In this document: positions 1-64,000 of the stretch, one piece after another
Position numbering within the stretch: the first letter of the stretch is position 1
Layout of the letters: each line of letters opens with the position of its first letter
Virus record (IMG/VR): IMGVR_UViG_3300044705_000115
Coordinates: 66,044 to 130,043 of that record
Strand: one strand, 5' to 3'
DNA length: 64,000 nucleotides
Origin: a virus
Position numbers and translations under genes: made by a program
Notes under the pieces: model-generated
Seen by the model: only the letters and a program-made list of their open reading frames with translations
The model's database searches: none
Told to the model about the DNA's origin: nothing

Positions 1-279
1 GACTTTTTCCTCGGACTCCCATCGGTAGGGCCAAACGCCCGATCCATCCACGCTGAGGTCAACGTGGTAGGCGCCAGCCGCCGAGCGAACAACCTCGGAG
101 TCGGTGCCGTAGGCCAGCGTTTTGCGGGCCTCGCCAGGCGGCACGAACAGGAAGCGGACCACTGGCGGGTCAACCGCAGCGCCGCTCGCCAGGTCGGTGA
201 AGACGCACGAGATACGCACCAGCTCGCCCTCGGCGACAGGCGTGCGCGGCGAAGTTGCCTCAGCCCTGATCGCTTCCAT
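1..279 (-). CDS. Hypothetical phage protein downstream of portal (3' truncated by window edge)
   Basis: Not in the ORF track. My translation from ATG 279 is MEAIRAEATSPRTPVAEGELVRISCVFTDLASGAAVDPPVVRFLFVPPGEARKTLAYGTDSEVVRSAAGAYHVDLSVDGSGVWPYRWE.., open to position 1 and overlapping the portal stop. Confidence 0.65.
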   Translation of the reverse strand, partial: MEAIRAEATSPRTPVAEGELVRISCVFTDLASGAAVDPPVVRFLFVPPGEARKTLAYGTDSEVVRSAAGAYHVDLSVDGSGVWPYRWESEEKV

Positions 280-2404
280 TGCCGTTCGCCTGGGTGAACC
301 GCTTCAGCGCTTCCTCGGCGGCGGAGATGACCTCGACGCCGAAGCGCTGCTCAAGCTCATCGACCCGCTCGTTGCTGGCGTCCTGGGCGGCTGCCGGGAG
401 CTGGGCGAAGTTGGCCTCCGCCAGGCGCCGGGCCTCCGGCACGACAGCGGGGACGGGGCGCAGGAACATGGGGATCCCTCCGCGGCCGAGAACGATGGAC
501 TCGGCGAGCATCGAGCCATAGGGCCGTTTCGCCGCTTCCTCCGGCGTCTGGGATTTCATCCGGCCCCCATAGGGGTTTTCGGCCCCTTCTTCTTCGCCGC
601 CGCCTTCGCCAGTGCCGGGTTCTGCGCCGGGCGGCGGTTCGCGCTGCGCCGCCATGGCGGCCGCGAGCGCGGGGTCTTCGTAGCCCGGCGGGAAGACGCG
701 CTCGACGATCGCCTGGGCGTCTTCGACCTCGAGGCCATCGGTGAGCGCGACGCCGAGCAGGACGCGGCTGAGCTCGGTGTTGGTGCCGTTGGGATCGAAG
801 GTCTTGGCGATCCCTTCCACGGCCGTTACCAGTTCGCCCAGCATCCGACGCAGCGGCGAGGGCATCGACAGCTCGTAGGACAGGTCGCGCTCGGTGTCTT
901 CTTCGTCTTCGACCGCCTCGGCATGGGCTTCGGTCAGCGACAGGTTGCCCTGCTGCTGAGGCGGGCCGCCAGGTGCCGCCATCTGCGCCTGCGCCTGGGC
1001 CGCCTGTGCCGCAGCGCCTTCGCGCTTGGCCTTCTTGGCTTCCTCCTCTTCGCGCTTCTTGGCGATCTCCTCAGCATCGAGTTCTTTGCTGATCTTGCCC
1101 GCATCGACGGCCCGCTGGATCACGCGGTCGGTAAACCAGCGGAAAAGTCCCTCGAAGACCTCCTGCCGTCCTTCAACGGTCTTCAGCACGGGAAGCTCCA
1201 TCGAGGTCGCGGTGGCCAGGTTGGCCGATCCGGCGTCGCCCAAGTAGTGCTGCGGGAAGTGGGTGGCGGCGCTGATCTGCGAGCGGATCATCTGGCCGTC
1301 GGTCTCGGCGTTGCCCGCGCCCGAGTCGAGCTTGAACGGTTCCATCGTGACCGTGTCGTTCTCGTTGAGGATGCTGGCCGCCTTGGGGCCGGGCGGCACT
1401 TCTGCCAGCCGGTCACGATCGACTGCGGCGCCAAGGGTCGAGCGGCGCGAGAGCGCTTTCATCGCCATGCGCTCGATCTGGTTCGGCGTCCCCTGCGCCT
1501 TCCGTTTCATGATCAGCGCCGCGGCGGCCCGGGCCATGTCCACCCGCGCCTCCATGAAGTTGTTGTAGGCGGTGAACCAGCGCAGCGTCCGGTCCATCAC
1601 CGGATGGCCGAAGCCAGCCTCGGTGGTCTTGTTGACGTAGAGGTGGAAGACCTTGCCCTTGCCGGTCTTCGCCGGCGGCGCTTTTTCGAGGGCGGCGCCG
1701 CGCTCTTCCTCGGCGACTTCGACATTCTCCCAGTGTTCGTAGTAGCGCACCGGCCGGTTCTGGATGATGTCGCGGTCGCGTTCGAGCTCGACTTTCGCCT
1801 GGTCGTTGACGAAATCCCATTTGACGATCTTGCGCCGGGCGACGTAGTAGAGGATGCGCTGCCGGAACTCCTCGTCCCGCACCACGTTCTCAACGGCGTC
1901 GTGTTCGAGGATGCCGACTTTGACCTTGCCGTCGGCGCCGTCGTCGAAGAGCAGGAAGAAGATGTTGCTCTGGGTCGAGAGATCGACGCCGAGCGCCATC
2001 TGCGCTGCGTAGGTGGTCAGGATGAGCTTGTTGTCTGGGTCGTCCCAGGCTTCATCCACGATCTCCTGCACCTTGGGGTCAGCGCACTTCGGCTTCGGCA
2101 CGCCGCGGCCGAAGGTGAAGTCGTTGAGGAGATCGACGGCGCCACCAGCCTGCGGGTCTTTCTGCCATGCGACGCGGCTCCGCTGCGCGAGTTTGCGGCG
2201 CTCGACCGCCTGCAGGTCTTGCTCGTTGCCGCCGAAGTAGTCCAGCGCGGAGTAGGCCAGCAGATCCATTTCGCGCTGCATCGCGCGGCGCTCGACATCG
2301 CTGGCCTCGAGCAGCGCCAGCTCATCTCCGCGGCGCAGCGTGTAGCCGGTGCGCTCTTCGGCGGCCTCGCGCAGACGGTTGAGTGCGCCGCCTTCCCTAG
2401 CCAC
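260..2404 (-). CDS. Phage portal protein
   Basis: 714 aa downstream of the terminase. Portal-like segments (AVDLLNDFTFGRG; QISAATHFPQHYLGDAGSANLATATSM) and an acidic/low-complexity C-terminus. Confidence 0.8.
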   Translation of the reverse strand: MAREGGALNRLREAAEERTGYTLRRGDELALLEASDVERRAMQREMDLLAYSALDYFGGNEQDLQAVERRKLAQRSRVAWQKDPQAGGAVDLLNDFTFGRGVPKPKCADPKVQEIVDEAWDDPDNKLILTTYAAQMALGVDLSTQSNIFFLLFDDGADGKVKVGILEHDAVENVVRDEEFRQRILYYVARRKIVKWDFVNDQAKVELERDRDIIQNRPVRYYEHWENVEVAEEERGAALEKAPPAKTGKGKVFHLYVNKTTEAGFGHPVMDRTLRWFTAYNNFMEARVDMARAAAALIMKRKAQGTPNQIERMAMKALSRRSTLGAAVDRDRLAEVPPGPKAASILNENDTVTMEPFKLDSGAGNAETDGQMIRSQISAATHFPQHYLGDAGSANLATATSMELPVLKTVEGRQEVFEGLFRWFTDRVIQRAVDAGKISKELDAEEIAKKREEEEAKKAKREGAAAQAAQAQAQMAAPGGPPQQQGNLSLTEAHAEAVEDEEDTERDLSYELSMPSPLRRMLGELVTAVEGIAKTFDPNGTNTELSRVLLGVALTDGLEVEDAQAIVERVFPPGYEDPALAAAMAAQREPPPGAEPGTGEGGGEEEGAENPYGGRMKSQTPEEAAKRPYGSMLAESIVLGRGGIPMFLRPVPAVVPEARRLAEANFAQLPAAAQDASNERVDELEQRFGVEVISAAEEALKRFTQANGNGSDQG

Positions 2405-2699
2405 CGGAGGTCACTGCCTGCCGCTTGACGCGCCGGCCGACGCCATCGGCGCCCTGCTCGGCGAGGTCTGTGAGGATGCTCGCCGCCTCCTTGAAAGCGG
2501 TCATCGCTGGCTCGTCATCGACGAGGTTCGCGGCCGCCAGCAAGCCCGCAGCGTGCATCTCCAAGAGCGCCTGCCGCGAGCTGGCCTTGACGCCCTTCTC
2601 GTAGCCAAGCCGTTCCCCTTCTTCGCATCCCTGGTCACGGGCCTGTTTGAGAACCTTGCGGGCGTCCGCCGCGATCTGCCGCTGCGCCTCAGTCGCCAC
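2397..2699 (-). CDS. Hypothetical protein
   Basis: 100 aa. SD GAGGAGG upstream; overlaps the portal start. Confidence 0.6.
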   Translation of the reverse strand: MATEAQRQIAADARKVLKQARDQGCEEGERLGYEKGVKASSRQALLEMHAAGLLAAANLVDDEPAMTAFKEAASILTDLAEQGADGVGRRVKRQAVTSGG

Positions 2700-2880
2700 G
2701 TTTCCTCCTCTTCACTGGACGCCAGCTCTTCGCCGCCTCCTCGGTCAGGGTGTCGGTCTCCTCGGTGACAGCGTCTTCGACCAGCAGCGAGCCAGCCTTG
2801 TTGTAGCCCTTGACTTCGACCATCCGCTTCCCGTTCTCGAGGAAGTCCCCAGCCTCGGGTTTGCTCGCGGTCGCGGTCAT
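2689..2880 (-). CDS. Hypothetical protein (small, beta-rich)
   Basis: Start moved to ATG 2880 (MTATASKPEAG), which overlaps the upstream stop (ATGA). Confidence 0.55.
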   Translation of the reverse strand: MTATASKPEAGDFLENGKRMVEVKGYNKAGSLLVEDAVTEETDTLTEEAAKSWRPVKRRKRGD

Positions 2881-3116
2881 CGGACGGGCGTCTCCCCAGG
2901 AACCAGCTCGCGCTGCCGCGCCCACTGGCGCTCTTTCTCGGCCCGCCAGGTCGGGCAGTCGGTGTAGCAGTTCAGGCAGAAGGCCGAGAGGGTTCGCGGG
3001 TTAGTGGCGGCCCCGATCAGGCTCTTCTCGACCCTGCACTCGACCGTCGGACCCTCCTCCGTCTCGGCTACGAGGCGGCCTGCCGGGCACTTGACATCGA
3101 GCTTTGCTGCGGCCAC
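2877..3116 (-). CDS. Cys-rich hypothetical protein
   Basis: 79 aa with C..C and FCLNCYTDC motifs; possible Zn binding. Confidence 0.55.
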   Translation of the reverse strand: MAAAKLDVKCPAGRLVAETEEGPTVECRVEKSLIGAATNPRTLSAFCLNCYTDCPTWRAEKERQWARQRELVPGETPVR

Positions 3117-3157
3117 TTGCCGGAGAGACTAGGGCAGCAGGCGGTCGAACGCAGCGG

Positions 3158-4924
3158 CTACTCGCCGAAACCGGCCTGGTACTCCTCGTCGCGGAAGCCC
3201 GGGTCGTAGCGCTGGGCGTCGTACTCGTCGAGTTCTGCCCGCTCGAACTCCAGCATCTCGTCGAGCGGCTGGAAGACATCTCGCGTGTCCGCATCGACCC
3301 CCTGCCGGTAGTGCCAGAGCTCGGTCGCAACCACGTCGTAGACCTCGGCGTGGGTGTAGTCGTTGGGGCCGGTCTTGCGGTAGTGGACTTTGGTGCGGCC
3401 GAACTCGTCAGTTTCCGCCTCGCGCACCTCGCCCTGCAACTCGTCCTTGTAGCCCTCCGGCAGCGCTTCGGGATCGCATTCGCGGCCCCCAGGAAGCTCG
3501 TTGAGCTGGCGCCGGATCAGGTCGTAGGTCGCGTCGATGGCCTCGACCCTGCGCACCGTCGCCAAGATCAGCTCCTCATCGACAGCGAAGACCTGTTTCT
3601 GGTTCTGCGCGTAGGCGACCAGATAGACCCGGCCAGGGAAGCGCTCGGCCAGCCGGCGGCTCATCCGCTCCTCGGGCGCGTGGTCGATCGCGCACATGTT
3701 CACGTTGAAGCGCCGCATCAGCGACTCAAGCTCGTTGAAGGTATCGACGCGCCCGATCCACAGCGCCCGCTTGCGCTGGTCCTCGTAGTGCTCACTGATC
3801 CGCACGTTCATCGCCCGCGCCGAAGCGACATCGACGCCCATCGTCACGAGGTTGGCCGTCTGCCGGCCACCGTCCTTCGGCTCGAGCGAGTAGGCACGGC
3901 AGGCGGCGGCGATGGCGGCATCGGAAAGGCGCCCCTCCTCGTCGGCGTAGGCGAGGCCCAGGTCCTTGTTGAAGTGCGTCTTCTTGTCGGTCGGGTTCGT
4001 CTTCTTCGAGGCTTTGATGATTTCCCGAACGTTGGTGTTGGGTTTGACTAGGCGCGGGATGTGGTAGCCGCGAATGTCGATGTCGGGATGCTCGGCGACC
4101 CATTCGCCCTGCCGAACATCGAGCGGCTTGCGGCACTTTGAGCAGATGACCGTGGCCGTCTCTAGATCGACGTTGTCGGGGAACTCGATGTGCTGCCAGT
4201 TGCGGCAGGCCGCGCACTTGACCATCCAGCGCCGCATGTCCGATTCCTCGTAGAGCCGGTCGATCCCCCAGTTCGGGGTCGAGGGGACGCCGACGCGCCG
4301 GATCAAGGCGATGTCAGAGCCGGAGATGCGGCGCTCGGCGTCGGGGATGTTCTCCTGCGTGAGGGTGTCGTACTCGTCCAGCGCGAGGACATCTGCATCG
4401 ACCGAGTCCAGCGCGGTTTTGGTCTCCGAGCCGCGGAAGTAGACCATGCCCAGCCCGATCTGCCGCAGCCCCTTGTTCTGGACATGCGCTGGCGGCACGC
4501 GGCCACGCAGGTACTCAGACCCTAGGATCGCCTGCTTGACGCGAGCGTCAGCGAAGTCGTACATCTGGGCGAGTTTCGGGAAGACGTAGAGCGCGACTAG
4601 GGCGCCGATGTCGGCGTGGTACATGACCCAGCGGGTCAGGTAGGCGGAGATGCCGAGCTGGGTCGCCTTTTTGATCACCATCTCCTTCTCGTAGGCGCCC
4701 TCGGCGTACAGCTCGCGCTGGAAGGGGAAGCGGTCGAAGTCGAGCGTCCCCGATTTCGGCTCAGGTACGCGCAGCGCCCAGTCGAGGAACGGCGTGCGCT
4801 GGTTCTTGCGGTCAGCCTGCTGGGTTTCCCAAAGCTCCAGCACCGCCTTCAGCGGGTCGATGTGGGGCGCCGTGGTCGCGCCCGTCGCCTGGGCACCGAA
4901 GCGCGTGGTCAGGGGGCCAGCCAT
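3158..4924 (-). CDS. terL: Terminase large subunit (lambda GpA family)
   Basis: GpA-type Walker A KKATQLGIS, Walker B LALDEYD, coupling motif STP, CAAC..CSKC zinc ribbon, nuclease motif MGVDV. Confidence 0.92.
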   Translation of the reverse strand: MAGPLTTRFGAQATGATTAPHIDPLKAVLELWETQQADRKNQRTPFLDWALRVPEPKSGTLDFDRFPFQRELYAEGAYEKEMVIKKATQLGISAYLTRWVMYHADIGALVALYVFPKLAQMYDFADARVKQAILGSEYLRGRVPPAHVQNKGLRQIGLGMVYFRGSETKTALDSVDADVLALDEYDTLTQENIPDAERRISGSDIALIRRVGVPSTPNWGIDRLYEESDMRRWMVKCAACRNWQHIEFPDNVDLETATVICSKCRKPLDVRQGEWVAEHPDIDIRGYHIPRLVKPNTNVREIIKASKKTNPTDKKTHFNKDLGLAYADEEGRLSDAAIAAACRAYSLEPKDGGRQTANLVTMGVDVASARAMNVRISEHYEDQRKRALWIGRVDTFNELESLMRRFNVNMCAIDHAPEERMSRRLAERFPGRVYLVAYAQNQKQVFAVDEELILATVRRVEAIDATYDLIRRQLNELPGGRECDPEALPEGYKDELQGEVREAETDEFGRTKVHYRKTGPNDYTHAEVYDVVATELWHYRQGVDADTRDVFQPLDEMLEFERAELDEYDAQRYDPGFRDEEYQAGFGE

Positions 4925-5412
4925 CAGTTGCCCGCGAACTGCGAGATGGCCGTCATGACCTTCTCGACGGTCTCCTCGGGAACCTGCTCCTCGGTGAAGA
5001 CGCGAAGAACAGTCGCAGCGAAGGCCCGGACATCCATGTCAACCTTCAGCGTCCCCAGATCGTTCGGCAGGACGCCCGTGGCCTGCATCAGCGAGGTCAT
5101 CTTGTCGAGCGCGTCGATCCTCGCCTTGATCGCCCCCACGCGCACGTTGTCGTTTTTGGTCGTCGACGAGACGAGCGCCAGCTCCTCGATCGAGCCGCGC
5201 AACTCGAAGAGAACCTGCTCGACGACCTCAATCGGGTCGATGGTCTTCAGGTTGGGCTGCGACTCCCGCCACTGCGCCATGACTTCGCGGACGGTCGACT
5301 CGTCCACGTTGAAGGTGTCGGCGACAGTGGCATCCGAGAGAGACCGCGCCTTCGCCGCAACGATCTGCCTATCCCGCTCGACTTTCTCGGCGGCGTTCTT
5401 CGCTCGGGCCAC
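4924..5412 (-). CDS. terS: Terminase small subunit
   Basis: 162 aa with an N-terminal HTH (SDATVADTFNVDESTVREV) and a helical C-terminus; TGATG-coupled to terL. Confidence 0.75.
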   Translation of the reverse strand: MARAKNAAEKVERDRQIVAAKARSLSDATVADTFNVDESTVREVMAQWRESQPNLKTIDPIEVVEQVLFELRGSIEELALVSSTTKNDNVRVGAIKARIDALDKMTSLMQATGVLPNDLGTLKVDMDVRAFAATVLRVFTEEQVPEETVEKVMTAISQFAGN

Positions 5413-5441
5413 GCTGCGATGTTACGCAGCAGACCCGCCAG

Positions 5442-5744
5442 CTACTCCGCCGCAGCCTGCTCCTTGATCTCGCGGAGGAAGGGGCAATCGTCTTCATGGC
5501 CCAGCATGATCTGGCCCATGCCCGGCAAGAGGCGTTTGAATGTCACGGTCGGATTGGCGCAGGTGCATCCGCGCTCTTTGGCCGCCGCCACCATCTCTTT
5601 CGCCGCCTGCTTCTGACCCTCAAGACCGGCTGGGACTTCGATCCCGCCGATCTCGGGGTCGGGCGTAACGGCCGTTCCGCGAGCCAGCAGCGCCGATGCC
5701 TCCTTCGCCTCTCTATCGCGCCGGATACGCGCCGCCTTGCCCAT
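5442..5744 (-). CDS. Hypothetical protein
   Basis: Start ATG 5744 (MGKAARIRR) coupled to the upstream stop; CTC..H..C motif. Confidence 0.55.
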   Translation of the reverse strand: MGKAARIRRDREAKEASALLARGTAVTPDPEIGGIEVPAGLEGQKQAAKEMVAAAKERGCTCANPTVTFKRLLPGMGQIMLGHEDDCPFLREIKEQAAAE

Positions 5745-5995
5745 TAGCTCCTCCTCGGATCGACGGGACGCCCGCATCGCTCGCAGCGAAGTCCCTTGGT
5801 TTCATGGCCCCAGCGATCACAGGTCTTCTCCGCCGCGCCGGCGTGGCCGATACGGGCGAACCAGAAGAAGTAGTGCGCGAGAGCGCGGAAGCGCAGGAAC
5901 GCTCTATGCGTGTAGGGCTGATAGCCCTCGCCGTCAGCGAAGCGCTCCAGCGCCTCCGGGCTCGGCTCGCGCAGGTTCTCGTAGGTGTCAGGCAC
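5744..5995 (-). CDS. Hypothetical protein (C-terminal CxxC)
   Basis: Probable GTG start at 5995; CDRWGH..CERCG motif. Confidence 0.5.
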   Translation of the reverse strand: MPDTYENLREPSPEALERFADGEGYQPYTHRAFLRFRALAHYFFWFARIGHAGAAEKTCDRWGHETKGLRCERCGRPVDPRRS

Positions 5996-6278
5996 CGAGC
6001 ATCGGCGGCTTGTCGGTGTCGCCTCGCTTGGCCGCCACAAGTATTTCGACGGTGGCTCGGCGAGCCTCCGCAGAGTCGAGGATGCTGACCTCTACGTCGA
6101 GGAAGCCGTCACGGTGCTGCGGGTCCTTCTTGACCTCGGCCACCGTCACCGTGGCACCGACCTCGAAACGCGCATTCTCAGTCGGTGCCTGGACGAAGCG
6201 CAGGATGTCGCCCTTGCTGATCGGCTTGTCCTCGAACTGGGCGGCTTCCAGCGACAGCACCGTGACGACAGGACTCAT
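5988..6278 (-). CDS. Hypothetical protein
   Basis: Start ATG 6278 overlaps the upstream stop; globular composition. Confidence 0.55.
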   Translation of the reverse strand: MSPVVTVLSLEAAQFEDKPISKGDILRFVQAPTENARFEVGATVTVAEVKKDPQHRDGFLDVEVSILDSAEARRATVEILVAAKRGDTDKPPMLGA

Positions 6279-7174
6279 GCCGCCTGCGCCTCCTCCCACG
6301 CCTCCTCCAGCGCCTCCTCGGTCATCGGGTCGCCATAGCGCTCGGAGCCCACGAGGGGGGCCATCGCGCCAGCCATCTTGAAGACACCAGCACCGCCCGA
6401 TTCTGCCTCCGGCTCAGGCCGCAGCCAAACCAGCGCGAGCGCGTAGGCGAAGTCGTAGGTGTTGCCGGAGTGGTCGTCGGAGAGGTCGGGCATCAGATCA
6501 CGGCGTTTCTGCTTGGCCTCGGGGGAGTAGTTGAACTCGGCGCTGCCGAGCGCGTTCCACCAAGTCAGCCAGATCAGCTCCGGGATCGGCGGCTTCTCCA
6601 GCCCCGCATCGACCTTGCCCTGCCAGTACTCCTCGGCCTCGGAGATGTCGCCCTTGGCCGCCTCCATGGCCGCCCTGCCGAAAACTGCGGCCTGCTCGCA
6701 GCAGAACAACTCGTAGCCGCCGAACTTCCAGCCCCAGCTCGGATCGCGCATGTACTTGGCTATGCGGCGACGGAACTCGATGGGCAGAGCGGCGACCCGC
6801 TCCTCGAATTCTGCTTTGCCACCGCGCTCCCACTCCAGCGCTTTGGCCAAATCCTTCTGCCGGTTCTCCTCCTCCTGCGCTGCGTAATGCTCCTCGGGGG
6901 TATTGAAGAAGACGACGGTGCCGCGCAGGGCCATGCCGAGAATGAGGCTCCCGTGCACCGTGTAGAGCCGCACCCGATCACCCTTCTCTGGCGGCTCGAT
7001 TCCGGGGACATCCGGCATCCCGAAGCCGGTTGAATCCTCGGTGGTAATCGTCCAGCCACCGCCCGACGTGTACTCCTCAGCGCTCTTGATGATGAGGTCC
7101 TTGGCTTCGTAATCGCCATCGGCCAAGCGGTCCTCTGGTAGGCCGCTGCGAGGGAAGTCAGTCTTGTCTGGCAT
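6275..7174 (-). CDS. Hypothetical phage protein
   Basis: 299 aa, coding-like composition; YELFCCEQA and DHSGNTYDFA motifs; no family recognised. Confidence 0.7.
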   Translation of the reverse strand: MPDKTDFPRSGLPEDRLADGDYEAKDLIIKSAEEYTSGGGWTITTEDSTGFGMPDVPGIEPPEKGDRVRLYTVHGSLILGMALRGTVVFFNTPEEHYAAQEEENRQKDLAKALEWERGGKAEFEERVAALPIEFRRRIAKYMRDPSWGWKFGGYELFCCEQAAVFGRAAMEAAKGDISEAEEYWQGKVDAGLEKPPIPELIWLTWWNALGSAEFNYSPEAKQKRRDLMPDLSDDHSGNTYDFAYALALVWLRPEPEAESGGAGVFKMAGAMAPLVGSERYGDPMTEEALEEAWEEAQAA

Positions 7175-7448
7175 TTCGCATCCTTTGCATGTTCATCGTC
7201 TCGTTGCCGCACAGCTCGCATTCGGCCACACAGCGCATTGACTCGTGGATGAAGCGCCGCAAACCCTCGCTCTCGCCAGCCCTGACTCCACAGCTAGTGC
7301 AGACCCGCTCCTCGAAGTAGCGAGCCTCGATGCCCTGCTTGCGGTCGGGTTTCAGAACCCTCGCGCCCGCGCCAACACCGATCTCGTTGAACTTCGTGTT
7401 GCTTCTCGGCCTAGCTCCGTCGAACGGTCCACCGACGAGTTCGATCAC
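7158..7448 (-). CDS. Hypothetical protein with two CxxC motifs
   Basis: IELVGGPFDG N-terminal motif; CTSC and CELC; preceded by CGACCAAGGAG. Confidence 0.6.
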   Translation of the reverse strand: MIELVGGPFDGARPRSNTKFNEIGVGAGARVLKPDRKQGIEARYFEERVCTSCGVRAGESEGLRRFIHESMRCVAECELCGNETMNMQRMRNARQD

Positions 7449-7476
7449 TTGCGGTCTCCTTGGTCGTCGCCAAAGA

Positions 7477-8160
7477 CTACGCCATTTTCTCGTAATCGCG
7501 GCACAGCTTCACGAGCGCTTTGGCGCGATCTCCGGTCTCTGCGACAAGGTGGCCGATCACGCGCTCGACGACTTCGTGGTCGCGCTTCATCAGCACGAAC
7601 TGGATCACCTCGGGCGCCTCGCGCTCCTCGCGCTCGACCGATTCGCGGACTTTCTCCGGCAGCGCGTCGGTGAAGCTGGCGAGCGAGAGGCTGTCCTTGA
7701 TCGCCGCCGAGTCCATCCCTAGGCGCCGGGCAAGCTCGTCCTCGGGAATGCGCTGGTTCAGGTCGGCCAGCAGCAGAGCCAGTTTGATCGGGATGAATTC
7801 GCCCCGCAGGTTGTTCATCGAGACCATCGCCAACGCCGCCTCGTCGTCGGTGTCGGGGCTGACGACGACGGCGGGGATAGTCTCCGCCGCGAGTTCGCGC
7901 AGCGCCCGCCAGCGATGCTCGCCGTCGATGATCTCGTAGCGCTGCTGACCCGACGGCGCCTCGCCGACCTCGTGGTGCATGACCTTCTCGCGCACGAGGA
8001 TCGGCTGCTTGAAACCATGCTCGCGGATGTCCCGCTTCAGCGTTTCCATCTTGTCCTCGGGCAACTCGTTCGGGTTGCGAGGATTGGGGTCGATCAAGTC
8101 GATCTGCAGCGTCTGAACCTCCAGCTCGACATGCCGCAGATCCTCAAGGCTCTTAGCCAC
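7477..8160 (-). CDS. ParB N-terminal (ParBc) domain protein
   Basis: IDPNPRNPN, IREHGFKQPILV and YEIIDGEHRWRA motifs. Confidence 0.88.
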   Translation of the reverse strand: MAKSLEDLRHVELEVQTLQIDLIDPNPRNPNELPEDKMETLKRDIREHGFKQPILVREKVMHHEVGEAPSGQQRYEIIDGEHRWRALRELAAETIPAVVVSPDTDDEAALAMVSMNNLRGEFIPIKLALLLADLNQRIPEDELARRLGMDSAAIKDSLSLASFTDALPEKVRESVEREEREAPEVIQFVLMKRDHEVVERVIGHLVAETGDRAKALVKLCRDYEKMA

Positions 8161-8623
8161 GCTTCCTCCATTCGATTTTCAGCGGCTCAGCCGCTCGGTA
8201 CTTGAAGCCGGTCAGGCCCTCGTCATCGGCGACCAGCCAGTAGCCAGTCGTGATGAGCAGGCCCATCTCTGGCGGTTCTTTCGCTGGCGGCGGGAGCGTG
8301 GAGATCCCTGCCGCCTGCTTCACGACGTAGGGACGGCCACTGAGCCAGGGACAGACATCGAGGGCGAAGGCCATGCAGTCAGGGTGTGCGGGAGGCTCGC
8401 CGAAGGTTCGTCGCTCGATGCTGTACTCGGTGCCGACGAAGGCAATCTTCCTGCCCAGTCCCTTGCCGCAGAGCTGGCAGAGCCTCAGCGCACCGCAGCG
8501 GGCACGGGCAACCTCATCGTGAACCTTGAAGTCGGGGATGCCGTCGATGACAGCGGTCACCACAGGCACTGGGAAACGCCCGACATGCGGGCGCTCCCGA
8601 AGTGCCTGTGGCTCCTCGACCAT
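8153..8623 (-). CDS. Conserved actinobacterial/phage Cys/His protein
   Basis: LCQLCG..EPPAHPDCMAFALDVCPWL pattern. Confidence 0.65.
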   Translation of the reverse strand: MVEEPQALRERPHVGRFPVPVVTAVIDGIPDFKVHDEVARARCGALRLCQLCGKGLGRKIAFVGTEYSIERRTFGEPPAHPDCMAFALDVCPWLSGRPYVVKQAAGISTLPPPAKEPPEMGLLITTGYWLVADDEGLTGFKYRAAEPLKIEWRKRG

Positions 8624-8946
8624 CAGTCGTCGGAACCGCCGCCACCGGCAGTCGCCGCCGGCGAACGGCGCTGGCGCGTCCCCACCGTCGATGCCTGGCC
8701 GAACTCGTCGACGATCTTCGTCGTCCGGTTGCGCGGCACCACCGGGAAGTTCCTCTGGGCCGGTGCAGCGTAGGTGCCGCCCTTTTCCTCCTCGCCGAAG
8801 CCCTCGGTCGCGGCGACGATCGCGTCGTTGCCGTTGGCCGCAGTCTCGGCCCCGATCTCGACCCAGACCCGCTTGCCCTCCGCGAGCGCCTTGGCCACGG
8901 CCTCTTCGTCGCCCTGCTTCAGCACCACGTACTCGGTGTCAGCCAC
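8623..8946 (-). CDS. Hypothetical protein
   Basis: 107 aa; SD AAAGGA..GAAGG upstream. Confidence 0.6.
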   Translation of the reverse strand: MADTEYVVLKQGDEEAVAKALAEGKRVWVEIGAETAANGNDAIVAATEGFGEEEKGGTYAAPAQRNFPVVPRNRTTKIVDEFGQASTVGTRQRRSPAATAGGGGSDD

Positions 8947-8968
8947 CTTCTCGTCCTTTCGTTGTGGC

Positions 8969-10000
8969 TCACGTCGCGCACAAGATGTACTCGTGGCTCG
9001 TGGCCTTGGTGTGGTCGTTCTCCTTGCTGGTGATGTGGCCGTAGCGGATCGCGTGCATCTGCACCGTCCGCCCGCGCTCCCTCATCAGCTCTGCAAGCTC
9101 CTCGGCGTCAACGCCCTTGCCCCCGACCGAGACGACCCAGGCGGCGATGTGCCCTGCTGCATCGAAGACCTCGGCGAGGTGCCGCCAGCCTCCGGCGCGG
9201 CTGAAACGGCTCGGGCCTGTGGGCGGCGTTTCGTTCTGCAGGATGCCGTCGAGCGCCCAGTAGTTGCGCTCGTACGTCTCGGTCTCCGGGTAGGGAGGGT
9301 CGAGGTAGAGGACATCCGGCGTCTCGGGAAGCAGGTCGAACAGGCCCAGCACATCGGCCCGGAACATGCGGTTGTCCTGGCCGTTGGAGAAGACCCCCTG
9401 CCCCATCGCAGCGAGGGCGAGCAGCATCATCCTCCGGGGCCTGGTCAGCGCTGGCACACGGTCGATCTGAGTTGGCGTCATCGCGTCCCACTCGCCCTTC
9501 CGCGCGTGGCTGACGCCGAGCGAGCGCACCTGGCCCCACATCGAGAGCCGAGTCGCAGTCTTCAGCATCAGCGAGCGCATCAGCGCCGCCCGCGCGGGGT
9601 TCTCGTACTCCAGCGCTGCCTTGGCGATCTGGGCCAGCAGTTCGCGGGCGCCGTCGGGCCACGGCAGGTCCTTAACCGGCGGGAGCCACCAGTCGTTGAC
9701 GTTCTGCTCGAGCGCAATCGCAGCGTCGCTCTCGGTCAACTTCACGCTGTCGTTCTCGACGAACGCCTGGCCCACAGCCTCGCTGCGGCGGCTGACATCG
9801 TTGGCGAAGACGCGGTAGCCCAGGCGCTTGCCCGTCAACGCCACCGAGCATCCGCCAGCGAAGGCATCGCACAGCACGTACCCCTGGCCGGGCGGGAAGC
9901 CAGCCTCGGAGATGGCAGCGAAGATCGGCTGGGCCAGCTCACGCTTGCTGCCGAGATACTGCGGCAAGGCATCGAGGCAGGCCAACGCTGACTTAGGCAT
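8969..10000 (-). CDS. DNA adenine methyltransferase (alpha/D12 class)
   Basis: YLGSKRELA (motif X), DAFAGGCSV (motif I), YLDPPY (motif IV), C-terminal EYILC. Confidence 0.9.
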   Translation of the reverse strand: MPKSALACLDALPQYLGSKRELAQPIFAAISEAGFPPGQGYVLCDAFAGGCSVALTGKRLGYRVFANDVSRRSEAVGQAFVENDSVKLTESDAAIALEQNVNDWWLPPVKDLPWPDGARELLAQIAKAALEYENPARAALMRSLMLKTATRLSMWGQVRSLGVSHARKGEWDAMTPTQIDRVPALTRPRRMMLLALAAMGQGVFSNGQDNRMFRADVLGLFDLLPETPDVLYLDPPYPETETYERNYWALDGILQNETPPTGPSRFSRAGGWRHLAEVFDAAGHIAAWVVSVGGKGVDAEELAELMRERGRTVQMHAIRYGHITSKENDHTKATSHEYILCAT

Positions 10001-10268
10001 CCATCCACTCCGCCGTCCGCAGAAGAACCGCTGCTGCCTGGATCAACTCCTCGCGCGTCTGCGACCAGTCGGCGTGGTCGCACATCGGCGTCGGGCACTT
10101 GCAGCGCCCCTTCCGCCACGCTTTCAGCGCCTCCTCGACCTCGTCTTCGGCGGCGGCGATACCGAGCCGCACGCCGTCCCTCGTCGGCGGATAGCCGCTC
10201 GGGTGAACCTCGTCCTGCCGAACCATCTCGGCCATGACCTCGCCGAACAGGTCGAGCCTGTCAGCCAT
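9993..10268 (-). CDS. MazG-like NTP pyrophosphatase (all-alpha)
   Basis: AEDEVEEA..REELIQAAAV acidic motif pattern; CKC..CDH insert. Confidence 0.65.
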   Translation of the reverse strand: MADRLDLFGEVMAEMVRQDEVHPSGYPPTRDGVRLGIAAAEDEVEEALKAWRKGRCKCPTPMCDHADWSQTREELIQAAAVLLRTAEWMDA

Positions 10269-12303
10269 CAGGGTCTCTCCTTTCGTCGCAGGCCGCGATC
10301 CGCGACCCGATGAAGCTGATCACCGGCACGGTCACTGCGTCGCCCATCGCGGCGTAGCGGTGCGCGTCGGGCTGTGGATCGTGCGGGACGCCGCCAGCGC
10401 CGTCGGTGACCAGCATGTCGGCCTCGGTCGGCGGGTGGGAGTTGTTGCGCGGGTTCGACCGCAGCGTCGGTGCGGCGTCAGCCACGAGCGGCGTGCCGCG
10501 GCCAGTGCCGTCCTCGCTGGCATCGTGGCCCTCGGAGGTCAGCGCGTGTGCGACCGCGCCGGCGCCTGTCTCGTCGCAGGTCGGCGCGACCTCTGCCTGA
10601 ACGCCGATTCCATTCGCCCCCTGCTGCGCGGTGCGGATCGAGTGAACCGGACCGACAGCGTGCGGCTTGCCAGTCATCAGGCCGAAGGACTGGCCATCGT
10701 CGCGGACACCGATCCCTGCATCGCGGAGACGGATGCGCCCTTCGGCGTCGGGCGATGGCGTCAAGGAGTCGCCCGAGCGCCCGATCGCGTCGGTATGGAT
10801 GCACGACGGCTCGACGGCAAGCGTTCCGTTCAGCCTGCCATCGACGAGCGTGCGGGCATGGTCAGCCTCTTCCCAGCTCTCGTAGTCCTCGTCGTGGTTT
10901 GCAGCATGGCGCTTGGTGTAGGCGACCAGCTCCCAGTTCGGCGGATACCCGAGCTGGTAGTAGCTCGGCGTATCGGCGAGGCTCGGGCCATCAGGGATCG
11001 TCCAGCCATCCGGGAAGCCCTGCAGCCGCTCGCACTCGGTCGGCGTGAGACGCCGCACCTGAGAGCCAGCGGCGAGGCGCGTGTCCTGGTGGCTGCCGGG
11101 ATCCGCTGACAGCGACATCGCCTGATCGACCTCGCGCACCTCCTCGCGCTGGTTCTGGACGAAGGCGGTGGGGGCGGCCGCGCCCTTCCCGACCCGAAGC
11201 GCGGGCGACATGTCATCGAGGGGCGCAGCGTCTCCCTGGGTGCCGTCGAAAGCGACGAGGTTGACATCGTCCTCCTGCCGTCGACCCGGCTCTGAGACGC
11301 CATCGCCTGTCGCGCTGCCGCGGGTCAGCGGCGCAGCTACCTCCGGCGATCCTTCGACGATCACGGCATCGTCCGCGTCGGAGGTGACGCCCTTCTGGTA
11401 GCGCTTGGTCAGCGCCGGGGCGATGGTGAGTGGCTGGCTATCGGTGCGCGACCCCGGCTTGCCGTTGCGGTCCAGGGAGCCGTTGGCCAGCAGCGTGTCG
11501 GCTACGTCAGGCTCATCTGCGACGAGCCATCCGGCCTCGGCGTCTGGGAGGTCGGCGCCGCTGTTCCCGAATCGGCTGGTGAGGGACTGGCTGACTCCTC
11601 CGGGGGTACCGACTGCGCCAGCGCCCTTAGGCTCGCCTCGAGGGCGGCGGGCAGCGCCCGGTCGCGCTTCTGCGCTCGCCGCAGAATCCCCCTCGCCGCC
11701 CGCCCGCTCAAGTAGAACCTCGGATGGCACCGGGCCACCAAGACAGCCGACAACGAACAGGCGATGGCGTCGTTGGGGGACTCCGAAGTGTTGAGAGTTG
11801 AGGGTGCGCCATACGGCCCCTCCCCACGGCCCAGCGGCCACACCTGAGCGTGTCCATCCTCCGGCGGGAACATGGCACTCGGCGCCCACGAAGGCGCCCA
11901 GGACGAGTGCGAAGTCCAGGCCGCCGTTCGAGGAGAGGGCACCTGGCACGTTCTCCCAGAGGGTCCAGCGAGGAACGAGGGAATTGCGGAGTCGGATGAA
12001 GTGCCAGAAGAGGCCCGAGCGCTCGCCTTCGAGTCCACTGCGCTTGCCGGCGACGCTGAGGTCTTGGCAGGGCGTTCCTCCGACGAGGCAGTCGATCGGG
12101 TCGAGGGCATCTGGATCAAGCTCCGTGATGTCGGGGTGGACAGGGATGTCGGGCCAGTGGCGGCCTAGGATCGCGCGGCGCTGCGGAAGCACCTCGCACA
12201 TCCACCGCACGTCGAAGCGGGCGGACGCACGATGAAGGCCGAGCTCGAAGCCGCCAACGCCGCTGCAGACCGAGCCGACGCGCAGTTTCTCCTGGTCGGA
12301 CAC
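10261..12303 (-). CDS. DNA (cytosine-5) methyltransferase with expanded variable regions
   Basis: Motif I CSGVGG, IV GGTPCQDLS, VI WENVPG, VIII PQRRHRLF, IX RRLTPTECERLQGFPD, X AMGDAVTV. Confidence 0.93.
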   Translation of the reverse strand: MSDQEKLRVGSVCSGVGGFELGLHRASARFDVRWMCEVLPQRRAILGRHWPDIPVHPDITELDPDALDPIDCLVGGTPCQDLSVAGKRSGLEGERSGLFWHFIRLRNSLVPRWTLWENVPGALSSNGGLDFALVLGAFVGAECHVPAGGWTRSGVAAGPWGGAVWRTLNSQHFGVPQRRHRLFVVGCLGGPVPSEVLLERAGGEGDSAASAEARPGAARRPRGEPKGAGAVGTPGGVSQSLTSRFGNSGADLPDAEAGWLVADEPDVADTLLANGSLDRNGKPGSRTDSQPLTIAPALTKRYQKGVTSDADDAVIVEGSPEVAAPLTRGSATGDGVSEPGRRQEDDVNLVAFDGTQGDAAPLDDMSPALRVGKGAAAPTAFVQNQREEVREVDQAMSLSADPGSHQDTRLAAGSQVRRLTPTECERLQGFPDGWTIPDGPSLADTPSYYQLGYPPNWELVAYTKRHAANHDEDYESWEEADHARTLVDGRLNGTLAVEPSCIHTDAIGRSGDSLTPSPDAEGRIRLRDAGIGVRDDGQSFGLMTGKPHAVGPVHSIRTAQQGANGIGVQAEVAPTCDETGAGAVAHALTSEGHDASEDGTGRGTPLVADAAPTLRSNPRNNSHPPTEADMLVTDGAGGVPHDPQPDAHRYAAMGDAVTVPVISFIGSRIAACDERRDPDG
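11502..12110 (-). CDS. Overprinted alternative-frame ORF resembling the M.EcoHK31I beta polypeptide
   Basis: +1 frame inside the C5-MTase. Segment TLNTSESPNDAIACSLSAVL..FYLSGRAARGILRRAQKRDRALPAALEASL; GGAG about 10 nt before ATG 12110. Confidence 0.6.
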   Translation of the reverse strand: MPSTRSTASSEERPAKTSASPASAVDSKASARASSGTSSDSAIPSFLAGPSGRTCQVPSPRTAAWTSHSSWAPSWAPSAMFPPEDGHAQVWPLGRGEGPYGAPSTLNTSESPNDAIACSLSAVLVARCHPRFYLSGRAARGILRRAQKRDRALPAALEASLRALAQSVPPEESASPSPADSGTAAPTSQTPRPDGSSQMSLT

Positions 12304-12364
12304 TGGGCCGGAAGCTACCTAGGGGAGCGGACGCGGGACGCCGCTGATTCCGCATCTTGCGGCG

Positions 12365-13204
12365 TCAGCAGTTGACCTTGACCGCCGGCGTGCAGACATG
12401 CGCCGGAAGGTTGCCGGGAAGGGCTTCGATTTCCACCGGAGCGCCTTTTTCCGGCAGGACTTTGATGCCGACCGCAGAGCTTCCGGGGCCACCCTGGGAG
12501 TCGCCGTCTTCGTTCTGATCACCGCCTTCGCTGGGGGCGGTGGCTGGCGGCACCGCTGGCGCAGCGGCGGGCGGCGGGCTGGGCACTGGCGTACTCGGAG
12601 TCGGCTGGTGGTTCTCGCCGCCGCCCTTGGAGCCGCCCTTTCCGTTCCCGCCGCTTCCGCCGCCAGCACCGCCGCCTGCGGGCTGGTGAGGGCTACTGGT
12701 CGCGGGATTCTCGCTGGGCGCCTGCTCGGGAGCGCTGGTGGCCGGGCCGGCGCGGCTGTTGCCAGTTCCTTCACTCGCCGAAGTGCTGCGCGGAGACGCT
12801 GGCGGGGGCTGCGGGTGGATGCATTCGACATCGACCCCGTGCCCGTTGATCAGCATCACCTCAGCCGCCTTCTTGACGAGAATGCAGCTCTGCAGGCTGG
12901 TCACGAGGGCGATCGCCTGGGAGAAGTTGCGGTGGCACTGCTTCGGTTCGATCGGGCGCCCGGTCTTCTCGTCCGGCGTGCAGGGCGATTCCTGCAGAAC
13001 GCGGATGTTCTGCTTGGTGACGTTGATGTCGTGGCCCTGCTTCTCGACTTCGGCGCTGAGGACGTATGCCTTGATGCCGGAGTAGACCGCGAAGCCGACG
13101 AAGACGACGATCAGCAGGCCCGTGATGGTCACATGGTGGCGGTCGTAGAAGGCCGCAGATTTCGGGAAACGCTCGCGGAGACGGGACTGGAGTTTGCCGA
13201 GCAT
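12365..13204 (-). CDS. Single-pass membrane protein with Cys pairs and a Pro/Ser/Gly-rich tail
   Basis: N-terminal TM (ITGLLIVVFVGFAVYSGI), six Cys, low-complexity C-terminus. Confidence 0.7.
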   Translation of the reverse strand: MLGKLQSRLRERFPKSAAFYDRHHVTITGLLIVVFVGFAVYSGIKAYVLSAEVEKQGHDINVTKQNIRVLQESPCTPDEKTGRPIEPKQCHRNFSQAIALVTSLQSCILVKKAAEVMLINGHGVDVECIHPQPPPASPRSTSASEGTGNSRAGPATSAPEQAPSENPATSSPHQPAGGGAGGGSGGNGKGGSKGGGENHQPTPSTPVPSPPPAAAPAVPPATAPSEGGDQNEDGDSQGGPGSSAVGIKVLPEKGAPVEIEALPGNLPAHVCTPAVKVNC

Positions 13205-13207
13205 GGA

Positions 13208-13606
13208 TCAGCTTCCGAACCAAGGGAGGGGACTGGGAGACGCCGCAGCACAAGAGATAGTGACACCACCGTACGTCGTCTGGAAGCCGGTTTCCGCTGC
13301 AGATTCGATGAGCGCTTCGACTCCCTCTTCGGCGGCTTCAAGCGCGTTGTTCCAGGCGAAAACCTCGGAGCGGATGCCCCGCTGTTCGTAGATGGCGATC
13401 TGCAGCTTCGCCTGGGCTTCGTCGGCCTGGTGATCGCGCAATGCCCCGAGACGCGCTGCATTGCCGCGTTCACAACCCTGCCGATTCAGATCGACGAGCT
13501 GGGTGGAGATGCCAGCGAGGACGGCGTAAACGACCAAGCCGAAGAGCAGGCTCAGCGTGAGCCGGCGCATCGTTGTCGGGTGCCTATCAGCGAAGCGGCG
13601 CAGCAC
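13208..13606 (-). CDS. Single-pass membrane protein
   Basis: TM LTLSLLFGLVVYAVLAGI, then GCERGN and a coiled segment. Confidence 0.7.
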   Translation of the reverse strand: MLRRFADRHPTTMRRLTLSLLFGLVVYAVLAGISTQLVDLNRQGCERGNAARLGALRDHQADEAQAKLQIAIYEQRGIRSEVFAWNNALEAAEEGVEALIESAAETGFQTTYGGVTISCAAASPSPLPWFGS

Positions 13607-13750
13607 CTAGAACCTCGCGCCGAGCAGCAGGGCGATGAGGTAGATGACGCCAAGCGCCAGCGCGAAGCTTGCATGGCTCAGTAGCCACGCCGTCGTTCCT
13701 GGGTAGCGGACACGCGCCTTCTTGACGCGCTCAACGGCTGGCGTCCTCAT
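13607..13750 (-). CDS. Small membrane protein
   Basis: Probable ATG 13750 (MRTPAVERV..); C-terminal TM. Confidence 0.5.
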   Translation of the reverse strand: MRTPAVERVKKARVRYPGTTAWLLSHASFALALGVIYLIALLLGARF

Positions 13751-14042
13751 CTTCGTCGTCGCCGCCGAAGTCGATCGTGATTCGTTTACGCCGCTTCTTG
13801 CGCTCGGCCCTCTCGTCAGGAGAGTCCCCGCTTTCGCGCCGGCGCTCATCGGATTTCAGCCAGACTGGCAGGCCGATGAGCGCGGACGCGAGCGTGGCGA
13901 TGAACGGCACCGCGCCCGTGGCGAACTGTCCGCGGCCCAACTGGTAGACGAGGAAGAGACCCGCAACCGGGCATACGACATCCCTGATCAGACGCCGGAC
14001 CCCGGCGACTAGAAGCTCGAGGAACCGTTCGAGTCCGCTCAC
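13731..14042 (-). CDS. Two-TM membrane protein (holin-like topology)
   Basis: Two hydrophobic helices followed by a highly charged C-terminus. Confidence 0.6.
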   Translation of the reverse strand: MSGLERFLELLVAGVRRLIRDVVCPVAGLFLVYQLGRGQFATGAVPFIATLASALIGLPVWLKSDERRRESGDSPDERAERKKRRKRITIDFGGDDEDEDASR

Positions 14043-14082
14043 TCACTCGCCCGCCGCCGCAGCTCGCCCGTCCATGAAGGAC

Positions 14083-14123
14083 AGATTAGATGCCGCAGCA
14101 GCAGGCTCCCGCGAATGAACTTT
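14083..14123 (-). promoter_or_regulatory. Putative late-type promoter (degenerate copy)
   Basis: Minus strand AAAGTT-N29-TAATCT containing CTGCTGCG; same spacing as the copies at 49353 and 54770. Confidence 0.5.
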
Positions 14124-14129
14124 CTGTCG

Positions 14130-14339
14130 CTATTCGGTGATACCGAGCTTTTTCGCCATTGCTTCTACGTCCCTGCGGAGCCACACGGTCGTCGCCTTCA
14201 ACTCCTGCAGCGGTTCGGGCATCTTCCCCGCCTTCTGCCATCGACTGATCTGTGGAACCCCCTTCTTCAGGATCTCCGCCGCCTCAGCCGCGCCGACGAT
14301 GTCCTTGCGGTTCCTCCTGATCTTTACTTCCCTTTCCAT
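14130..14339 (-). CDS. HTH DNA-binding protein (AlpA/excisionase-like)
   Basis: DIVGAAEAAEILK..ISRW..MPEP..VWLRRDVE pattern. Confidence 0.75.
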   Translation of the reverse strand: MEREVKIRRNRKDIVGAAEAAEILKKGVPQISRWQKAGKMPEPLQELKATTVWLRRDVEAMAKKLGITE

Positions 14340-14641
14340 TCCTCTCCTCTGCCCGGTCCGACGACAGTCGGCCCGCGATCAGACTCGGCCCAGTCGTAGA
14401 TAGCCACTGCCGAGTCGGTGACTTTGTCGACGACGACGAGGTTTGGAACCTCCGGGTTCCACGGCCCCCAGACCTCCGGCCACCACGCGATCTCATCGAA
14501 CTCCTCGCCGACCTTGGGCGGCTGCGGGGATGGCTCGTCGAAAACGATGGCCCTCGCTTCCTGCTCACGTCCCTTCTTGCGGGCGAACAGGTAGACGCCG
14601 AGCAGCAAGCCGATCCCGCAGATACCGATTACGCCGGGCAT
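14324..14641 (-). CDS. Membrane-anchored hypothetical protein
   Basis: N-terminal TM followed by RKK. Confidence 0.5.
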   Translation of the reverse strand: MPGVIGICGIGLLLGVYLFARKKGREQEARAIVFDEPSPQPPKVGEEFDEIAWWPEVWGPWNPEVPNLVVVDKVTDSAVAIYDWAESDRGPTVVGPGRGEEWKGK

Positions 14642-15099
14642 CAGCCAGCGCCCCCCTCAAGCAGTTCCAGAGTCCGCAGATACTTCCTGCTGAGGTGCGC
14701 CGCCTGCTTCGGCGGCAGCTTGCCCTGGCGCTCGGGGGAGAGGTTGTGTTTGAGATCGGCCACCTTGACGACGCTCGCAAGGAAGTTCTCTCGCACCCGC
14801 AGGACGTAATCCTCGTAAGGCTCGCCCGGATTTTGCGTGATCGCGCGGAGCGCAGATGCCTGCTTTGGGGTCAACCAGCGGGGGTCTGCATAGGAGACAT
14901 TCGGCCGCTCGAAGTCAACGATTTCGAGTTCGGTGTCCTCGAAGACATCGTGCAGCAGAGCCACGACCCGATAGTCCTCGCCGAGTCCGCGGACGGCTTC
15001 CTCGACAGCGACCGGATGGAACAGGTACGGCTCGCCGACCTTGTCGGTCTGCCCGGCGTGGGCATCGAGCATCAGCAGGTAGGCGTCCCGGCGATTCAC
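14641..15099 (-). CDS. HD-domain (p)ppGpp hydrolase-like protein (small alarmone hydrolase/Mesh1 type)
   Basis: AHAGQTDKVGEPYLFHPVAV, ALLHDVFEDT and VKVADLKHN match RelA/SpoT HD motifs. Confidence 0.85.
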   Translation of the reverse strand: MNRRDAYLLMLDAHAGQTDKVGEPYLFHPVAVEEAVRGLGEDYRVVALLHDVFEDTELEIVDFERPNVSYADPRWLTPKQASALRAITQNPGEPYEDYVLRVRENFLASVVKVADLKHNLSPERQGKLPPKQAAHLSRKYLRTLELLEGGAG

Positions 15100-16625
15100 A
15101 GCGCGACCTCCTTGGCAGCGTCGTCCTTCAGGTCAGGCTCGGCGACCAGCGCCGCCGCCAGCCTCGCTCCGACCTTGCAGCAGGCGTCGTAGAACTCCTT
15201 GCTCAGGTGTTCCGCTGCCCACTGGTGGGCAAACTCGTGGATCAGTAGTTCGTGGGCGCGGTCGGAGACCTGCGACCCCTCCATTGCCTCCTCGAAGAAA
15301 CGGTAGCCGAGCGCGGTGAAGTTGAAGGTCAACTCCGCCCTCGTCGGGCTGATCCTCTTCCAAGTGGCGTTGAACGGCCAGTCCCCGCGCTTCTTGGGCT
15401 GGGCGATCTTCACCGTGAGGTCGCTGACATCGAGGATGCGATGCGCCAGCTCCTTCGCGTAAGCAGCGAGTTCGGCGACGTAGGTCGGCCAACTCTCCTC
15501 CGGCATCAGGTTCAGCAGGTCGTCTCCGGCGTCCGGCTTGGGCGACGGGGTGACCTGACCAGCAGGCAGCGCGGAGGCCGAACCCTTGACGGCCTTCCAA
15601 CCCTCTTTCGAGAAGGCGCCTGCGGGGATGACCGTGTAGCCCTTGCTGACGGCGATCTTTTCGGCCTCGCGGTCGCTCGGGTCTGCGGTGACCACCTTGG
15701 CGCCGTACCGGGCAGTGACCACCGACTGAACCGCTGCTGGCGCGACAGCCTCGTCCTCAAGAGCGTCATCAACCCAGCGCTCGCTTGCGGTCTCTGCGTC
15801 GAGTTCGGCGTGTATCGCGTTGAGGACTGCCGCCCGCACATCGCGCAGGTAGCTCGGCGGCACGTTGTCGCGGTCGGTGTTCAGCGGCACCTTCTGGCTC
15901 ACGTTTACGTGGTAGGAGTCGCCGGTTTCGACCACCGGTATCCCGAGCTCGTAGAGCATCCCCTTCTCGTCTCCGGTCGGCTCGAAGACCTGCACCCAGG
16001 TCTTGCGCGTGGTCGGACGCAGGTAGCCCTCCTCGTCGGCCCGCTCCGTCCGCAGGCTGATCTGAAAGCTGTAGCGCGACTCCCTAGGGGGGATCTTCTT
16101 CCCGTTGAAGGTCGTCTTGACACCTGACGGCGGTATCAGCCGGAACATCAGCCGCTCGACCGCCTTGACCTCCTCGGGCGTCAGCCGCACGAACCCCCGG
16201 AAGGCGCTGCCTTTCGTCGTCGGGCGCGTCTTGTCCATTTCGCGGCCCTCGGCGGTGAACTTGACCAAGCCGGTCGTGGTCTGGATGGTGGCCGATTCGC
16301 ACATGGCGATGACCAGCTTCTCGCCGAGATTGAAGCGCCCGCGTTTGGTCGGGTCGTCCTTCTTCTTGGAGTCGGCGAACAGGGTGTAGGCGTGGGCGAT
16401 GTCGGCGAAGCCGTCCGGCGAGTCGTCGGTGACTTCGATCAGGTAGATCGCGTCCTCGCTCTCGGGAACGCCCTCTTGGAAGTCCAGCGCAACTTCAACG
16501 TTCTCGACCTTCTCGTCCCAAGCGTTCTGCACCAGCTCGGCGACAGCGAACTCCTTGCCTTTGCGCTGCAGGAGCTTCGCCAACCCCTCTTTATCGACCT
16601 CGAAGGTCGGCAGTTTCTCAGCCAT
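15096..16625 (-). CDS. GHKL ATPase fused to a C-terminal zincin (HExxH) domain
   Basis: N-box ELVQNAWD, G1 DDSPDGF, G2 RGRFNLGEK; C-terminal LLIHEFAHQWAAEH. Confidence 0.8.
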   Translation of the reverse strand: MAEKLPTFEVDKEGLAKLLQRKGKEFAVAELVQNAWDEKVENVEVALDFQEGVPESEDAIYLIEVTDDSPDGFADIAHAYTLFADSKKKDDPTKRGRFNLGEKLVIAMCESATIQTTTGLVKFTAEGREMDKTRPTTKGSAFRGFVRLTPEEVKAVERLMFRLIPPSGVKTTFNGKKIPPRESRYSFQISLRTERADEEGYLRPTTRKTWVQVFEPTGDEKGMLYELGIPVVETGDSYHVNVSQKVPLNTDRDNVPPSYLRDVRAAVLNAIHAELDAETASERWVDDALEDEAVAPAAVQSVVTARYGAKVVTADPSDREAEKIAVSKGYTVIPAGAFSKEGWKAVKGSASALPAGQVTPSPKPDAGDDLLNLMPEESWPTYVAELAAYAKELAHRILDVSDLTVKIAQPKKRGDWPFNATWKRISPTRAELTFNFTALGYRFFEEAMEGSQVSDRAHELLIHEFAHQWAAEHLSKEFYDACCKVGARLAAALVAEPDLKDDAAKEVAL

Positions 16626-16893
16626 GCTTCCTCCATCCCATTTTCTTGACTCGAAGCTTCGCGTTGATCGGCACCCATTCCTCCAAGCTCTCCGCGAGCT
16701 TTCGCCGCTGGCGCCAGTTCAGCCCCCGCACGTAGAGAGTCGCGTCGCCCTTGAAGGGGTCGCCGTGAATAACTTCCGCTTCGGTGGCACCGACGATGAA
16801 CGCCTCACGCATCGCGTCTTCCGCAGTGAGAACGCCCATCGTCGGTCTTGCCCCGAAGAGGTTCCGCCAGAACTGCTCTCGCGTCGAGCGCAC
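16618..16893 (-). CDS. Hypothetical protein
   Basis: 91 aa, fills the gap between co-oriented genes. Confidence 0.5.
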   Translation of the reverse strand: MRSTREQFWRNLFGARPTMGVLTAEDAMREAFIVGATEAEVIHGDPFKGDATLYVRGLNWRQRRKLAESLEEWVPINAKLRVKKMGWRKHG

Positions 16894-16894
16894 C

Positions 16895-17197
16895 CTACTC
16901 AGCCGCGCTCGCGGTTCCCTCGCCCTCCTTGTGGCGCTCGATCAGGTCGTAGACGCCGGGGCCGGTTCGGACGAAGGTGTCCTGCCGCGCCGCGCAGGTC
17001 GCCAGCTTCGCCGAAACGCTCTGCGCCGGGGTCTTGCCCTTGGTCACGACCTTGCCCTCGTCGAGCATCCGTTTCGTGATCTCCTGGTAGTGGAGCGGCC
17101 CCTTGGCCCGCGCGATGACGCGGCGGGCGCCCTCTTTCATGTCGATGCCTTTGGTCGTCTTGGCCTTGGCTTTCGACGGTTTCTTGGTGGTAGGCAT
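16895..17197 (-). CDS. Stand-alone HARE-HTH (RNAP delta N-terminal-like) winged-helix protein
   Basis: Real start ATG 17197 after CCGACCAAGGAGG. Sequence MKEGARRVI..GPLHYQEITKRMLDEG..GKTPAQSVSAKL..FVRTGPGVYDL. Confidence 0.8.
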   Translation of the reverse strand: MPTTKKPSKAKAKTTKGIDMKEGARRVIARAKGPLHYQEITKRMLDEGKVVTKGKTPAQSVSAKLATCAARQDTFVRTGPGVYDLIERHKEGEGTASAAE

Positions 17198-17219
17198 GTC
17201 GGCCTCCTTGGTCGGGTTA

Positions 17220-17276
17220 CTGCTGCACAGACTACACGATCCTGCTAACTTTGTTGGCGCTTCACCCCGACCAAGG
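17220..17276 (+). promoter_or_regulatory. Sigma70-type promoter plus start-associated motif for the collagen-like gene
   Basis: CTGCAC-N17-TAACTT with TG extension; CTGCTGCAC-N14-TGCTAACTTTGTTGGCG is identical to the Ku promoter at 61648-61687. Confidence 0.7.
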
Positions 17277-17296
17277 ATCAACGAAAGGACGAGAAG

Positions 17297-18424
17297 ATGA
17301 TGAAGCGACTGATGTTGCTCGTGATCGCGGCGCTGGCGGTTCTCGCCGTGCCGGCGACCGCATCGGCGGCCAACCACAAGCCGAAGGTCTGCCCGGCGGG
17401 CAAGCACCGCAACGGCCCCAAGTGCGTCAAGAACCACACTACGCGCGGACCCGCTGGCCCCCAAGGTCCGGCTGGCGCCAACGGCAAGGATGGCAAGGAC
17501 GGCTCGAACGGCAAGGACGGAGCCAACGGGATCAACGGCAAGGACGGAAAAGACGGAGCCAACGGTGCCGATGGACATGACGGTGCCACGGGCGCTACTG
17601 GCGCCACCGGTCCGGCCGGACCTACTGGGCCGACTGGCCCTGCGGGACCGACTGGTCCAACTGGCCCCTCCGGTCCTACCGGACCCGCTGGCCCTACCGG
17701 GCCGACTGGCCCCACGGGTCCGACCGGCCCTACCGGTCCGACTGGGCCGCAGGGTCCGCCCGCACCCCCGACCTACGGCAATAACCACTGGTCGCAGGTT
17801 GATCGCAACACCGAAGGGGACGCCAACGCCTTCCTGCGCGGCGGCCCTCTCGGGGGTGGCTTCGGCGCAAGTCAGGCGCCGCCGCTGGGCGAAGGCTCGC
17901 TCGGCTTCAATGTCGCCAACGGAACCAGCAAGGTCGATTTCGGCAACGAAACCGACTACAACGGGAAGACGGTCGCCAGCCTGACGAAGGTCGGCTACTG
18001 GGTCTTCACGACGGCCGAAAACATCGGCTTCGCTGGCGGCGCTGTGAACATGCCGTCGATCCGGTTCGAGATCAACCCGCAGGGCGCTGGCAGCACGACG
18101 ACGACCTACTCGACGCTCGTGTTCACGCCAACCGCCAACTCAGCCCCGAATACGTGGACGCACATCGACGCGACCACCGAAGGGCTTTGGGGTCTGACCG
18201 GTGGCCAGTTCAACTCGCCCCCGACCTCGGCGAACTGCGGCCTCAACGGGCCGCGCTGCACCTTCGCCGAAGTCCAGGCTTTCCTTGCGACCGGAACCGG
18301 CGCGACGATCTACACCGCCGCTGTCGGCAAGGGCAAGGACTACCAGTTCCACGGTGCCGTCGATTCGCTCGAAATCGGCAACGACACCGTTAACTTCGAG
18401 CCGAACGGGGTGCTGGTCGAATAG
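17297..18424 (+). CDS. Secreted collagen-like protein (moron)
   Basis: Signal peptide ([24 protein letters not shown]), long Gly-X-Y run, C-terminal beta-rich domain; has its own promoter and terminator. Confidence 0.85.
17446..17760 (+). repeat. Collagen Gly-X-Y coding repeats (GKD/GAN then GPT/GPA)
   Basis: Degenerate 9-bp tandem units such as GGCCCTACC/GGTCCGACT. Confidence 0.85.
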
Positions 18425-18452
18425 ACCGGCACGGCTCGAAGAAGGGGAACAA

Positions 18453-18482
18453 CAGAGAGGGGGCCGCATGGCCCCCTCTCTG
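18453..18482. terminator. Hairpin between convergent genes
   Basis: CAGAGAGGGGGCC-GCAT-GGCCCCCTCTCTG, perfect 13-bp stem. Confidence 0.8.
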
Positions 18483-18491
18483 CTGCAGGAA

Positions 18492-18794
18492 CTAGCCGTT
18501 CGACTTGTCCTGCCACAGCACGAGGATTTTGCCTTCGCTCGTGTTCGTGGAGGTTTTGAACTTCCCCGCCGCCGGGATCGTCGGGGAGGCGACAGCGGCG
18601 AGTTCCGACGCTTTGCCTTCTTTGCCGACGAGGACGGCACCGACGATGGTGTCCTCGGTGGCGGCGCCGGTCAGCGTGAGTTCGGCGTTCGCCGCCCCGC
18701 CCGTCACGACGCTCAGTTTGAGGGAGCCGGGGAGGAACGCCGCGAGCGACGCTGCCACCTGATCGGGCAGACCCTCGGTTACCAGTTTTGCCAT
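18492..18794 (-). CDS. Small beta-rich protein, possibly virion decoration
   Basis: 100 aa, A/G/T/V-rich; SD GGAGG. Confidence 0.6.
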   Translation of the reverse strand: MAKLVTEGLPDQVAASLAAFLPGSLKLSVVTGGAANAELTLTGAATEDTIVGAVLVGKEGKASELAAVASPTIPAAGKFKTSTNTSEGKILVLWQDKSNG

Positions 18795-18839
18795 TACTTC
18801 CTCCGTATACGGGGGTGGTGTCTAGACCGCAGCAGGGTC

Positions 18840-19109
18840 TCAGGAGCCGCGGACGCGCTCGATGCGGACGGGATGGTCGGTGTAGTACTTCATCGCCCGC
18901 GATAGCTTGTGCGCCTCTCTCCGCGCCTCCTTGAAGCGATCTGGGAAGGACAGAACCAGCTCGCCGTCTTCGAGCCTCGGTCGGGCGGAGAGGATCGCGG
19001 CCGCCGCCACCGGGAAGTCGGCCTCCATGCGGAGCGCGAGGCCGCGCTGCACGTTGACCGCCTCCTTCTCAGGCGGGGAGGTTTCCCTTTTCACGCTGCC
19101 GCTTGACAT
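18840..19109 (-). CDS. Hypothetical protein (start uncertain)
   Basis: C-terminal part ARPRLEDGELVLSFP..PVRIE looks globular; overlaps the helicase end. Confidence 0.45.
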   Translation of the reverse strand: MSSGSVKRETSPPEKEAVNVQRGLALRMEADFPVAAAAILSARPRLEDGELVLSFPDRFKEARREAHKLSRAMKYYTDHPVRIERVRGS

Positions 19110-20928
19110 GGGCCGCCAGCTTCTTGATCCGGTCGGCGCCGTCGTCGCCCGCGCCTTCCAGCAGGGGACGGTCGGGGTTGACCATCGGTTCGCTCTGCAT
19201 CCGCTTCAGGTTGTTGACCTCGGCGAGGACGGGGTCGCTGCCCTCGTTGGAGATGAGGAAGTAGGCGATGGTCTCTTCGATGTCCTCGTAGTCCAGCCCG
19301 GCGTCCTCAAGGCGGTCGCGGCGCAGGCGGCCGATGTCCTGGTCGTGGACGCCAGGCGACCAGTCGAGCTCGCCGAAGACGCAGACCCGGCACACGTTCT
19401 GGATGCCATTCAGTCCGGCGCCCGCCCGCAGCGACATGATCAAGACGCGGCTGGCGTTCTCGTTGGGAGCTTCGTAGACGACCTCGCCGTCCTCATCGAC
19501 CTCGACATGCATGTTGGGTTCGATGAACCGTTCGGCCGAGACCTGTTTGACCTTGTTGGTCTCGTTGCCGGTGTAGAAGACCGGGTTGTAGTCGGCCAGC
19601 ATCTCGCGCCAGATGTCGTAAACATCGTGATGCCAGCCAAAGAGGACGACCTTCTCCTCGGAATCCAGCAGCATCTTCACGAACTCGGCGACGTAGCGAG
19701 CCTTGGCCACGCCGGTCGCGTGGCGCATTTTGATGTCGATTTCGCCGGATGCCCGGAAGACCTCCTTGTGGTTGTCCGACTGCAGGATCGTGTCGGCGAG
19801 GTCGATGACGCCAGCGGTCAGCTTGAAGAGGATCTTCGGGTCGGTCTCGACGGCGTGGACGATCCGCTGCGTCTGCGGCAGTTCCTTGCCGACCTCGGCG
19901 CGGGTGCGCCGGAGCAGGATGCCCTGGTTGCGGAGGTAGGAACCCAGCGCCTCCGGGTCGCGCACCTTGAGTTTGTCGCCCGAGTCGCCCGCGCCCCACT
20001 CGGTGATGAACTCCTCGCGGGTGCCAAGGATGTCGCGGTCGAGGATCGAGACGACGTTGTGAATCTCGCCGCCGTAGTTGTAGACCGGCGTCGCGGTGCA
20101 TCCAGCCCGGTAGACCGCGCCATCGGCGATGCGGGCGGCCGAGTCGTACTTGGCGGTGCCGTGGCGACGGAGTTCCTGAATTTCGTCGAACAGCACCGTC
20201 CTCACGACGCCGGACAGATACTCGGCCCAGCCAGCGATTTTCGCGTAGTTCATGATCAGCACATCGGGCTGGCGGCCAGCCATATCGCGTTTGGTCGCCG
20301 GGTCGTAGGGGGTCGTCTGGACGACGATGTGGCCGAGCAGGTCGGGGAAGGCGAAGCGCAGCTCGTCGAGCCACTGCTGCGTCAGGTGGGTCAGCGTCAC
20401 CACAAGCGCTGGCAGCGCGTCTTCGGCCTGGAGGGTGAGGAGCAGGCTGAACGTCTTGCCCAGCCCCAGGTCATCGACCAGCAGCAGGCGCTTGTTGGCG
20501 ATGATCAGGTTGGCGGCGGTGCGCTGGTAGTCGTAGGGCTCGCGCTCGGGAACGCGGCTGCCCAGTTTCGGTTCGCCGCCGGCGAGGATGCTGGTGACGA
20601 CTTCCTCCTGCTTGATGTGGTCGCGCGTGCCTTCCTTCAGCCGCGAGCGAGCCGCCCCGTTCATTTCCAGCGGGTAGCGCTGCATGACCCAGGAGAGGTC
20701 GCGGCAGACCTCGTCGCTGTCGGCGATGAAGATGCGCCCGCGTTTGCCGCGGTCGATCCGCATGAAGACGCGCTTGATCCGCATCATCACATCGGGCGTG
20801 GCTTTGATCTCCCAGTAGCCCCGGTCCCGCACGAGGACTTCCTTCGGGTAGTAGATGAGTTCCCCGAAGGTCTTCCGCAGCACGGCCCGCTGGGCGCGGG
20901 TCGAGTCGAGCGAGATGACCTCAGCCAC
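19069..20928 (-). CDS. SNF2-family (SF2) helicase
   Basis: DDLGLGKT, FDEIQELR, TATP, GAGLN and DQDIGRLRR motifs. Confidence 0.9.
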   Translation of the reverse strand: MAEVISLDSTRAQRAVLRKTFGELIYYPKEVLVRDRGYWEIKATPDVMMRIKRVFMRIDRGKRGRIFIADSDEVCRDLSWVMQRYPLEMNGAARSRLKEGTRDHIKQEEVVTSILAGGEPKLGSRVPEREPYDYQRTAANLIIANKRLLLVDDLGLGKTFSLLLTLQAEDALPALVVTLTHLTQQWLDELRFAFPDLLGHIVVQTTPYDPATKRDMAGRQPDVLIMNYAKIAGWAEYLSGVVRTVLFDEIQELRRHGTAKYDSAARIADGAVYRAGCTATPVYNYGGEIHNVVSILDRDILGTREEFITEWGAGDSGDKLKVRDPEALGSYLRNQGILLRRTRAEVGKELPQTQRIVHAVETDPKILFKLTAGVIDLADTILQSDNHKEVFRASGEIDIKMRHATGVAKARYVAEFVKMLLDSEEKVVLFGWHHDVYDIWREMLADYNPVFYTGNETNKVKQVSAERFIEPNMHVEVDEDGEVVYEAPNENASRVLIMSLRAGAGLNGIQNVCRVCVFGELDWSPGVHDQDIGRLRRDRLEDAGLDYEDIEETIAYFLISNEGSDPVLAEVNNLKRMQSEPMVNPDRPLLEGAGDDGADRIKKLAAHVKRQREKGNLPA

Positions 20929-21278
20929 TACAGGCCCGCACCAGCGAGGACGACGACCTCCACGGGCTTGCCCGAGATGGTCTCGGGGATCGCGCCGTGC
21001 TTCGGCGTCATGGCGACCACCAGCACGCCGTCCACTTCTTCGCCCTCGATGTAGCGGCGCACCTGGCGTTCCACGCTTGAGCGGGAGCAGGTCACCTTGA
21101 CCTCGATCGCCATGCCCTCGACGAGGAAGTCGAGCCGACCGCCGCGCACGCGCACCTCGCGCTCAAACGGCACCTCGGCGAGGCGCAGCGCCTCGGCGAT
21201 CCCGTCCTGCAGGTCGTACTCATCCGCAAACCGATACCGGTTTGACCGGATGATCTCGGCGAGCTCCGAGAGCGTCAT
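20928..21278 (-). CDS. PD-(D/E)XK nuclease
   Basis: E..Q..REV..RLDFLV..IEVK catalytic pattern. Confidence 0.75.
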   Translation of the reverse strand: MTLSELAEIIRSNRYRFADEYDLQDGIAEALRLAEVPFEREVRVRGGRLDFLVEGMAIEVKVTCSRSSVERQVRRYIEGEEVDGVLVVAMTPKHGAIPETISGKPVEVVVLAGAGL

Positions 21279-21336
21279 GCGATTCGAGCTGGCCGGAGGC
21301 TCCCAGGCCCCCGGCCCGCTCCCTTGGTCGCAAGTT

Positions 21337-21921
21337 CTAGGCGGCGAGCAGGGTCTCCTGGCCCACCGGGTCGGTCGGTTCGGCCAACCCCGCCTCGAGG
21401 GCCGTCTGCGCCTCCATCAGCCCGACATGGATGATGCAGCAGGCGTGGGAGAAGTAGTCCTTCCGGTCGGCGCCATCGACGACCAGCTTGTCGTCGAGGT
21501 ACACGACGCCGGTCAGCGCGTCCTGCACCGCGCGGCGCAGCTTGTCGGAGTCGCCGGTCTGCGTCCGGTGCGGATAGGCGGGCGCGTCGGGCCGCAGCAG
21601 ATGCGAGAAGCGCCCGGTACGGTAGTGCGACTTCGGCCGCGGCTCGAGCGAGAGGATTTCCACCCAAACCGCGCCGTCGAGCAGAGGTCGGTTCCCCCAG
21701 GCCGCAGCGGCCTGGTTCGCCACCCTCTCCATCCACGGCTTCGTGTGGCTGTTCGCGTGGCGCTGCCGGAAGATCGGGCGCCTGGTCTTCGGGTCGAGGA
21801 CGGGCCGGACGACGCCGTCGCCGTCCTTCCTCATCACCGGGTCTGCCGTCTTCGAGCCAGCCGGAGCGGCCTGCCCGGCGACGGTCATTTCGAGCAGTAC
21901 TGGACCTCGCTTCATAGTCAA
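21337..21921 (-). CDS. rusA: RusA-like Holliday junction resolvase
   Basis: DSDKLRRAVQDALTGVVYLDDKLV motif; N-terminal PAGSK. Confidence 0.88.
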   Translation of the reverse strand: MTMKRGPVLLEMTVAGQAAPAGSKTADPVMRKDGDGVVRPVLDPKTRRPIFRQRHANSHTKPWMERVANQAAAAWGNRPLLDGAVWVEILSLEPRPKSHYRTGRFSHLLRPDAPAYPHRTQTGDSDKLRRAVQDALTGVVYLDDKLVVDGADRKDYFSHACCIIHVGLMEAQTALEAGLAEPTDPVGQETLLAA

Positions 21922-21948
21922 AAATGGTGATTGCCGCAGCGGACACCA

Positions 21949-22800
21949 TCAGCCTTCCCGCCTGTCTTCGCCGATGATTCGCCTGCCCTGGCAGTAACCC
22001 GCGATCCGAGAGGCGATGGGCGAGCCGAGCAAGTCCTTCAGTTCCGGGAAGCGCATGTTCGTCGTCAGCAGCAGCGGTTTGCCGTCGCTGGCACGGCCGT
22101 CGATCGCCTCAAAGAGCAGGTCAAGGGCGAACTCGGTCGGCTTGACCTTGTCGATCTCGTCCAGCACCAGGCCCATGCCGCCGGCGATGACCTTCTGCGC
22201 GTCGCGGCGAGCGTCGGAGTCGAAGTCGCCTCGGCTGTTGCGGATCAGCTTCGGCACCGAGACCCAGCGGATCGGCATGATCGGCTTGGAGTCCAGCGGC
22301 AGCGCGTTCACGCGGTGATAGATCAAGCCCTGGGCCGCCACGGCGGCCAGCCGCGACTTGCCGACACCGACGCGGCCAGCGAGAACCAGCCCCTTGATCT
22401 CGCCCCGCGCCCACGCTTCCGCCGACTCGATTGCCGCCACGCGGGTCGCTGTGGCTTCTGCAGCGGTGGCAACGACGGTCTCTTTGCCGGTGCGCTGGTC
22501 GCGGTGGACGACATCCTCGGGCTCCTCGCGCTCCATGTCGCGCCAGCGCAGGCCGCGCATCCGCTCTGGGAAGCGGGCATCGGCGACAGCGGAGGCGTAG
22601 ATGCCGCGCTTCATCTCGCGCAGTTCCTTCGCCATGCGCTCGCCGCCGTCGTCGCACTCGTCGCAGACGAGGACTTCGTCGAGCATCCGCTTCCACGGTT
22701 CGACGAGCGTGTCGTAGTCCTCGACCTCGACGGGCTTTCCGCAGCGGTTGCAGACCGGCACGGACTCGGCGGCCTCCTCGATCACATCGTGGACGCTCAC
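21949..22800 (-). CDS. DnaC/IstB-like helicase loader ATPase
   Basis: GTG start overlapping the initiator stop; CNRC/CDEC, Walker A GRVGVGKS, Walker B LVLDEID, LTTN, SRI. Confidence 0.85.
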   Translation of the reverse strand: MSVHDVIEEAAESVPVCNRCGKPVEVEDYDTLVEPWKRMLDEVLVCDECDDGGERMAKELREMKRGIYASAVADARFPERMRGLRWRDMEREEPEDVVHRDQRTGKETVVATAAEATATRVAAIESAEAWARGEIKGLVLAGRVGVGKSRLAAVAAQGLIYHRVNALPLDSKPIMPIRWVSVPKLIRNSRGDFDSDARRDAQKVIAGGMGLVLDEIDKVKPTEFALDLLFEAIDGRASDGKPLLLTTNMRFPELKDLLGSPIASRIAGYCQGRRIIGEDRREG

Positions 22801-23681
22801 CAGTCCGGTTCGCTCCTCCGCCGACCGGGCGTGTCGATGCTGCGGCGGGCAGTTCGGCTCGAGCGGGCCACGCCGTCGTTGACCACGGCCCCCTGCCACG
22901 CCTTCGGCCCGAAGATGTTGCCGACCCGGGCCGGGCCGGTCCACCAGGGGTTGTCGAAGTTCCGATCAACGATGGCCCGAAGCTCCTCGGCCGTGATGCC
23001 CTCGGATTCGCGGAGACGTTCGACGATCCGTTTCAGCGATTCGGTGGCGCCGTTGGCGCGGCCAAGGAGTCGGAGGCGAGAGCCATTCCGCTCGTTGAAC
23101 TGCTGCAGAGCAGCATCGGCCAGGGCCAACTCCTCCTCGGTGACTTTCAGCCTGCCGACAGTCGGCAACGGGAGGTTGCGGCGCCGTTTGCCAATGGCCG
23201 ACGCCGTGTCTTTCAAGTCGTCTTTCAGGTTCCTTTCAGATGCCTTATTAGTGCGCCCCCCAGAATTTGGACTTTGCTGCGGGTCAGATTTGGACTTTGC
23301 TGCACCAGAATTTGGACTTTGGTCAGCCGACGAAGGGGGGTGCGGGAATTTGGACTCTGCTGCTTCTGAGTGGTTGGAGCCATTGCCGTTCGCTGCCTCA
23401 AAGGGGTGGACGACGATCACATCGTTGGCCCTCCCTCGGCCCTCCTTCTTGGACTGCGGGCGTTTGCTGATCGCGCCGATCCGCTTCAGCTTTTTCAGCG
23501 AGTTGATGACCTGGGAGCGGCTGGCGACATTCTCATCGACGAAGCCCTGGATGCCGTGCCAGCACTCCCTGTCCCCGTTGGCCCAGAAGGAGGCTTTGAG
23601 CAGCACGACCTTGTCCGAGTCGGTCAACTCCGTTCCGCTCTTGATCAGCGCCCATGCCTCTTTCTCCACCGCGAAACTCAC
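22797..23681 (-). CDS. Replication initiator (lambda O-like, N-terminal wHTH)
   Basis: N-terminal HTH_36-like region (LTDSDKVVLL..SRSQVINSLKKLKRIGAI), internal iterons, upstream of the DnaC-like gene. Confidence 0.78.
   Translation of the reverse strand: MSFAVEKEAWALIKSGTELTDSDKVVLLKASFWANGDRECWHGIQGFVDENVASRSQVINSLKKLKRIGAISKRPQSKKEGRGRANDVIVVHPFEAANGNGSNHSEAAESKFPHPPSSADQSPNSGAAKSKSDPQQSPNSGGRTNKASERNLKDDLKDTASAIGKRRRNLPLPTVGRLKVTEEELALADAALQQFNERNGSRLRLLGRANGATESLKRIVERLRESEGITAEELRAIVDRNFDNPWWTGPARVGNIFGPKAWQGAVVNDGVARSSRTARRSIDTPGRRRSEPDW
23209..23363. repeat. Putative replication origin: four iterons plus AT-rich CTTTCA repeats
   Basis: ATTTGGACTYTG at 23265, 23288, 23310 and 23348; adjacent TCTTTCAAG/TCTTTCAGG/CCTTTCAGA and TTATTA. 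Confidence 0.75.
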
Positions 23682-23754
23682 GCGCCTCTACCTACCTGCT
23701 GCGGGTAGACGAGGAAGGACATGATCGCGGGATTTGCGCCGGGAACCTGTGCGT

Positions 23755-24126
23755 CTACTCCTCCTCCATGAACTTCGCCTTGTGGACCCGTTCGACGCCG
23801 ATGATCCCCGCGCCTTTGGCCTTGATGTCCTTGAAGTTCGGCAGGCCGACCTCGAAGACGCCGCTGGCGATGACGGTGCCGTCGGCGTCGGCGACGCTGA
23901 CCGTGAGCCGGTTGCCAGCGTGGAGGTCCTTACGCACCGGCAGGTCGCCAGCGAGCTTGACCGAGCCGCTGATGAAGGCATCGCGCTCGCTCAGCTCGGG
24001 CCGGTGGCGAACCTCAAGGGAGAGCTGGGTCGGCACTCCGCTGTCGGGGCCGCGCCAGCGCCGGCGGCGCTTCTCGGCCAGGTCCTCGATTGAGTCGGCG
24101 CCGGGGCGGTCGGAGTCATCGGGCAT
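23755..24126 (-). CDS. Hypothetical protein
   Basis: Start ATG 24126 (MPDDSDRPG) after GAGGAGGAAG. Confidence 0.6.
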   Translation of the reverse strand: MPDDSDRPGADSIEDLAEKRRRRWRGPDSGVPTQLSLEVRHRPELSERDAFISGSVKLAGDLPVRKDLHAGNRLTVSVADADGTVIASGVFEVGLPNFKDIKAKGAGIIGVERVHKAKFMEEE

Positions 24127-24601
24127 GTTCTTCCTCCTCTGTGTGTTCTCTTTCGAGCGCGTAGAGGAGATCGTGGATCTCCGCCACGAGCAGGGCATTC
24201 GGTGCTTTTGCGGTCACGACCGCAATTCCGAGACGACGCATCCCGGAGTGATGGTCGCCGTGACAGGTGGTGCAGAGAGGCATCCGCCATCGCGGGTCCC
24301 AGGCGACCGCGAAGACCTCCCATTCCGAGTAGCCGCGGTCTCGCAGGATTCGTTCGATGACCTGTCTCCGCAGCACATGGTGGGCGTGCAGTTTTACCGC
24401 TGGCGCAGCAAGTCCGCAAGAGGCGCATTGTCGTCGCCGCGCATCTCCCAGGAACAGCCCCATCAGCGACCGCTCGATCTTCGTCAGCTTCGGTTTCGTC
24501 TTCCGCCGGAGCGGCGTCTTGCGCTTCAAGGGAGCGCCCCTTTTGAGCGGCGTTTTGCGCTGGAGGGGTTTCCCTCGCCGGAGGGGGCCGGAGCGCTTCA
24601 C
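24116..24601 (-). CDS. HNH endonuclease-like protein
   Basis: Basic PL(R/K)R repeats at the N-terminus; CASC..LHAHH..LCTTCHGDHH. Confidence 0.75.
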   Translation of the reverse strand: MKRSGPLRRGKPLQRKTPLKRGAPLKRKTPLRRKTKPKLTKIERSLMGLFLGDARRRQCASCGLAAPAVKLHAHHVLRRQVIERILRDRGYSEWEVFAVAWDPRWRMPLCTTCHGDHHSGMRRLGIAVVTAKAPNALLVAEIHDLLYALEREHTEEEEHAR

Positions 24602-26310
24602 GCGGGCGCTCCGTCGCTCTCAGGCGCCTCTGCGGGGACGTTCATCAGCGGCGCGTCGTCTCGCAGCCGCTTCCTCGCCTGCTCCGCGTACTCAGGGTTG
24701 AGCTCGACGCCCACGAAGGAGCGACCGAGCCGCAGCGCCACGAGGCCCGTCGTACCGGCGCCAGCGAACGGGTCGAGGACGACAGCAGGCATGGTGGGGG
24801 CGGGTACCCAGTCAGGAGGGTCGACTGGCTCCAGCCGCCCCTCCTCGATCAGCGTGGCGAGGACGCGCTGCGGCAACGGTCGGCCACCGCCGGCATCGAG
24901 CCGCAGGTAGTGCGCCCACGCCTCGTAACTCAGCTCGAAGCGTTCGCGTAGCGCCAGCGCCTCATCAGCCGAGAGGAGTCGGAGCTGCCTGGCGTAGCCG
25001 CGCTGCTGGAAGCGGGTGATGGTCGAGCGCCCGGCGCCCGCCCCGCGTGGCCGCGAGAACCCCGCCCGCCCCACATCGAGGGAGGGATCGTCGGTGCCAC
25101 CTTCGCCAGTCGGTGACTCGATCAGGTCGAGATCATCCGGTTTCAGGCCGCCGGAGCCGCACGAGCATCCCGGCCGCCAGCCCAGCGTCTCGACCTTCGT
25201 CTCGTAGCGCCAGTGGCCGACACCCTGGGCACCGATCCGGCCAGCATCGTCCTGCGCCCAGCCACCCTCGACTGGCTCGCTATCGACCGTGCGCTCGCGG
25301 GCGACCATCCGCACCCACGGCGTCCCGCAGACGACGCAGACGCCGCCTTCGGGCGTCCCCGCCCTCAGGCACGGCTCGACCAGCTTCGGCGGGAAGGTGG
25401 CGAAGTGGGCGTCCTTGTAGGGGACGGTGGCGATCTCCCAGACCGACCGCTTGTTGCGGCCACCGGGCGGCAGCGCCTTCTCTGCCGAGTTGGCGAGGTC
25501 GTGGCGACCCGGCCCGTCCTCCCACTTGTGGCCCTCGTTGTGCCATGTCCGCTGCACGCGCTTGACCGAGACCGGCTTGTGCGGCTCGCGGATCGCATCG
25601 CGGTCGTAGAAGTAGCAACCCGACTTCGCCAGCAGGAAGACCTGCTCGTGCGCCTTGGTCGGCCGGTCGCGCACGGACTCAGGCATCGGGTTCGGCTTGG
25701 CCCAGATGACCTCGGAGCGCAGGTACCAGCCGTCCTCCTGGAGGGCGAAGGCGACCCGCCACGGGATGCCGATCAGGTCCTTGGGCTTGAGGCCGGGGAC
25801 GTTGGCGCCGCTGCGTTCGATCCCGTCGTGGCGTGGCAGGCCGGCCTGCTTCGACCCGCCGGCGTGGCCCCCGTCGCGCCCGGCGTTGTAGCTGTCGCCG
25901 ATGTTGAGCCAGACGGTGCCGTCGTCGCGCAGGACGCGGCGGACCTCGCGGAAGACGGCGACGAGCTCTGCGACGTACTCGCGCGGCGATCCCTCCAGGC
26001 CGATCTGCTCGTCAGCCCTGACCGCGCCGCACTTCCCGCAGAGCTCGCCGTAGGCGACATCCTCAATCTCCGCGACCTTGTGGCCGCCGCCGCGCGTCGA
26101 TACGGGGCTTTCGGCCAGCCCGAGTCCTCGCCGCATCTCACCCTTGATGTGGTCGCAGTCGGGGTCGCCTCCCTCCCAGGAGCCGGTTCCGTAGTCGCGC
26201 AGACCGAAGTAGGGAGGCGAGGTAACGACGCAATGGACTGATTCGTCGGGCAGCGCCCGCAGTGCCTCGCGGCAGTCGCCGACGATGATCCTCCACGACT
26301 GCTCTTTCAA
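24598..26310 (-). CDS. DNA N4-cytosine/N6-adenine methyltransferase (beta class) with insertions
   Basis: VTSPPY (IV), HFATFP, VLDPFAGAGTT (I); Cys-rich inserts. Confidence 0.9.
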   Translation of the reverse strand: MKEQSWRIIVGDCREALRALPDESVHCVVTSPPYFGLRDYGTGSWEGGDPDCDHIKGEMRRGLGLAESPVSTRGGGHKVAEIEDVAYGELCGKCGAVRADEQIGLEGSPREYVAELVAVFREVRRVLRDDGTVWLNIGDSYNAGRDGGHAGGSKQAGLPRHDGIERSGANVPGLKPKDLIGIPWRVAFALQEDGWYLRSEVIWAKPNPMPESVRDRPTKAHEQVFLLAKSGCYFYDRDAIREPHKPVSVKRVQRTWHNEGHKWEDGPGRHDLANSAEKALPPGGRNKRSVWEIATVPYKDAHFATFPPKLVEPCLRAGTPEGGVCVVCGTPWVRMVARERTVDSEPVEGGWAQDDAGRIGAQGVGHWRYETKVETLGWRPGCSCGSGGLKPDDLDLIESPTGEGGTDDPSLDVGRAGFSRPRGAGAGRSTITRFQQRGYARQLRLLSADEALALRERFELSYEAWAHYLRLDAGGGRPLPQRVLATLIEEGRLEPVDPPDWVPAPTMPAVVLDPFAGAGTTGLVALRLGRSFVGVELNPEYAEQARKRLRDDAPLMNVPAEAPESDGAPA

Positions 26311-26771
26311 GCGAGCGCCCTATCGGTTGGCACGTAAAGGGTGCGCTCGCTGCCTGCTTCGACGGTCGTTCCCGCCGGTTCGACCCAGCCACCGCGTTCC
26401 AGCTCGCTCATCCTCGTGCTGATGCTGTTCAGCGGGATCGTCAGCTTCTCGGCGATCACGGACGCGGTCATGCCCGCGAAGAAGACGTAGCGCGACCTTT
26501 CCTCGACCAGCATGTCGAGGATGCGCCCGCGCTGCGATTCGCGCTTGGGCTTGTTGCGGAGCGCCGCCGTCTTCGAGGTCTTCGGGTCGCTCGACCGCGC
26601 CTTCGGGGTGTCCAGCAGCGAGTCTTGGCCCGATGCTTCGGGCGAGATGACGAAGCTCTGGCCGTGTCGAATGCCGAGTTCTTCCAGCGCCCGCGCGAGG
26701 TCGTGCCGGTAGGTGGCCAACTCTTCTGGGGTGGCGCCGCGGTCAGGCCGGCGCAGGGTTCGATGCTCCAT
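26307..26771 (-). CDS. Winged-helix DNA-binding protein
   Basis: ARSSDPKTS motif followed by MTASVIAEKL..ISTRMSELERGGWV. Confidence 0.75.
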   Translation of the reverse strand: MEHRTLRRPDRGATPEELATYRHDLARALEELGIRHGQSFVISPEASGQDSLLDTPKARSSDPKTSKTAALRNKPKRESQRGRILDMLVEERSRYVFFAGMTASVIAEKLTIPLNSISTRMSELERGGWVEPAGTTVEAGSERTLYVPTDRALA

Positions 26772-26783
26772 TCGTCTTCCTCC

Positions 26784-28208
26784 TCAATCGAGCAGGCTTG
26801 CTTGGCCCGCTGCTTTCGCCATTTCCTCGCGCTCCGCCGAGCGAAGCGCGTCCTCCGTCGAGAGTTCGTAGCCCGCGTAGGGCGCCCAGCGCTCAATCCG
26901 GGCCTCGGCGATCCGCACGTACTCCTCGGATTTCTCGAAGCCGATGAAGTCGAAGCTGTCCAGTACTGCAGCGATACCGGTCGAGCCGCTGCCCGTGAAG
27001 GGATCAAGCAGGAGGCCGCCTGGCGGCGTGACCAGGCGGCAGAGCCACCGCATCAGCTCGACCGGCTTCACCGTCGGGTGGGAGTTGCGGGCGTAGCGGT
27101 CGGTGCCGTCGGCCTGGAAGGTTCCGGGCGACTCGTCGCCCGATGACCAGCGCAGCATCTTCTTCTCGAAGTCAGCGAGGCCAAGGTCGCGCTCGAGGCG
27201 ACCGACCTTCGGGCAGAAGAAGAAACGGCTCGCTCCGCCGACATCGCCCATCAGCCGGGGGCCGCCGTTGCCGCCGCTGGTCACCGAGTCATAGACGGAG
27301 TTCGAGCCGCGCTTGTCTGGGTAGCCGCCGCCGCTGCGCTCACCGCTCTGGACATCCAGTTGCTCTGCCGCCCCTTCGTCGAGGATCAGGTTCGCTGGCC
27401 AGCGCCCCTGCGCCTCGTAGTTCTTGCGCTCGACCATCGAGAAGTCGCCGTAGACCTGATTGCCGCCCGGCTCGGTGCCGAAGTCTGCGTGGCGGTTCTT
27501 GTCCTTCGTCTCCCGTTCGTCGCCAGCGGAGGCGAAGGGGATGCGCGAGCGGTCGATGTTGATCGCGCCCGTGCCGTGCGCGGACACGTTGTCGATGACC
27601 GTTCCCTGCAGCGGCTTGCGGGCGACCACGATTGGCTCGTGCGCGGGCTTCAGCGCCGTCCCGCGCCCCTCGCCCGCGTCTTTGCTCTTGGGGAAGCCCT
27701 GCGCGTAGAGCCACATGATCGTGTCCCTGATCTCGAACCCGGCGTCCTCAATCCCCGCTGCGAGGCGGTGGTAGGTGCGCGAGCCGCCGAAGGCGAGTAG
27801 GTGGCCACCTGGCCTCAGAACCCGCAGCGACTCTTCGGCCCAGCGCCTATGCCATTCCTGCATAGTCCGGGCACGAGCTACGGCGCGGTCGCCCTCGTTG
27901 AAAGCCTCGCCCCGAACGCGCCAGTCAGGAGCCTCGCACTGACAGCGTTTCTTCCCACGTCGACGACCGCCGCAGGCTGCACAGGTCGGGTTGGCGGTCT
28001 CGCCGCCGAAGCTCGGCCACTCGGTTGGACGCTCGCCAAGGCCGGGCTTCGACATCCCGCCTCCGTCGCGCCATGCGTCGATCCTGTCCCAGTCCTTGCC
28101 CATGAACTCCAGCCCATAGGGAGGGTCAGTGACCACGGCATCGACGGAATCCTCGGCTAGATCGGCCATCCCCTCGACGCAGTCGCCGTTGACGATGCGC
28201 CAACTCAT
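26784..28208 (-). CDS. DNA N6-adenine/N4-cytosine methyltransferase (beta class)
   Basis: VTDPPY, HPTVKP, LDPFTGSGST. Confidence 0.92.
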   Translation of the reverse strand: MSWRIVNGDCVEGMADLAEDSVDAVVTDPPYGLEFMGKDWDRIDAWRDGGGMSKPGLGERPTEWPSFGGETANPTCAACGGRRRGKKRCQCEAPDWRVRGEAFNEGDRAVARARTMQEWHRRWAEESLRVLRPGGHLLAFGGSRTYHRLAAGIEDAGFEIRDTIMWLYAQGFPKSKDAGEGRGTALKPAHEPIVVARKPLQGTVIDNVSAHGTGAINIDRSRIPFASAGDERETKDKNRHADFGTEPGGNQVYGDFSMVERKNYEAQGRWPANLILDEGAAEQLDVQSGERSGGGYPDKRGSNSVYDSVTSGGNGGPRLMGDVGGASRFFFCPKVGRLERDLGLADFEKKMLRWSSGDESPGTFQADGTDRYARNSHPTVKPVELMRWLCRLVTPPGGLLLDPFTGSGSTGIAAVLDSFDFIGFEKSEEYVRIAEARIERWAPYAGYELSTEDALRSAEREEMAKAAGQASLLD

Positions 28209-28441
28209 CTCTCGTCCGGGCGCAACTCCTCGGGCGGGATGAAGTCGGGGACGATCAGCCGATCTGCTCCCCCAGTCCGCCCGGCGATCGCATCGCCGAT
28301 TTTCTCCGACATCTCCCCGATCGGCACCGCGATCTGGGCAACGGGCATCTGGAAGATCGGGTCGAGCGCCTGGATGACGCGGAACTTCACGCGCTCCCCC
28401 TCGGGCGACTCGCTCTCGACTTCCCCGATTCTGATGAGCAC
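28205..28441 (-). CDS. Hypothetical protein
   Basis: GTG start after CCGACCAAGGAGG. Confidence 0.65.
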   Translation of the reverse strand: MLIRIGEVESESPEGERVKFRVIQALDPIFQMPVAQIAVPIGEMSEKIGDAIAGRTGGADRLIVPDFIPPEELRPDER

Positions 28442-28520
28442 GGCGATCCTCCTTGGTCGGTAGGCGGCGAACCTACTCGGAGGACCGGACGGCGCGGGGC
28501 TGCGATCCCGCTATCTGCGG

Positions 28521-29834
28521 CTAGAAAGGCGGGTCGTCATCGTCGGTCGCAGCGGGTTTCTCGATCCGCTTAACTGACTCCTCGAGGGCGTTCATCAGCG
28601 AGGCATCCTCGGGCGTCTCCTCGACGTTTTCGGCGGTGTGCTGCGTGAACTTGGTGAAGGGCTTCTCGACGTAGAGTTCGTCGAGATCCACATTCGGACC
28701 GGCGAGCGCCAGCGCCGCCTCCAGCTCCTCCCGCGTCGGCCGCGACTTCCGCTTCGCTGGCTTGTAGCCCCAGACCCGGTTCGGATCCTTGGCGTGCTTG
28801 ATCGGAATCGGCCCCCGCACATCGCCCCATGCCTTCATCGCGTTCTGGCGCTGCTTCAGAGCCGCTTCCGCCACCAGGGCCTCAGCGGCGTACCTTTCGG
28901 CGGTCTCGGCGTCAGTGATGGCGCCGCGCACGCGAGCGTCGGGGAAGATCGGGCACGACGACGGGCGCGGGCAGAAGGAGCAGTGCTTGCCCGGCGAGGG
29001 AACCCACAGCTCCAGCCGCTCACGCTCGCCCGTCTCCTCATCGACCTTCGGCGGCCAGTTGCCATGCTCGACCGCCCGGTCGAAGCGCTCGACCAAGGCG
29101 GCGATTTCCTCGCGGATGTCGGGCAGGTCGTCGCGGGTGATGGACGCCTGGCGCGTGTTGCCGGTGCCGACCGTGCTGCCGGGGTCATGGCGGACGTAGT
29201 GCTCGCGCAGCGTCACCTCGCGCACCGACGGGTAGCGTTCGAGGACGAGGAAGCCGTAGAAGCGCTGCTGGAAGTAGCCCTGCTCCGACAGCTCCTTCGG
29301 CGCCGGCAGCGCCCAGGTGTCTTTCCAGTCGAGGACGACTGCGTGGTCGGGTTCGGGCAGGAAGAGGGCGTCGATCTGGCCGGTCATCCGCCGCGGCACC
29401 ATGATCAGGCCCTCAGGCGAGTCCCACTCGTACTCGACCACCGCCTCCAGCCGCTCCTCGACGCTCGCCAGCTTGTCGATCTCGAAGGCGTTGTCCTTGG
29501 CGAACTTGATCACGACCCAGCGCAGGTCCTTGATCTGGGAGAAGGGGATGTTGATCTGGTCGCGCGGCTCGACATCGTGCTGCCGCAGGCACTCCCGCAG
29601 AAGCTCCAGCGCGACATCGGGCGGGATCGAGTTTTCGCCCGCCTGCTCCATCGCTTCGAGGGCCTTGGCGGCGAAGCGGTGGAAGAGGATGCCGCGGCCC
29701 TGGGGGTGGCCGTTCCAATCCTGCTCGTGGTCGATGTAGAACTTCGACGAGAGGGCGCAGTCGTCGAACTTGCTCAGCAACGACTGGCGGACAGTCGGGA
29801 ACTTCTCTACAGCAGTGGGGTAGGGCAGGTTCAC
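28521..29834 (-). CDS. PD-(D/E)XK (RecB/Cas4-like) exonuclease
   Basis: GTG 29834 after CCGACCGAGGAG; GQIDA..LDWKD..Q..FY; Cys pattern C..HCSFC..C. Confidence 0.8.
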   Translation of the reverse strand: MNLPYPTAVEKFPTVRQSLLSKFDDCALSSKFYIDHEQDWNGHPQGRGILFHRFAAKALEAMEQAGENSIPPDVALELLRECLRQHDVEPRDQINIPFSQIKDLRWVVIKFAKDNAFEIDKLASVEERLEAVVEYEWDSPEGLIMVPRRMTGQIDALFLPEPDHAVVLDWKDTWALPAPKELSEQGYFQQRFYGFLVLERYPSVREVTLREHYVRHDPGSTVGTGNTRQASITRDDLPDIREEIAALVERFDRAVEHGNWPPKVDEETGERERLELWVPSPGKHCSFCPRPSSCPIFPDARVRGAITDAETAERYAAEALVAEAALKQRQNAMKAWGDVRGPIPIKHAKDPNRVWGYKPAKRKSRPTREELEAALALAGPNVDLDELYVEKPFTKFTQHTAENVEETPEDASLMNALEESVKRIEKPAATDDDDPPF

Positions 29835-29897
29835 GGCGGCTCCTCGGTCGGTTGAATGCCATCCAAGGCGCTGCACCGGACGTACTGCTGCGGCAAG

Positions 29898-29937
29898 AAA
29901 AAGGCCCGCCGTCTCGTGGATCGGCGGGCCTATTTTT
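29898..29937. terminator. Intrinsic terminator after bet (A/T tails on both sides)
   Basis: AAAA-AGGCCCGCCG-loop-CGGCGGGCCT-ATTTTT. Confidence 0.85.
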
Positions 29938-29958
29938 GTCCAGACTTTGGATGAAAAG

Positions 29959-31059
29959 CTACGACGCAGCGGCAGCTACGGTGGCCCCCTCACCCTCCTC
30001 GCCGACGATCTCGACCGCGTCGCCGTCGATCGGCTCGGGAGGAGCCTCGCCGCCGAGCTCGGCGATGAACGACGCCAGCTCATTGACCAGCGCCTCGGGA
30101 TCGGCGGCGAGGGCCTGCAGCTTCGCCGGGCGATAAGAGCCGGGCTTGAGCTGGTTGGCCATCTCGGCCAGCGTGGCGATGTAGCTCGCCCTCGGCTCGG
30201 GGCCGAAGTCGATGTTCGAGAAGGCCAGCTCGCGCGTCTTGCCGGTCTCGACATCGGTGAGCATCTTCCGCTCCTTTTCGATCTCGTCCTCGCCGACCAC
30301 GCCGCTGATTGAGAAGGCTTTGCGCAGCGCGTAGGTCTCCGCGCACTTCAAGATCATCGCGCTCGGCGTTTTCTGCCACGGCCCCTCGCGGTCCTGTTTG
30401 TACTCGCCCATCGGCGCGAAGAAGTAGGTCTCCCCATGTCCCTCGCGCACCACCCGCGCCCAGGCGCCGATGATCGGGCCACGGCCCACCGGCTCCCCGT
30501 TGGGGCCGGACTTGCTCGGATCGCTCTGCGTCGAGTAGCTGTGCTTGATCGACCGCTCGCCGTTCTCGAAGACATTCGAGAACTCGTCGTTGGCGTGGAC
30601 GACATCGCCGTCCATCCGCACGAAGCTCGGCTCCTTGTGGGCATGGGCGAGCAGCCCGTCGCGCGAGACGATGATCTGCACGCGGCCCTTCATCTTCGCT
30701 GCGTAAATCTGCCTGGCGAAGGGGTCGAGTTCGTAGCGAGCGGCGACCTCCAAGAACATCACCAGCTCGGCGTTGTTGCAGTCGGCGGCGACCGTGTTCC
30801 TGATCGCAACAACCTGCTGCTGATCGAAGCCCAGGCGGGCTGGCACCGTGATGGCGGAGCCACCAACCTGCTCGAGCGCCTGCCGCTCCTTCGGCGCCTC
30901 GGCCTCGGTGACGCTGCCATCCTGGGCGATTTCGATGTAGGTGTCGTCCTTCGTGCGGGCGAGGATGTTGTCGCCCTTGCCGCCGGTTACGCGACCGGCC
31001 TCATGCTCCGCGAGAGCCTTCTTCTGCTCCGCGTTGGCCTCGATTACATCGTCGGCCAT
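29959..31059 (-). CDS. bet: Single-strand annealing recombinase (Bet/RecT family)
   Basis: FLEVAARYELDPFARQIY, VSRDG and W..PSAMILKCAETYALRKAF motifs. Confidence 0.88.
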   Translation of the reverse strand: MADDVIEANAEQKKALAEHEAGRVTGGKGDNILARTKDDTYIEIAQDGSVTEAEAPKERQALEQVGGSAITVPARLGFDQQQVVAIRNTVAADCNNAELVMFLEVAARYELDPFARQIYAAKMKGRVQIIVSRDGLLAHAHKEPSFVRMDGDVVHANDEFSNVFENGERSIKHSYSTQSDPSKSGPNGEPVGRGPIIGAWARVVREGHGETYFFAPMGEYKQDREGPWQKTPSAMILKCAETYALRKAFSISGVVGEDEIEKERKMLTDVETGKTRELAFSNIDFGPEPRASYIATLAEMANQLKPGSYRPAKLQALAADPEALVNELASFIAELGGEAPPEPIDGDAVEIVGEEGEGATVAAAAS

Positions 31060-31116
31060 CGGTCCTCCTTGGTCGGGGGTAAGGAGGCACCCACACTACG
31101 CTGCGGCCCAGACGAA

Positions 31117-31151
31117 GACGGGCCGCCTCATGGTGGTGAAGGCGGCCCGTC
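31117..31151 (-). terminator. Hairpin ending the late/lysis transcript
   Basis: GACGGGCCGCCT-N11-AGGCGGCCCGTC 12-bp stem, followed by TTCGTCT on the minus strand. Confidence 0.7.
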
Positions 31152-31310
31152 GGATGAAGACCGTGGAGCGTCTGTCCCTCGGCGTCAGGTCTTGCCTGCC
31201 GCCGTCAATGTCCGACCAAGGACGGGGCATAGCTCGTCTCCGTTCTTCCTGCTCACAGGCTAGCGAAATACCTCGGATGGTTTGACCAATTGCTCAGGAA
31301 GAATCGCCTG

Positions 31311-31934
31311 CTATTGGGCGAGTCTGTGGTGCCGCAGGCCGACCAGCGTCGCGTTCGGCGTCAGCTCGTAGACCTTCAAAGCGAGGCCGCCAGTGCCCCA
31401 AGAGGACGCCTCGACAGCTTCCAGGCCGACCCTCGGCTTGGCGTTGACATGCAGGGCGTGGCGGATCGGGCGGTAGCCGAACTTGTTCGCCCGGGCGCCG
31501 TCGTTGAGCGTCTTCGCGGTCGCGTGGACGCCGTCCATGAAGGACTGGTAGTTCTGCACATCGGCCCAGTTGAACCGCGTCGAGCCCGGCATATGGAGCG
31601 TCGTGTTGAGCGGGTTGAAGCGCCCCGCATCGCCCTCCGCCTGCATCCAGCTCATCAGCATCACGAGGTTGTTCGGCGTCATCTTGGCGCCGATCAGGGG
31701 CAGCAGGAAGTGGGCGAACTGCCCCCGCGTGCGAGCACCGCTGAGCGCCGTGCCGGCGCGGCTGAGCAGGCGCGGCTTGACTGCCGGTTCCAGCGGACGT
31801 TCATGCAGTTCTCGCTGGCGGCGCGGGGGGCCGCTCTTAAACGTCACTGCGTCCCCCGCGATCTGGTCGGAAGTGACGGCGCCCTCGGCGATCTTCTTGG
31901 CCGAGACAGCGTCGTCATCGAGCGGCTTGCTCAT
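31311..31934 (-). CDS. Lysozyme-fold cell wall hydrolase (second lysin)
   Basis: W.QAEG..FNPLNTT..VQNYQS..G..ATAKTL..Y..I pattern of actinobacterial lysozyme-like domains. Confidence 0.65.
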   Translation of the reverse strand: MSKPLDDDAVSAKKIAEGAVTSDQIAGDAVTFKSGPPRRQRELHERPLEPAVKPRLLSRAGTALSGARTRGQFAHFLLPLIGAKMTPNNLVMLMSWMQAEGDAGRFNPLNTTLHMPGSTRFNWADVQNYQSFMDGVHATAKTLNDGARANKFGYRPIRHALHVNAKPRVGLEAVEASSWGTGGLALKVYELTPNATLVGLRHHRLAQ

Positions 31935-32293
31935 CGCTTCAGAACGGTGCGGTGGCCGTCGTTCCCGACGTACCAGATGGCGATGACCGAGAGGCCGGTG
32001 CCGATGATGGTGATGATTTCCATTTCCAGCGACGGGTTCTCGATTCCGAAGAACTTGAGTAGCGAGAAGACAGCGCCGATTGCTGCGGTGATCGCCTTGG
32101 AGGCATCCTGCTCGGAGAACTGAGGAGCCATGAAGACGCCGACCACCATCAGTCCGTCAGCCGTGAGTACCTGCACGGCGTGGGCGAAGCTCGGGTCGTA
32201 GTGGAGGATGTAAGCGAGGGCGGTGCCGATGAAGAGGGCGAGTGCGAGCAGCGTCTTCCTCACCTTGGGAAGCGGGTAGCCGAAAATGGTCAC
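31931..32293 (-). CDS. Holin (about 4 TM)
   Basis: GTG 32293 after CCGACAAGGAG; hydrophobic helices; directly after the endolysin. Confidence 0.72.
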   Translation of the reverse strand: MTIFGYPLPKVRKTLLALALFIGTALAYILHYDPSFAHAVQVLTADGLMVVGVFMAPQFSEQDASKAITAAIGAVFSLLKFFGIENPSLEMEIITIIGTGLSVIAIWYVGNDGHRTVLKR

Positions 32294-33033
32294 TGAGTCT
32301 CCTTGTCGGTGTGGGGATTGGTCGGCTTTCCATGCCGAATCTGAGCGGCTGTCTCGCGGATAGCGATGCCGAGACGCCGCTTGCGCTTGCCCTTGCGGGC
32401 GATGTACTGCTTGTGGAAGACCTCGCTGATCTTGTGGGCGGTCTTTTCGCCGATGACTCCATCGACCTTCAAGCCGTGGTCGCGCTGCAGCCTCCGCACC
32501 GCGACCTCGACATCGTCTTTGAACTTGCCGCCGGGCCGCCCCGTGGGACGTTTCAGGTAGACAGGGCCGCCGGGCCGGTGGATGAAGGCCAGCCGGCGGT
32601 TGTACCAGCGCACGCGCTTGCCCCTGTCGCCCTTCCGAAGCGCGATGAAGGGAGGGATTTCCTTGCAGGAGACGCTGCCGTCGTAGTTGACATGCCACCA
32701 CTCGCTCCAGGCTTCGGTCTTGCGCCAACCGAACCGGCCGCCGTGGTCGTCGATCCACGCACGCATCCATTCAGCAGCGAGATCGACCGCGAGGCCCCAG
32801 CCGTGGTTGCTGGTTCCTGGCCGGGCGGCGAGGTTGCCACGCCCGGAGATGTAGAGGTTCCAGAATTCGACCTGCTCGTCGTAGGTGCGGTAGCTCGAGC
32901 GCGGGCCGCTCGGCACGCATCCGGCCGAAGCGGGGCCGCCGGGTTTGTTCCAGCAGGCGGCGGCGGGCTTCGCCAGTTCGCCACCGGGGATGGGCGCCAG
33001 TTCGGAGGGCGCCAGTTTCCCGTTTGAGGCCAT
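32290..33033 (-). CDS. Endolysin: M15 (VanY-like) peptidase plus PG-binding domain
   Basis: SSYRTYDEQ, PGTSNHGWGLAVD, EWWH; C-terminal LQRDHGLKVDGVIGEKT. Confidence 0.9.
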   Translation of the reverse strand: MASNGKLAPSELAPIPGGELAKPAAACWNKPGGPASAGCVPSGPRSSYRTYDEQVEFWNLYISGRGNLAARPGTSNHGWGLAVDLAAEWMRAWIDDHGGRFGWRKTEAWSEWWHVNYDGSVSCKEIPPFIALRKGDRGKRVRWYNRRLAFIHRPGGPVYLKRPTGRPGGKFKDDVEVAVRRLQRDHGLKVDGVIGEKTAHKISEVFHKQYIARKGKRKRRLGIAIRETAAQIRHGKPTNPHTDKETQ

Positions 33034-33073
33034 CGCGGGGAGGCTCCCACTGCTGCCGGACGGATTTGCTGCG

Positions 33074-34228
33074 CTACTGAGAGAAGACCATGTAGGCGAA
33101 GCCAGTGGGGGCGAAGGCGGCCTCGACGCCGCCCGTGCCACGCGCCCTCAGGGTGATCGTGTGCGAGCCTGAGGCCAGCGCCGCCCTCATCGAGATACCA
33201 GCGCCCGTGCGAACGATTCCCGGCACCGTGGTTGCCTGTTCCCAGCCGAAGTTGCCGCCGCGCCCCTGAGCCACGCCGTCGATGTAGAAGTCGTAGAGAA
33301 CCTGGCCTGCGTTGTTGAAGCCCCCGCGCTGGCCACAGTGAACGACGCCGCGGAGATGCACGGCGCTGGCGGTTGCGAGGGTGAAGGTGGCGGAGGCGAA
33401 AATCGCGTATTCGCTGCTCAGCCACGCTTCGCCGCCCGTGTAGATCGCCTCGCCCTCGGTGATCTTGATCTTGCGGGAGGTGACGGCAGCGTCTTTGACC
33501 CTCGTTTCTTCCACCGCCGAGGTCGCCAGCTCGGATGCACCCACCGCTGCGGCCGCGATCTCCGGCGCCCCGACCGCGTCGGTTGCGATCTCGCTGGACC
33601 CCACCGCGTTTTCGGCGATGTGTTTCGCTTCGACAGCGTCGGTGGCGATTTTGGTCGGCCCCACGGCGCCCGCTGCGATCTCCGGCGATCCGACAGAGTT
33701 CGCCTTGAGCTGGGGTACCCAGGCAGCGCCTTCGCGGGTCCATTCGATGTCGCCACTCCCAGAGAGCGATCCGTCCTCAAGCTGGGAACCATTGACGGAC
33801 GAGACGACCTGGCGGAAGGCGGCGATTTTTTCCGAGGCGACGATGACGTAACCGATCAGCCGGTAGATCGCCGTCGATGGCGTTTCGCCGGTTTTTTTGA
33901 TCTGCAGGCTGAACGTGTGAACCGTTTTGTCGGGTTCTTCGATGCCCCCGGTGAAGTCGTTGTCCGAGGCCGTGACGAAGACCGGGTGTTCGCCGTTGGC
34001 GAGTCCACCGGGCAGCACCGCCGTCGTTTCGGTGGTGCGGTAGCGGTAGCGGCCGTCGATGGCGATGCTCTGCTGGTCGTCGCCTTCGCCAGCGGTGATC
34101 TTCAGCGTCGTGTTGTTGAGGATCAGCACGCGGAAGTTCGGCGCTGCGCCTGACAGAAGCTCCTGAATCGGAGCGGTGAAGCCAGCGTGAAGGATGTCGC
34201 CGTGTTTGAGGTTGATGTGCTGGGTCAT
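33074..34228 (-). CDS. Tail fibre protein
   Basis: Follows the baseplate genes; decameric AVxxxEIA repeats; C-terminal beta-sandwich (ASGSHTITLR). Confidence 0.75.
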   Translation of the reverse strand: MTQHINLKHGDILHAGFTAPIQELLSGAAPNFRVLILNNTTLKITAGEGDDQQSIAIDGRYRYRTTETTAVLPGGLANGEHPVFVTASDNDFTGGIEEPDKTVHTFSLQIKKTGETPSTAIYRLIGYVIVASEKIAAFRQVVSSVNGSQLEDGSLSGSGDIEWTREGAAWVPQLKANSVGSPEIAAGAVGPTKIATDAVEAKHIAENAVGSSEIATDAVGAPEIAAAAVGASELATSAVEETRVKDAAVTSRKIKITEGEAIYTGGEAWLSSEYAIFASATFTLATASAVHLRGVVHCGQRGGFNNAGQVLYDFYIDGVAQGRGGNFGWEQATTVPGIVRTGAGISMRAALASGSHTITLRARGTGGVEAAFAPTGFAYMVFSQ

Positions 34229-34236
34229 CTGCGCTC

Positions 34237-34770
34237 CTACATGAGGTCGCCCAGCCGCGAGACACCGACGATGAATCCTTCGTCGTACTGCAGGGCGAGG
34301 TTGAGATGGGCGGGGGTCACAGCATCGGCCAGTGCTTCCACCTGGCCGACCGTGAAGGATTCAGCCGCGTAGGGGATCGTGATGCGGAGGTCGTAGGCGC
34401 CGGGATCGTTCTCCTGGTGCTCCCAAACGGTCGCGCCGAGGGCGATGTTGAGCAGGATGATCCAGTCTTCGCCGGACCCCGACAGCCGCGCCTTCTCGTA
34501 GGCCGCGACGATGTTGCGGCGCTGTTCGAGCGAGACCCCGTACGGTTCGACCGGGATGCCAAGCTGCTCCTCTCGCAGGCCGAGCTGTCCGTAGTCGTCC
34601 GCTGCGTGCTGCGGAAACCACTGCTTGCGAACGACATTCATGAACTCCTCAAGGCGCTGAAGCTCGCGGGCCAGCGGGTCGATGATGGCTTGGGCCGCCG
34701 GGTCGTCGCTGTAGTAGTGGGGCATCATCCCCATCAGGGCCTCTCCGGCGTCTGAGAGTTCGGCGGGCAT
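34237..34770 (-). CDS. Baseplate wedge protein (XkdU/gp48/YmfQ-like)
   Basis: MPHYY..QLG..EEQLGI..RR..TPAHL; located after the J-like gene. Confidence 0.78.
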   Translation of the reverse strand: MPAELSDAGEALMGMMPHYYSDDPAAQAIIDPLARELQRLEEFMNVVRKQWFPQHAADDYGQLGLREEQLGIPVEPYGVSLEQRRNIVAAYEKARLSGSGEDWIILLNIALGATVWEHQENDPGAYDLRITIPYAAESFTVGQVEALADAVTPAHLNLALQYDEGFIVGVSRLGDLM

Positions 34771-35927
34771 CAGACTTCCAGGCTCACCGTGCCGAGCTGG
34801 GCCACTTCGCTCGAGCCGATGACGACCGTGCCAGCGACTTCGTTGAGTTTCACCGAAACGATGTCGTGGACGCCTTCGACCAGGAAGAAGCGGCTCTCGG
34901 TCTTGTTGAGCAGGACATCGTCACCGGGGGCGAGGCGGTCGATGTATTCCGAGAGCACCCTTTCGAGGTCGGAGCGCACCGCAATCGTGCCGCCCGTGCC
35001 ATCGAGCGTGTAGCCGTTGCTGAGTTCGACTTTCGCTTTGACATTGACCGTTTTCGAGGTCGGGGTCGCCACCGTGACCACAGCACCGACCGGCGCCTTG
35101 CCAGCGCCCTCGCCAGGGATCGGGTCGAGTTCGTTCTGCAGCGATTCCACAACGGAGGCGCTGACCGGGTTGTTTTCTTCGTCGGTGATGACCACCTTCA
35201 CCGTGCCGGCGCCAGCCCACAGAGGGATCACGGTCACGAAGCCGATGCCTTCATGGGCCAGTGCCCAGCGTTTGTAGTCAGCCACGTTTCCAGCGCCCTG
35301 CGCAGCGCCGAGCTCAAGCAGGAGTCGGGCGCGGTAGGAAGCATCGCTCTCCACATCGGCGCCCCCCGTGATTGCTTCGTCGTTGGCAACGCTTTCTACG
35401 CCTTCAATCGGCGAGAGCAGGAAAGCGGCCGCGCCCGCAGCTACATTCGACGCAGCCCCAGCTTCCTCCGCTTTGACCGGTAGCGTGAGTTCGCCGCTGG
35501 CGCCGATGGTTCCCGAGCCAGTCGTGAGATAGCTCGGAGGATCCTCGTCTGGGTCGGTCTGCGCGGTGCCGATCTGAGCACCGACGCCGATGATCGTCCC
35601 TTCGTCGCCTTTGAAGGTGACCTCGCCGGTCGCGTATGCCTTGTCTTTGCGCGGCACGTCGATCGTTTCGCCGTGATCGTCGAGGTTTTCGCCCCAGGAG
35701 TAGGCGACATAGATCGCCGCCGGTACCTCCGCTGAGGCGAAGTCCCAGAGACGCGCGATCTCCAGCACGAGAGGCTGCGTGAGGTCGTAGTAGAAGCCGC
35801 CCGGCGTCGTGTCGATGAAGCGGGCATCGTCTGGGTCAAGACCAGCGTTGGCATCGGCATCGACCCGCGCCCGCACTTCGGCGAGCGTGACCGGCACGAG
35901 GGGAATCCGGGTCGTCAGATCAGGCAC
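34770..35927 (-). CDS. Baseplate J/gp47 family protein
   Basis: GENLD, ATGEVTF, GGADVESDASYRARL, GNVADYKRWA, GAGTVKV. Confidence 0.92.
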   Translation of the reverse strand: MPDLTTRIPLVPVTLAEVRARVDADANAGLDPDDARFIDTTPGGFYYDLTQPLVLEIARLWDFASAEVPAAIYVAYSWGENLDDHGETIDVPRKDKAYATGEVTFKGDEGTIIGVGAQIGTAQTDPDEDPPSYLTTGSGTIGASGELTLPVKAEEAGAASNVAAGAAAFLLSPIEGVESVANDEAITGGADVESDASYRARLLLELGAAQGAGNVADYKRWALAHEGIGFVTVIPLWAGAGTVKVVITDEENNPVSASVVESLQNELDPIPGEGAGKAPVGAVVTVATPTSKTVNVKAKVELSNGYTLDGTGGTIAVRSDLERVLSEYIDRLAPGDDVLLNKTESRFFLVEGVHDIVSVKLNEVAGTVVIGSSEVAQLGTVSLEV

Positions 35928-36469
35928 TAGAGGCTCAGTCCTTCTTCGATGGCGAGGGTGGTCGCGTCGTCAAGGACGACCTCAAAGCGCACAAGCAGCG
36001 CCTCATCGTCTTCGGCGTCCTGTTCGGCCTGGAAGTTTTCGATGCCGCTGATCGCTGGGTGGAACAGCAGTGCGTCGGCGATCCTTTCCTCGAGCGAGGC
36101 GATGTCGGCGGAGTCGAACTGGTCGCCGAAGACATCGGTGGGGCTATCGAGGCCGTAGGAAGGCGGGTGGATGACGCAGCCGCCGCGGGGCGAGCGCAGG
36201 CACTTCTCGATCCAGTAGCGGAGGGTCTGGGTGCGCCTAGTCTCGATCGGCTGGTGGCCAGCCATGACGAAGCGGTGGGCAGAGAAGTCGAATGCCCAAC
36301 TACGGCCTAGCGGCGTCGGGGCAGGCTCGGTCGTGACGACGAGATCGTCGGCATCGACCGCCGCTTCCCCAGCTTCAAACGCCTCGTCGATCGTGGCGGG
36401 AAGCTCGTCCTCCGAGAAGAGTTCGGGGTTGGCTTCGCCCTGTTCGACGGTTTCCAGCTCGTCAGCCAT
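35927..36469 (-). CDS. Baseplate sheath initiator (XkdS/DUF2634, gp25-like)
   Basis: SWAFDF..WIEKCLRSPR..YG..IADALLFHPAI. Confidence 0.78.
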   Translation of the reverse strand: MADELETVEQGEANPELFSEDELPATIDEAFEAGEAAVDADDLVVTTEPAPTPLGRSWAFDFSAHRFVMAGHQPIETRRTQTLRYWIEKCLRSPRGGCVIHPPSYGLDSPTDVFGDQFDSADIASLEERIADALLFHPAISGIENFQAEQDAEDDEALLVRFEVVLDDATTLAIEEGLSL

Positions 36470-36520
36470 GCTGCGCCTAGTCTAGGTGCGGCTGCTGCGG
36501 AAACCCCCAGTCGAACATCG

Positions 36521-38182
36521 TCAGGCAGTAGTGGCGTCTTCGCCGATGATCCCGATTTCCTGCAGGATCGTGATGAGGCTCGACATCGCCGTTCCCGTCG
36601 AGCGCGAGCCGGTGATTTTCTTTTTCGCCTGCGGTCCGGCCCCGTTGATCCCGAGTTTGCCTTCGACTTCGAGGTCTTTGGAGACCGACAGCTTGGCGAT
36701 GATCCGCAGGACTTCAGCGCCGTTGCGCTGCAGGAAGGTGTCGGCGCCCGTGGAGCCCGGCCCCCACCCCATCTGGCCACTCGTTTCGAGCTGGAACCGC
36801 GAGTGAGCCTCTGCGGCTTTCAAGGTCTGCAGCGCGATGGTTCCGGTTTCGGCAGTCTGGATCAGCACTGGATTGCTGGCAGAGGTCGGCGGCGTGTAGC
36901 TGGCGCCGCCGTAGACCTTGAGGTCGATGGTCGCCGAGGTGGAAGGCGTGCCGACGATGACCGAGCCAGATGCCTGTTCGACCAGCGCGGAGATGCGCGA
37001 GTTGCCCGAGTCCCCCAGGGTGAAGTCGAAGGCGCCTTCGGTGCAGCCGACTACCTTGACCGCGTTGATGATCCAGTTGTAGCCCTTGCCCGTGGCCCAC
37101 TTGAATCCCTTTTTGCCATGCGCGGATTCGTCAACGAAGACCTTGCCGCCCAGCCAGAGGCCGTTGTCGCCCTCGAGGAAGACATTTGCGGTGACAGCAC
37201 CCTCCGCCTCGCAGTTGACCGCCTCGACATCGGACTTGATCTCCATCGCGTATTTGCACTCACCCCAGGCATGGACATTGGTCATCTTCGTCGCGTAGCC
37301 CGTGGTGTCGATCAGGATGTTGGTCAGCGTGTGGCTGGCGTCCTTGGCGATCGCAACCACATTCGTCAGGTGCCAGTCGTGTCCGGCGATGCGGATGTTG
37401 CGCCCGCCCGCGAGCCAGCTCTTCGTGTTGGTGATGAAGGAGTCCATTCCCCCTTCGGTGTCCACCCCATCGACCGTCTGCTGCAGATTGATGTTGTCGG
37501 TGGCGCAGTTGTAGACCTGGATGCCGTCGATGCGGAAGCGGCTTCCGTCGATCTTCAGCCCAGAACCCGAGGAGTTGTGCGCCTTGTTGCCGTCGATCGT
37601 GAGATCGGTGATGGAGAAGTCGACGATGCTGGCTGAGCCATAGCCTTCGCTCGTAATCACATCGGTGTTGGCGCCATCGGGGAGCGCGAGGATAGTCGCG
37701 CCAAGGCCAACGCCGGCGAGATGCACGCCGGACTGCAGCACAACATCGGCGACGAGGAACCTGCCTGCCGGGAACAGGAGCGTGCCGCCGGTCGCGGCCA
37801 TCGCTTCGATCCCGCTGTTGAAGGCTGCGGAGTCGTCGGTACTCCCGTCGCCCTTGGCGCCGAATTCCCGGACATCCGCCGCCGGCGAGCTTTCTTTCAC
37901 ATCGGCGAGGCTCAGCACATCGTGGGCGATCCAGTCGCCGTTGTGCAGGCGCGTGACGATCAGTCCGTCGCCCGCCGCGATCCCGATCTTCCGGTCATAG
38001 CGACGCACATTCTGAGTGAAGAGCAGGTCGTCTTCTGTCAGCTTGTGTTTGGAGTCGGTGAGTACCGCGATCAGCGGATTGGTCTTGCGGACGACCGCGA
38101 CCCGGATGCCCGGCTTGCGGTTCGCAACGTCGTGGGCGTTGCGGCGGATCGAACGGGCCAGCTCTCGGCTCGCTTCGCTCAT
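36521..38182 (-). CDS. Spike-position protein fused to a pectate-lyase-like beta-helix depolymerase
   Basis: N-terminal ~90 aa XkdR/OB-like; DVREFGAKGDGSTDDSAAF..LLFPAGRF followed by beta-helix repeats. Confidence 0.8.
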   Translation of the reverse strand: MSEASRELARSIRRNAHDVANRKPGIRVAVVRKTNPLIAVLTDSKHKLTEDDLLFTQNVRRYDRKIGIAAGDGLIVTRLHNGDWIAHDVLSLADVKESSPAADVREFGAKGDGSTDDSAAFNSGIEAMAATGGTLLFPAGRFLVADVVLQSGVHLAGVGLGATILALPDGANTDVITSEGYGSASIVDFSITDLTIDGNKAHNSSGSGLKIDGSRFRIDGIQVYNCATDNINLQQTVDGVDTEGGMDSFITNTKSWLAGGRNIRIAGHDWHLTNVVAIAKDASHTLTNILIDTTGYATKMTNVHAWGECKYAMEIKSDVEAVNCEAEGAVTANVFLEGDNGLWLGGKVFVDESAHGKKGFKWATGKGYNWIINAVKVVGCTEGAFDFTLGDSGNSRISALVEQASGSVIVGTPSTSATIDLKVYGGASYTPPTSASNPVLIQTAETGTIALQTLKAAEAHSRFQLETSGQMGWGPGSTGADTFLQRNGAEVLRIIAKLSVSKDLEVEGKLGINGAGPQAKKKITGSRSTGTAMSSLITILQEIGIIGEDATTA

Positions 38183-39231
38183 TCTGCGCCCGCCGAAAGC
38201 ACTGCGACCCGGACGTTGATCGCGTCGGTAGAGAGCGGCGCAAGCTCAAGGAAGAGGCGCCGCGTCAGGCTGATGTCGTCCTCTTCGTCCAGTTCGGCTT
38301 CGCCGAGGACGTAGGCGTTGACCGACTTGCCGAGGAAGGTGGAGACCTTGACCCGCTCGCCGATAAGTTCGGCGAAGCGCCCGTCCCGCTGTACGAGGGC
38401 GAAGGAGCCGCGCTCGGGGTTGAGCAGCGTTCCGTGCCAAGAGCAGGAGGCGACGGTTGAGGTGGCGTCCTGGGGCGGGTCCATGCCCAGGATGCTCTGC
38501 GCGTACTCGAACGGGTAGCGCCCGATCTGGATGTCGTCGATGTCCGGCAGCTCCGGCGCGGTGAAGTAGGTGGCGAAGATCCTGTACTCGCCCGCTTCGG
38601 AGGTCGGTTCTTCGGGCTGGTTGCGGATCACAGCAGCGCTCGACTGCAGGACTTCGGAACTGGCTGGGATCACGCCAGCGCCGCCCGTGACCCCTTTCAG
38701 CTTCGTCGCTTCCTTGCTCGTGTAGTTGATGACCTGGCCGCCGACCGTTGCCCTGCCAGCGGAGTCAAAGCCAGTGGTCGAGACGACTTTGAGTTCGGTG
38801 ACTGGGAGGGTCACTTTTTCACTCGTCGTCGTGTTGACCGGGCCGTACTTGTCGGTGCCGTGGGCGCGGGTGCCGATGCCAGAGATGGTCGAGATGCGGG
38901 CGGCGCCCGGCGAGCCTGCGATGACACCGAACTCGTAGTTGCCCGGAGGCAAGGCGACCGGCGCAGCGAAGCGCAGGTCGAACCATGCCCGTTCGGCGCC
39001 GAGAGGGACGATGGCCTCCAGACTTTCCCCTGCCAGCGCCCCGCTGCCGTTGTAGATGATGCCCTTGATCGGCTGGCCGTCGCCGATGGCGCCAGGGGCC
39101 TGTCCGTCGAGCTCGGCCGAGAGCTTCGTGATCAGCATCGCCTTATCGACCGTGAATGAGGTCAGGAACTTCTGATCTGGCGTCAGGACTTTGGTGCCAG
39201 TGAAGCCCCTGCGAAAGCCGAGGATGGGCAT
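38179..39231 (-). CDS. Virion protein with an N-terminal beta-sandwich and a C-terminal RlpA/DPBB-like domain
   Basis: Start ATG 39231. C-terminus GERVKVSTFLGKSVNAYV..DISLTRRLFLELA..INVRVAVL. Confidence 0.6.
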   Translation of the reverse strand: MPILGFRRGFTGTKVLTPDQKFLTSFTVDKAMLITKLSAELDGQAPGAIGDGQPIKGIIYNGSGALAGESLEAIVPLGAERAWFDLRFAAPVALPPGNYEFGVIAGSPGAARISTISGIGTRAHGTDKYGPVNTTTSEKVTLPVTELKVVSTTGFDSAGRATVGGQVINYTSKEATKLKGVTGGAGVIPASSEVLQSSAAVIRNQPEEPTSEAGEYRIFATYFTAPELPDIDDIQIGRYPFEYAQSILGMDPPQDATSTVASCSWHGTLLNPERGSFALVQRDGRFAELIGERVKVSTFLGKSVNAYVLGEAELDEEDDISLTRRLFLELAPLSTDAINVRVAVLSAGAE

Positions 39232-40619
39232 CAGGCGGCCCTCGCGGGGAACTGGGTGCCGCCGTCCTTGCGGTTCTCGGCCCGCGTCGGCTGCAGGCGC
39301 TTTGAGCCACCGCAGAAGCCAGGCGGCGTGCGCCCGTGCTTGCGGGCTTTCTCGCACTGCTTTTCCTGAATTTCTTCGCCCTTCTTGTCGATGTAGGGGT
39401 CGGAGAACTTGCAGGTCACGGACATGGTGTATTCGCCGTTGGCGACGGAATGGCTGACGCCGGTCACATAGACGAGTTCCGTCAGGCCCATCTCCGGCAG
39501 CCGCAGCTTCACCGCATCGCCGCGGAAGAGGGTGGAGATGCCCGGATGGTCGAAGGTGACTTCCCGCAGAGGCCGCATCGACTTCACCAACTCGGCCTTC
39601 CCTTCTTTGCGAGCTTCGGTCTTCGAGTTGACGGGGTCTTCGAGGCTGATGTTGCGGTGGATGTAGCCGTAGCGGGCAGCGGCCTTCTTGGCGACCACAT
39701 CGACTTCCAGCTTGCTCACCTTCGTCCCCTTCTTGGTTTTGTCTTTCGAGGACGATTTTTTCTCGGCGCCTTTGGTCGTTCCTCGCACATGCGCTGCGGT
39801 GGCGAGATTCTTGCGCAGGCTCCGCTGGATCGTCGCCTCGAGGAGCGCCTGGCCCACGATCAGCATCGTCTTGGAGCGCCGCAGCGCGACGACCTGAAGC
39901 TCCCCGCCGCGCATCCGCACGACGAATTTGCGGCCGGAGTAGTTCCGCTCGAGCTTGTACGCCTTCATGATCACATCGAGCGGGCTGGCGTTCATCTCGG
40001 TCAGGTTGTTGATCCGCTTGAAGCCCTTCGCCAGCTTGCCCACCTTCACGCCGTAGGTGCGGCAGACCTCGCGGGTGATCTGATCGGCGGTCCAGCCGGT
40101 CGCCCGGTATTTGGTCGCATCGCTCTGCTTCTTGCCCTTCGACTTGCGGAAGGAGAAGTCGTCACGCGATTTGGCGAGCCAAGCAAGCTCATCGGCGAGG
40201 TTGAAGACATGGGTGCCGGTGCTGCCGGTGATGTTGGAATCGAGGATGCGCATGTCCCAGATGCGCCGGTACTTGCCGCCCTGACGCGGCGCTGCCTCCA
40301 GCCGGATTGAGTGGCCCTCGTAGACCGCCAGTGGCTTGCGGCCCTCCGACTTCTGCAGCGTCAACGTGCCGCGCAGGATCGGCGAGGCATCTTCCCAGGT
40401 CACCGCATCGACGTACTCGTCCAGGCCCACTTTGCGGTCCTTGGGATCCTTCATCTCGCCACGGAAGACGGTCACGCGGAAGCGCTCCTCGCCGTAGCGG
40501 ACATCGGGGGCGGCGGCCTGCCAGTAGTCCGGCAGGGCGTCGCGCTTGTTGCGCCCGCGCCCGCTGGCGCCATTGTCCTTGCGGGCGAGGCTCTTGGCCG
40601 GGCCTACCGCTGCACTCAC
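39231..40619 (-). CDS. Baseplate hub (XkdQ/gp44-like)
   Basis: Position after the LysM gene; TADQITREVC..G, ARYG, FRGDAVKL..YVTGVSHS..YTMSV. Confidence 0.78.
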   Translation of the reverse strand: MSAAVGPAKSLARKDNGASGRGRNKRDALPDYWQAAAPDVRYGEERFRVTVFRGEMKDPKDRKVGLDEYVDAVTWEDASPILRGTLTLQKSEGRKPLAVYEGHSIRLEAAPRQGGKYRRIWDMRILDSNITGSTGTHVFNLADELAWLAKSRDDFSFRKSKGKKQSDATKYRATGWTADQITREVCRTYGVKVGKLAKGFKRINNLTEMNASPLDVIMKAYKLERNYSGRKFVVRMRGGELQVVALRRSKTMLIVGQALLEATIQRSLRKNLATAAHVRGTTKGAEKKSSSKDKTKKGTKVSKLEVDVVAKKAAARYGYIHRNISLEDPVNSKTEARKEGKAELVKSMRPLREVTFDHPGISTLFRGDAVKLRLPEMGLTELVYVTGVSHSVANGEYTMSVTCKFSDPYIDKKGEEIQEKQCEKARKHGRTPPGFCGGSKRLQPTRAENRKDGGTQFPARAA

Positions 40620-41434
40620 GGCGCTTCCACCCCCCCAGTCTTGTGATCGACGAGCCTAGGGATGTGGAGCTTGCGAACCCGTTTGCCGTTCTTGTCGAGC
40701 TCGTTGAGGTCACGCCCAGGGGCGAAGTCCTTGATGCCGTTGTCCATGACGATTGCACGCCACAGGGTCGGGTCGCCGTAGTAGTAGAGCGCCAGCTTGG
40801 AGAGCGTCGCGGGGTTGCCAGCGACGACCTTGCCCGAGCCTTCCTCGACGCCCCTGCCGTCCTTTTCGAGCTTCACCGTCGCCGGCGTCTTGTCTCCCTG
40901 CCCGTCTTCGCCCGAGTAGCCGCGCTGTTCTGCGGTCTGTTCACGCCACTCGACGAAGGAGAGGTCGAAGTAGCGGGCGTCGATCTCCCCAGCCCTCTCT
41001 TCGACAGCGACCGAGCGCAGGGTCACCGGCAGCCGCAGGTCATTTCCTTCCCACCAGCCCGAGCGGGCGACGAACATCATCGGCGAGCCGAGCTGGGCGA
41101 GATCCTTGAGTTCCTGGGCGACCCGCTGCGGATGAGGGGCATTCGGCCGCGCCCGCTCCCAGCTCACCCAGGTCGGCTGATAGTCGACGACGATGGTGCG
41201 CATCTCGAAGGAGAGGAGCTGTCGCCCCCCGAGCCGCGAGAACTGCCCGCGGGAGAGCGTGTCGAAGTCGTTGAAGGTCGTCGCCTGCGTCCAGCCGAAG
41301 GCTTCGAGCGGCGCCACCTGGAAGTTGAGCGGCTGTTTGAGGACGCCCTTCTTGGTGTGCTTGAAGCGCTGCAGGGTGACGCGCAGACCATCGGTCTGCC
41401 AGCGGCCCTGCCGAGAGAGCGGCGGGCGCGGCAT
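40616..41434 (-). CDS. Tail tube initiator with LysM domain (XkdP-like)
   Basis: YFDLSFVEWR; TLSKLALYYYGDPTLWRAI..N..LHIP. Confidence 0.82.
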   Translation of the reverse strand: MPRPPLSRQGRWQTDGLRVTLQRFKHTKKGVLKQPLNFQVAPLEAFGWTQATTFNDFDTLSRGQFSRLGGRQLLSFEMRTIVVDYQPTWVSWERARPNAPHPQRVAQELKDLAQLGSPMMFVARSGWWEGNDLRLPVTLRSVAVEERAGEIDARYFDLSFVEWREQTAEQRGYSGEDGQGDKTPATVKLEKDGRGVEEGSGKVVAGNPATLSKLALYYYGDPTLWRAIVMDNGIKDFAPGRDLNELDKNGKRVRKLHIPRLVDHKTGGVEAP

Positions 41435-44400
41435 CAGTCCAGCACCTCGTCATCCCCGGTGTCGGGCTCGAGGTCGAGGTCGGAGGCGAGGTCGTTGAAT
41501 GCCTGGTTCACCTCGCGCACGATCTGCTTGCGGATGTCGCCGGGTCGGTGGTTGTGAACGGTCACGCTGCCGATACGCAGGCCGCCGCCGCCCGCCGTAC
41601 CCCGGCCCTTCGGCCGCACGCTGGCGACCTCAGCCCCGCCGTCGCCGATTCCGAGCAGGGTCGGGCGGTGCGCTTCGACGGTGCCGCCCGTGCCGAACCA
41701 GCCAGCGAAGGAGGGCAGACGTCCCCCCTTGCCGAAGCCCTGCCGGAAGGCCACGCGAGCGCCAGCTTCGCGGTCGCTAAGCGCGGGGATGCCAGGCCGC
41801 TCCCACTCGTTCATGAAGAGGGCGGCTGCGGCCTCAGGACTCGCCGATTTGTTCAGCGCCGGGATCAAGCCCTGGCCGCCGTGGGAGAGCATGAAGAGCG
41901 TCTGGAAGATCGGGTTTTCCCATTTCGATCCGCCGGCGGCCTTCAGATTGGCGAGGCTGATCGCGCCGCTCGTAAAGCCCCACAGCCCGCCGCCGCCCGT
42001 TCCTTCCGCACCGGGGTCCATGCCGGACTCGCGCCATGCGTTGCCGATGATCCCCGCTGCGGCGATTTTGTTCGCGCCATGAGCGAAGAGCACCTGGGCG
42101 ATCGCCCGTTCCACGGCGGCGCGGGAGCCGCCGATCTTGCCGCCCGCGCCGAGCATCACTTCCGAGCCGACGCCTTTCAGGCTGGCCGCCTGGGCGATCC
42201 TGTGGTTCAGGCCTGCGGCCATCGCGCTCATCCCCGCCTGTGCGAGGGCGCCGGGGACGCCGCCGAGTTTCGAGCTCGGCGCCTTGACCCGTTTGAAGCC
42301 GCCGCTGGCGCCCATCATCAGGCCGCGCACCGCGCTCGCCCCAGTCGGGCCGCCTGGGTAGAAGCCGATGTGGACATGGTCGCTGTGGCCGCCGATCGAG
42401 CCGGGGTGCTTGGTGCCTTCGTCGATGAAGTAGGGATAGGGGTCGTAGAACAGCTCGTTGAGGCCGTGGCCGAGGTAGCGCTGCTCGGCGGCGCGGCGGA
42501 AGCTGTACATCAGGTTCGGCGCCCCGGATACGTCGTAGGCGAGGCCCGAGTAGTGCAGGGAGTCGGAGACATGGCCGCTGCTCGGGATGCCGCCGAAGCC
42601 AGGGCCGCCGCTAACGCTCAACCCCATGCCCGCTGCGTAGCGACCGACCGATTCGATCCCGCCGCCGAAGGCCGGGCGCCGACCGCCGCGGGCGTAGGTG
42701 AGTTCGGAATGCGGGCGTCCCTCGCCCGCGACCATGTGGCCGAGGCTCGTGCCGAACGCTCCGAGCATTTCGTTGGCACTGCGCTCGGTGTGCTTGTTCA
42801 CGACCAGCTCGCCAGCGGCCCCAACGCCGCCGCCGCCGAGCGCGTAGCGGTCCTGGTTGCCGAAGCCGCCGATGCGGTAGCCACCGTAGGCGTAGCCGTG
42901 TGCCTTGTTGAAGGCGCGTTCGTTCTGGGACGGGCGGGCACCGTTGCCTGACGGGCCTTTGGTCGCGTCGGAGCGGGCTTCGCGCCCGGCGGAGCCACCC
43001 TGCTCCATGCCCTTGACGATGTTGGTCGCCTGGGTGTGGTTGTAGCCCATCGCCATCAGGGAGCCGAGCGCCTGCTGCTGGAGCTTGGTGAAGGAGGTCG
43101 AGACTTCCTCCTGCGCCCTCTCCGCCTGGCTCGACATCGCGTCGGCGATGCCCTTCCATTCCTTCGCCGTGCCGCTGTAGATGTGGCCATTGATGATTTC
43201 GACGTTGTGGCCCATCAGCGCGAACTCGGCTTCGATGGCAGCGACAGCGGATTCGTAGAGGCCCTTCAGTTTCGGGTTCTGTTTGGCGGCTTCGCGGTAC
43301 CAGGACAGCTCGGCGCGGGCGAGAACCTTGGCCCCCTGCGGCCCGATCTTCCCCATTTCTTCCATGATCGGGCCGAGCATTTTCTGCCCTGCTTTGCGCA
43401 CGCCTTCGTTCTTGGTGCGGATCTCGAATGCTTTGGAGAAGTCTTCGACAGCGGCGGCGCCAGCGGCGGCTGAGCGTTCATGGATGACGCCGTCGAGCCG
43501 GTCCATGACCTTTTCGATGTATTCCTGGGCCGGGCCGAGGTCGCCGCCCTGCTTGCCGAATTCTTTCGCCACTTTCCCGAGGCGCCGCTTGGTGGCGATG
43601 GCACCGCTGCGGGTTTCCGGCACTTCACCGAGGATGCCGCTGACCCGTTTCTGGGTGAATTCGAGGACTTTCTGCTGCCGTTCGCTCGGCGGTTCGGGCA
43701 TGGGGATGATCCCGAAGCTGGCCTGGGAGAGACCTGCGGCGGCCCTTTCGGGCAGGTTGCCGTTGTAGGTCAGCGCCCCGATGCCGCCGAGGATCGCTGA
43801 CGCTGGCGCCAGGAAACGTCCGGCCGCACCGATGCCCGCCATCAGGCCGCGACCCGCTCCGATTGCCAGTGCTCCTCCCTGGGCGGCGGCCGATGCGCTC
43901 GTCGAGTAGCCCGCTGCGCGGGCCTGCTGGAAGGTGGTGCTGTAGCCCGGCGTCAATCCGCGGCCCCCGAAGACTTTGGGCAGGCCGAATCGACCCGCCA
44001 CGCCGCCGGCGATGCCCGCCACTACCCCGCCCCTGCCAGCCCCGATCGGCCCGCTGCCCACCGGAACCGTCCCAGCGCTGCGCTGCGCGGCGGTGGCACG
44101 GCCCGCTTCGGTGGCGATCAGGCCCCAGTCGGCCGCGATCATCCTCAGACGCGATCCGAGGCTATTCAGGGCCACGGCGCCCAGCACCCCCACAATCAGG
44201 TTGCTGAGGCCGGGGATGGCTTCGAGGAGGCCGTTGACGGCTTCCAGCAGCATGTTCATCAGTTCGAGGACGCTGAGCAGGGCCGAGGAGCCGCCGCCGA
44301 GGGTGTCGAAGAGCCGGATGAGCTGTTCGAGGGTCTTCGCCAGCGCCGGTCCGTACTTTTCGCCGATCGTCTGGAACAGGTCCTCGAGCGGTTCGAGCGC

Positions 44401-45708
44401 CTTGGTCAGCATGTCCATCGTGTGAGCGAGGCCACCCCCAGTACCGAGCCGGATGAACGCCTTGCTCAGCTCGCCCACGAATTTGAAGATCGAGTCGAGG
44501 TTGGCTTTCAGGCTGTCGAAGTAGTCGCGGAGCTGGTTCTGACCCGAGAGCGAGTTGGCGAAGTTGTCCCAGCGTTCCGTCGCCTTGTCGGCCGATTCCC
44601 AGAGTTCATCGCCGAGCGGCCGCGCCGCTTTGCCGATCCCGCGCAGCGTCCCCCACAGGTTCGAGAGGATCGAGCCGAAGGTTTCCAGCGAGGCGCGGGT
44701 GCGGTCGAAGTAGGAGCGCAGTTCGCCCGTTCGCCGGCCAGTCAGCGCCGACTGCTCCAGCATCTGCGACCAGCCGAGGATCGTTTTCGAGAGCCATTCG
44801 GTGAACGGCTCGGCGGCGACGGCGATGTGGCGGAACGCCTCGACCACGTTGATCAACGCCGAGCCGAGCCGGTTCAGGACAGTAAGACCCTGCTTGCCGA
44901 CCGACTGCAGGTCGGAGAGGAAGCCTTTGGTCGTGAAGGCGCCAGCAGCCCTTTCAGCGATGCCGCCTAGCGTCGAGCCGCCCTGACGGAGCAGGTTTTT
45001 CGCCGTCGGGACGCCCCGCTGTAGCTGCGAGAGAGCCGCCGTCAGGCCTGGGAACAGCCCCGCCTGGGCGCTCGATTTCAGTTCGTTGGTGACCGGTTTC
45101 AGTTCTTTCAGGACGCGCACGAATTCGCGCCCCTGCGGGGTCAGCGCTGCCATCGCGCCTTTCGTCCCTTTGAGCGCCCTGTCGATCCCCGAGAAGGCGA
45201 GTTTGGCCGCGCCCACAGCGATCCCGATCCCGAGGAAGGTCGCGGGGAGGGCACCGGCAACGCCAACGAGGTCGGTCAGTTTGGGGATCAGCGCCGCTGC
45301 GCCGCCCGCCAGCGCACTCACCCCCTGCACGAGCGCCACGACGCCGCTGATGATCAGCGGCAGTTTCATGGCCTGGAAAATCTTGCCGATGGAGGCCAGC
45401 GAGATCCCGACGCGGCCGAGTTTCGTACTCAGCCGGTCGGAATCGTCGCCAGCGCCCTGCAGCGTCTTGCGGAGCCTGCCGCCGCCGCCGCTGTCGCCAG
45501 CGAAGGTGCGGGAGTCGCGGTCGATCGTCTTGATCTGGCGATCAACATCCTCCATCTGCTTGAGCTGCTTGTCGCTGCCGACATTGTCGAGACGGCTCCC
45601 GAGTTTGTCGATCGCATCGTCGGTTTTTTTCGCCTGCAGCTCCATTTTCCGCATGGGGCCGCTGGCGCCGTCGATGATCTTGAAAAGCCCCTCGACCGTC
45701 GCTGCCAT
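41434..45708 (-). CDS. Tape measure protein with C-terminal muralytic domains
   Basis: 1424 aa, helical and A/G/L-rich; HYSGLAYD..HSDHVH peptidase motif; AGIIGNAWRESG..FMNEWERPG tail-lysozyme motif. Confidence 0.92.
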   Translation of the reverse strand: MAATVEGLFKIIDGASGPMRKMELQAKKTDDAIDKLGSRLDNVGSDKQLKQMEDVDRQIKTIDRDSRTFAGDSGGGGRLRKTLQGAGDDSDRLSTKLGRVGISLASIGKIFQAMKLPLIISGVVALVQGVSALAGGAAALIPKLTDLVGVAGALPATFLGIGIAVGAAKLAFSGIDRALKGTKGAMAALTPQGREFVRVLKELKPVTNELKSSAQAGLFPGLTAALSQLQRGVPTAKNLLRQGGSTLGGIAERAAGAFTTKGFLSDLQSVGKQGLTVLNRLGSALINVVEAFRHIAVAAEPFTEWLSKTILGWSQMLEQSALTGRRTGELRSYFDRTRASLETFGSILSNLWGTLRGIGKAARPLGDELWESADKATERWDNFANSLSGQNQLRDYFDSLKANLDSIFKFVGELSKAFIRLGTGGGLAHTMDMLTKALEPLEDLFQTIGEKYGPALAKTLEQLIRLFDTLGGGSSALLSVLELMNMLLEAVNGLLEAIPGLSNLIVGVLGAVALNSLGSRLRMIAADWGLIATEAGRATAAQRSAGTVPVGSGPIGAGRGGVVAGIAGGVAGRFGLPKVFGGRGLTPGYSTTFQQARAAGYSTSASAAAQGGALAIGAGRGLMAGIGAAGRFLAPASAILGGIGALTYNGNLPERAAAGLSQASFGIIPMPEPPSERQQKVLEFTQKRVSGILGEVPETRSGAIATKRRLGKVAKEFGKQGGDLGPAQEYIEKVMDRLDGVIHERSAAAGAAAVEDFSKAFEIRTKNEGVRKAGQKMLGPIMEEMGKIGPQGAKVLARAELSWYREAAKQNPKLKGLYESAVAAIEAEFALMGHNVEIINGHIYSGTAKEWKGIADAMSSQAERAQEEVSTSFTKLQQQALGSLMAMGYNHTQATNIVKGMEQGGSAGREARSDATKGPSGNGARPSQNERAFNKAHGYAYGGYRIGGFGNQDRYALGGGGVGAAGELVVNKHTERSANEMLGAFGTSLGHMVAGEGRPHSELTYARGGRRPAFGGGIESVGRYAAGMGLSVSGGPGFGGIPSSGHVSDSLHYSGLAYDVSGAPNLMYSFRRAAEQRYLGHGLNELFYDPYPYFIDEGTKHPGSIGGHSDHVHIGFYPGGPTGASAVRGLMMGASGGFKRVKAPSSKLGGVPGALAQAGMSAMAAGLNHRIAQAASLKGVGSEVMLGAGGKIGGSRAAVERAIAQVLFAHGANKIAAAGIIGNAWRESGMDPGAEGTGGGGLWGFTSGAISLANLKAAGGSKWENPIFQTLFMLSHGGQGLIPALNKSASPEAAAALFMNEWERPGIPALSDREAGARVAFRQGFGKGGRLPSFAGWFGTGGTVEAHRPTLLGIGDGGAEVASVRPKGRGTAGGGGLRIGSVTVHNHRPGDIRKQIVREVNQAFNDLASDLDLEPDTGDDEVLD

Positions 45709-46040
45709 CAGCTCCCCCTCTGCGCGGTGCGGCTCGGCTTGTTGCCGCCTTCGAGCTCATTGAGACCGATGGCGCAGCCGTAGGTGAACGCCTTGACCCG
45801 TCCGGGGTAGGGCGGCAGCCGCGGCTCGCTCAGCTCGTCGGTCGGCAGGAAGATGAAGTGCCGGTTCCCGCACATGGCGCACTCCGTCGCCCCCGGTTTC
45901 AGGGGCAGCGAGTAGCACGCCGGGCACGGGTGTGGCGCCGTCGTCCTCCGGTACTGATCGTCGAGGCCGTTGTAGAGGCGGTAGGGGTCGTGCCCTGCTT
46001 TCCAAGCCAGTGCCAGGACAAGTGCCTCTCCCCCCCGCAT
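45708..46040 (-). CDS. Tail assembly chaperone, frameshifted C-terminal part (gpT-like)
   Basis: In the -1 frame relative to the upstream chaperone via A AAA AAC; CPAC..CAMC. Confidence 0.7.
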   Translation of the reverse strand: MRGGEALVLALAWKAGHDPYRLYNGLDDQYRRTTAPHPCPACYSLPLKPGATECAMCGNRHFIFLPTDELSEPRLPPYPGRVKAFTYGCAIGLNELEGGNKPSRTAQRGS

Positions 46041-46042
46041 TA

Positions 46043-46726
46043 CTAGTTTTTTGCGGCCCTCTCCGCGTCGCGTACGTCCTCGTCGTTGAAGCCCGAGAGC
46101 GTCATGATCCGGCCGGCGATCTGGGCGATGTAGCCGGGCTTGGACTGGAACTTCGCCCGCAGAGCATCGACGGGGTCGCCGGGGAAGCGGCCCTGCTCGT
46201 TGAGGATGCGGGTCGCCTCCTTGATGTCGGGATCGACCGTACCCTCGACGACGATTTCGAGGTTGACCTTGTACTCGTCGCTTTCGCCGGTCGTCCGCGC
46301 CAGGCGCGTGTTCTGGGCCTTTTTGCGGATCGCCCGCATGACCTCCATCGGCACCGGCTTGATGGTCCAGGGGATCATCCGCTCGTTCTCCTGGGTGCCG
46401 AAGTTGAGTTCGAGCGTCTGCGTCTCCTCACCGACCGCAGCGGGGTCCTCGTTGAGGAACCAGTCCAGCGCCGAGGCCGCCTCGCCGTCGCGCAGCTTGC
46501 GGTCGTCCCGGGCCGCCGCCACGGCGGCCGCGCCGGCGCGGCTCTCCGCCTCGTCCTCGCCGTCGCTGAGGTCTTTCAGGCCGCCCTGCTGGTTCTCGTA
46601 GGCCCTCGCCAGGTCCGCGTCGCTCGGCGCGTCCTGCGTGGCCGTGGGAGCCTCAGAGAGGTCTAGCGCACCGCCCTCAGCGGTGCTGTCGTCGGTGTCG
46701 TCGATCCTGGTGGTGATGTCGTCCAT
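46043..46726 (-). CDS. Tail assembly chaperone (XkdN/gpG-like)
   Basis: Between tube and tape measure; PGYIAQIAGRIMTLSGF..AKN end typical of XkdN-like proteins. Confidence 0.82.
   Translation of the reverse strand: MDDITTRIDDTDDSTAEGGALDLSEAPTATQDAPSDADLARAYENQQGGLKDLSDGEDEAESRAGAAAVAAARDDRKLRDGEAASALDWFLNEDPAAVGEETQTLELNFGTQENERMIPWTIKPVPMEVMRAIRKKAQNTRLARTTGESDEYKVNLEIVVEGTVDPDIKEATRILNEQGRFPGDPVDALRAKFQSKPGYIAQIAGRIMTLSGFNDEDVRDAERAAKN
46046..46052 (-). other. Programmed -1 frameshift slippery heptamer A AAA AAC
   Basis: Minus strand GCA AAA AAC TAG; the -1 frame reads AAA AAA CTA GTA ATG CGG into the 46040 ORF. Confidence 0.8.
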
Positions 46727-46974
46727 GAGTCGCCTCCTTTGGCGGCTGGTGGGTCGTTGGAATCAGGCATCGACTCCGACGGGCCAGTGGCAGCGTCAGG
46801 GTCGAGTGGCCGTGCATCTGCGGACGGTTTCTCGGGACCGTCCGGCCCGTACATCGACTCGATCTCAAGGTCGGCCATGACCTCAAGAAGCTCGCGTGCG
46901 CCGTGGCTCCGCTTGGTGCGGATGTGGGCGCGAAGGTGCAGCCATGCCCGCTCGTAATCGACGAGCTCGCTCAT
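46663..46974 (-). CDS. Hypothetical protein between tube and chaperone
   Basis: N-terminal half is protein-like (MSELVDYERAWLHL); the tail overlaps the chaperone start. Confidence 0.5.
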   Translation of the reverse strand: MSELVDYERAWLHLRAHIRTKRSHGARELLEVMADLEIESMYGPDGPEKPSADARPLDPDAATGPSESMPDSNDPPAAKGGDSWTTSPPGSTTPTTAPLRAVR

Positions 46975-46995
46975 GGCTTTGCTGAGCGCGAGCCG

Positions 46996-47565
46996 CTACG
47001 CGGTCGCGCCCGTGGGGACGCCTTTGGAGTATTCGTACTGGATGGCCGGGAGGCCGGTCGTCGCATCCGTGGTGCCCGTCCGCACGAAGGCGGTGATGGG
47101 CTTCTCGTTCTCGAAGGTGAACGGGAACTCGAGGTCGCGGATGTCGTCGCCGATGTTGAACCCGAGCGGCAGACGCCAGAGCAGGCAGCCATCCAGCCGC
47201 CATTTCTCTTCGCCCAGCGCCTCCGGGTCGTTGTAGCCGACCAGCAGCGAGAAGGGTTTGAGAACGGAGTTGACGGTGCCGCGCATCGCCCGCCGTTCTT
47301 CGATGTTGGTGGAGATGAAGTTGTAGACCTGCAGCTCCCACTTGGCGTCGATCTTCTGGACACGGAAGGTTCCCTCGCGGGACTCCCGGCCAGGCTTGTA
47401 GCCCTGCTTCGTCGAGCCGACGATCGGCACCTCAAGGCGGTTGACCTCGACGGTGGCGCTGACTTCGGTGACCTCTGCGAGCAGGTTGCCAGCCGCGTCG
47501 AACGCCGCGCCCCACATCCCGCCCATGCGGAAAAGCCCCTCGTTGTTGACCAGTGGAGAAGGCAT
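46996..47565 (-). CDS. Tail tube protein (XkdM-like)
   Basis: GMWG..LAEVTEVSATVEVNR..DPEALGEE..EFPFTF; follows the sheath gene. Confidence 0.85.
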   Translation of the reverse strand: MPSPLVNNEGLFRMGGMWGAAFDAAGNLLAEVTEVSATVEVNRLEVPIVGSTKQGYKPGRESREGTFRVQKIDAKWELQVYNFISTNIEERRAMRGTVNSVLKPFSLLVGYNDPEALGEEKWRLDGCLLWRLPLGFNIGDDIRDLEFPFTFENEKPITAFVRTGTTDATTGLPAIQYEYSKGVPTGATA

Positions 47566-47603
47566 GTAGTCAGATTCCTTTCGTGATCCTTGGGTGCGCG
47601 GCT

Positions 47604-49085
47604 CTAGCCGATCGTGAGGGTCACGTAGACCTGCTTGAGGGCGCGTCCGAACTTGAGTTCCATCGCCAGGGCGACGAACTCGTCATCGTCGGAAGGCGGC
47701 GGGTCCTGGTCGATGCCGACCTTCCATCCGGGCTGGATCACTCCGAGCTTTTCGCGTTCCGCGAGGAGGCTCTTGGCCTCCGATACCACCGCGTCGCGGG
47801 TGTCGTCGTTGACCGGCCGGCGTCCGAGGATTTCCCTGCGGAAGTAGGCCGCGAGGTCCGTCTGAATCCCGTGCATGGTGCGCACGTACTTCGGCTCGCG
47901 GTAGATGAAGTAGGGCTTCTTGGGTTCGCCATCAGCGTCCACTTCCGTCCAGGTGGAGTGGCCGACTTTGATGTGAGTCGGAGCTTCGGGGTCGTCGTCG
48001 CGTGCGACCACGAGAACGCCCGCGTCGTAGGCCGAGGCGATCTCGGCGTCGGTCGGCCCGGTGACGATTTCGAGGGCCGCCAGCCGCGCGTAGGTGAGCG
48101 CTGCGTACTCGCCCTTCGCCGCGAGGATGCCCGCGATGCGCGGGGCAAGCTGCGAGGTCGAGAGTTCGATCTCGGTCCCTTCCGGCCCGAGGTCGGGCGA
48201 GCGGTAGGTGCCGACGCCGAAGACGATGACCTCCGGGTCGGCGATTTCTTCGGCGCGGTCTTCGGCGTCTTCCAGCGTCTCGCCGAGTTCACCGCCGATG
48301 ACGGCCATGAAGCGCTTGTTCTTGTTGTCGTTCTGGTCGCGGAGCCAGGTCTGCAGCGAGACCTGGATCGCGTTATCGACGAGATCGAAGGGGGCGATGA
48401 CGCCGAACGGTTCCAGCGCAATCGCATCGAAGGCGTTGGTCCAGTCTTCGGCGACCGGCGTGTCACCGTCGTCGCCGCCGGTCAGCGCGGAAGCGGTGAC
48501 GGTCGTCAGTTTGGTGCCGGTTTTCTGGACTTCGGCGGTGACCCAGTTGGACCGTTTGTTGATCAGTTCGCCGAGGCGAGTGATGTCGGTCGCCGTGTAG
48601 GTGTATTCCTCAAGGACGCTGGTGCCGTCGAGGAGCAGGAGGTCCTGTTTGCTGGCGTCGCCAGCGTGGGCGCGGGTCGTGACCGCGAGGCTGTTGGCGC
48701 GGGTGCCGTTGTAGCGGGCGACCAGTTTGAGCGCGTTTTCGGGCGCTTCTTTGGCGTTGGTGAGCTGTTTGCTCGCCTTCGCGGCGCCGCTGTCGCCGAA
48801 GCGGTAGACGAGAACGCCGCCCGCCCCGTAGCGGCCTTTCAGGCCCTCGCCGATGAACGCCTGCTTGACCGCCAGGTAGCCCGGCGTGTCGTCGGAGTAG
48901 CCGTAGAGGGCCTGGTACTCGGCGAATGAGCCGACCAGACGCGCCTCCTCGAACGGACCCCAGTCGTTGATGATCGGGATCGCAACCGTGGCGCCGGGCG
49001 CCGGCGGCACGACGCTCGGCGTCGTGACGTTGAAGTTGAAGTAGCTGTCGGGCAGCTTGGGGCGGTTGTCCTTCGAGAACGGCAC
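47604..49085 (-). CDS. Tail sheath protein
   Basis: P.SYFNF, DWGP, ARYNGTRAN, LTGGDDG, YVRTMH..I; 493 aa. Confidence 0.9.
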   Translation of the reverse strand: MPFSKDNRPKLPDSYFNFNVTTPSVVPPAPGATVAIPIINDWGPFEEARLVGSFAEYQALYGYSDDTPGYLAVKQAFIGEGLKGRYGAGGVLVYRFGDSGAAKASKQLTNAKEAPENALKLVARYNGTRANSLAVTTRAHAGDASKQDLLLLDGTSVLEEYTYTATDITRLGELINKRSNWVTAEVQKTGTKLTTVTASALTGGDDGDTPVAEDWTNAFDAIALEPFGVIAPFDLVDNAIQVSLQTWLRDQNDNKNKRFMAVIGGELGETLEDAEDRAEEIADPEVIVFGVGTYRSPDLGPEGTEIELSTSQLAPRIAGILAAKGEYAALTYARLAALEIVTGPTDAEIASAYDAGVLVVARDDDPEAPTHIKVGHSTWTEVDADGEPKKPYFIYREPKYVRTMHGIQTDLAAYFRREILGRRPVNDDTRDAVVSEAKSLLAEREKLGVIQPGWKVGIDQDPPPSDDDEFVALAMELKFGRALKQVYVTLTIG

Positions 49086-49088
49086 GGG

Positions 49089-49310
49089 CTAGGCTCCCTT
49101 CTTCGCCTTGCGCTTGAGGAACTTGTCGATGGCGGCCTGCGCCTCCTCGACGGTCAGGTCGGAGTCGCCGTGTCCGTAGTCAGCGAGAGCGCCCGCAACG
49201 ACATGGGGGCCGACGCCGAAGAACTTGTGGGCGGCGGCGATCAGCCGGTCACGGTCGACCTTTTCGGCCTCCGGCTCAGCCTTCGCTTTCGCTGCTTTCT
49301 CGTCTGCCAT
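49089..49310 (-). CDS. Small pre-sheath protein (YqzN/YkzM-like)
   Basis: Start ATG 49310 after AGGAG; FFGVGPHVVAGAL..LTVEEAQAAIDKFLKR. Confidence 0.68.
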   Translation of the reverse strand: MADEKAAKAKAEPEAEKVDRDRLIAAAHKFFGVGPHVVAGALADYGHGDSDLTVEEAQAAIDKFLKRKAKKGA

Positions 49311-49352
49311 GTCGCTCCTGAAGTTCGGTTTGACGTTGCTGCGCTGTCGCAA

Positions 49353-49396
49353 GCGAAGGTAGCAGCGCAGCAGCGGCCAACCCTGGAAAAAACTTC
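49353..49396 (-). promoter_or_regulatory. Late-promoter-like repeat, copy 1 (tail operon)
   Basis: GAAGTTTTTTCCAGGGT-N6-CTGCTGCGCTGCTACCTTCGC with extended -10 TGcTACCTT. Confidence 0.72.
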
Positions 49397-49400
49397 TCCC

Positions 49401-49958
49401 TCAGGAGCCGTCGATCTCAGACTCAAGCGACTGCGTGATCCGCAGTTTCTGGGCCAGCCGCGAGCCGGTCGGAAGCTCGGCTGAGCGGCGCCAACCGACC
49501 CTCATCTCGCCCGTGACGGTCCATTTCTTCTCGTCTTCGGGTGACTGTGCGCGGTTGATCGAGAGGTCGAGAACGCGGAGGTAGTCGGGGTAGCGACGCA
49601 GCAAAGACCCCTCGTCGATCGCCACCCCCTCAAAGTCGTAGAGCGGGATGCGGTAGGGGCGGCCCGCGCCGATCCCCACCTGGATCGCCTGCCACAGGCG
49701 CTCCTCGGCGGCCATGACGTTGTCGAAGGTGGCTTCCACGCTCTCGCCTTCGGCGGGGTAAACGTAGACCGCGATGGGCTGGGTCAGATCAGCGGTGTGG
49801 CGGCTGCCGCCAGAGAGCAGCGGGCCTGCGGTTCGCACCGCGATCCCTGGCCGCGAGAAGGCACCTTCCTGGGCGAAGAAGCCGACCTCCCAGTCATCGC
49901 CGAAGGCTTCGGACATGTAGCGGGAGATGCTGCGGAGGGCGTCGCGGACGGTTCTCAT
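49401..49958 (-). CDS. Tail terminator/completion protein
   Basis: Position before the sheath; RIPLYDF motif of XkdJ-like proteins. Confidence 0.65.
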   Translation of the reverse strand: MRTVRDALRSISRYMSEAFGDDWEVGFFAQEGAFSRPGIAVRTAGPLLSGGSRHTADLTQPIAVYVYPAEGESVEATFDNVMAAEERLWQAIQVGIGAGRPYRIPLYDFEGVAIDEGSLLRRYPDYLRVLDLSINRAQSPEDEKKWTVTGEMRVGWRRSAELPTGSRLAQKLRITQSLESEIDGS

Positions 49959-50467
49959 GTCAACTCGGCGTAGGGGTTCTGGCGGGCGGTCTCACGCGCC
50001 CAGTTGGATAGCGCGGGCCTGACGATGCCCTCAATCTCGACTTCCAGCTTCGCAGCGGACTCGGCCAGCATGTGATGACCCTCCGAGCCGGGGTGCATGA
50101 CCGACTTGGCGAAGACATCGGCGCCGTCGGCACCGACCCAGTGCAGCGTGCCGCCAGGGGTTTTCGGCAGGATCAAGTACTTGCGATGCTCAGGCCCCCA
50201 GAGACCGGTGCCGTGCTCGACGTAGGGCGCGTAGTCGATCTCGGTGTACCACTCGGCGCCGTAGCCTGCGCCGGGGTAGGTGGTGCCGACGACCTTGTGG
50301 GCGCGGCTCTCCTTCCACGAACGCTTCAGGTCGCCAGTCTCGACCGGCGTGGCTTTCGCCGCCTGCTCCTTGCCGAAGCGCACGCCCAGACGCACCATGT
50401 TCTTGATCGCGCCATTGATCGGGCCGGTGTCGAACCAGGGGTGCAGCTTGCCGCCGATGTAGGCCAT
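49955..50467 (-). CDS. HK97 gp10-like neck protein
   Basis: TPVETGDLKRSW..YAPYVEHGTG..HPG..GHHML. Confidence 0.85.
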   Translation of the reverse strand: MAYIGGKLHPWFDTGPINGAIKNMVRLGVRFGKEQAAKATPVETGDLKRSWKESRAHKVVGTTYPGAGYGAEWYTEIDYAPYVEHGTGLWGPEHRKYLILPKTPGGTLHWVGADGADVFAKSVMHPGSEGHHMLAESAAKLEVEIEGIVRPALSNWARETARQNPYAELT

Positions 50468-50892
50468 CAGCCGGTTCTCGCGGGCGAGGCGGGCGACTCC
50501 GTGACCCGTTTGAGCCGGAGCTGCCAGCCGATTACCTTGCGCTTCTTGCGAATCTGTTTCGGCTCGCCATCGACCATGAAGATGCCGACCTCGTTCCAGC
50601 CGCGGTCGGTGGACTCGGCCAGCTCCCGCGATTCGACGACGATCTTGTCGTCGATCTGGAAGCGCAGCGGATTGCGCTCGGCGTCTACTCGATCAGTGGT
50701 CAGCGAAGGCACCTCGACCACGCTCACGCTCTGGGCGGCGTCGCGGCCCTTGGGGGCATCGGTGATCTCCAGGCGGCAGCGGAAGATCGGCTGCTGGCGG
50801 GGGTGGTAGATCGTCCGGCCTTCGACGCGCTTGGCATCGGCCTCCTCGCGGACGATGCGGGCGCGATCCTTGAGCGCCGTCCTCAGCGCCAT
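50467..50892 (-). CDS. Head-tail stopper
   Basis: Beta-rich 141 aa between the adaptor and the gp10-like gene. Confidence 0.6.
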   Translation of the reverse strand: MALRTALKDRARIVREEADAKRVEGRTIYHPRQQPIFRCRLEITDAPKGRDAAQSVSVVEVPSLTTDRVDAERNPLRFQIDDKIVVESRELAESTDRGWNEVGIFMVDGEPKQIRKKRKVIGWQLRLKRVTESPASPARTG

Positions 50893-50895
50893 CGT

Positions 50896-51423
50896 CTACG
50901 CCCCGAAGGCCCAGGGGTCGATGCGGTCGAGGATGTCGCCCTCGTGCCAATCGACTTCGCTGACGCTGGTGTACGGGCGGTGAATTCCAGCCAGGACTTC
51001 CTGCCAGTATTCCCGTTTTTCTTCGGTCATCAGCAGCTCCAGCAGGTTGTTGAGATGCGGCCAGGGGTTCAGCGGCTTGCCCGCGAATTTGGTCGCCCGC
51101 TCGCTGTTGACTCGCGTCTCCGAGTAGGAGCCAGCGGAAAAGCTCTGCACCATGTCGATGTCACCAGCGGTTTCAGCCTCGTCCTCCTGGGACTTGATGA
51201 CGAGCTGTTCGGTGCGGCGCTGCACCGCCTCCTGGGCCGTCGTGACGAGTTCTTCGGGCATCGTCGCATCGAGTGGGCGACCGGTCACGAAGACGATGTA
51301 GTCCCTCGCTCGAGCGACCTGGAAGTCGAGCGGGTCTTCGCCGGTCGCCGGTTTTTCATAGCCGAGTCCGTCGAAGTCGAGTTTCGACCAAGCCCTGATC
51401 TGTGTCGTCGTCGGTGCTTCCAC
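50896..51423 (-). CDS. Head-tail adaptor
   Basis: Helical protein with VQSFSAGSYSET motif; follows the capsid genes. Confidence 0.72.
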   Translation of the reverse strand: MEAPTTTQIRAWSKLDFDGLGYEKPATGEDPLDFQVARARDYIVFVTGRPLDATMPEELVTTAQEAVQRRTEQLVIKSQEDEAETAGDIDMVQSFSAGSYSETRVNSERATKFAGKPLNPWPHLNNLLELLMTEEKREYWQEVLAGIHRPYTSVSEVDWHEGDILDRIDPWAFGA

Positions 51424-51440
51424 TTCTCCTCCTAAACGAC

Positions 51441-51470
51441 GAAGGGGCCGGGCCGCAGCCCGACCCCTCC
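51441..51470 (-). terminator. Terminator after the capsid genes
   Basis: Minus strand GGAGGGGTCGGGC-TGCG-GCCCGGCCCCTTC followed by GTCGTTT. Confidence 0.7.
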
Positions 51471-51492
51471 GGGTTCAGCTATGTACCGGCGC

Positions 51493-51999
51493 CTAGCCCT
51501 TGGCTTCGGCCCTCGCGGCAGCGGCCTTGGCGACATCCTGTTTGGTGTACGTCCCCTTGGCGCCCGAGCCCTCGGCGACGTACTGCCCGATGATCTCGGG
51601 CGTCAGGTTCTTGTCGTCGGCGAACTTCTCCGCTGCGTCAGAGGAGAAGAACGGGGTGTCCGTGACCTCCTCGGCCTCGCCGACATCGAAGGCGCTGCGG
51701 GGCAGCTCCTCCTTGCGGACGCGGCCATCGGCAGCTTCGATGACAGCGACGACATGGGCGCCGCGCACCGCCGTCGAGACGATCTTCTGATCGCCCTTCA
51801 GGTTCAGCGCCTCAGCGACATCGGCATCGTCCAGCAGAGCCGTGGCGTTCTGATCGACCTCCTGCACCTGCGCTGCACGGAGCGAGTCCGTGTAGCGCTG
51901 GCGCGAAGCGGCGACCATGTCCTCGGCTTTGCCAGCGCCCTGACCGAACTTGTCGGTCAGCTCGGCGTATGCGGCCTGTGCGTCGTTTCCGCGCGGCAC
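51493..51999 (-). CDS. Post-capsid protein with an E3-binding (PSBD)-like C-terminal motif
   Basis: SSDAAEKFADDKNL..EGSGAKGTYTKQDV. Confidence 0.65.
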   Translation of the reverse strand: MPRGNDAQAAYAELTDKFGQGAGKAEDMVAASRQRYTDSLRAAQVQEVDQNATALLDDADVAEALNLKGDQKIVSTAVRGAHVVAVIEAADGRVRKEELPRSAFDVGEAEEVTDTPFFSSDAAEKFADDKNLTPEIIGQYVAEGSGAKGTYTKQDVAKAAAARAEAKG

Positions 52000-53042
52000 T
52001 AGGCGACCACCGAACGGTAGGCGCCAGCGGGGTCGATGACCCCGACGCCGAAGTCGAGCCGCACCTTGAAGTCGACCGAGTCGAGCTCCCAGGTGTAGGG
52101 GTCCGGGCCGTCGTACTGCGAGGAGGTCTCCGGGTTCTTCTTGAAGACCTGCGGTTCCTCACGGCCCCCCAGGAAGCCGACAGCGAAGGCCGGCACGTCG
52201 CTCGGGCTGGCGAACATGTACCAGTCGTTCGAGTCGCTCCAGTAGGGGTCGCGGATGACGGCGTCTGCGGGGAGGATGCCCTGCAGCGGGTTGTCGCGGC
52301 CCTTGTCGAACACGGCGCTTCCGGCGCCGGCCGCGCCCGTGTAGGCGCTGCTCACGCCCGTTTCGCTCGAGCCGATGATGCGCTTGGCGATCAGCTCCAT
52401 GCGGGCGTTCTTGACCGAGATGAGCTGCGGTTTGATGACGATGTGGCGACCGTCGCCGTCGAGCTGGTTTTCCATCGTGGAGATGGCCGTCGCCAGCGAG
52501 TCCTCGGAGAGGGCCGTGGTCACCTGATTGCCGCGGGCTTCCGAGAATGTCGGGTTGCCGTCCGGCGCCGTCGGGTTGCCCTCGATGTAGGCCGTGACCG
52601 CCTCCGACACGAAGATCGCGGCGGCGTAGCCCATGTCGGCGGGGTTGCTGGAGAGCAGGTCGCCGGATTCGTCGTTGATGATCGTCTGCCGCGTGATCGC
52701 GTAGACGCCCCCGTAGGTGTCGATGACGAGGGTTGCCGACGGACGCTCGGTGCGCGTCAGTTCGGGGTACTCGCCGTGGTCACCCACGTAGCCGATGCCG
52801 TTCAGACCCCACAGGCCCTTGATCCGACGCTCACGGAAGTCCGTGGCGTTCTCGATCCGAGCGTAGCGGCGGTACTGAGGGCTGACTTTGGTGTAGCCCT
52901 GGTAGACCGAAGTCTTGATCGGGCCGAACAGGAACTCCGGGAAGTCCGCCTTGGAAGCGGCCTCCTGCAGGCGTCCTGAATGCCAGTCCTTGTACGCCTC
53001 GAAGAGGAGGACGGGCCGACCGTAATCGCCGTATTTGGACAT
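51999..53042 (-). CDS. Major capsid protein (Mu gpT-like, HK97 fold)
   Basis: ADFPEFL, DF, GEYPE, TYGG..ITRQTIINDE, GFLGGREEP, FKVRLDFG. Confidence 0.9.
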   Translation of the reverse strand: MSKYGDYGRPVLLFEAYKDWHSGRLQEAASKADFPEFLFGPIKTSVYQGYTKVSPQYRRYARIENATDFRERRIKGLWGLNGIGYVGDHGEYPELTRTERPSATLVIDTYGGVYAITRQTIINDESGDLLSSNPADMGYAAAIFVSEAVTAYIEGNPTAPDGNPTFSEARGNQVTTALSEDSLATAISTMENQLDGDGRHIVIKPQLISVKNARMELIAKRIIGSSETGVSSAYTGAAGAGSAVFDKGRDNPLQGILPADAVIRDPYWSDSNDWYMFASPSDVPAFAVGFLGGREEPQVFKKNPETSSQYDGPDPYTWELDSVDFKVRLDFGVGVIDPAGAYRSVVA

Positions 53043-53078
53043 TGGGTTGAGTCTCGCTTTCTTGCTTCCGGCGCCGGC

Positions 53079-53459
53079 CTAGAAGCTGTCCTTCTTATCC
53101 AGGTCGATGCGGACCGCCCCAGCGGGGGTACCGCGTTCGCCTGCGACCTCGACGACCCGCCCGAACTTCTGGTTCGAGCCTTCGGTCTCGGTGAGTTTGT
53201 TTTCGTTCGTGATGAAGACTTTGTCGCCGACTTCGAGGCCGGAGATGGTCGTCACCTGAACGACGCCCTTGACGATGAGGAGGAATTCCTCATTGTCGGC
53301 GATGACGTTCTGCACCGCCATGCCGTCAGCGAAGCTGGGCGCTTTCTGTTTGACGGCAACGCCTACGAATTTGCCGTTGCCGAACGGCTGGCCGTGGGTC
53401 AGCGTGCCACCGGTTTTGTTGGTGACGTACTGCGACTCGCCGGGACGCTTGTAAGGCAT
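53079..53459 (-). CDS. Capsid cement/decoration protein (DUF2190-like)
   Basis: VGVA..KGVV..VGDKVFI..FGRV..VRIDL; immediately upstream of the capsid gene. Confidence 0.75.
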   Translation of the reverse strand: MPYKRPGESQYVTNKTGGTLTHGQPFGNGKFVGVAVKQKAPSFADGMAVQNVIADNEEFLLIVKGVVQVTTISGLEVGDKVFITNENKLTETEGSNQKFGRVVEVAGERGTPAGAVRIDLDKKDSF

Positions 53460-53494
53460 CTTGGTCTTGCTCCTTCTGGGCTAGGCCAGCACCG

Positions 53495-54766
53495 CTAGGC
53501 GGTGTAGACCTTGTCCGGATCCTTGACGCCCGCCTCCTGCAGGAACTCCTGCCAGTACGGGGTCTCGCTTGCCTCGGCGGAATCGCCGCCGTCGCCGCCG
53601 TCGCCGTCGCCCTGACCCTCGATGCGGGTCGGCTTGGCCTCGGCGAGCCGGTTCTTCGACTTCTCGATGTCGGCCTCGACGGCCTCGGTCAGGAACGCCT
53701 CGGCGCCCTTCGTGACCTCGCCCTCGTCATCGACCTCATCGACCTGATCGAGCTTTGCGGTCGGCTTGCCCTCGACGAGCTTGTAGTCGTCTTTGAGGTC
53801 GGCCTTCCAGGTGTCGGGAAGATCGGTTGCCTCGATCATCCGGTGCGCGGTGTCGCGCAGGTCGCGGAGCTGGACCTGACGGTCGGCTTCGGCCTTGGCC
53901 TCGGCACGAATCACATCGGCTCCCTCGCGCAGACCGGCCTCCACAAGCCCGGTGACGTACTCCTGCACGCCACTCTTCGGGTCCTGCAGCGCCTCCTGCA
54001 GCTCCTCGGGGGTGATTGCCACTTCGTCGCCTCCTTTGGGCGTGTTGTCGTCGCCGGCGGCCTCAAGCAGCCCCGAGCGCTTGTCGCGGAGGTAGTCCGC
54101 AAGCTCTGTGTCAGTCAGCGCCTCCAGCACGGAGAGCGGGTCGTCGCCCTCGGCAGCGCCGAGCTCGTTGATCGCCGCCTCCATCAGCTCGACGACCTTG
54201 CCGCCAGCGCCGCCCTCGGACACCCAGTCGACGGAACCGCCGTTCTGGATTCCCTCGACGACCCAGACCTGCTGCCCGTCCACGTTGCCGGGATGGACAG
54301 CGGTGGCGTCAGCGTTGATCGAAGCCTCGAGGATGCGCGGGTCCTCTTCGAGGAGCTTGCGCACCATGCCGACCGGCCGAACCCGCGCCTGGATCGCGCC
54401 CTGGCCGAAGCGGCCTTCGGCGGGAACATCCGGGTTCCACCAGCTCTCCTCAATCCGGCCACCGATGTGCCGGATCGGGCGCGGCAGGCCGTTGCGGGCC
54501 TTGATCGCGCGGGGATCCTCGTGGTCGGCGAACATGCGCCAGCCAGGTACGCGCTCGCCGCCCTCTTCGTGGTCGCCGAAGATGTGGGCGTAGTCCTCCA
54601 GCATCTTCGCCTCGTAGAGATGGCGGCCGCGGCCCAGGCCAACGGTCGGCCGGATCACGTTGATGACGACGGTGCCGTCGTCCTGAAGTCCGCCGGGTAC
54701 CCCGGCGATCGACTCCTGAAGACGGAGGGCAGAAGCGGGGATCGAAGCTGCTGCGGAATCAGGCAT
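53495..54766 (-). CDS. Capsid maturation protease plus scaffold
   Basis: IRP..G..Y, MFADH, ASINA, SVDWV..GGAGG protease-like motifs; acidic helical C-terminus. Confidence 0.82.
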   Translation of the reverse strand: MPDSAAASIPASALRLQESIAGVPGGLQDDGTVVINVIRPTVGLGRGRHLYEAKMLEDYAHIFGDHEEGGERVPGWRMFADHEDPRAIKARNGLPRPIRHIGGRIEESWWNPDVPAEGRFGQGAIQARVRPVGMVRKLLEEDPRILEASINADATAVHPGNVDGQQVWVVEGIQNGGSVDWVSEGGAGGKVVELMEAAINELGAAEGDDPLSVLEALTDTELADYLRDKRSGLLEAAGDDNTPKGGDEVAITPEELQEALQDPKSGVQEYVTGLVEAGLREGADVIRAEAKAEADRQVQLRDLRDTAHRMIEATDLPDTWKADLKDDYKLVEGKPTAKLDQVDEVDDEGEVTKGAEAFLTEAVEADIEKSKNRLAEAKPTRIEGQGDGDGGDGGDSAEASETPYWQEFLQEAGVKDPDKVYTA

Positions 54767-54769
54767 GGG

Positions 54770-54813
54770 GCGAAGGTAGCAGCGCAGCAGACCCCTACCC
54801 TGAAAAAAACTTC
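54770..54813 (-). promoter_or_regulatory. Late-promoter-like repeat, copy 2 (capsid operon, leaderless)
   Basis: GAAGTTTTTTTCAGGGT-N6-CTGCTGCGCTGCTACCTTCGC; the -10 box ends 6 nt before ATG 54766, with no SD. Confidence 0.72.
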
Positions 54814-54821
54814 GAGGTGAA

Positions 54822-55136
54822 CTACGAATCGACGCTGGCCGATTCGACCCACAGGGTCGTCTGTTCTCCGCCAGTCGCCGGTTTGCCGATCACACGGAGT
54901 TCGGGCCAGTAGTCGGACACCGACAGCACTTTCGCAGCGCCGCTGGCGACCGTTTCTTCGTTGCCGATGTTCACGAAGTCGGTGCCGTTGATCGTCCCCT
55001 GGAGCTGGACTTTCGCCGATTTCGCCCCCGTGTTGCGGATCAGTACCGTCGCAGCGCGGGTGTTGACCTTGCGAATCCTGAAGGAGTAGCCAGCGTCTAC
55101 GGTCGCGTGACTCTCCTTGGTGGTCGTATCGAACAT
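54822..55136 (-). CDS. Small jelly-roll-like protein
   Basis: VQLQGTINGTDFVNI..YWPELRV; SD AGGAGG. Confidence 0.65.
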   Translation of the reverse strand: MFDTTTKESHATVDAGYSFRIRKVNTRAATVLIRNTGAKSAKVQLQGTINGTDFVNIGNEETVASGAAKVLSVSDYWPELRVIGKPATGGEQTTLWVESASVDS

Positions 55137-55144
55137 CGGCCCTC

Positions 55145-58100
55145 CTAGACCGTTCCAGCCGTCTTCAGTTCAGACGGGCTGAGGTTTGCGGCCTTGATGA
55201 CAGCAGCGATGACGGACGGCTTCTCGTTCTCGCGGTCGAAGACGATGCCCTGGGTCTCAAGCTTGTCGAGGGCGGCGCCGATAGAGGTCGCAGTCCAGGG
55301 ATCGCCGAGCTGGTCGGCGGCGTCCAGAAGGTTGACCTTCTCCTTCGTGTTCTCGGCAGGACTCGGCGTATCGCTCGATGTAGGAGACACATCTTCGGCC
55401 TGCAGCGCCTTGACTTTGCCAGCAGCCTCGTCCGGCTCCCAGAACTCACCAACCGTCTGCCCGTTCTGGGAGACAACGTAGCTTGAGCCGATGCCGTTCT
55501 TCTTCTCCGAGCCGTAGCCCGTATGCGGTTCCTTCTTGACCGTCACGTAGTTGGGGAAGTTGGCGGCATCGCCGTTCTTCATGCCCTTCAGGTGCGTCGT
55601 TGCGGGGTCGAGTTCGGAGGCAATGTCCTCGGGCGGCGGCGGGATCGGCGTCCCTTTCGGTTCAGGCTTTCCCTGCTTCACGACCACCGGGCCTTTGTCG
55701 GCTGGCTCGGGCTTCTTGTTCGGGTCGCCACCGACCCGTTTGATGCGGAATTTCGCCGCCCGCACCTGGGCGGCAGCCTTGGCCTTCGTCTGCTTGTCGG
55801 CATCGGCCGGGAGGTTGTCGAAGTCGGCTTTCTTCTTCTCGTAGGCGGCCCAGGCGGAGGCGATCTTCTCCTCCTTCGACTTGCCGCTGACAGCCTTTTT
55901 CGGCGCTTTCAGCTCAGCCGTTTTCTTCGCCTGCGAATCGCTGCGGCTGGACAGCTCGGCGGTGATGGCCTTGATCGCCTCCGTGTCATCGGGGTGCGAC
56001 TTCATTTCCACCGCGAGTTTCAGCAGCTTCTCGTCGGACATCGCCTTGAAGTTGCGGAGGTTCCCGGCCTTGGAGCGGGCGGGTGAGCTGGGCGCCATGC
56101 CAGCGTTCTCCAGCGAGCCTTTCAGCGCCGAGTAGAGGGCGTCATCGTTGGTGGCGGCGGGAGCTGGCGTCGGTGCCGAAGAGGATGGAGAGCCGTTGGG
56201 GTTGCTCGGACCGATGAACGGCGGTGCGAACTCCCTGTGGAAGACCTTCGCTTTGCCGCCATCGACGGGCTTGGCGACGATGAAGTCGCCGCTGGTCGGC
56301 TTGTGCCATACGTATGCCTGGTCGTGCTTGCCGACGTAGAAGGTGTCGCCGGCCGACATCTCTTTGAGCGACTTTTCCCCTGCGTTCGGCGCGTAGCCCT
56401 CGGGCGGCGCGTACTGGACGGCGGGCTGCGGCATCAGCCGCTCGCCCGTGACCTGTGCGTAGTCGTTGGAGGCCGCTTCCTTGGCAGCGCTCGAGCGGGA
56501 GTTGTCGAAGGCCAGTTTCGCCCGCCGCTTCTTCTCGGCGATGGCAGTCAGGAAGACCGAGCGGTCACGGCCCGACTTCGGCAGACCGTTCGCATCAACG
56601 GAGTCGGAGATGAGGCTGTCGAGCTCAGCATTGCTCGCGCCGTGGAAGTCGATCAGTGCCCGCTGCGGAGATTCATCAGCGGCGCCCGCATCGCCCGTGC
56701 GAAGGAAGCGCTCGCCGCGTTCGGTGGCGAGGTCGTAGTTGCGGTTCGCGGCGCCGTAGCCGCTCTTGTCGGCCCAGGCGCGATCCCCGCTCATGTCATC
56801 GAGGTGATCCTGAACGGCACCGTCATCGCCGCGGGCGATCGCGTCGTTGATGTGGTCGAGGTGGTTCTGAGAGACGACCTCTGCGGTCATCGCGGCCTTG
56901 TTCGGGTCGCCAGGCGGGAGCGGCGAGCGGCGGGCGGGCGGCTCCGGGAAATGCCGCGCCTTGGAGCCAGCCGGAGCGGCGGTGCGCACGGACGCGAGTG
57001 CGCCCTTCTCGGGGCCGTCGTTGATGCGGGCGATGCCCCGACCCCCGACGCTGTGCTCGACCGTCGCGGAAACTTTGCCGCTGCCGCTGCGGTGGGGCAG
57101 GTTGATCTTCTCGCCGGGCTTGAGAATCTGGCCCCGCCCTTTCGGTGCGAAGGTGCCATCGGCCAGCCGGTAGAAGTCGCGGACTCCGCCGAAGAGACCC
57201 CGCAGAGATGCCTCCACGAGGGCGGCCTGCCGCAGCGACCGCTCGGCCGCGAGGGCGACCACGTAGGCGCCAGTGTCGCCCGCGCCTTTCGCCGCCATGC
57301 GCCGCAGAACCGCCTCGTTCAGTTCGCGCTCCGCCTTGGTGCTGTCCTTCTTCGGCTTCTCCTTCGCCGACATCCGGTCGAGCAGACGCCCGGTCTTGGG
57401 CCCGACGACGCCATCGGCCTTCAGGCCGTAGCGCCGCTGCACCGCCTTGACCTTGCGCTCGGTTTCCGGTCCGAAGCGGCCATCGACCTCGGCGCCGATG
57501 GTCTTCTGCAGGTGCTTGACGCTCGCGTCCGGCTCCTCGTCGGCGACGCCGGTTCCCTTCGTCAGCACGCCGCTGGCGAGGCTCGGGGTGTCTTCGTCCT
57601 CCTCCCCCTCGGCATCCCCTAGTTCCTCGTTGGCGCCCTCGTCCTCTTTCGGCGGGGCTTCGCCGTCCTCGGTCTTCCCCTTCGACTTCGCCTCCGGCTT
57701 TGCCTTGGCTGGCGCCGCAGCTTTCCTGTTCTCGCCCTCGTCGCCCTCCGGCGCCGGCGGCGCCCCTGCCTCCTCAGCGTCTTCTTCATCGACCCCGCTG
57801 GCCTTCTGACGCGCTTTCGAGACCTCTTCGGGATCGGTGCCGCGCAGGGCAACCTTCGTGGCGCTGCCGACCTCGCCGTCGTCTTTCAGCCCGTGGTCGC
57901 GCTGGAACTCCGCGACGGCGCTCTGGGTCTTCTCTCCGTAGCGCCCGTCGTTGGCGCCCGCGTCGTAGCCAAGCTCGGCGAGACGGTTCTGCAGGAAGCC
58001 AGTCGCCTCGTCGGGCTGACCGTTCATCCCAGCCCCGTACTTGCGGTGGAAGTCGTCCTGAGCGACCGCCTCAAGGATGGACTCGCGCATCTTTTCTTCG

Positions 58101-59647
58101 CGCTTGCGTTCGCGCTCGATCCGCGCCCGTTCTTCTTCGCGCTGCTTTTCGGTGCGCTTCGACGCCTGGCGCTGTTCGCGCACTTCCTGATGCTGAGCCT
58201 GGCGCTGGTGGCGCTTCTTCTGCTGCCCGCCTGCCTGGTGCTGGGTGAGCCAGTCCCAGTCGGACTGCGTGAAGGCGCCGGGCGCCGGCGGCGTCTTGTC
58301 GCCGCGCAGGGCAGCGAGCGTCTGCGTGCCGACGATCCCGTCCACCTCAAGGCCGTGGTTGCGCTGGAATTCTTCGACCCGCGCTTTGGTCTTTTCGTCG
58401 TAGCTGCCACTGGTGGCGATACCGAGTTTGCGCTGGATCAGGTCGGCGACTTTCGTCGGCAGCGAGGAGCTTTCGCCGAAGACCGAGCCAGCGCCACCGT
58501 TCGCCGAACCGCTCGTGGAGGAGCTGGCGGAGTTCGATGACTTCGAGGAGGAGGAGGAGGAGGAGGAGGCTTTCTTCGCTTCTTTCCGGGCTTTGTTGGC
58601 CTTGTTCCGGGCCTTTTCGGCGGCGTCTTCGGCGGCCATGTGGCCAGCGGTGAACCGTGCCCGCGTCTTGCGGAGGGCCGAGCGCTGGTGCGCCAGCAGC
58701 GGCCCGCCGACAGCGGAGGTGCCGTTGATGGCGCCAGCGGTCTGAGAGCCGACTACCCCATCGACACTCAGGCCCTTCTGCTTCTGGAAGGCTTCGACCT
58801 TCTTCTTCGTTTCCAGCCCGAAGCGGCCATCGGGTTTGGCTCCGACCGCACGCTGCACGCCCTTGACCTCCGGCCCGGAGGATCCCGAGCGGATGAACTG
58901 GCCACCGGTCGGCTGGCCCCGCCCGGCTCGAGGATGTTTGCCCTCGTCAAACGGAAGTGGTGCCCCGCTGCGCCCCTTCGCCTGCGGGCCGCGCCGGCCC
59001 GGCGCTGGCGGCCCGGCCTTTTCCGGGCGAACCAGCGGCGGCACGCCCAGCGCCTCGAGGACAACTCGGAGGTCGGCGATCTCCTGGCCGAGCATCGACT
59101 GCGCCCGCGCCAGCTCGCGCGAGTCGGCGTTGCCGCGGCCAAGCTGCATCCGTGCGCCACCCTCGACCAGCGCCAGCGCGGAGGCGACGCGGGCGGCGCG
59201 GTTCTTGGTGCCACGACCCTTGAGGCCCATCGCCATGCCCTCGGCGAGGCTCAGGCGATGGCGGAAGTCACCGACCAGCGACGCGACCTCATCGGCACCG
59301 AGAACCAGGCTGTCGTCTTCGCTGGTGGCCTCGCTGAGTTTCGACTTGCCCCGTTTCGCCATCCATTCGGCGACAGCCTTCTGCGCCTTGGCGACGGTGT
59401 CCGGCTTCAGTTTCGAGCCGTTGTGGTTGACACCGGTTGACCACTTCTTGACGGTGTTGACGGCAATGGCGATCGCCGTCCCGATGTCTTTGCCTTTCTC
59501 GTAGTGGAGATGTTTGGCGATCCGTTCGATGTAGTTCGGCAGGCCGCCAGCCCGATCCACCCAGTTCTGCTTGCCCGGCACCCTCTCCAGCTTCGGGTAG
59601 ACGGTGGAGCTGACCTCCTGCAGCGAGTTCTGCTCCGCAGCGGGCAT
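55145..59647 (-). CDS. 1500-aa multidomain protein with four PG_binding_1 domains
   Basis: Four DG.(F/Y)G..T..V..(F/V)Q..GL..DG.VG..T units; FDEGKHPR..GGQF motif; long low-complexity linkers. Confidence 0.85.
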   Translation of the reverse strand: MPAAEQNSLQEVSSTVYPKLERVPGKQNWVDRAGGLPNYIERIAKHLHYEKGKDIGTAIAIAVNTVKKWSTGVNHNGSKLKPDTVAKAQKAVAEWMAKRGKSKLSEATSEDDSLVLGADEVASLVGDFRHRLSLAEGMAMGLKGRGTKNRAARVASALALVEGGARMQLGRGNADSRELARAQSMLGQEIADLRVVLEALGVPPLVRPEKAGPPAPGRRGPQAKGRSGAPLPFDEGKHPRAGRGQPTGGQFIRSGSSGPEVKGVQRAVGAKPDGRFGLETKKKVEAFQKQKGLSVDGVVGSQTAGAINGTSAVGGPLLAHQRSALRKTRARFTAGHMAAEDAAEKARNKANKARKEAKKASSSSSSSSKSSNSASSSTSGSANGGAGSVFGESSSLPTKVADLIQRKLGIATSGSYDEKTKARVEEFQRNHGLEVDGIVGTQTLAALRGDKTPPAPGAFTQSDWDWLTQHQAGGQQKKRHQRQAQHQEVREQRQASKRTEKQREEERARIERERKREEKMRESILEAVAQDDFHRKYGAGMNGQPDEATGFLQNRLAELGYDAGANDGRYGEKTQSAVAEFQRDHGLKDDGEVGSATKVALRGTDPEEVSKARQKASGVDEEDAEEAGAPPAPEGDEGENRKAAAPAKAKPEAKSKGKTEDGEAPPKEDEGANEELGDAEGEEDEDTPSLASGVLTKGTGVADEEPDASVKHLQKTIGAEVDGRFGPETERKVKAVQRRYGLKADGVVGPKTGRLLDRMSAKEKPKKDSTKAERELNEAVLRRMAAKGAGDTGAYVVALAAERSLRQAALVEASLRGLFGGVRDFYRLADGTFAPKGRGQILKPGEKINLPHRSGSGKVSATVEHSVGGRGIARINDGPEKGALASVRTAAPAGSKARHFPEPPARRSPLPPGDPNKAAMTAEVVSQNHLDHINDAIARGDDGAVQDHLDDMSGDRAWADKSGYGAANRNYDLATERGERFLRTGDAGAADESPQRALIDFHGASNAELDSLISDSVDANGLPKSGRDRSVFLTAIAEKKRRAKLAFDNSRSSAAKEAASNDYAQVTGERLMPQPAVQYAPPEGYAPNAGEKSLKEMSAGDTFYVGKHDQAYVWHKPTSGDFIVAKPVDGGKAKVFHREFAPPFIGPSNPNGSPSSSAPTPAPAATNDDALYSALKGSLENAGMAPSSPARSKAGNLRNFKAMSDEKLLKLAVEMKSHPDDTEAIKAITAELSSRSDSQAKKTAELKAPKKAVSGKSKEEKIASAWAAYEKKKADFDNLPADADKQTKAKAAAQVRAAKFRIKRVGGDPNKKPEPADKGPVVVKQGKPEPKGTPIPPPPEDIASELDPATTHLKGMKNGDAANFPNYVTVKKEPHTGYGSEKKNGIGSSYVVSQNGQTVGEFWEPDEAAGKVKALQAEDVSPTSSDTPSPAENTKEKVNLLDAADQLGDPWTATSIGAALDKLETQGIVFDRENEKPSVIAAVIKAANLSPSELKTAGTV

Positions 59648-59678
59648 GTGCTGCGAAGCGTAAGCGATCTAGCGGCTG

Positions 59679-59825
59679 CTACCCCTCGTTGGACTTGCCC
59701 TGAATCTGGCCCACGACGAAGCGGACGATCCCGGAGAGGATGACGTAGATCGCGTAGACGACCAGCGCCGCGACCAGCAGGATCGCCGTGAGGAAGGCGT
59801 CTACCGCTCTGGCGAGGAGGTACAT
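59679..59825 (-). CDS. Small membrane protein
   Basis: ATG 59825 after GAGGAG; long hydrophobic stretch. Confidence 0.55.
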   Translation of the reverse strand: MYLLARAVDAFLTAILLVAALVVYAIYVILSGIVRFVVGQIQGKSNEG

Positions 59826-59827
59826 CG

Positions 59828-60316
59828 TCACTCCTCGGACAGGATCGGCTGGATGAAACGCCGGTCGTAGCCATCCTCCCAAGGGAAGACCCCGACCGTG
59901 TCGGGCCAGATGATCTGCAGCGCTGGGAAGTACTCGTAGGCGTTCCAGCGCAGGGCGCCCTTCATCATCGAGTCCCTGTTGGCATCGCTGACCTCGCGCA
60001 AGCAGCCATCGTAGTCACCCTTGACCCCTACGAATAGCTTCTCGTAATGCCGTGCCTCCAGCTTCTCCCCTTTCTCCGGGAACCGCGCGATCAGGTCGGC
60101 GATGACGGCGTGGGAGTTCTCCCCGCTCATGCCGGTGATGATCAGCTCGGGATGATCGAAGGTGCGCCACAGGCCGACCGTGTAGGCGAAGGGATCAACG
60201 GGCTGATTCTCCGTCGGCATCACCGCCAGCACCGTCCAGCCGACCCGGCCGATGTCGCGGGCGATCCTCGCCTGGATCGGGTTGTGCGGTGCTGGCGGTG
60301 GCTTCGACGGAGGCAT
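59828..60316 (-). CDS. DUF4262-like protein
   Basis: FAYTVGLW..HPELIITG..LQIIWPD..G.FPWE. Confidence 0.8.
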   Translation of the reverse strand: MPPSKPPPAPHNPIQARIARDIGRVGWTVLAVMPTENQPVDPFAYTVGLWRTFDHPELIITGMSGENSHAVIADLIARFPEKGEKLEARHYEKLFVGVKGDYDGCLREVSDANRDSMMKGALRWNAYEYFPALQIIWPDTVGVFPWEDGYDRRFIQPILSEE

Positions 60317-60639
60317 CAGGCGGGGATTGCCTCGTAGCGGCGGCCGGTCTTCTTGACCTTGCCTTCCTTGCGCAGGTCGCTGAGGACGCGGTAGAGGTAG
60401 CTCGGTTTCATGCCCTGCTCTTTGGCGAGCTCCATGCCCGTGAGTCCGGGATTCTCCTCGATCACCCTCAGCGTCTTGTCGCTGCGACTGCCGCCTTTGC
60501 GCGGGCGGCGGCCCCGTTGCTTCGGGGCCACGGTTTGCGGGGCCGAAGATGCGACCTCCGCCTTGGCGGTTTCGAGGGCATCTAGGTCTGCTCGCGCCTT
60601 CGAGATCAAGGCGTCGAAACCGTCGATGAGGCTATCCAT
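60316..60639 (-). CDS. Coiled-coil plus winged-HTH DNA-binding protein
   Basis: ATG 60639 after GAAAGGA; IEENPGLTGMELAKEQGMKPSYLYRVL..GKVKK.G. Confidence 0.72.
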   Translation of the reverse strand: MDSLIDGFDALISKARADLDALETAKAEVASSAPQTVAPKQRGRRPRKGGSRSDKTLRVIEENPGLTGMELAKEQGMKPSYLYRVLSDLRKEGKVKKTGRRYEAIPA

Positions 60640-60659
60640 CGTTGTTCCTTTCGTCGTTT

Positions 60660-61583
60660 TCAGACCAGGCATTCGGCCGGGTCTTTGTCGGTACGCCAGC
60701 GCTTCCATTGCGGGTGGCGGTAGCCGTCTTTCATATGCCCCATATGGGCGACCTCGATCACGGTGCCGAGGTACTTGTCGGGGTCTTTGGTGACCTGCAA
60801 GCGGGTCTTCATGTCCATCCCCGAGCAGCGGCCGACCTCAACGATCTTGCCGTCGCGGTAGCCGCCGAAGATGATCGACCCGACCAACCCCTTCCAGCCG
60901 TGGTCGCCGGGTTTGTAGCCGATGACCACGAAGTCTTCGGTTTCCTGCGGCTTCAGCTTGTACTGGCCCGCTCCGCGCCCGCCGCTCTGGTAGCGGCTGC
61001 CCAGCGATTTCACGACGGCGCCCTCGAAGCCCTGCGCGAGCAGTTGGGCCAGCGCCTCGTCTGAGGGCGGCGTCTGCGGGGTGAGGATCACCCTCTCCCA
61101 CTCGCGCAGGGCGAAGATCCCCTCCAGCAACTCACGCCGCTTGCGGAACGGCAGAGAGCGGGCGTCGATGTTGGCGTGAGCGATCAGGTCGAAGGCGACG
61201 AACGTGATCGTTGATTCGAGCAGAACCGCCTTGGTTTGGTTGGCTCCCAAGCAACTCTGCACACTTCCCCAGTCGTGGACGACGAAGTCGCCATCGACGC
61301 TGAAGGCGACCGCCTCGCCGTCGATCCAAGTCCCTGCGGGTAGGCGGGCAAACTCGGCCTCGATCTTCGGCAGTTTGCCGTCGTGGACGGTGCCGGTATG
61401 CGAGAACACATGCACGCCGTCATCGGCCACATGCACAAGGACGCGCTGGCCGTCGTACTTTGGCTCAAGGACGAACTCGGCGGGGTCGAACCCGCTGGCG
61501 CTCAAGCCCTTCTTGGCCTCTGCCTTGTGGACGAGGTTGATCGGTGACGTAGGTGCTGGTGGAAATGCGGTTGCGGTTGCCAC
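60660..61583 (-). CDS. lig: ATP-dependent DNA ligase
   Basis: Motif I EPKYDG, III IDGE, IIIa FVAFDL, IV EGAVVK, V YKLK, OB domain RHP..R.DK. Start reassigned to GTG 61583 after AAGGGAG. Confidence 0.92.
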   Translation of the reverse strand: MATATAFPPAPTSPINLVHKAEAKKGLSASGFDPAEFVLEPKYDGQRVLVHVADDGVHVFSHTGTVHDGKLPKIEAEFARLPAGTWIDGEAVAFSVDGDFVVHDWGSVQSCLGANQTKAVLLESTITFVAFDLIAHANIDARSLPFRKRRELLEGIFALREWERVILTPQTPPSDEALAQLLAQGFEGAVVKSLGSRYQSGGRGAGQYKLKPQETEDFVVIGYKPGDHGWKGLVGSIIFGGYRDGKIVEVGRCSGMDMKTRLQVTKDPDKYLGTVIEVAHMGHMKDGYRHPQWKRWRTDKDPAECLV

Positions 61584-61588
61584 GAACT

Positions 61589-61703
61589 CTCCCTTGGTCG
61601 GTGCCAAGAAAGTTAGCATCTATTCGGCGCCAGCGCTGCGAATGATCCTGCTGCACGGCGCCTCTGGAAGTGCTAACTTTGTTGGCGTAACCGACCAAGG
61701 AGG
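61589..61703. promoter_or_regulatory. Mirrored divergent promoters/RBS for the ligase and Ku
   Basis: TGCTAACTTT(G/C)TTGGC..CCGACCAAGG occurs on + (61671-61700) and on - (61618-61592). Confidence 0.78.
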
Positions 61704-61709
61704 AACCCC

Positions 61710-62540
61710 ATGCGCGGCAACAACAACGACCTCGTCATCACCACCGTGCACGACGAGGCGACCGACACGGACGTCCCGCTCCTGCACTTCCCCGTCCAAA
61801 TCTGCAAAGCGACCGGCTCGGTAGACGCGAAGTACGACCTCGCCGCCCCTTCGGGCGCGGAATACGAGACGAAATACCTCGACCCCGCGACCGGCGAGTT
61901 CTTCGAGTCGGCCGAGCGCAAACACGGCGTTCGCGCGGGCGATGCCTTCAAGGAGATCCCAGCCGATTCAATCAAGGCCATCGACGAGAAGACCAAGCTG
62001 GTTGACATGCGGGTCGAAACCGCGATGCGCTACGAGGACATCGAGTTCGAGCGGGCGACCGGCATGTACTACCTGCAAGTTCCGGCCAAATCGGGGGCGC
62101 ACAAGGTCTACCGGCTGATCTACCTCGCCCTGCTCCCCCAGAAGGGCAAGACGAAGGCGCAGAAACAGCGCCTCGCCCTGCGGGTCAAGTTCACGAGCCG
62201 CAGCCGCCAGAAGGTCGGTGTCGTCTACGCCGACCCGCAGAAGGAATGCCTCGTACTGAACACCCTCGCCTTCGCCGCCGAAGTGCGCCAGCCCGACGAG
62301 GCGGTGCTAGCCCACAAAGCCGCTCAGGTCGAGGAGGCGCAGGTCGGCAAAGCGCGTCAGGTCATCGAGTCGCTGATCGACCTGAACACCGAGGAGCCGG
62401 AAGACGACGCGCTCGCCCTCAAACGCGACCTGATTGAGCAGGCAGCGGCGGGCGAGGCAATCGAGGCGCCGGTCGTGCCGGTCACCGAGACCGTCGAGAC
62501 CGACAACCTCGCGGCAGTGCTGGACGCGAGCCTCGCCTAG
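61710..62540 (+). CDS. ku: Ku protein (prokaryotic NHEJ end-binding protein)
   Basis: PVQICKAT, Y.DP.TG..KHG, YYL.P, YRLIYLAL, KFTSRSRQK, LVLNTLAFAAEVR, NLAAVLDASL. Confidence 0.85.
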   Translation: MRGNNNDLVITTVHDEATDTDVPLLHFPVQICKATGSVDAKYDLAAPSGAEYETKYLDPATGEFFESAERKHGVRAGDAFKEIPADSIKAIDEKTKLVDMRVETAMRYEDIEFERATGMYYLQVPAKSGAHKVYRLIYLALLPQKGKTKAQKQRLALRVKFTSRSRQKVGVVYADPQKECLVLNTLAFAAEVRQPDEAVLAHKAAQVEEAQVGKARQVIESLIDLNTEEPEDDALALKRDLIEQAAAGEAIEAPVVPVTETVETDNLAAVLDASLA

Positions 62541-62839
62541 CGCTTTTTCCGTTTGGATCGCGGCGGCGGCTTGATCGTCGTCGCCGCGATCTCCTTGCCA
62601 TCGAGCATCTTGAAGTTCCGCTCGAGCGATCCCCGGCTCGACTCGATGTTCGGCGCCGCCAGCGCGTGTTTGACCGCCTGCAGCATCCCGGTTATCCGAT
62701 CCTGCATATCGCCCCTGAGCATCGCCCAGAGCCGTTCGGCAATCGCCGCCGCCTCCGTCTCGTCTTCGCAGGCGACGATGCGGCGGACGATCTCCCGCTT
62801 GGACTCGACCGAGAGGCGTGGGCGAGGGAAGGCGCTCAT
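62537..62839 (-). CDS. Hypothetical protein
   Basis: 100 aa helical; ATGA-coupled to the upstream gene. Confidence 0.55.
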   Translation of the reverse strand: MSAFPRPRLSVESKREIVRRIVACEDETEAAAIAERLWAMLRGDMQDRITGMLQAVKHALAAPNIESSRGSLERNFKMLDGKEIAATTIKPPPRSKRKKR

Positions 62840-63648
62840 AGCGGCATCCGCTCGACCGACTCTTCCTCCGAGCCGATCTGCAGCAGTTCATCCATGCGAG
62901 CTTCGGCCGACTGCCGGTCGAGGTCTTCGTGGAGGTACTTCATGGCGTAGAAGGCCGCGACGTAGGGCTTGAACCAGTCCGTGTGCTCCCACGGCCACGG
63001 GCGATCCATCACGACCTTCCCCTGGATAAGCAGATGGCAGCGCTGGCAGAGCGCGACGAGGTTCCACCAGCGCAGGTCCGGCTTCCACTCGTTCAGGTGG
63101 TGGACGGTGAGGATGCGCCAGAGCGCCTGCGTCGGGTTGCCGCAGTTGACGAAGAGCGACGCCGGGGCGCCGCGGGTGTCCTTGATCCGCTCGGCCTCCT
63201 CCCAGCCGTCGCTGTCGAGCGGGTCGAGGACGCGGATCGGGCCGCCGTGGGAGCAGAGGTCGTCGCAGTCCGACCAGTTCTTGCGGGGCGCTGCGTTCAG
63301 CTCGGCGTTGTTCAGCGTCGAGATGCCAGCGCCAACATCCTCAAGGGCGAAGTCAAGCTCCTCCTGGTTGACGCCGAGCTCCGCTGCGAGTCCCTTCTGC
63401 CGCGCTCGAGGCCCATCGAACTCGCCCGAGACGCCGACGATGTAGGGGTGCCGACAGCGGATGCAGCGGTGCCGGGCCTGGGCGCGGACGATGTGCTTGA
63501 TGCCGGGGTTCTCGCGGTGAAGCTCGACGCCTTCGAGTTCGAGCGCCCCGATCAGGTCGTCGAGTTCGCCAGCGATGTTCTTGTGCCAGAGCAGCGGATA
63601 GCCATCCGCTCCGCAGGCCTCCGGCGGGTAGATGCGGAAGGGGTTCAT
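62836..63648 (-). CDS. HNH endonuclease with a long insertion
   Basis: HRCIRC..~115 aa..LTVHHL..NLVALCQRCHL. Confidence 0.75.
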   Translation of the reverse strand: MNPFRIYPPEACGADGYPLLWHKNIAGELDDLIGALELEGVELHRENPGIKHIVRAQARHRCIRCRHPYIVGVSGEFDGPRARQKGLAAELGVNQEELDFALEDVGAGISTLNNAELNAAPRKNWSDCDDLCSHGGPIRVLDPLDSDGWEEAERIKDTRGAPASLFVNCGNPTQALWRILTVHHLNEWKPDLRWWNLVALCQRCHLLIQGKVVMDRPWPWEHTDWFKPYVAAFYAMKYLHEDLDRQSAEARMDELLQIGSEEESVERMPL

Positions 63649-64000
63649 CAGAAGGGGATGTCGTCTTCGCCGCCCGTGACCTGGGAGCCCTCGTAGTCCG
63701 GCCCAGGCGGATCGACGCCCTCGTCACGATGGGCGCCACCGACGCTTTCTTTGCCGCCGAGAAACTGAACGGTGTTGGCGATGATGTCCACCGCCTGACG
63801 CTTGTTGCCGTCTTTGGTCTCCCACTCGTGCCAGTCCAGCCGTCCTTCGATGGCGACGGCGCGGCCCTTGGCGAGGTAGTTGGCGCAGTTCTCGCCCTGC
63901 GCCCCCCAGACCGTCACGTCGAAGTAGTTCGGCTTGTCGATCCATTCGCCCGACTGGCCGTCTTTGCGGCGGCTGTTGACCGCCACCCGCAGCTTGCAGA
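63648..64000 (-). CDS. ssb: Single-stranded DNA-binding protein (5' truncated)
   Basis: YFDVTVWG..YLAKG..IEGRL..W; acidic DDIPF tail. Confidence 0.95.
   Translation of the reverse strand, partial: CKLRVAVNSRRKDGQSGEWIDKPNYFDVTVWGAQGENCANYLAKGRAVAIEGRLDWHEWETKDGNKRQAVDIIANTVQFLGGKESVGGAHRDEGVDPPGPDYEGSQVTGGEDDIPF

Follow-up and report, generated by a model that had tools for sequence, protein, structure and literature searches.

Overprinted genes of small viruses and phages are nested on the same strand and read in two frames, with the synonymous variation of the older gene suppressed. Among cytosine-C5 DNA methyltransferases (C5-MTases), whose motifs are named here as is general for this enzyme family, M.EcoHK31I comes from E. 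coli HK31 and has the target YGGCCR. The small polypeptide (beta) of this enzyme is encoded wholly inside the gene of the large subunit (alpha), in another frame of the same strand; activity depends on association of the two chains, and beta can do without its N-terminal 42-67 residues (PMC2836561). Motifs I-VIII and X are placed on alpha and motif IX on beta in PMC2836561 and PMC3404938, which also bear out the statement in the first-pass annotation of our locus that beta is read from an alternative frame of the alpha gene. M.AquI likewise has two chains, split in the variable region into I-VIII on the one side and part of the TRD plus IX-X on the other (PMC3404938). A mammalian case, XLalphas/ALEX, is described in PMC1186735 as a pair of products of overlapping frames that bind each other.

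We analyzed a stretch of 64,000 nt from a virus (the window; positions 66,044 to 130,043 of IMG/VR record IMGVR_UViG_3300044705_000115), which contains a C5-MTase gene with a second ORF nested in it (Table 1). In a profile scan, the 680-aa main ORF matched PF00145 with an E-value of 1.6e-42 and 146.5 bits against a curated cut-off of 22. Motifs I, IV, VI, VIII, IX, and X all lie in the main frame of this single ORF, with IV (PCQ) at residues 78-80, VI (ENV) at 117-119, VIII (QxRxR) at 177-181, IX (RxLTxxExxRLQGFP) at 416-432, and X at 649-669. In alignment A4, PC (78-79), ENV (117-119), QRR.R (177-181), and RRL..E (417-423) were invariant, and Q80 was nearly so. The nested ORF described in the first-pass annotation is present: it is open from TTG 12119 for 205 codons (11502..12119, minus strand) and lies wholly within the PF00145-matching ORF at an offset of +1 nt ((12303-12119) mod 3 = 1).

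Table 1. Positions of the main gene, the nested ORF, and their parts in the window
Feature	Position	Strand	Detail or basis
Main gene, C5 cytosine DNA methyltransferase (alpha)	10261..12303	(-)	680 aa ORF; PF00145 match
Motif X region (RYAAMGDAVTVPVISFIGSRI), main frame	10297..10359	(-)	sequence and alignment
Motif IX (VRRLTPTECERLQGFPD, residues 416-432), main frame, outside the nested ORF	11008..11058	(-)	sequence and alignment
Nested +1-frame ORF (beta-like)	11502..12110	(-)	202 codons, ATG 12110 to TAG 11504-11502
Helices predicted for the nested product (residues 68-73, 84-97, 103-115, counted from 11954)	11610..11753	(-)	AF2
Dual-coding core; +1 frame reads TLNTSESPNDAIACSLSAVLVARCHPRFYLSGRAARGILRRAQKRDRALPAALEASLRALAQS	11610..11798	(-)	conservation by block and codon-position entropy
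Motif VIII (QRRHR), main frame; +1 frame reads PNDAI	11761..11775	(-)	sequence and alignment
GGAG, candidate Shine-Dalgarno (SD) site	12121..12124	(-)	10-nt spacer to ATG 12110

The ATG at 12110 stands at -112 from the Q of motif VIII and matches the N-terminal Met of relatives. The GGAG about 10 nt before it, picked out in the first-pass annotation, recurs with the same spacing (ACGGAG-N10-ATG) at the nested-ORF starts of the relatives L009, L014, and L016; the nearest upstream in-frame stop is 19 codons before this ATG. By its VI-VIII spacing the window gene is of type i, in which nested ORFs usually start some 75 codons ahead of motif VIII and the +1 frame upstream of motif VI is open in just 3 of 32 loci, stops being usual there. 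The window has no ATG at that canonical position, and ATG 12110 may not be the start in use; a GTG at -56 (with GGGAG also 10 nt upstream) and ATG 11873 are possible alternatives. At its other end, the nested ORF runs 90 codons beyond motif VIII, versus the usual 55-70.

In layout, the locus resembles EcoHK31I in that the nested ORF is wholly inside the alpha gene in another frame and is weakly constrained N-terminally, where EcoHK31I beta has its dispensable residues, and strongly C-terminally. It differs in the place of motif IX, which in the window enzyme stays on alpha, as the first-pass annotation had noticed, and lies beyond the end of the nested ORF. Because motif IX is already in alpha, the motif IX-supplying role of EcoHK31I beta is inapplicable here. 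The EcoHK31I partition, with IX on beta and off alpha, was found in the relatives L055, L059, L012, L026, and L019, where the nested ORF runs on into motif IX, the main frame has no IX, and the same helical segment is present in the beta-like ORF. Searching with the beta-like protein of the first of these (L055) detected 277 of 616 candidate proteins at E <= 1e-5, and none of the 120 matches listed was named EcoHK31I. The relation of the window ORF to EcoHK31I is suggested by likeness of layout, and homology to beta itself is a possibility raised in the first-pass annotation. The window enzyme also differs from AquI, since its alpha is a single 680-aa chain from I to X; the AquI partition occurs among its relatives (P0149, P0193, L046/L084), in which the second chain starts at the helical module and shares some 100 codons or more with the first gene. 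Reading of one strand in two frames, with suppressed synonymous variation in the older gene, is shared with overprinted viral genes in general. Unlike that general class, the nested gene is conserved in hosts of many bacterial phyla and appears to serve the enzyme in whose gene it lies.

To separate selection from chance, we compared the +1 frame with synonymous-codon permutations, which preserve the main protein and its codon usage. Permutation gave P values of 0.77, 0.70, and 0.52 for openness in three sub-regions of the window gene, so the openness of the nested frame in a gene of 69% GC is no more than expected by chance. The amino-acid sequence behaves otherwise. A profile of this frame was built from 80 further viral loci, leaving out the window sequence; against it, the window +1 frame scored 141.2 bits versus 30.3 +/- 6.4 bits for its permutations (n=100; maximum 49.4). 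The observed score exceeded all 100 permutations in each of 79 genes, with medians of 154.8 versus 43.9 bits. In five core blocks, the pairwise identity of the +1 frame was.53/.63/.76/.59/.48, as against.19/.28/.19/.17/.14 in permutations and.45/.61/.35/.26/.22 in the main frame, and the last ~50 codons are conserved better in the +1 frame than in the main frame. The main frame over the core reads motif VIII, then VLLER, and then a low-complexity linker; the linker and the peptide segments of the +1 frame were quoted correctly in the first-pass annotation, and the main frame is poorly conserved in that stretch. Nucleotide entropy by +1-frame codon position in the core was 0.84/0.71/1.56 bits (65 genes). 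It is highest at the third position of the +1 frame, which is the frame that the wobble-type variation tracks; as a control, motif IX gave 0.54/0.38/1.65 bits in phase with the main frame. Conservation is uneven along the nested ORF: its N-terminal part is weakly conserved at the amino-acid level, and upstream of motif VI part of the +1 similarity equals permutation expectation (e.g., KTSPE is the +1 reading of ENVPG).

Homologues do not show stops in this frame across the core. From motif VI to VIII+50, the +1 frame was open in all 32 type i and all 46 type ii loci, with a chance probability of openness of 0.27-0.43 per region; over VIII-10..VIII+50, the +2 frame was open in none of the 32 and in 2 of the 46, respectively. 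Loci at 38-47% GC were also stop-free in the +1 frame. A strict SD sequence stands before the nested ORF's first ATG in 33/51 type i and 53/97 type ii loci, an enrichment of about fourfold over backgrounds of 15% and 14%, and in most loci a stop lies 0-9 codons upstream of that ATG. This sequence-level evidence shows purifying selection on the +1 frame, with a conserved ORF, start, and stop, and supports reading the nested ORF as a genuine coding sequence under selection and not as a GC artefact. The nearest relative of the window gene has 46% main-frame identity; because there is no close relative, we infer selection in the window's own lineage from the family-wide conservation.

The nested ORF is a family-wide feature of related phage and prophage MTase genes, not a peculiarity of one phage. 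A tblastn search with the last 82 aa of its product found 75 phage records, all those listed falling under C5-MTase or hypothetical genes; in four of five records inspected, the match was likewise offset by +1 from the annotated MTase gene, and in the fifth (Thibault) it was a separately annotated ORF. When small and longer proteins (90%-identity clusters) were scored with a six-peptide profile, 6808 of 7999 and 5202 of 8000, respectively, matched. In a sample chosen by the main frame only (the best 80 of 568 confirmed homologues, 78 of them classifiable), the +1 frame matched the profile at E <= 5e-30 in 78/78 loci, and frames 0 and +2 never did. The +1-frame core lay 73-85 nt downstream of motif VIII, itself always in frame (alt-1), in 76 of 80 viral loci chosen by the alternative frame as well as in L001, L004, and L005, and the window has this layout of strand, +1 offset, and distance. 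Genes of the window type, with motif IX in the main frame, were the majority in three sets (59/80, 43/80, and 49/80). With a degenerate DNA pattern search of genome contigs, the hosts were seen to include Proteobacteria, Clostridia, Bacillus, Acidobacteriota, Chloroflexota, Verrucomicrobiota, Planctomycetia, Fusobacterium, Actinobacteria, and Saccharibacteria. The unbroken main frame from I to X, together with the return of the arrangement in >150 independent loci, excludes a sequencing frameshift or pseudogene; the overlap of the module with motif VIII itself excludes a compensating frameshift pair inside a single polypeptide.

No family was assigned to the nested product or its relatives in Pfam, PHROGs, and NCBIfam scans, the sole hit being a marginal one of a single relative (phrog_16143, E 0.033). 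Profile A1 matched no PDB sequence at E <= 10, and the best Foldseek match of the beta model had an E-value of 8.7. VIA-align wide with a fused-type model returned generic helical hairpins (best Z 5.5 over 43 residues, rmsd 2.2), which are uninformative, as is its DNMT3A row (Z 3.9). Matches in the ESM Atlas were unnamed, mostly viral clusters. In a literature search that covered few of the subscription journals, we found no paper on the nested-ORF family beyond the work on EcoHK31I and AquI.

AF2 with an 81-sequence alignment predicted the nested product with pLDDT 93-97 over residues 81-110, in agreement with the earlier impression of a folded helical domain. Of the helical-module columns in alignment A3, the window keeps all 6 that are invariant and 12 of the 14 that are nearly so, departing from the consensus at 87 (A for C) and 108 (S for A). 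The module has no counterpart in the frame of alpha: among 81 alpha proteins, the best score was E 0.12. Co-folding, which the first-pass annotation had suggested, gave a score of 0.78 for alpha with beta residues 28-118, and the best of three controls scored 0.00. Among 80 solved complexes, 58 attained that mark, as did 2 among 110 mismatched pairs; these counts apply here approximately, own alignments having been used. The complex runs had at least 53% of contacts in common, and partner pLDDT was at least 63; alpha was modelled poorly within the complex (pLDDT 50). The predicted interface involves alpha 413-427 in the motif IX region and alpha 660 and 664 in the motif X region. Many of the best-scored contacts join residues from the same or neighbouring nucleotides, such as alpha 154-157 with beta 37-39, and codon-coupled covariation between the alignments, which is outside the reach of the controls, could mimic contacts. 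With this caveat, the complex model supports binding of beta to alpha.

We propose, at a probability of roughly 0.7, that the window encodes a two-polypeptide C5-MTase in which the small +1-frame protein docks on alpha and completes or stabilizes the enzyme. The alpha chain would bear all catalytic and recognition motifs, and an internal SD/ATG on the same mRNA (GGAG 12124-12121, ATG 12110) would start translation of the second protein in the +1 frame. The N-terminal ~110 residues of the second protein would be under weak constraint, and its C-terminal ~60 would form three short helices (SLSxVL, YLSxxAxxGILRRAxxR, and LPxxLxxAL) encoded by nucleotides shared with alpha motif VIII and the linker after it. 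This protein may dock where the catalytic domain meets the recognition domain, beside the motif VII-VIII strands and the motif IX and X helices, in the role that EcoHK31I beta has for EcoHK31I alpha. Translation of the ORF in the window phage, binding of its product to alpha, and dependence of methylation on this product are what we infer from these data. The reading first suggested for this locus, a two-subunit phage MTase, is supported in good part.

Other readings of the nested ORF were weighed against this proposal. The product could be real and act independently of alpha, for example as a regulator of MTase expression or timing or as an anti-defence factor, with the MTase gene as a mere coding scaffold. 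The module is predicted to be a small hairpin of helices, whose basic residues (RRAxKRGK) could make it a nucleic-acid binder, no family or structure gives it a role, and the complex model may be inflated by the codon-coupled covariation mentioned above. Against this, the module is seen only inside this MTase family and at a constant place relative to motif VIII, and in many relatives it is covalently fused to motif IX or TRD-IX-X of the same enzyme: in P0149, P0193, and ~25 others the nested ORF runs on into TRD-IX-X. We regard an alpha-independent function as unlikely. Ribosomal frameshifting from alpha into the +1 frame would instead yield an isoform of motifs I-VI plus the helical module and no free small protein. 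That connectivity exists in natural ORFs, namely P0178 (252 aa, NCBI name DNA cytosine methyltransferase) and the long ORF of L049, and would suit the weak amino-acid conservation of the N-terminal part; the tight bounding of the 5' end by a stop and an SD-enriched ATG speaks for a start of its own, and an isoform without motif VIII would be catalytically incomplete, which makes frameshifting quite improbable.

Two further readings deny the product a present use or existence. Once motif IX had been fused into alpha, beta may have become superfluous, the ORF staying open merely through high GC. The chance-level openness in the window, its long tail, and the lack of the canonical type i start would all fit such a relic, which is nevertheless very improbable given that genes of the window type predominate and carry the full conservation signal, and that the window itself retains the invariant residues of the module and its 141-bit score. 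Barely credible is the absence of any second product, with the +1 similarity arising from conserved MTase motifs and GC-rich codon usage or from a conserved nucleic-acid element. The KTSPE/ENVPG type of similarity upstream of motif VI is accounted for in part by this reading; a loss of ~110 bits in permutations that keep protein and codon usage is not, nor are the absence of stops at low GC, a +1 frame that out-conserves the main frame, and wobble in its own phase.

The preferred reading, a partner subunit for alpha, can be extended to the relatives in which the parts of the enzyme are distributed differently. AF2 of the fused-type P0193 (27 sequences) had a mean pLDDT of 54, too low to place the module after motif VIII. 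Tentatively, and with somewhat more doubt than belief, we suggest that a phylum-spanning subfamily of phage and prophage C5-MTases is obligately multi-chain, with a stretch of ~90-100 codons read in two frames that are both needed, one for motifs VII-VIII and the other for a three-helix hinge module. M.EcoHK31I would then be one sampled member and not a curiosity, and the partitions (window, EcoHK31I, AquI-like, and I-VI plus module) would result from TRD, IX, and X hopping between frames by indels around an ancient dual-coding core.

To our knowledge, bacteria and their phages have few same-strand nested genes for which selection is proven, and such genes are dropped by annotation pipelines. 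The ORF described here occurs in thousands of protein clusters, yet it has no model in Pfam, NCBIfam, or PHROGs. It probably encodes a small partner subunit of the MTase. If so, heterologous expression and specificity assignment of these enzymes (REBASE-type work, epigenome tools, and phage engineering) may need an unannotated second protein, and recoding or codon-optimizing such genes would silently destroy it. Mycobacterium phage Omega offers a tractable member (gp127). Other cultured carriers are Mycobacterium phage Lucky2013, whose nested ORF, like that of Omega, lies at 1649-2125 (L002/L003), Vibrio phage 1.104.O, and Akkermansia phage Chantilly. The family is a natural series of modules moving between two frames, in which the evolution of overlapping genes is directly testable.

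The +1-frame ORF that the first-pass annotation had placed inside the C5-MTase gene is present, as is the GGAG that it had reported about 10 nt before ATG 12110. The virus record is 130,043 bp long, carries direct terminal repeats, and is rated complete. Long alternative-frame ORFs are expected here because the GC content at the window is 0.64-0.70; when synonymous codons of this gene were permuted, the +1 frame remained open with a probability of 0.77, 0.70, and 0.52 in three successive sub-regions. As an ORF, the nested ORF of the window is not beyond chance. A D12-class N6-adenine DNA methyltransferase lies directly 3' of the C5-MTase, so the phage carries two consecutive DNA MTases. The main-frame protein (alpha) contains an insertion between motifs IX and X, an interval that is short in most homologues.

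Features of the C5-MTase locus in the window
Feature	Position	Strand	Details
C-5 cytosine DNA methylase (main gene, alpha), 680 aa	10261..12303	-	PF00145, E 1.6e-42
Nested ORF, 205 codons open, 202 from ATG 12110	11502..12119	-	TAG 11504-11502; one-nt offset
GGAG	12124-12121	-	10 nt ahead of ATG 12110
D12-class N6-adenine DNA methyltransferase	8969-10000	-	PF02086, E 2.4e-13
ORF of 91 aa between the two MTases	9993-10268	-	Sub-threshold DUF7183 match, E 0.0032
Insertion of ~200 residues in alpha	about 10360-11007	-	Residues about 433-648

Homologues of the +1 frame were widespread. With the last 82 residues of the nested ORF, tblastn gave 75 phage records at E <= 0.01, among them phages of Vibrio, Mycobacterium, Escherichia, Akkermansia, and Ruminococcus. 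The same +1 offset from an annotated MTase gene was found in four of the five records inspected (Rctr41k, Vibrio phage 1.104.O, Akkermansia phage Chantilly, and Ruminococcus phage NatCom_23091). In the fifth, Mycobacterium phage Thibault, the match is the separately annotated gp104 (L006:1369-1614), a stand-alone 'hypothetical protein' consisting of the helical module, in an MTase region broken up by two HNH endonuclease genes (gp103 and gp106). A profile of the aligned peptides, which have 16 invariant columns in common, matched 6808 of the 7999 proteins scored in the 39-184 aa range and 5202 of the 8000 scored at 185-2000 aa, counted as 90%-identity clusters and scored only for candidates sharing most words. 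Of 592 pattern stretches in IMG/VR, 583 were confirmed; in 76 of the best 80 loci, motif VIII (QRRxR) preceded the +1-frame core by 73-85 nt and was in the main frame. Searching contigs of one genome per species with an exact degenerate pattern for GILRRAEKRGK gave at least 120 stretches, of which 80 loci were read; these came from Alpha-, Beta-, and Gammaproteobacteria, Clostridia, Bacillus, Acidobacteriota, Chloroflexota, Verrucomicrobiales, Planctomycetia, Fusobacterium, Actinobacteria, Gemmatimonadaceae, and Saccharibacteria; motif VIII was in the main frame in nearly all of them, and in an Alistipes locus matching the pattern the script found no core. Mycobacterium phages Omega (gp127) and Lucky2013 (gp113), both cultured and tractable, carry a 159-codon stop-to-stop +1-frame ORF (L002:1649-2125 and L003:1649-2125) that is without annotation in either record and scores E 1e-50 and 6e-52, respectively, against the nested-ORF profile; the Omega MTase is also split, into gp127 (motifs I-VIII) and gp128 (TRD-IX-X).

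A second set of relatives was chosen through the main frame alone (the 80 best of 568 confirmed loci, 32-46% identical to the window). Of these, 78 were classified by regular expressions that placed motifs IV, VI, and VIII in one frame, and L132 and L161 were dropped. The motif VI-VIII spacing was of two types, 41-44 codons (type i) and 60 or more (type ii). The +1 translation matched the first-set profile at E <= 5e-30 in all 78 loci, and the frame-0 and +2 translations of these loci gave no profile match. As a control, we permuted synonymous codons within each gene, keeping protein and codon usage. The median profile score was 154.8 bits observed versus 43.9 permuted, and the observed score exceeded all 100 permutations in 79/79 genes including the window (141.2 bits versus 30.3 +/- 6.4, maximum 49.4). 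Stop codons were avoided: between motif VI and a point 50 codons beyond motif VIII the +1 frame was open in 32/32 type i and 46/46 type ii genes, the probability that a region is open by chance being 0.27-0.43, and the +2 frame was open past motif VIII in 0/32 and 2/46. Nested ORFs of 130-175 codons, about the general length of whole nested ORFs, also occurred in loci at 38-47% GC.

Variation by codon position pointed the same way. In the 31 codons around GILRRA (regular-expression anchor present in 65/79 genes), nucleotide entropy at +1-frame codon positions 1/2/3 was 0.84/0.71/1.56 bits, a wobble pattern in the nested-frame phase, as expected if the nested frame is translated; for the motif IX control, in 44 genes, the values were 0.54/0.38/1.65, in phase with the main frame. 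Compared column by column along FVVGCLGGPV...RGEPKGAGAV of the window, +1-frame identity was.53/.63/.76/.59/.48 (n=32 including the window), versus.19/.28/.19/.17/.14 in permutations and.45/.61/.35/.26/.22 in the main frame, and it dropped to baseline past the nested stop. Upstream of motif VI, +1-frame similarity in type i genes equalled the permutation expectation; KTSPE, for example, is a mere +1 reading of ENVPG. Strong selection acts on the last ~60 residues. We conclude with high confidence that the nested ORF is coding and under selection.

Start positions were counted from the Q of motif VIII. Among type ii loci (n=100), an ATG stood at -92 or -94 in 47 and at -16 in 70; among type i loci (n=52), one stood at -74 to -77 in 34 and at -8 in 20. 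The nested stop was mostly at +54 to +73, and 0-9 codons separated the upstream stop from the first ATG in most loci. GGAG, GAGG, or AGGA occurred at -16..-5 of the first ATG in 33/51 type i and 53/97 type ii loci; the background rates at the remaining codons of these ORFs were 15% and 14%. The spacing in the window is of type i, but ATG 12110, at -112, fits the type ii N-terminal start if the 18-codon spacing difference is allowed; ACGGAG-N10-ATG, with the spacing of the window, recurs in three related loci (L009, L014, and L016). The N-terminus of its nested product is nevertheless uncertain, because the canonical type i position holds no ATG and there are two alternative starts, a GTG at -56, with GGGAG 10 nt ahead of it, and ATG 11873.

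The layout of the window, with motif IX in the main frame and a nested ORF ending soon after the helices, was found by regular expression in 59/80 viral loci chosen by the +1 frame, 43/80 chosen by the main frame, and 49/80 genome loci, the remainder being other layouts, cut loci, or pattern misses. In L055, L059, L012, L026, and L019, the main frame has motifs I-VIII and X without IX, and the nested ORF has the helical module and, after it, VRRLTPxECERLxG; the L055 ORF has at least 40 similar protein clusters of about 190-215 aa at 57-74% identity. P0149, P0193, and some 25 further proteins have a nested frame that continues through TRD-IX-X, and L046 and L084 contain three ORFs. In P0178 and L049, the module shares its frame with motifs I-VI, and the nested frame holds motifs VII-VIII; the L049 ORF (L049:133-1524) also spans TRD-IX-X. 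These swapped frames could be real variants or assembly indels. A 560-aa nested-frame ORF at L075:2267-3946 runs from the module through TRD-IX-X, and its tail resembles MTase motif I (GSLFDGIGGF...SEIEPFP), which suggests a tandem or circularly permuted arrangement.

AlphaFold2 with 81 homologues predicted helices at residues 68-73, 84-97, and 103-115 of the nested product, counted from 11954, with pLDDT 93-97 over 81-110 (mean 65.5) and a disordered N-terminal part when modelled alone. The module had no Pfam, NCBIfam, or PHROG model, no PDB sequence, and no informative fold match; its ESM Atlas neighbours were unnamed viral clusters. Modelled with alpha, nested residues 28-118 scored 0.78 (best of three controls, 0.00), a mark reached by 58/80 solved complexes and 2/110 mismatched pairs, counts that apply only approximately here because we supplied our own alignments. 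At least 53% of contacts were common to the runs, with partner pLDDT of at least 63. The predicted interface on alpha comprises 135-158, 166-176, and 198-202 (around motifs VII-VIII), 413-427 (motif IX), and 660/664 (motif X). Several top-ranked contacts link residues whose codons share nucleotides or lie side by side; since shared DNA can force covariation between the two products, these contacts may be spurious and the score inflated. This artefact does not touch the predicted contacts with motifs IX and X, yet they may follow from it. No in-frame module copy was found in alpha proteins (best of 81, E 0.12). Independently of the model, natural fusions are evidence for a physical association of the module with motif IX and the recognition domain.

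The closest known system, by gene layout, is M.EcoHK31I, in which beta is reported to be encoded wholly inside alpha, in a different frame, and to supply motif IX, alpha having I-VIII, TRD, and X (PMC2836561, PMC3404938). On that description, L055, L059, L012, L026, and L019 have the same partition. The window resembles M.EcoHK31I in its small ORF nested in the large-subunit gene but differs in that motif IX is not on beta, the contrast that the first-pass annotation had drawn. The weakly constrained N-terminal part here parallels the 42-67 N-terminal residues of EcoHK31I beta described as dispensable (PMC2836561). M.AquI resembles the fused-type relatives, not the window. In the openly accessible literature searched, no conserved nested ORF in C5-MTase genes was described beyond EcoHK31I. 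Of the two-subunit MTase proposed earlier, the selected coding sequence stands and the complex model supports binding, subject to the covariation caution; the mechanism with the best support is that the nested product acts as a partner subunit of the enzyme, to which we give roughly two chances in three. The nested ORF of the window is a variant of the EcoHK31I kind, in a very large unannotated family.

Follow-up and report, generated by a model that had tools for sequence, protein, structure and literature searches.

An uncultivated soil phage, represented by a complete myovirus contig of 130,043 bp, carries a gene for Ku and a gene for an ATP-dependent DNA ligase arranged head to head, Ku on the plus strand and the ligase on the minus strand, with an intervening stretch at 61584/61620-61709 of the window analysed here (64,000 nucleotides of that contig; Table 1). 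Matches to Pfam and PHROGs, taken with the coordinates, bear out this layout and the gene identities given in a preliminary description of the locus. Scanning of the whole genome found a single Ku and a single ATP-dependent ligase, no NAD-dependent ligase, and neither a DNA polymerase of family A, B or C nor a Prim-Pol, and we therefore do not regard the ligase as part of a phage replisome. Likewise, the LigD Prim-Pol models (PF21686, PF09250) and the LigD phosphoesterase/LigD_N model (PF13298) matched nothing anywhere in the 130-kb genome.

The ligase leads a leftward unit in which it is followed by genes for a winged-helix protein and a DUF4262 protein, both of which are kept in the related locus L005. 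On the other side, Ku converges on the gene for a 100-residue protein with no match in Pfam or PHROG, the two stop codons sharing the bases CTAG (62537-62540); a GC-rich inverted repeat that falls inside the 3' end of this convergent gene is possibly a terminator. Beyond it lie genes for an HNH endonuclease-domain protein and a single-strand DNA-binding protein (SSB), the N-terminus of the latter having its own CCGACCAAGGAGG leader at genome position 232, and SSB is also convergent after Ku in loci L003, L004 and L012. The minus strand encodes nearly all genes of the genome; behind copies of the motif three plus-strand genes were found, each with the same promoter-like 16-mer. Elsewhere in the window a RecT-family annealing protein, whose gene has a CCGACCAAGGAGG leader at 31067-31076, is encoded with a PD-(D/E)XK exonuclease; the proposed coexistence of the locus with Bet/Exo recombination thus holds as a RecT–PDDEXK nuclease pair, though not as a strict lambda Bet/Exo. 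Terminases of the lambda gpA type imply cohesive ends that need closure after injection, and the gpA-type large terminase encoded here suggests, by analogy, that this genome has such ends.

Table 1. Features of the Ku–ligase locus and other genes discussed in the text (window coordinates).
Feature	Position	Strand	Description
Large terminase, lambda gpA type	3158-4924	-	GpA_ATPase E 4.5e-21, GpA_nuclease E 6.4e-06; phrog_675 E 1.3e-94
Third window copy of 16-mer plus CCGACCAAGG	17243-17276	+	Upstream of collagen-repeat protein gene
PD-(D/E)XK exonuclease, RecT partner	28521-29876	-	Pfam PDDEXK_1 E 1.1e-13; phrog_69
RecT-family single-strand annealing protein	29959-31059	-	Pfam RecT E 1.3e-35; phrog_2780
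DUF4262 protein, 162 aa	59828-60316	-	Third gene of leftward unit; Pfam DUF4262 E 1.7e-30
Winged-helix protein, 130 aa	60316-60708	-	Second gene of ligase-led leftward unit; Pfam HTH_24 22.2 bits, cut-off 21.9
ATP-dependent DNA ligase, 307 aa from GTG 61583	60660-61583	-	Nucleotidyltransferase and OB domains only
Ligase leader, CCGACCAAGG plus GAG	61589-61601	-	Shine-Dalgarno AAGGGAG, 5 nt before ligase GTG 61583-61581
16-mer TGCTAACTTTCTTGGC, promoter-like mirror copy	61603-61618	-	Upstream of ligase; motif and repeat searches
-35-like element CTGCTGCAC	61648-61656	+	Ends 14 nt upstream of Ku-side 16-mer; by eye
16-mer TGCTAACTTTGTTGGC, promoter-like	61671-61686	+	Upstream of Ku; would read as TGn plus a -10-like TAACTT hexamer
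Ku leader, CCGACCAAGG	61691-61703	+	Runs into Shine-Dalgarno AAGGAGG, 6 nt before Ku ATG
Ku, 276 aa	61710-62540	+	Ku core, C-terminal helices, terminal motif ...DNLAAVLDASLA; no basic tail
100-aa protein	62537-62839	-	ORF; convergent with Ku
GC-rich inverted repeat I14	62556-62591	.	13-nt arms, 10-nt spacer; 16 nt past Ku stop
HNH endonuclease-domain protein, 270 aa	62836-63648	-	Pfam HNH 22.9 bits, cut-off 21.4; phrog_1571
Single-strand DNA-binding protein	63648-64000	-	phrog_44 E 1.8e-27; gene crosses contig junction

The Ku protein scored 37.5 bits against the Pfam Ku model PF02735 (cut-off 25), in an alignment that runs over residues 23-212 and takes in profile positions 3-188 of 190, and 37.7 bits when rescored in the whole-genome Pfam scan; in PHROGs it matched phrog_4873, 'Ku-like DNA end binding' (E 1.1e-11). 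A profile of its family, searched against the PDB, matched Mycobacterium tuberculosis Ku (9i91/8v53, E about 4e-21). The AF2 model (pLDDT 87.4) predicts the Ku fold, a beta-barrel core with a bridge region and then C-terminal helices, and its best Foldseek match was M. tuberculosis Ku 9ig8_A (TM 0.75/0.77, E 5e-14), followed by 9i91, 8v53, Bacillus subtilis Ku 9vnq and then human Ku70/80. Against the bacterial model TIGR02772 (Ku_bact) the protein reached 63.3 bits, under the equivalog cut-off of 150 that is passed by the viral Ku of locus L049 (206 bits), and a tblastn search of GenBank phages with the phage Ku gave no match at E ≤ 1e-5. Assignment of the gene to the Mu Gam family was rejected, as the Pfam scan (E ≤ 0.01) returned Ku only and PHROGs phrog_4873 only.

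An extended lysine-rich C-terminal tail is typical of many bacterial Ku proteins and is variable. The phage Ku has the minimal C-terminal region of bacterial Ku and no such tail: a terminal helix at residues 267-275 carries DNLAAVLDASLA, and the protein, whose sequence closes in ...LAAVLDASLA, ends one residue past the C-terminal motif. This motif, D-L-x-A-A-L-E-A-S-L, is kept through the wide Ku family in the profile matches and aligns with the motif of the Ku of locus L026; in the comparison with M. tuberculosis residues the HMM alignment stops 6 positions short, the rest being read by eye. Four or more K/R residues after the motif were present in none of 32 close relatives, compared with 33 of 106 wider relatives, which agrees with the original observation that this Ku lacks the basic tail. 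According to PMC13717202, the C-terminal region of Ku binds the polymerase domain of LigD in both M. tuberculosis and B. subtilis, and in M. tuberculosis it binds the ligase domain of LigD as well.

The open reading frame of the ligase extends over 60660-61619 on the minus strand, up to an ATG at 61619 that sits just 5' of the ligase-side 16-mer, so that the extended frame would contain the 16-mer. The real start is probably the GTG at 61583, because of the motif–Shine-Dalgarno–GTG layout, the N-termini of homologues and locus L005, where the ligase start likewise comes after the motif. The HMM check suggested for both proteins, which placed Ku above its Pfam cut-off, did the same for the ligase with DNA_ligase_A_M (77.4 bits, cut-off 26.2, E 1.6e-21), and in PHROGs the ligase matched phrog_114 (E 2.3e-52). 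The Pfam OB models stayed under their cut-offs (21.1 bits for DNA_ligase_OB_2, cut-off 28; 18.3 bits for DNA_ligase_A_C, cut-off 27.5), and the OB domain was recognized from the AF2 model (pLDDT 91.3; a nucleotidyltransferase and a beta-rich second domain), from fold matches and from motif VI residues. The model matched archaeal ligases and the ligase domain of M. tuberculosis LigD (1vs0_B, E 6.9e-20), whole-length matches to ligases reaching E 3e-21. In 24 aligned sequences EPKYDGQR (K42), F131-D132, E187-G188...K192 and K209/K211 were invariant, as were R289, P291, R297 and D299 of the motif VI region, where K300 was nearly so; motifs I, III, IV, V and VI are therefore invariant in this alignment (A3), the naming of columns as motifs I-V being a by-eye reading. 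The best NCBIfam model was TIGR02779, NHEJ_ligase_lig (114.5 bits, below the equivalog cut-off of 227.75), and identity to GenBank phage ligases was 25-30%. With 307 residues, a nucleotidyltransferase plus OB model, no primase-polymerase (AEP) or phosphoesterase domain of its own and no LigD Prim-Pol or LigD_N in the genome, the protein is indeed the minimal ligase that had been claimed.

Both genes had been thought to lie behind mirror-image promoters implying matched expression. The two 16-mers form an inverted repeat (I4; 16 nt, 94% complementary), each consisting of TGCTAACTTT(G/C)TTGGC and followed by CCGACCAAGG. The first of these occurs three times in the window against 0.24 expected, a count reached in 0 of 100 shuffles, and the second eight times against 0.19 expected. 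The third window copy of the pair stands before the gene of a collagen-repeat protein (17297-18424) whose N-terminus, by eye, resembles a signal peptide. Across the 130-kb genome there are seven copies of the 16-mer with up to 2 mismatches and 24 of CCGACCAAGG, 22 of the latter having a TAnnnT hexamer 8-16 nt upstream, compared with 0.8% of random positions. By eye, four of the seven 16-mers have the same 9-mer at the same upstream distance as the -35-like element on the Ku side, in one copy as GTGCTGCAC, and the element upstream of the ligase-side copy is degenerate; the -35 assignment is tentative because the corresponding distance in L005 is 12 nt, not 14. The mirrored motif copies are thus real, but they do not define a private two-gene regulon, since Ku and the ligase account for 2 of 7 16-mers and 2 of 24 leaders genome-wide. 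The promoter type is common to five other, unrelated units, and is a poor guide to whether Ku and the ligase are specifically co-regulated.

The gene pair is conserved, as seen in the linkage survey that the preliminary description had proposed. In the close lineage all five loci with upstream sequence (L003-L006, L011) have the ligase upstream of Ku in divergent orientation, L012 being left out of this count because the locus is cut inside Ku, and the divergent linkage persists despite two or three small genes or 1.3 kb inserted between the two. This conservation may reflect shared ancestry of syntenic genomes. Across ARRANGEMENTS, 10 of 79 viral loci with a ligase relative had Ku within 10 kb, and in all ten Ku was the neighbouring gene of the ligase, divergent in eight and co-directional in two (L026, L049), where the Ku stop and the ligase start overlap by 4 nt. 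In a FastTree phylogeny with long branches the clade of the phage ligase is viral, and the L026 ligase falls in that same, well-supported clade; the L026 Ku is only 23% identical to the phage Ku over 200 residues, so that one ligase clade is partnered by two markedly different Ku proteins. The clade also includes ligases whose complete records are without any Ku (L024, L025), one in whose record Ku lies about 57 kb from the ligase (L018) and one in whose 55%-complete record no Ku was seen (L022). Some relatives therefore have a ligase that works without Ku, and the two complete ligase-only records speak against an obligate pair.

Among cellular relatives of the ligase, 40 of 80 had Ku within 6 kb, and the top ones come from Solirubrobacterales metagenome-assembled genomes with Ku directly upstream. 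In one of these loci (L093) the pair is flanked, by eye, by a methyltransferase-like gene on one side and a tyrosine recombinase-like reading frame on the other, and looks like part of an integrated element. Overall, the functional Ku–ligase pairing that had been proposed is backed by the adjacency in five of five close-lineage loci, by its recurrence in two other viral lineages in a different, translationally coupled form, by the affinity of the ligase for an NHEJ model and by the Ku linkage of the nearest cellular ligases.

We consider it probable, on balance, that Ku and the ligase form a phage-borne two-component module for DNA end joining or end sealing, with which the phage probably joins or seals its own DNA ends. 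Under such a scheme a common control region of 90 bp would drive outward transcription of both genes, each through the stereotyped promoter-like cassette of the phage, TGnTAACTT and then a CCGACCAAGG leader with a Shine-Dalgarno sequence. Ku, presumably bound to DNA ends as a dimeric ring, would shield them from host exonucleases and hold two ends together, and its C-terminal helix (...LAAVLDASLA), the putative counterpart of the 'minimal C-terminus' of bacterial Ku, would bring in the phage's own ligase, which would then seal the strands. Because the ligase is without polymerase and phosphoesterase domains, the expected outcome would be clean joining of compatible or cohesive ends and not the remodelling of damaged ones. 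The likeliest substrates would be the ends of the injected genome, given a gpA cos-type terminase, and breaks made by host nucleases.

The strongest competing account, which we regard as rather unlikely, makes Ku and the ligase neighbours with separate jobs and no contact between them. Ku would be an end-capper that resembles Mu Gam or takes the place of lambda Gam, guarding linear ends and rolling-circle tails from host exonucleases in aid of RecT/exonuclease recombination, and the ligase would be a general sealer of nicks in replication and recombination intermediates. RecT and the PD-(D/E)XK nuclease are both present, no recognizable RecBCD inhibitor was found among the phage proteins scanned, and the promoter type shared with five unrelated units fits such independence. 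Phage ATP-dependent ligases are moreover common without Ku, as in 69 of the 79 viral loci and the two complete ligase-only relatives, with 205 GenBank phage records having a ligase match. Independent functions would however leave unexplained the adjacency in ten of ten viral loci, two with overlapping genes and one of those with a very different Ku, and the Ku linkage of the nearest cellular ligase relatives. Nor would a pure end-capper need the C-terminal motif that this Ku keeps and that in bacteria is used for ligase recruitment.

Cooperation of the phage Ku with host LigD, as reported for the mycobacteriophages Omega and Corndog, with the phage ligase unrelated or a back-up, seems improbable. 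If the phage ligase played no part, it would be difficult to account for the way Ku recurs next to a LIG-only ligase and is translationally coupled to it. The phage Ku is also only marginally like Corndog gp87 (25% identity over 81 residues, E 2e-4). [quoted passage not shown] Very improbable is a by-product of genome layout, in which Ku would be an inverted insert at the boundary between a leftward replication/recombination operon (ending SSB-HNH-gp100) and the leftward unit from the ligase to the structural genes: the minus-strand bias, the same 16-mer before three of three plus-strand genes behind motif copies and the genome-wide use of the mirrored cassette agree with it, but Ku–ligase adjacency in other lineages with other layouts and in bacterial elements is left unexplained.

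A two-component module of this sort most resembles bacterial NHEJ by the Ku homodimer and LigD (M. tuberculosis, B. subtilis, Pseudomonas aeruginosa), with which it shares the Ku core fold (TM 0.75-0.77), the minimal C-terminal Ku motif, an NHEJ-type best model for the ligase and gene adjacency. It differs in that the polymerase and phosphoesterase domains of LigD are absent from the ligase and encoded nowhere else in the phage, in that Ku is without the extended basic tail, and in that the genes are divergent and virus-borne rather than arranged as a bacterial Ku/LigD operon. Both proteins also score under the NCBI equivalog cut-offs, and sequence alone therefore does not make them orthologues of the characterized bacterial pair. 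Stand-alone ligases linked to Ku in bacteria and archaea (LigC-type or LIG-only) offer a second likeness, being of about 300 residues and adjoining Ku as in the phage. The split NHEJ set of archaea is of this kind, and so are the closest cellular relatives found here, among them the Solirubrobacterales loci with Ku directly upstream (L093-L095, L099), at only 33% ligase identity. General and replicative phage ligases (T4, T7 and Chlorella-virus type; PHROG 114) have the same catalytic core and size class, but here there is no phage DNA polymerase and the best model is an NHEJ ligase domain.

Among phages, the mycobacteriophages Corndog (gp87) and Omega (gp206), of clusters O and J, also encode a Ku-domain protein. 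Passages of PMC3706429 and PMC12848934 propose that the Corndog and Omega Ku works at the genome ends once the DNA is injected; they describe these phages as reliant on host LigD and mention, for cluster J, only an RNA ligase. The cluster J Ku is described as having an Lsr2-like C-terminus, whereas the phage Ku stops at the minimal motif. Phage Mu Gam is a Ku-related DNA-end-binding protein that protects linear DNA, as proposed here for the phage Ku, and is reported to promote end joining with Escherichia coli's own ligase (PMC1378119; Bhattacharyya 2018, as cited in PMC8136500). In contrast to Mu Gam, the phage Ku matches Pfam Ku alone (E ≤ 0.01), and its candidate partner ligase is phage-encoded and ATP-dependent.

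More tentatively, we advance as a serious possibility that a tail-less Ku and a LIG-only ligase of about 300 residues make up the smallest natural self-sufficient end-joining kit, devoid of polymerase and nuclease domains and found in a set of uncultivated soil phages and in at least one integrated element of Solirubrobacterales. Such a kit may have arisen repeatedly, as a divergent pair and as an overlapping operon and from Ku proteins only 23% identical, and may be used early in infection, closing a cohesive-ended genome or resealing restriction or CRISPR cuts without host LigD.

The promoter-leader cassette, unusually regular over 24 copies, could help to define transcription signals in a poorly known group of high-GC bacteria of soil. 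Earlier accounts of phage Ku present it as hijacking host ligases, LigD in the case of Omega and Corndog and LigA in that of Mu Gam. If the self-sufficient kit is real, the locus would represent the first complete NHEJ system encoded by a phage, as well as a portable two-gene tool. The pair would also be a natural test case for which NHEJ parts are dispensable, on the ligase side the polymerase and phosphoesterase domains and on the Ku side the basic tail, with the Ku C-terminal helix as an obvious handle on recruitment. A phage that brings a dedicated ligase would be able to circularize its genome or repair breaks free of host repair equipment, widening the host range over which such a strategy could operate, and would have a direct answer to the double-strand cuts made by restriction enzymes and CRISPR nucleases.

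Profile and structural comparisons identified the two divergent genes as Ku and a two-domain ATP-dependent DNA ligase. The plus-strand protein scored 37.5 bits against the Pfam Ku model (cut-off 25) and matched phrog_4873, 'Ku-like DNA end binding'. A Ku-family profile matched the solved M. tuberculosis (Mtb) Ku structures (E ~4e-21), and the AlphaFold2 model (pLDDT 87.4) superposed best on apo Mtb Ku (TM 0.75/0.77), followed by B. subtilis Ku and then human Ku70/80. Its minus-strand partner matched an adenylation domain (E 1.6e-21), weakly an OB domain, and phrog_114 (E 2.3e-52). The AlphaFold2 model of the ligase has two domains (pLDDT 91.3), with fold matches to archaeal ligases, the Mtb LigD ligase domain (1vs0_B, E 6.9e-20) and human LIG1. 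In a 24-member alignment EPKxDGxR with the catalytic lysine, FD, EGxxxK, KxK and the OB-domain R..P.....R.D are invariant, the naming of these columns as classical motifs being our own reading. The identities and divergent layout given in the preliminary description therefore stand, whereas the start of the ligase had to be corrected. The open reading frame has its ATG at 61619, just 5' of a promoter-like 16-mer, TGCTAACTTT(G/C)TTGGC, and this extended frame passes through the motif. Because AAGGGAG, a 5-nt spacer and a GTG at 61583 come after the ligase-side motif, because homologues start at the residue equivalent to this GTG, and because the ligase of the close relative L005 also starts downstream of the motif, the enzyme most likely has 307 residues and begins at GTG 61583.

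Coordinates of the Ku-ligase pair, its repeats and other features discussed (window positions unless marked)
Feature	Position	Strand	Remark
Ku gene	61710-62540	+	276 aa
Ligase open reading frame	60660-61619	-	
Ku/convergent gene stop overlap and following inverted repeat	62537-62591		
16-mer, Ku side	61671-61686	+	
16-mer, ligase side	61603-61618	-	
16-mer, third copy	17243	+	
Leader CCGACCAAGG	17206-17215; 28451-28460; 31067-31076; 61592-61601	-	
Leader CCGACCAAGG	17267-17276; 61691-61700	+	
Collagen-repeat protein	17297-18424	+	
515-aa protein	genome 22982-24529	+	
Methyltransferase-like genes	8969-10000; 24598-26310; 26784-28208	-	
1500-aa protein	55145-59647	-	
SSB gene	63648-64000 and genome 1-232		spans contig junction
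1534-aa protein (L007)	genome 5704-10308	-	outside window
Methyltransferase-like gene to recombinase-like ORF	L093 3311-8767		
Ku-linked ligase with C-terminal extension	L093 6037-7182		
Small ORF just upstream of Ku	L026 8615-9028		
ParB-like protein	L049 7197-8855		552 aa

The phage pair probably acts in a manner like bacterial Ku and LigD. However, the LigD family is defined by three domains, which places the phage ligase outside it; no LigD primase-polymerase or phosphoesterase domain occurs anywhere in the genome, in agreement with the earlier view of a minimal enzyme. The best-scoring NCBI curated model for the ligase was the NHEJ ligase domain TIGR02779, and both phage proteins fell below the curated equivalog cut-offs.

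Differences from the bacterial system extend to the Ku C-terminus, which reads ...TDNLAAVLDASLA and forms a terminal helix in the AlphaFold2 model. The motif D-L-x-A-A-L-E-A-S-L is kept across a Ku profile neighbourhood of 2,470 members, and a tail of at least four K/R residues after it occurs in 33 of 106 wider relatives versus none of the 32 in the close family, bearing out the basic tail's reported absence. Sowa et al. report that M. tuberculosis Ku uses its conserved C-terminal region to bind the polymerase domain of LigD; this region also contacts the ligase domain of LigD and is needed for stimulation of ligation (PMC13717202). The bacterial C-terminus has been described as a conserved minimal region plus a variable extended region (PMC9638933). 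The HMM alignment carries the phage Ku profile as far as the Mtb 'DVSDLL' stretch, and the residue-by-residue match beyond this point is our own reading of the alignment. A search of the PDB with the last 80 Ku residues gave weak, irrelevant matches only. When two Ku chains and the ligase were co-folded from alignments of the two proteins (A2 and A3), the score was 0.01, which we count neither way. The Ku stop codon overlaps that of a convergent 100-aa gene on the same four bases, CTAG, and a GC-rich 13-bp inverted repeat lying 16 nt past the Ku stop, within the convergent gene, may be a terminator for both directions.

Four comparative lines indicate that the pairing of Ku with the ligase is meaningful. 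The ligase lies divergently upstream of Ku in all five related loci with upstream sequence (L003-L006 and L011; L012, cut inside Ku, is outside this count), the gap in L003 and L004 holding extra small genes or 1.3 kb. Working from the ligase side, we scanned 79 viral loci carrying ligase relatives with a locally built Ku HMM. Ku lay within 10 kb in 10 and was the neighbouring gene in every one. Eight of these loci are divergent (ligase identity 44-61%); the other two, L026 (ligase 43%) and L049 (30%), are co-directional with Ku first and a 4-nt stop/start overlap. In a FastTree phylogeny of 150 ligase cores, approximate and with long branches, the window ligase fell within a well-supported viral clade of 13 rows together with that of L026, whose Ku shares only 23% identity with the window Ku across 200 aa. 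Very different Ku proteins, in two gene orders, are therefore associated with one ligase clade. Among cells, the top ligase relatives (33% identity) lie on Solirubrobacterales MAG chromosomes with Ku directly upstream, and Ku occurs within 6 kb in 40 of 80 cellular ligase relatives. In one Solirubrobacterales locus, L093, Ku and a 381-aa ligase stand between a methyltransferase-like gene, on the Ku side, and a tyrosine recombinase-like ORF (flanks by eye), and this pair looks like part of an integrated mobile element. Together with the top ligase matches, this locus gives a weak hint that the host of the phage could be a Solirubrobacterales-like actinobacterium.

Other records of the same ligase clade cut the other way. 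Complete records of L024 and L025 contain no Ku, the L018 record places Ku ~57 kb from the ligase, and no Ku was seen in the 55%-complete record of L022; L020 was too short to judge. The ligase is thus, on these comparisons, not an obligate partner of Ku, and within the close lineage the linkage may be inherited synteny.

Several further observations concern the neighbourhood of such pairs. SSB is convergent with Ku and directly after it in the relatives L003, L004 and L012; in this phage an HNH-domain gene and the 100-aa gene are inserted between the two, and the SSB N-terminus, with its CCGACCAAGGAGG leader, lies at the start of the record. The 1500-aa protein carries several peptidoglycan-binding-type repeats, endolysin-family matches and the stretch LRNFKAMSDEKLLKL. 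Similar stretches were found by eye in the L026 small ORF (LRNFARMSDAKL) and in the C-terminal extension of the L093 ligase (IRNYRAMGPEKLL), and a small shared domain may travel with Ku-ligase modules. The gene directly upstream of the L049 Ku-ligase operon encodes a ParB-like protein (ParB_N, HTH_ParB), and the record of mycobacteriophage Corndog annotates a ParB-like nuclease domain protein, gp90, three genes from its Ku, gp87.

The preliminary description had also proposed matched expression from mirror-image promoters. The mirrored repeat is real: three matches to the 16-mer occur in the window versus 0.24 expected, a number reached in 0 of 100 shuffles. It is not private to the pair. Seven copies with up to 2 mismatches occur genome-wide, each with the leader CCGACCAAGG 0-9 nt after it, and the other five precede genes with no relation to DNA repair: three encode small proteins without a family match, one a 515-aa protein that weakly matches an oxidoreductase, and one a collagen-repeat protein with a signal-peptide-like N-terminus (by eye). 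The leader, which runs into the Shine-Dalgarno sequence, has 24 copies in the genome, with eight in the window versus 0.19 expected; by our own reading, 18 of the 24 lie 4-14 nt ahead of a start codon, usually as CCGACCAAGGAGG. A TAnnnT hexamer ends 8-16 nt upstream of 22 of the 24 leaders versus 0.8% of 20,000 random positions. It reads TAACTT in seven copies and is mostly TAGGCT-like elsewhere (~15, often with GCAGC just upstream); the plus-strand genes behind motif copies, namely those for Ku, the collagen-repeat protein and the 515-aa protein, are all of the TGnTAACTT class. We infer two classes of one stereotyped cassette, a promoter followed by a leader, with transcription initiating shortly ahead of the leader. 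Start-associated sequences in some mycobacteriophages are comparable in idea.

CTGCTGCAC (once GTGCTGCAC) precedes the 16-mer by exactly 14 nt in four of its seven TAACTT-type copies. At the ligase this element is degenerate, and the spacing in L005 is 12 nt, so any reading of CTGCTGCAC as a -35 element is weak. An E. coli-type sigma-70 scan of 60200-63000 returned no promoter-like sites, the motifs falling outside its TTGACA/TATAAT consensus at the thresholds of the scan; terminator-like sites in the same interval numbered 3, in line with the 2.2 expected by chance. An RNA hairpin pairing TTGG with CCAA in the leader was rejected by eye, as its stem would have 4 bp only, its spacing ranges over 0-9 nt and no compensating change accompanies the G/C difference of the 16-mer. 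Relatives keep the mirrored design with sequences of their own, L027 having the same 19-mer on both sides, L021 another sequence, a 22-mer, likewise on both, L003 TGCTAACATCATGGAC on both sides, and L014 and L016 a mirrored leader. A promoter type apparently common to Ku, the ligase and five other units is compatible with similar timing, and does not amount to a private regulon.

The full IMG/VR record (130,043 bp, rated 100% complete, G+C 65.9%) describes a contractile-tailed phage with genes for a tail sheath, a baseplate wedge protein, a portal, a head protease/major head protein and a large terminase. Its ends overlap by 127 bp, which we infer to be an assembler artefact from a circular or concatemeric template; the only runs that contain the stretch are two soil metagenomes, either of which may be the source of the contig. 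A simple GC3-based gene call of the window and the rest of the genome put nearly all genes on the minus strand, with Ku among the very few on the plus strand. No second Ku, second ATP-dependent ligase, NAD-dependent ligase or Prim-Pol domain occurs in the genome. Replication genes comprise an O-like initiator, a DnaC-like loader, an SNF2-type helicase and SSB, and no family A, B or C DNA polymerase is present in the genome; the phage thus seems to rely on the replisome of its host, so that the ligase is less convincingly explained as a purely 'replicative' enzyme, although it may still be one. Lysogenic conversion, in which a prophage would express Ku and ligase, was set aside, the genome containing no tyrosine or serine recombinase. 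The recombination pair previously called Bet/Exo is present as an annealing protein and a nuclease, the types being RecT-family and PD-(D/E)XK. The large terminase, in which ATPase and nuclease domains were both matched, belongs to the lambda gpA type; such terminases go with cohesive ends, which suggests cohesive ends for this genome also. Two of three DNA methyltransferase-like genes are adjacent, near the RecT/exonuclease pair, and the three may serve in self-protection from restriction. Separately, ~170 N-terminal residues of the 1534-aa protein match phage RNA-ligase families (phrog_2659, E 1.4e-20), and its remainder is without a family.

All 36 members of the Ku family in a large protein collection are metagenomic, a pattern scan of 185,579 species genomes confirmed no relative, and metagenome contigs held relatives at at least two loci. 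Among 50,697 GenBank phage records searched by tblastn, Corndog gp87 matched 87 (86 phages of Mycobacterium plus an unverified faecal contig) and the bacterial-type L049 Ku 88 (87 phages of Mycobacterium plus a 'Bacteriophage sp.' record); neither the window's Ku nor the distant relative P0178 had a match. Two unverified faecal 'Bacteriophage sp.' contigs carry one a Ku and the other the best GenBank ligase match, and neither has the partner gene within 4-5.5 kb, the Ku-bearing one having no ligase in 5.5 kb. Phages of cluster J carry a Ku and have genomes with 4-nt 3' overhangs, and an RNA ligase is the only ligase mentioned in the available text of their descriptions (PMC3706429, PMC12848934). 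One survey reports 11 viral Ku sequences, every one of them from an actinophage (PMC11936186), and another 11 RefSeq phages with Ku, citing also Mu Gam acting with host ligase (PMC8136500). In the main text of openly available articles we found no description of a phage-encoded Ku and DNA ligase pair.

In conclusion, the most likely reading, and a somewhat probable one, is that Ku and the ligase form a phage-borne, LIG-only, two-gene module for end joining or end sealing. Its interest lies mainly in the recurrence of the pairing in several viral arrangements and, if this reading is true, the phage would be freed from dependence on host LigD.
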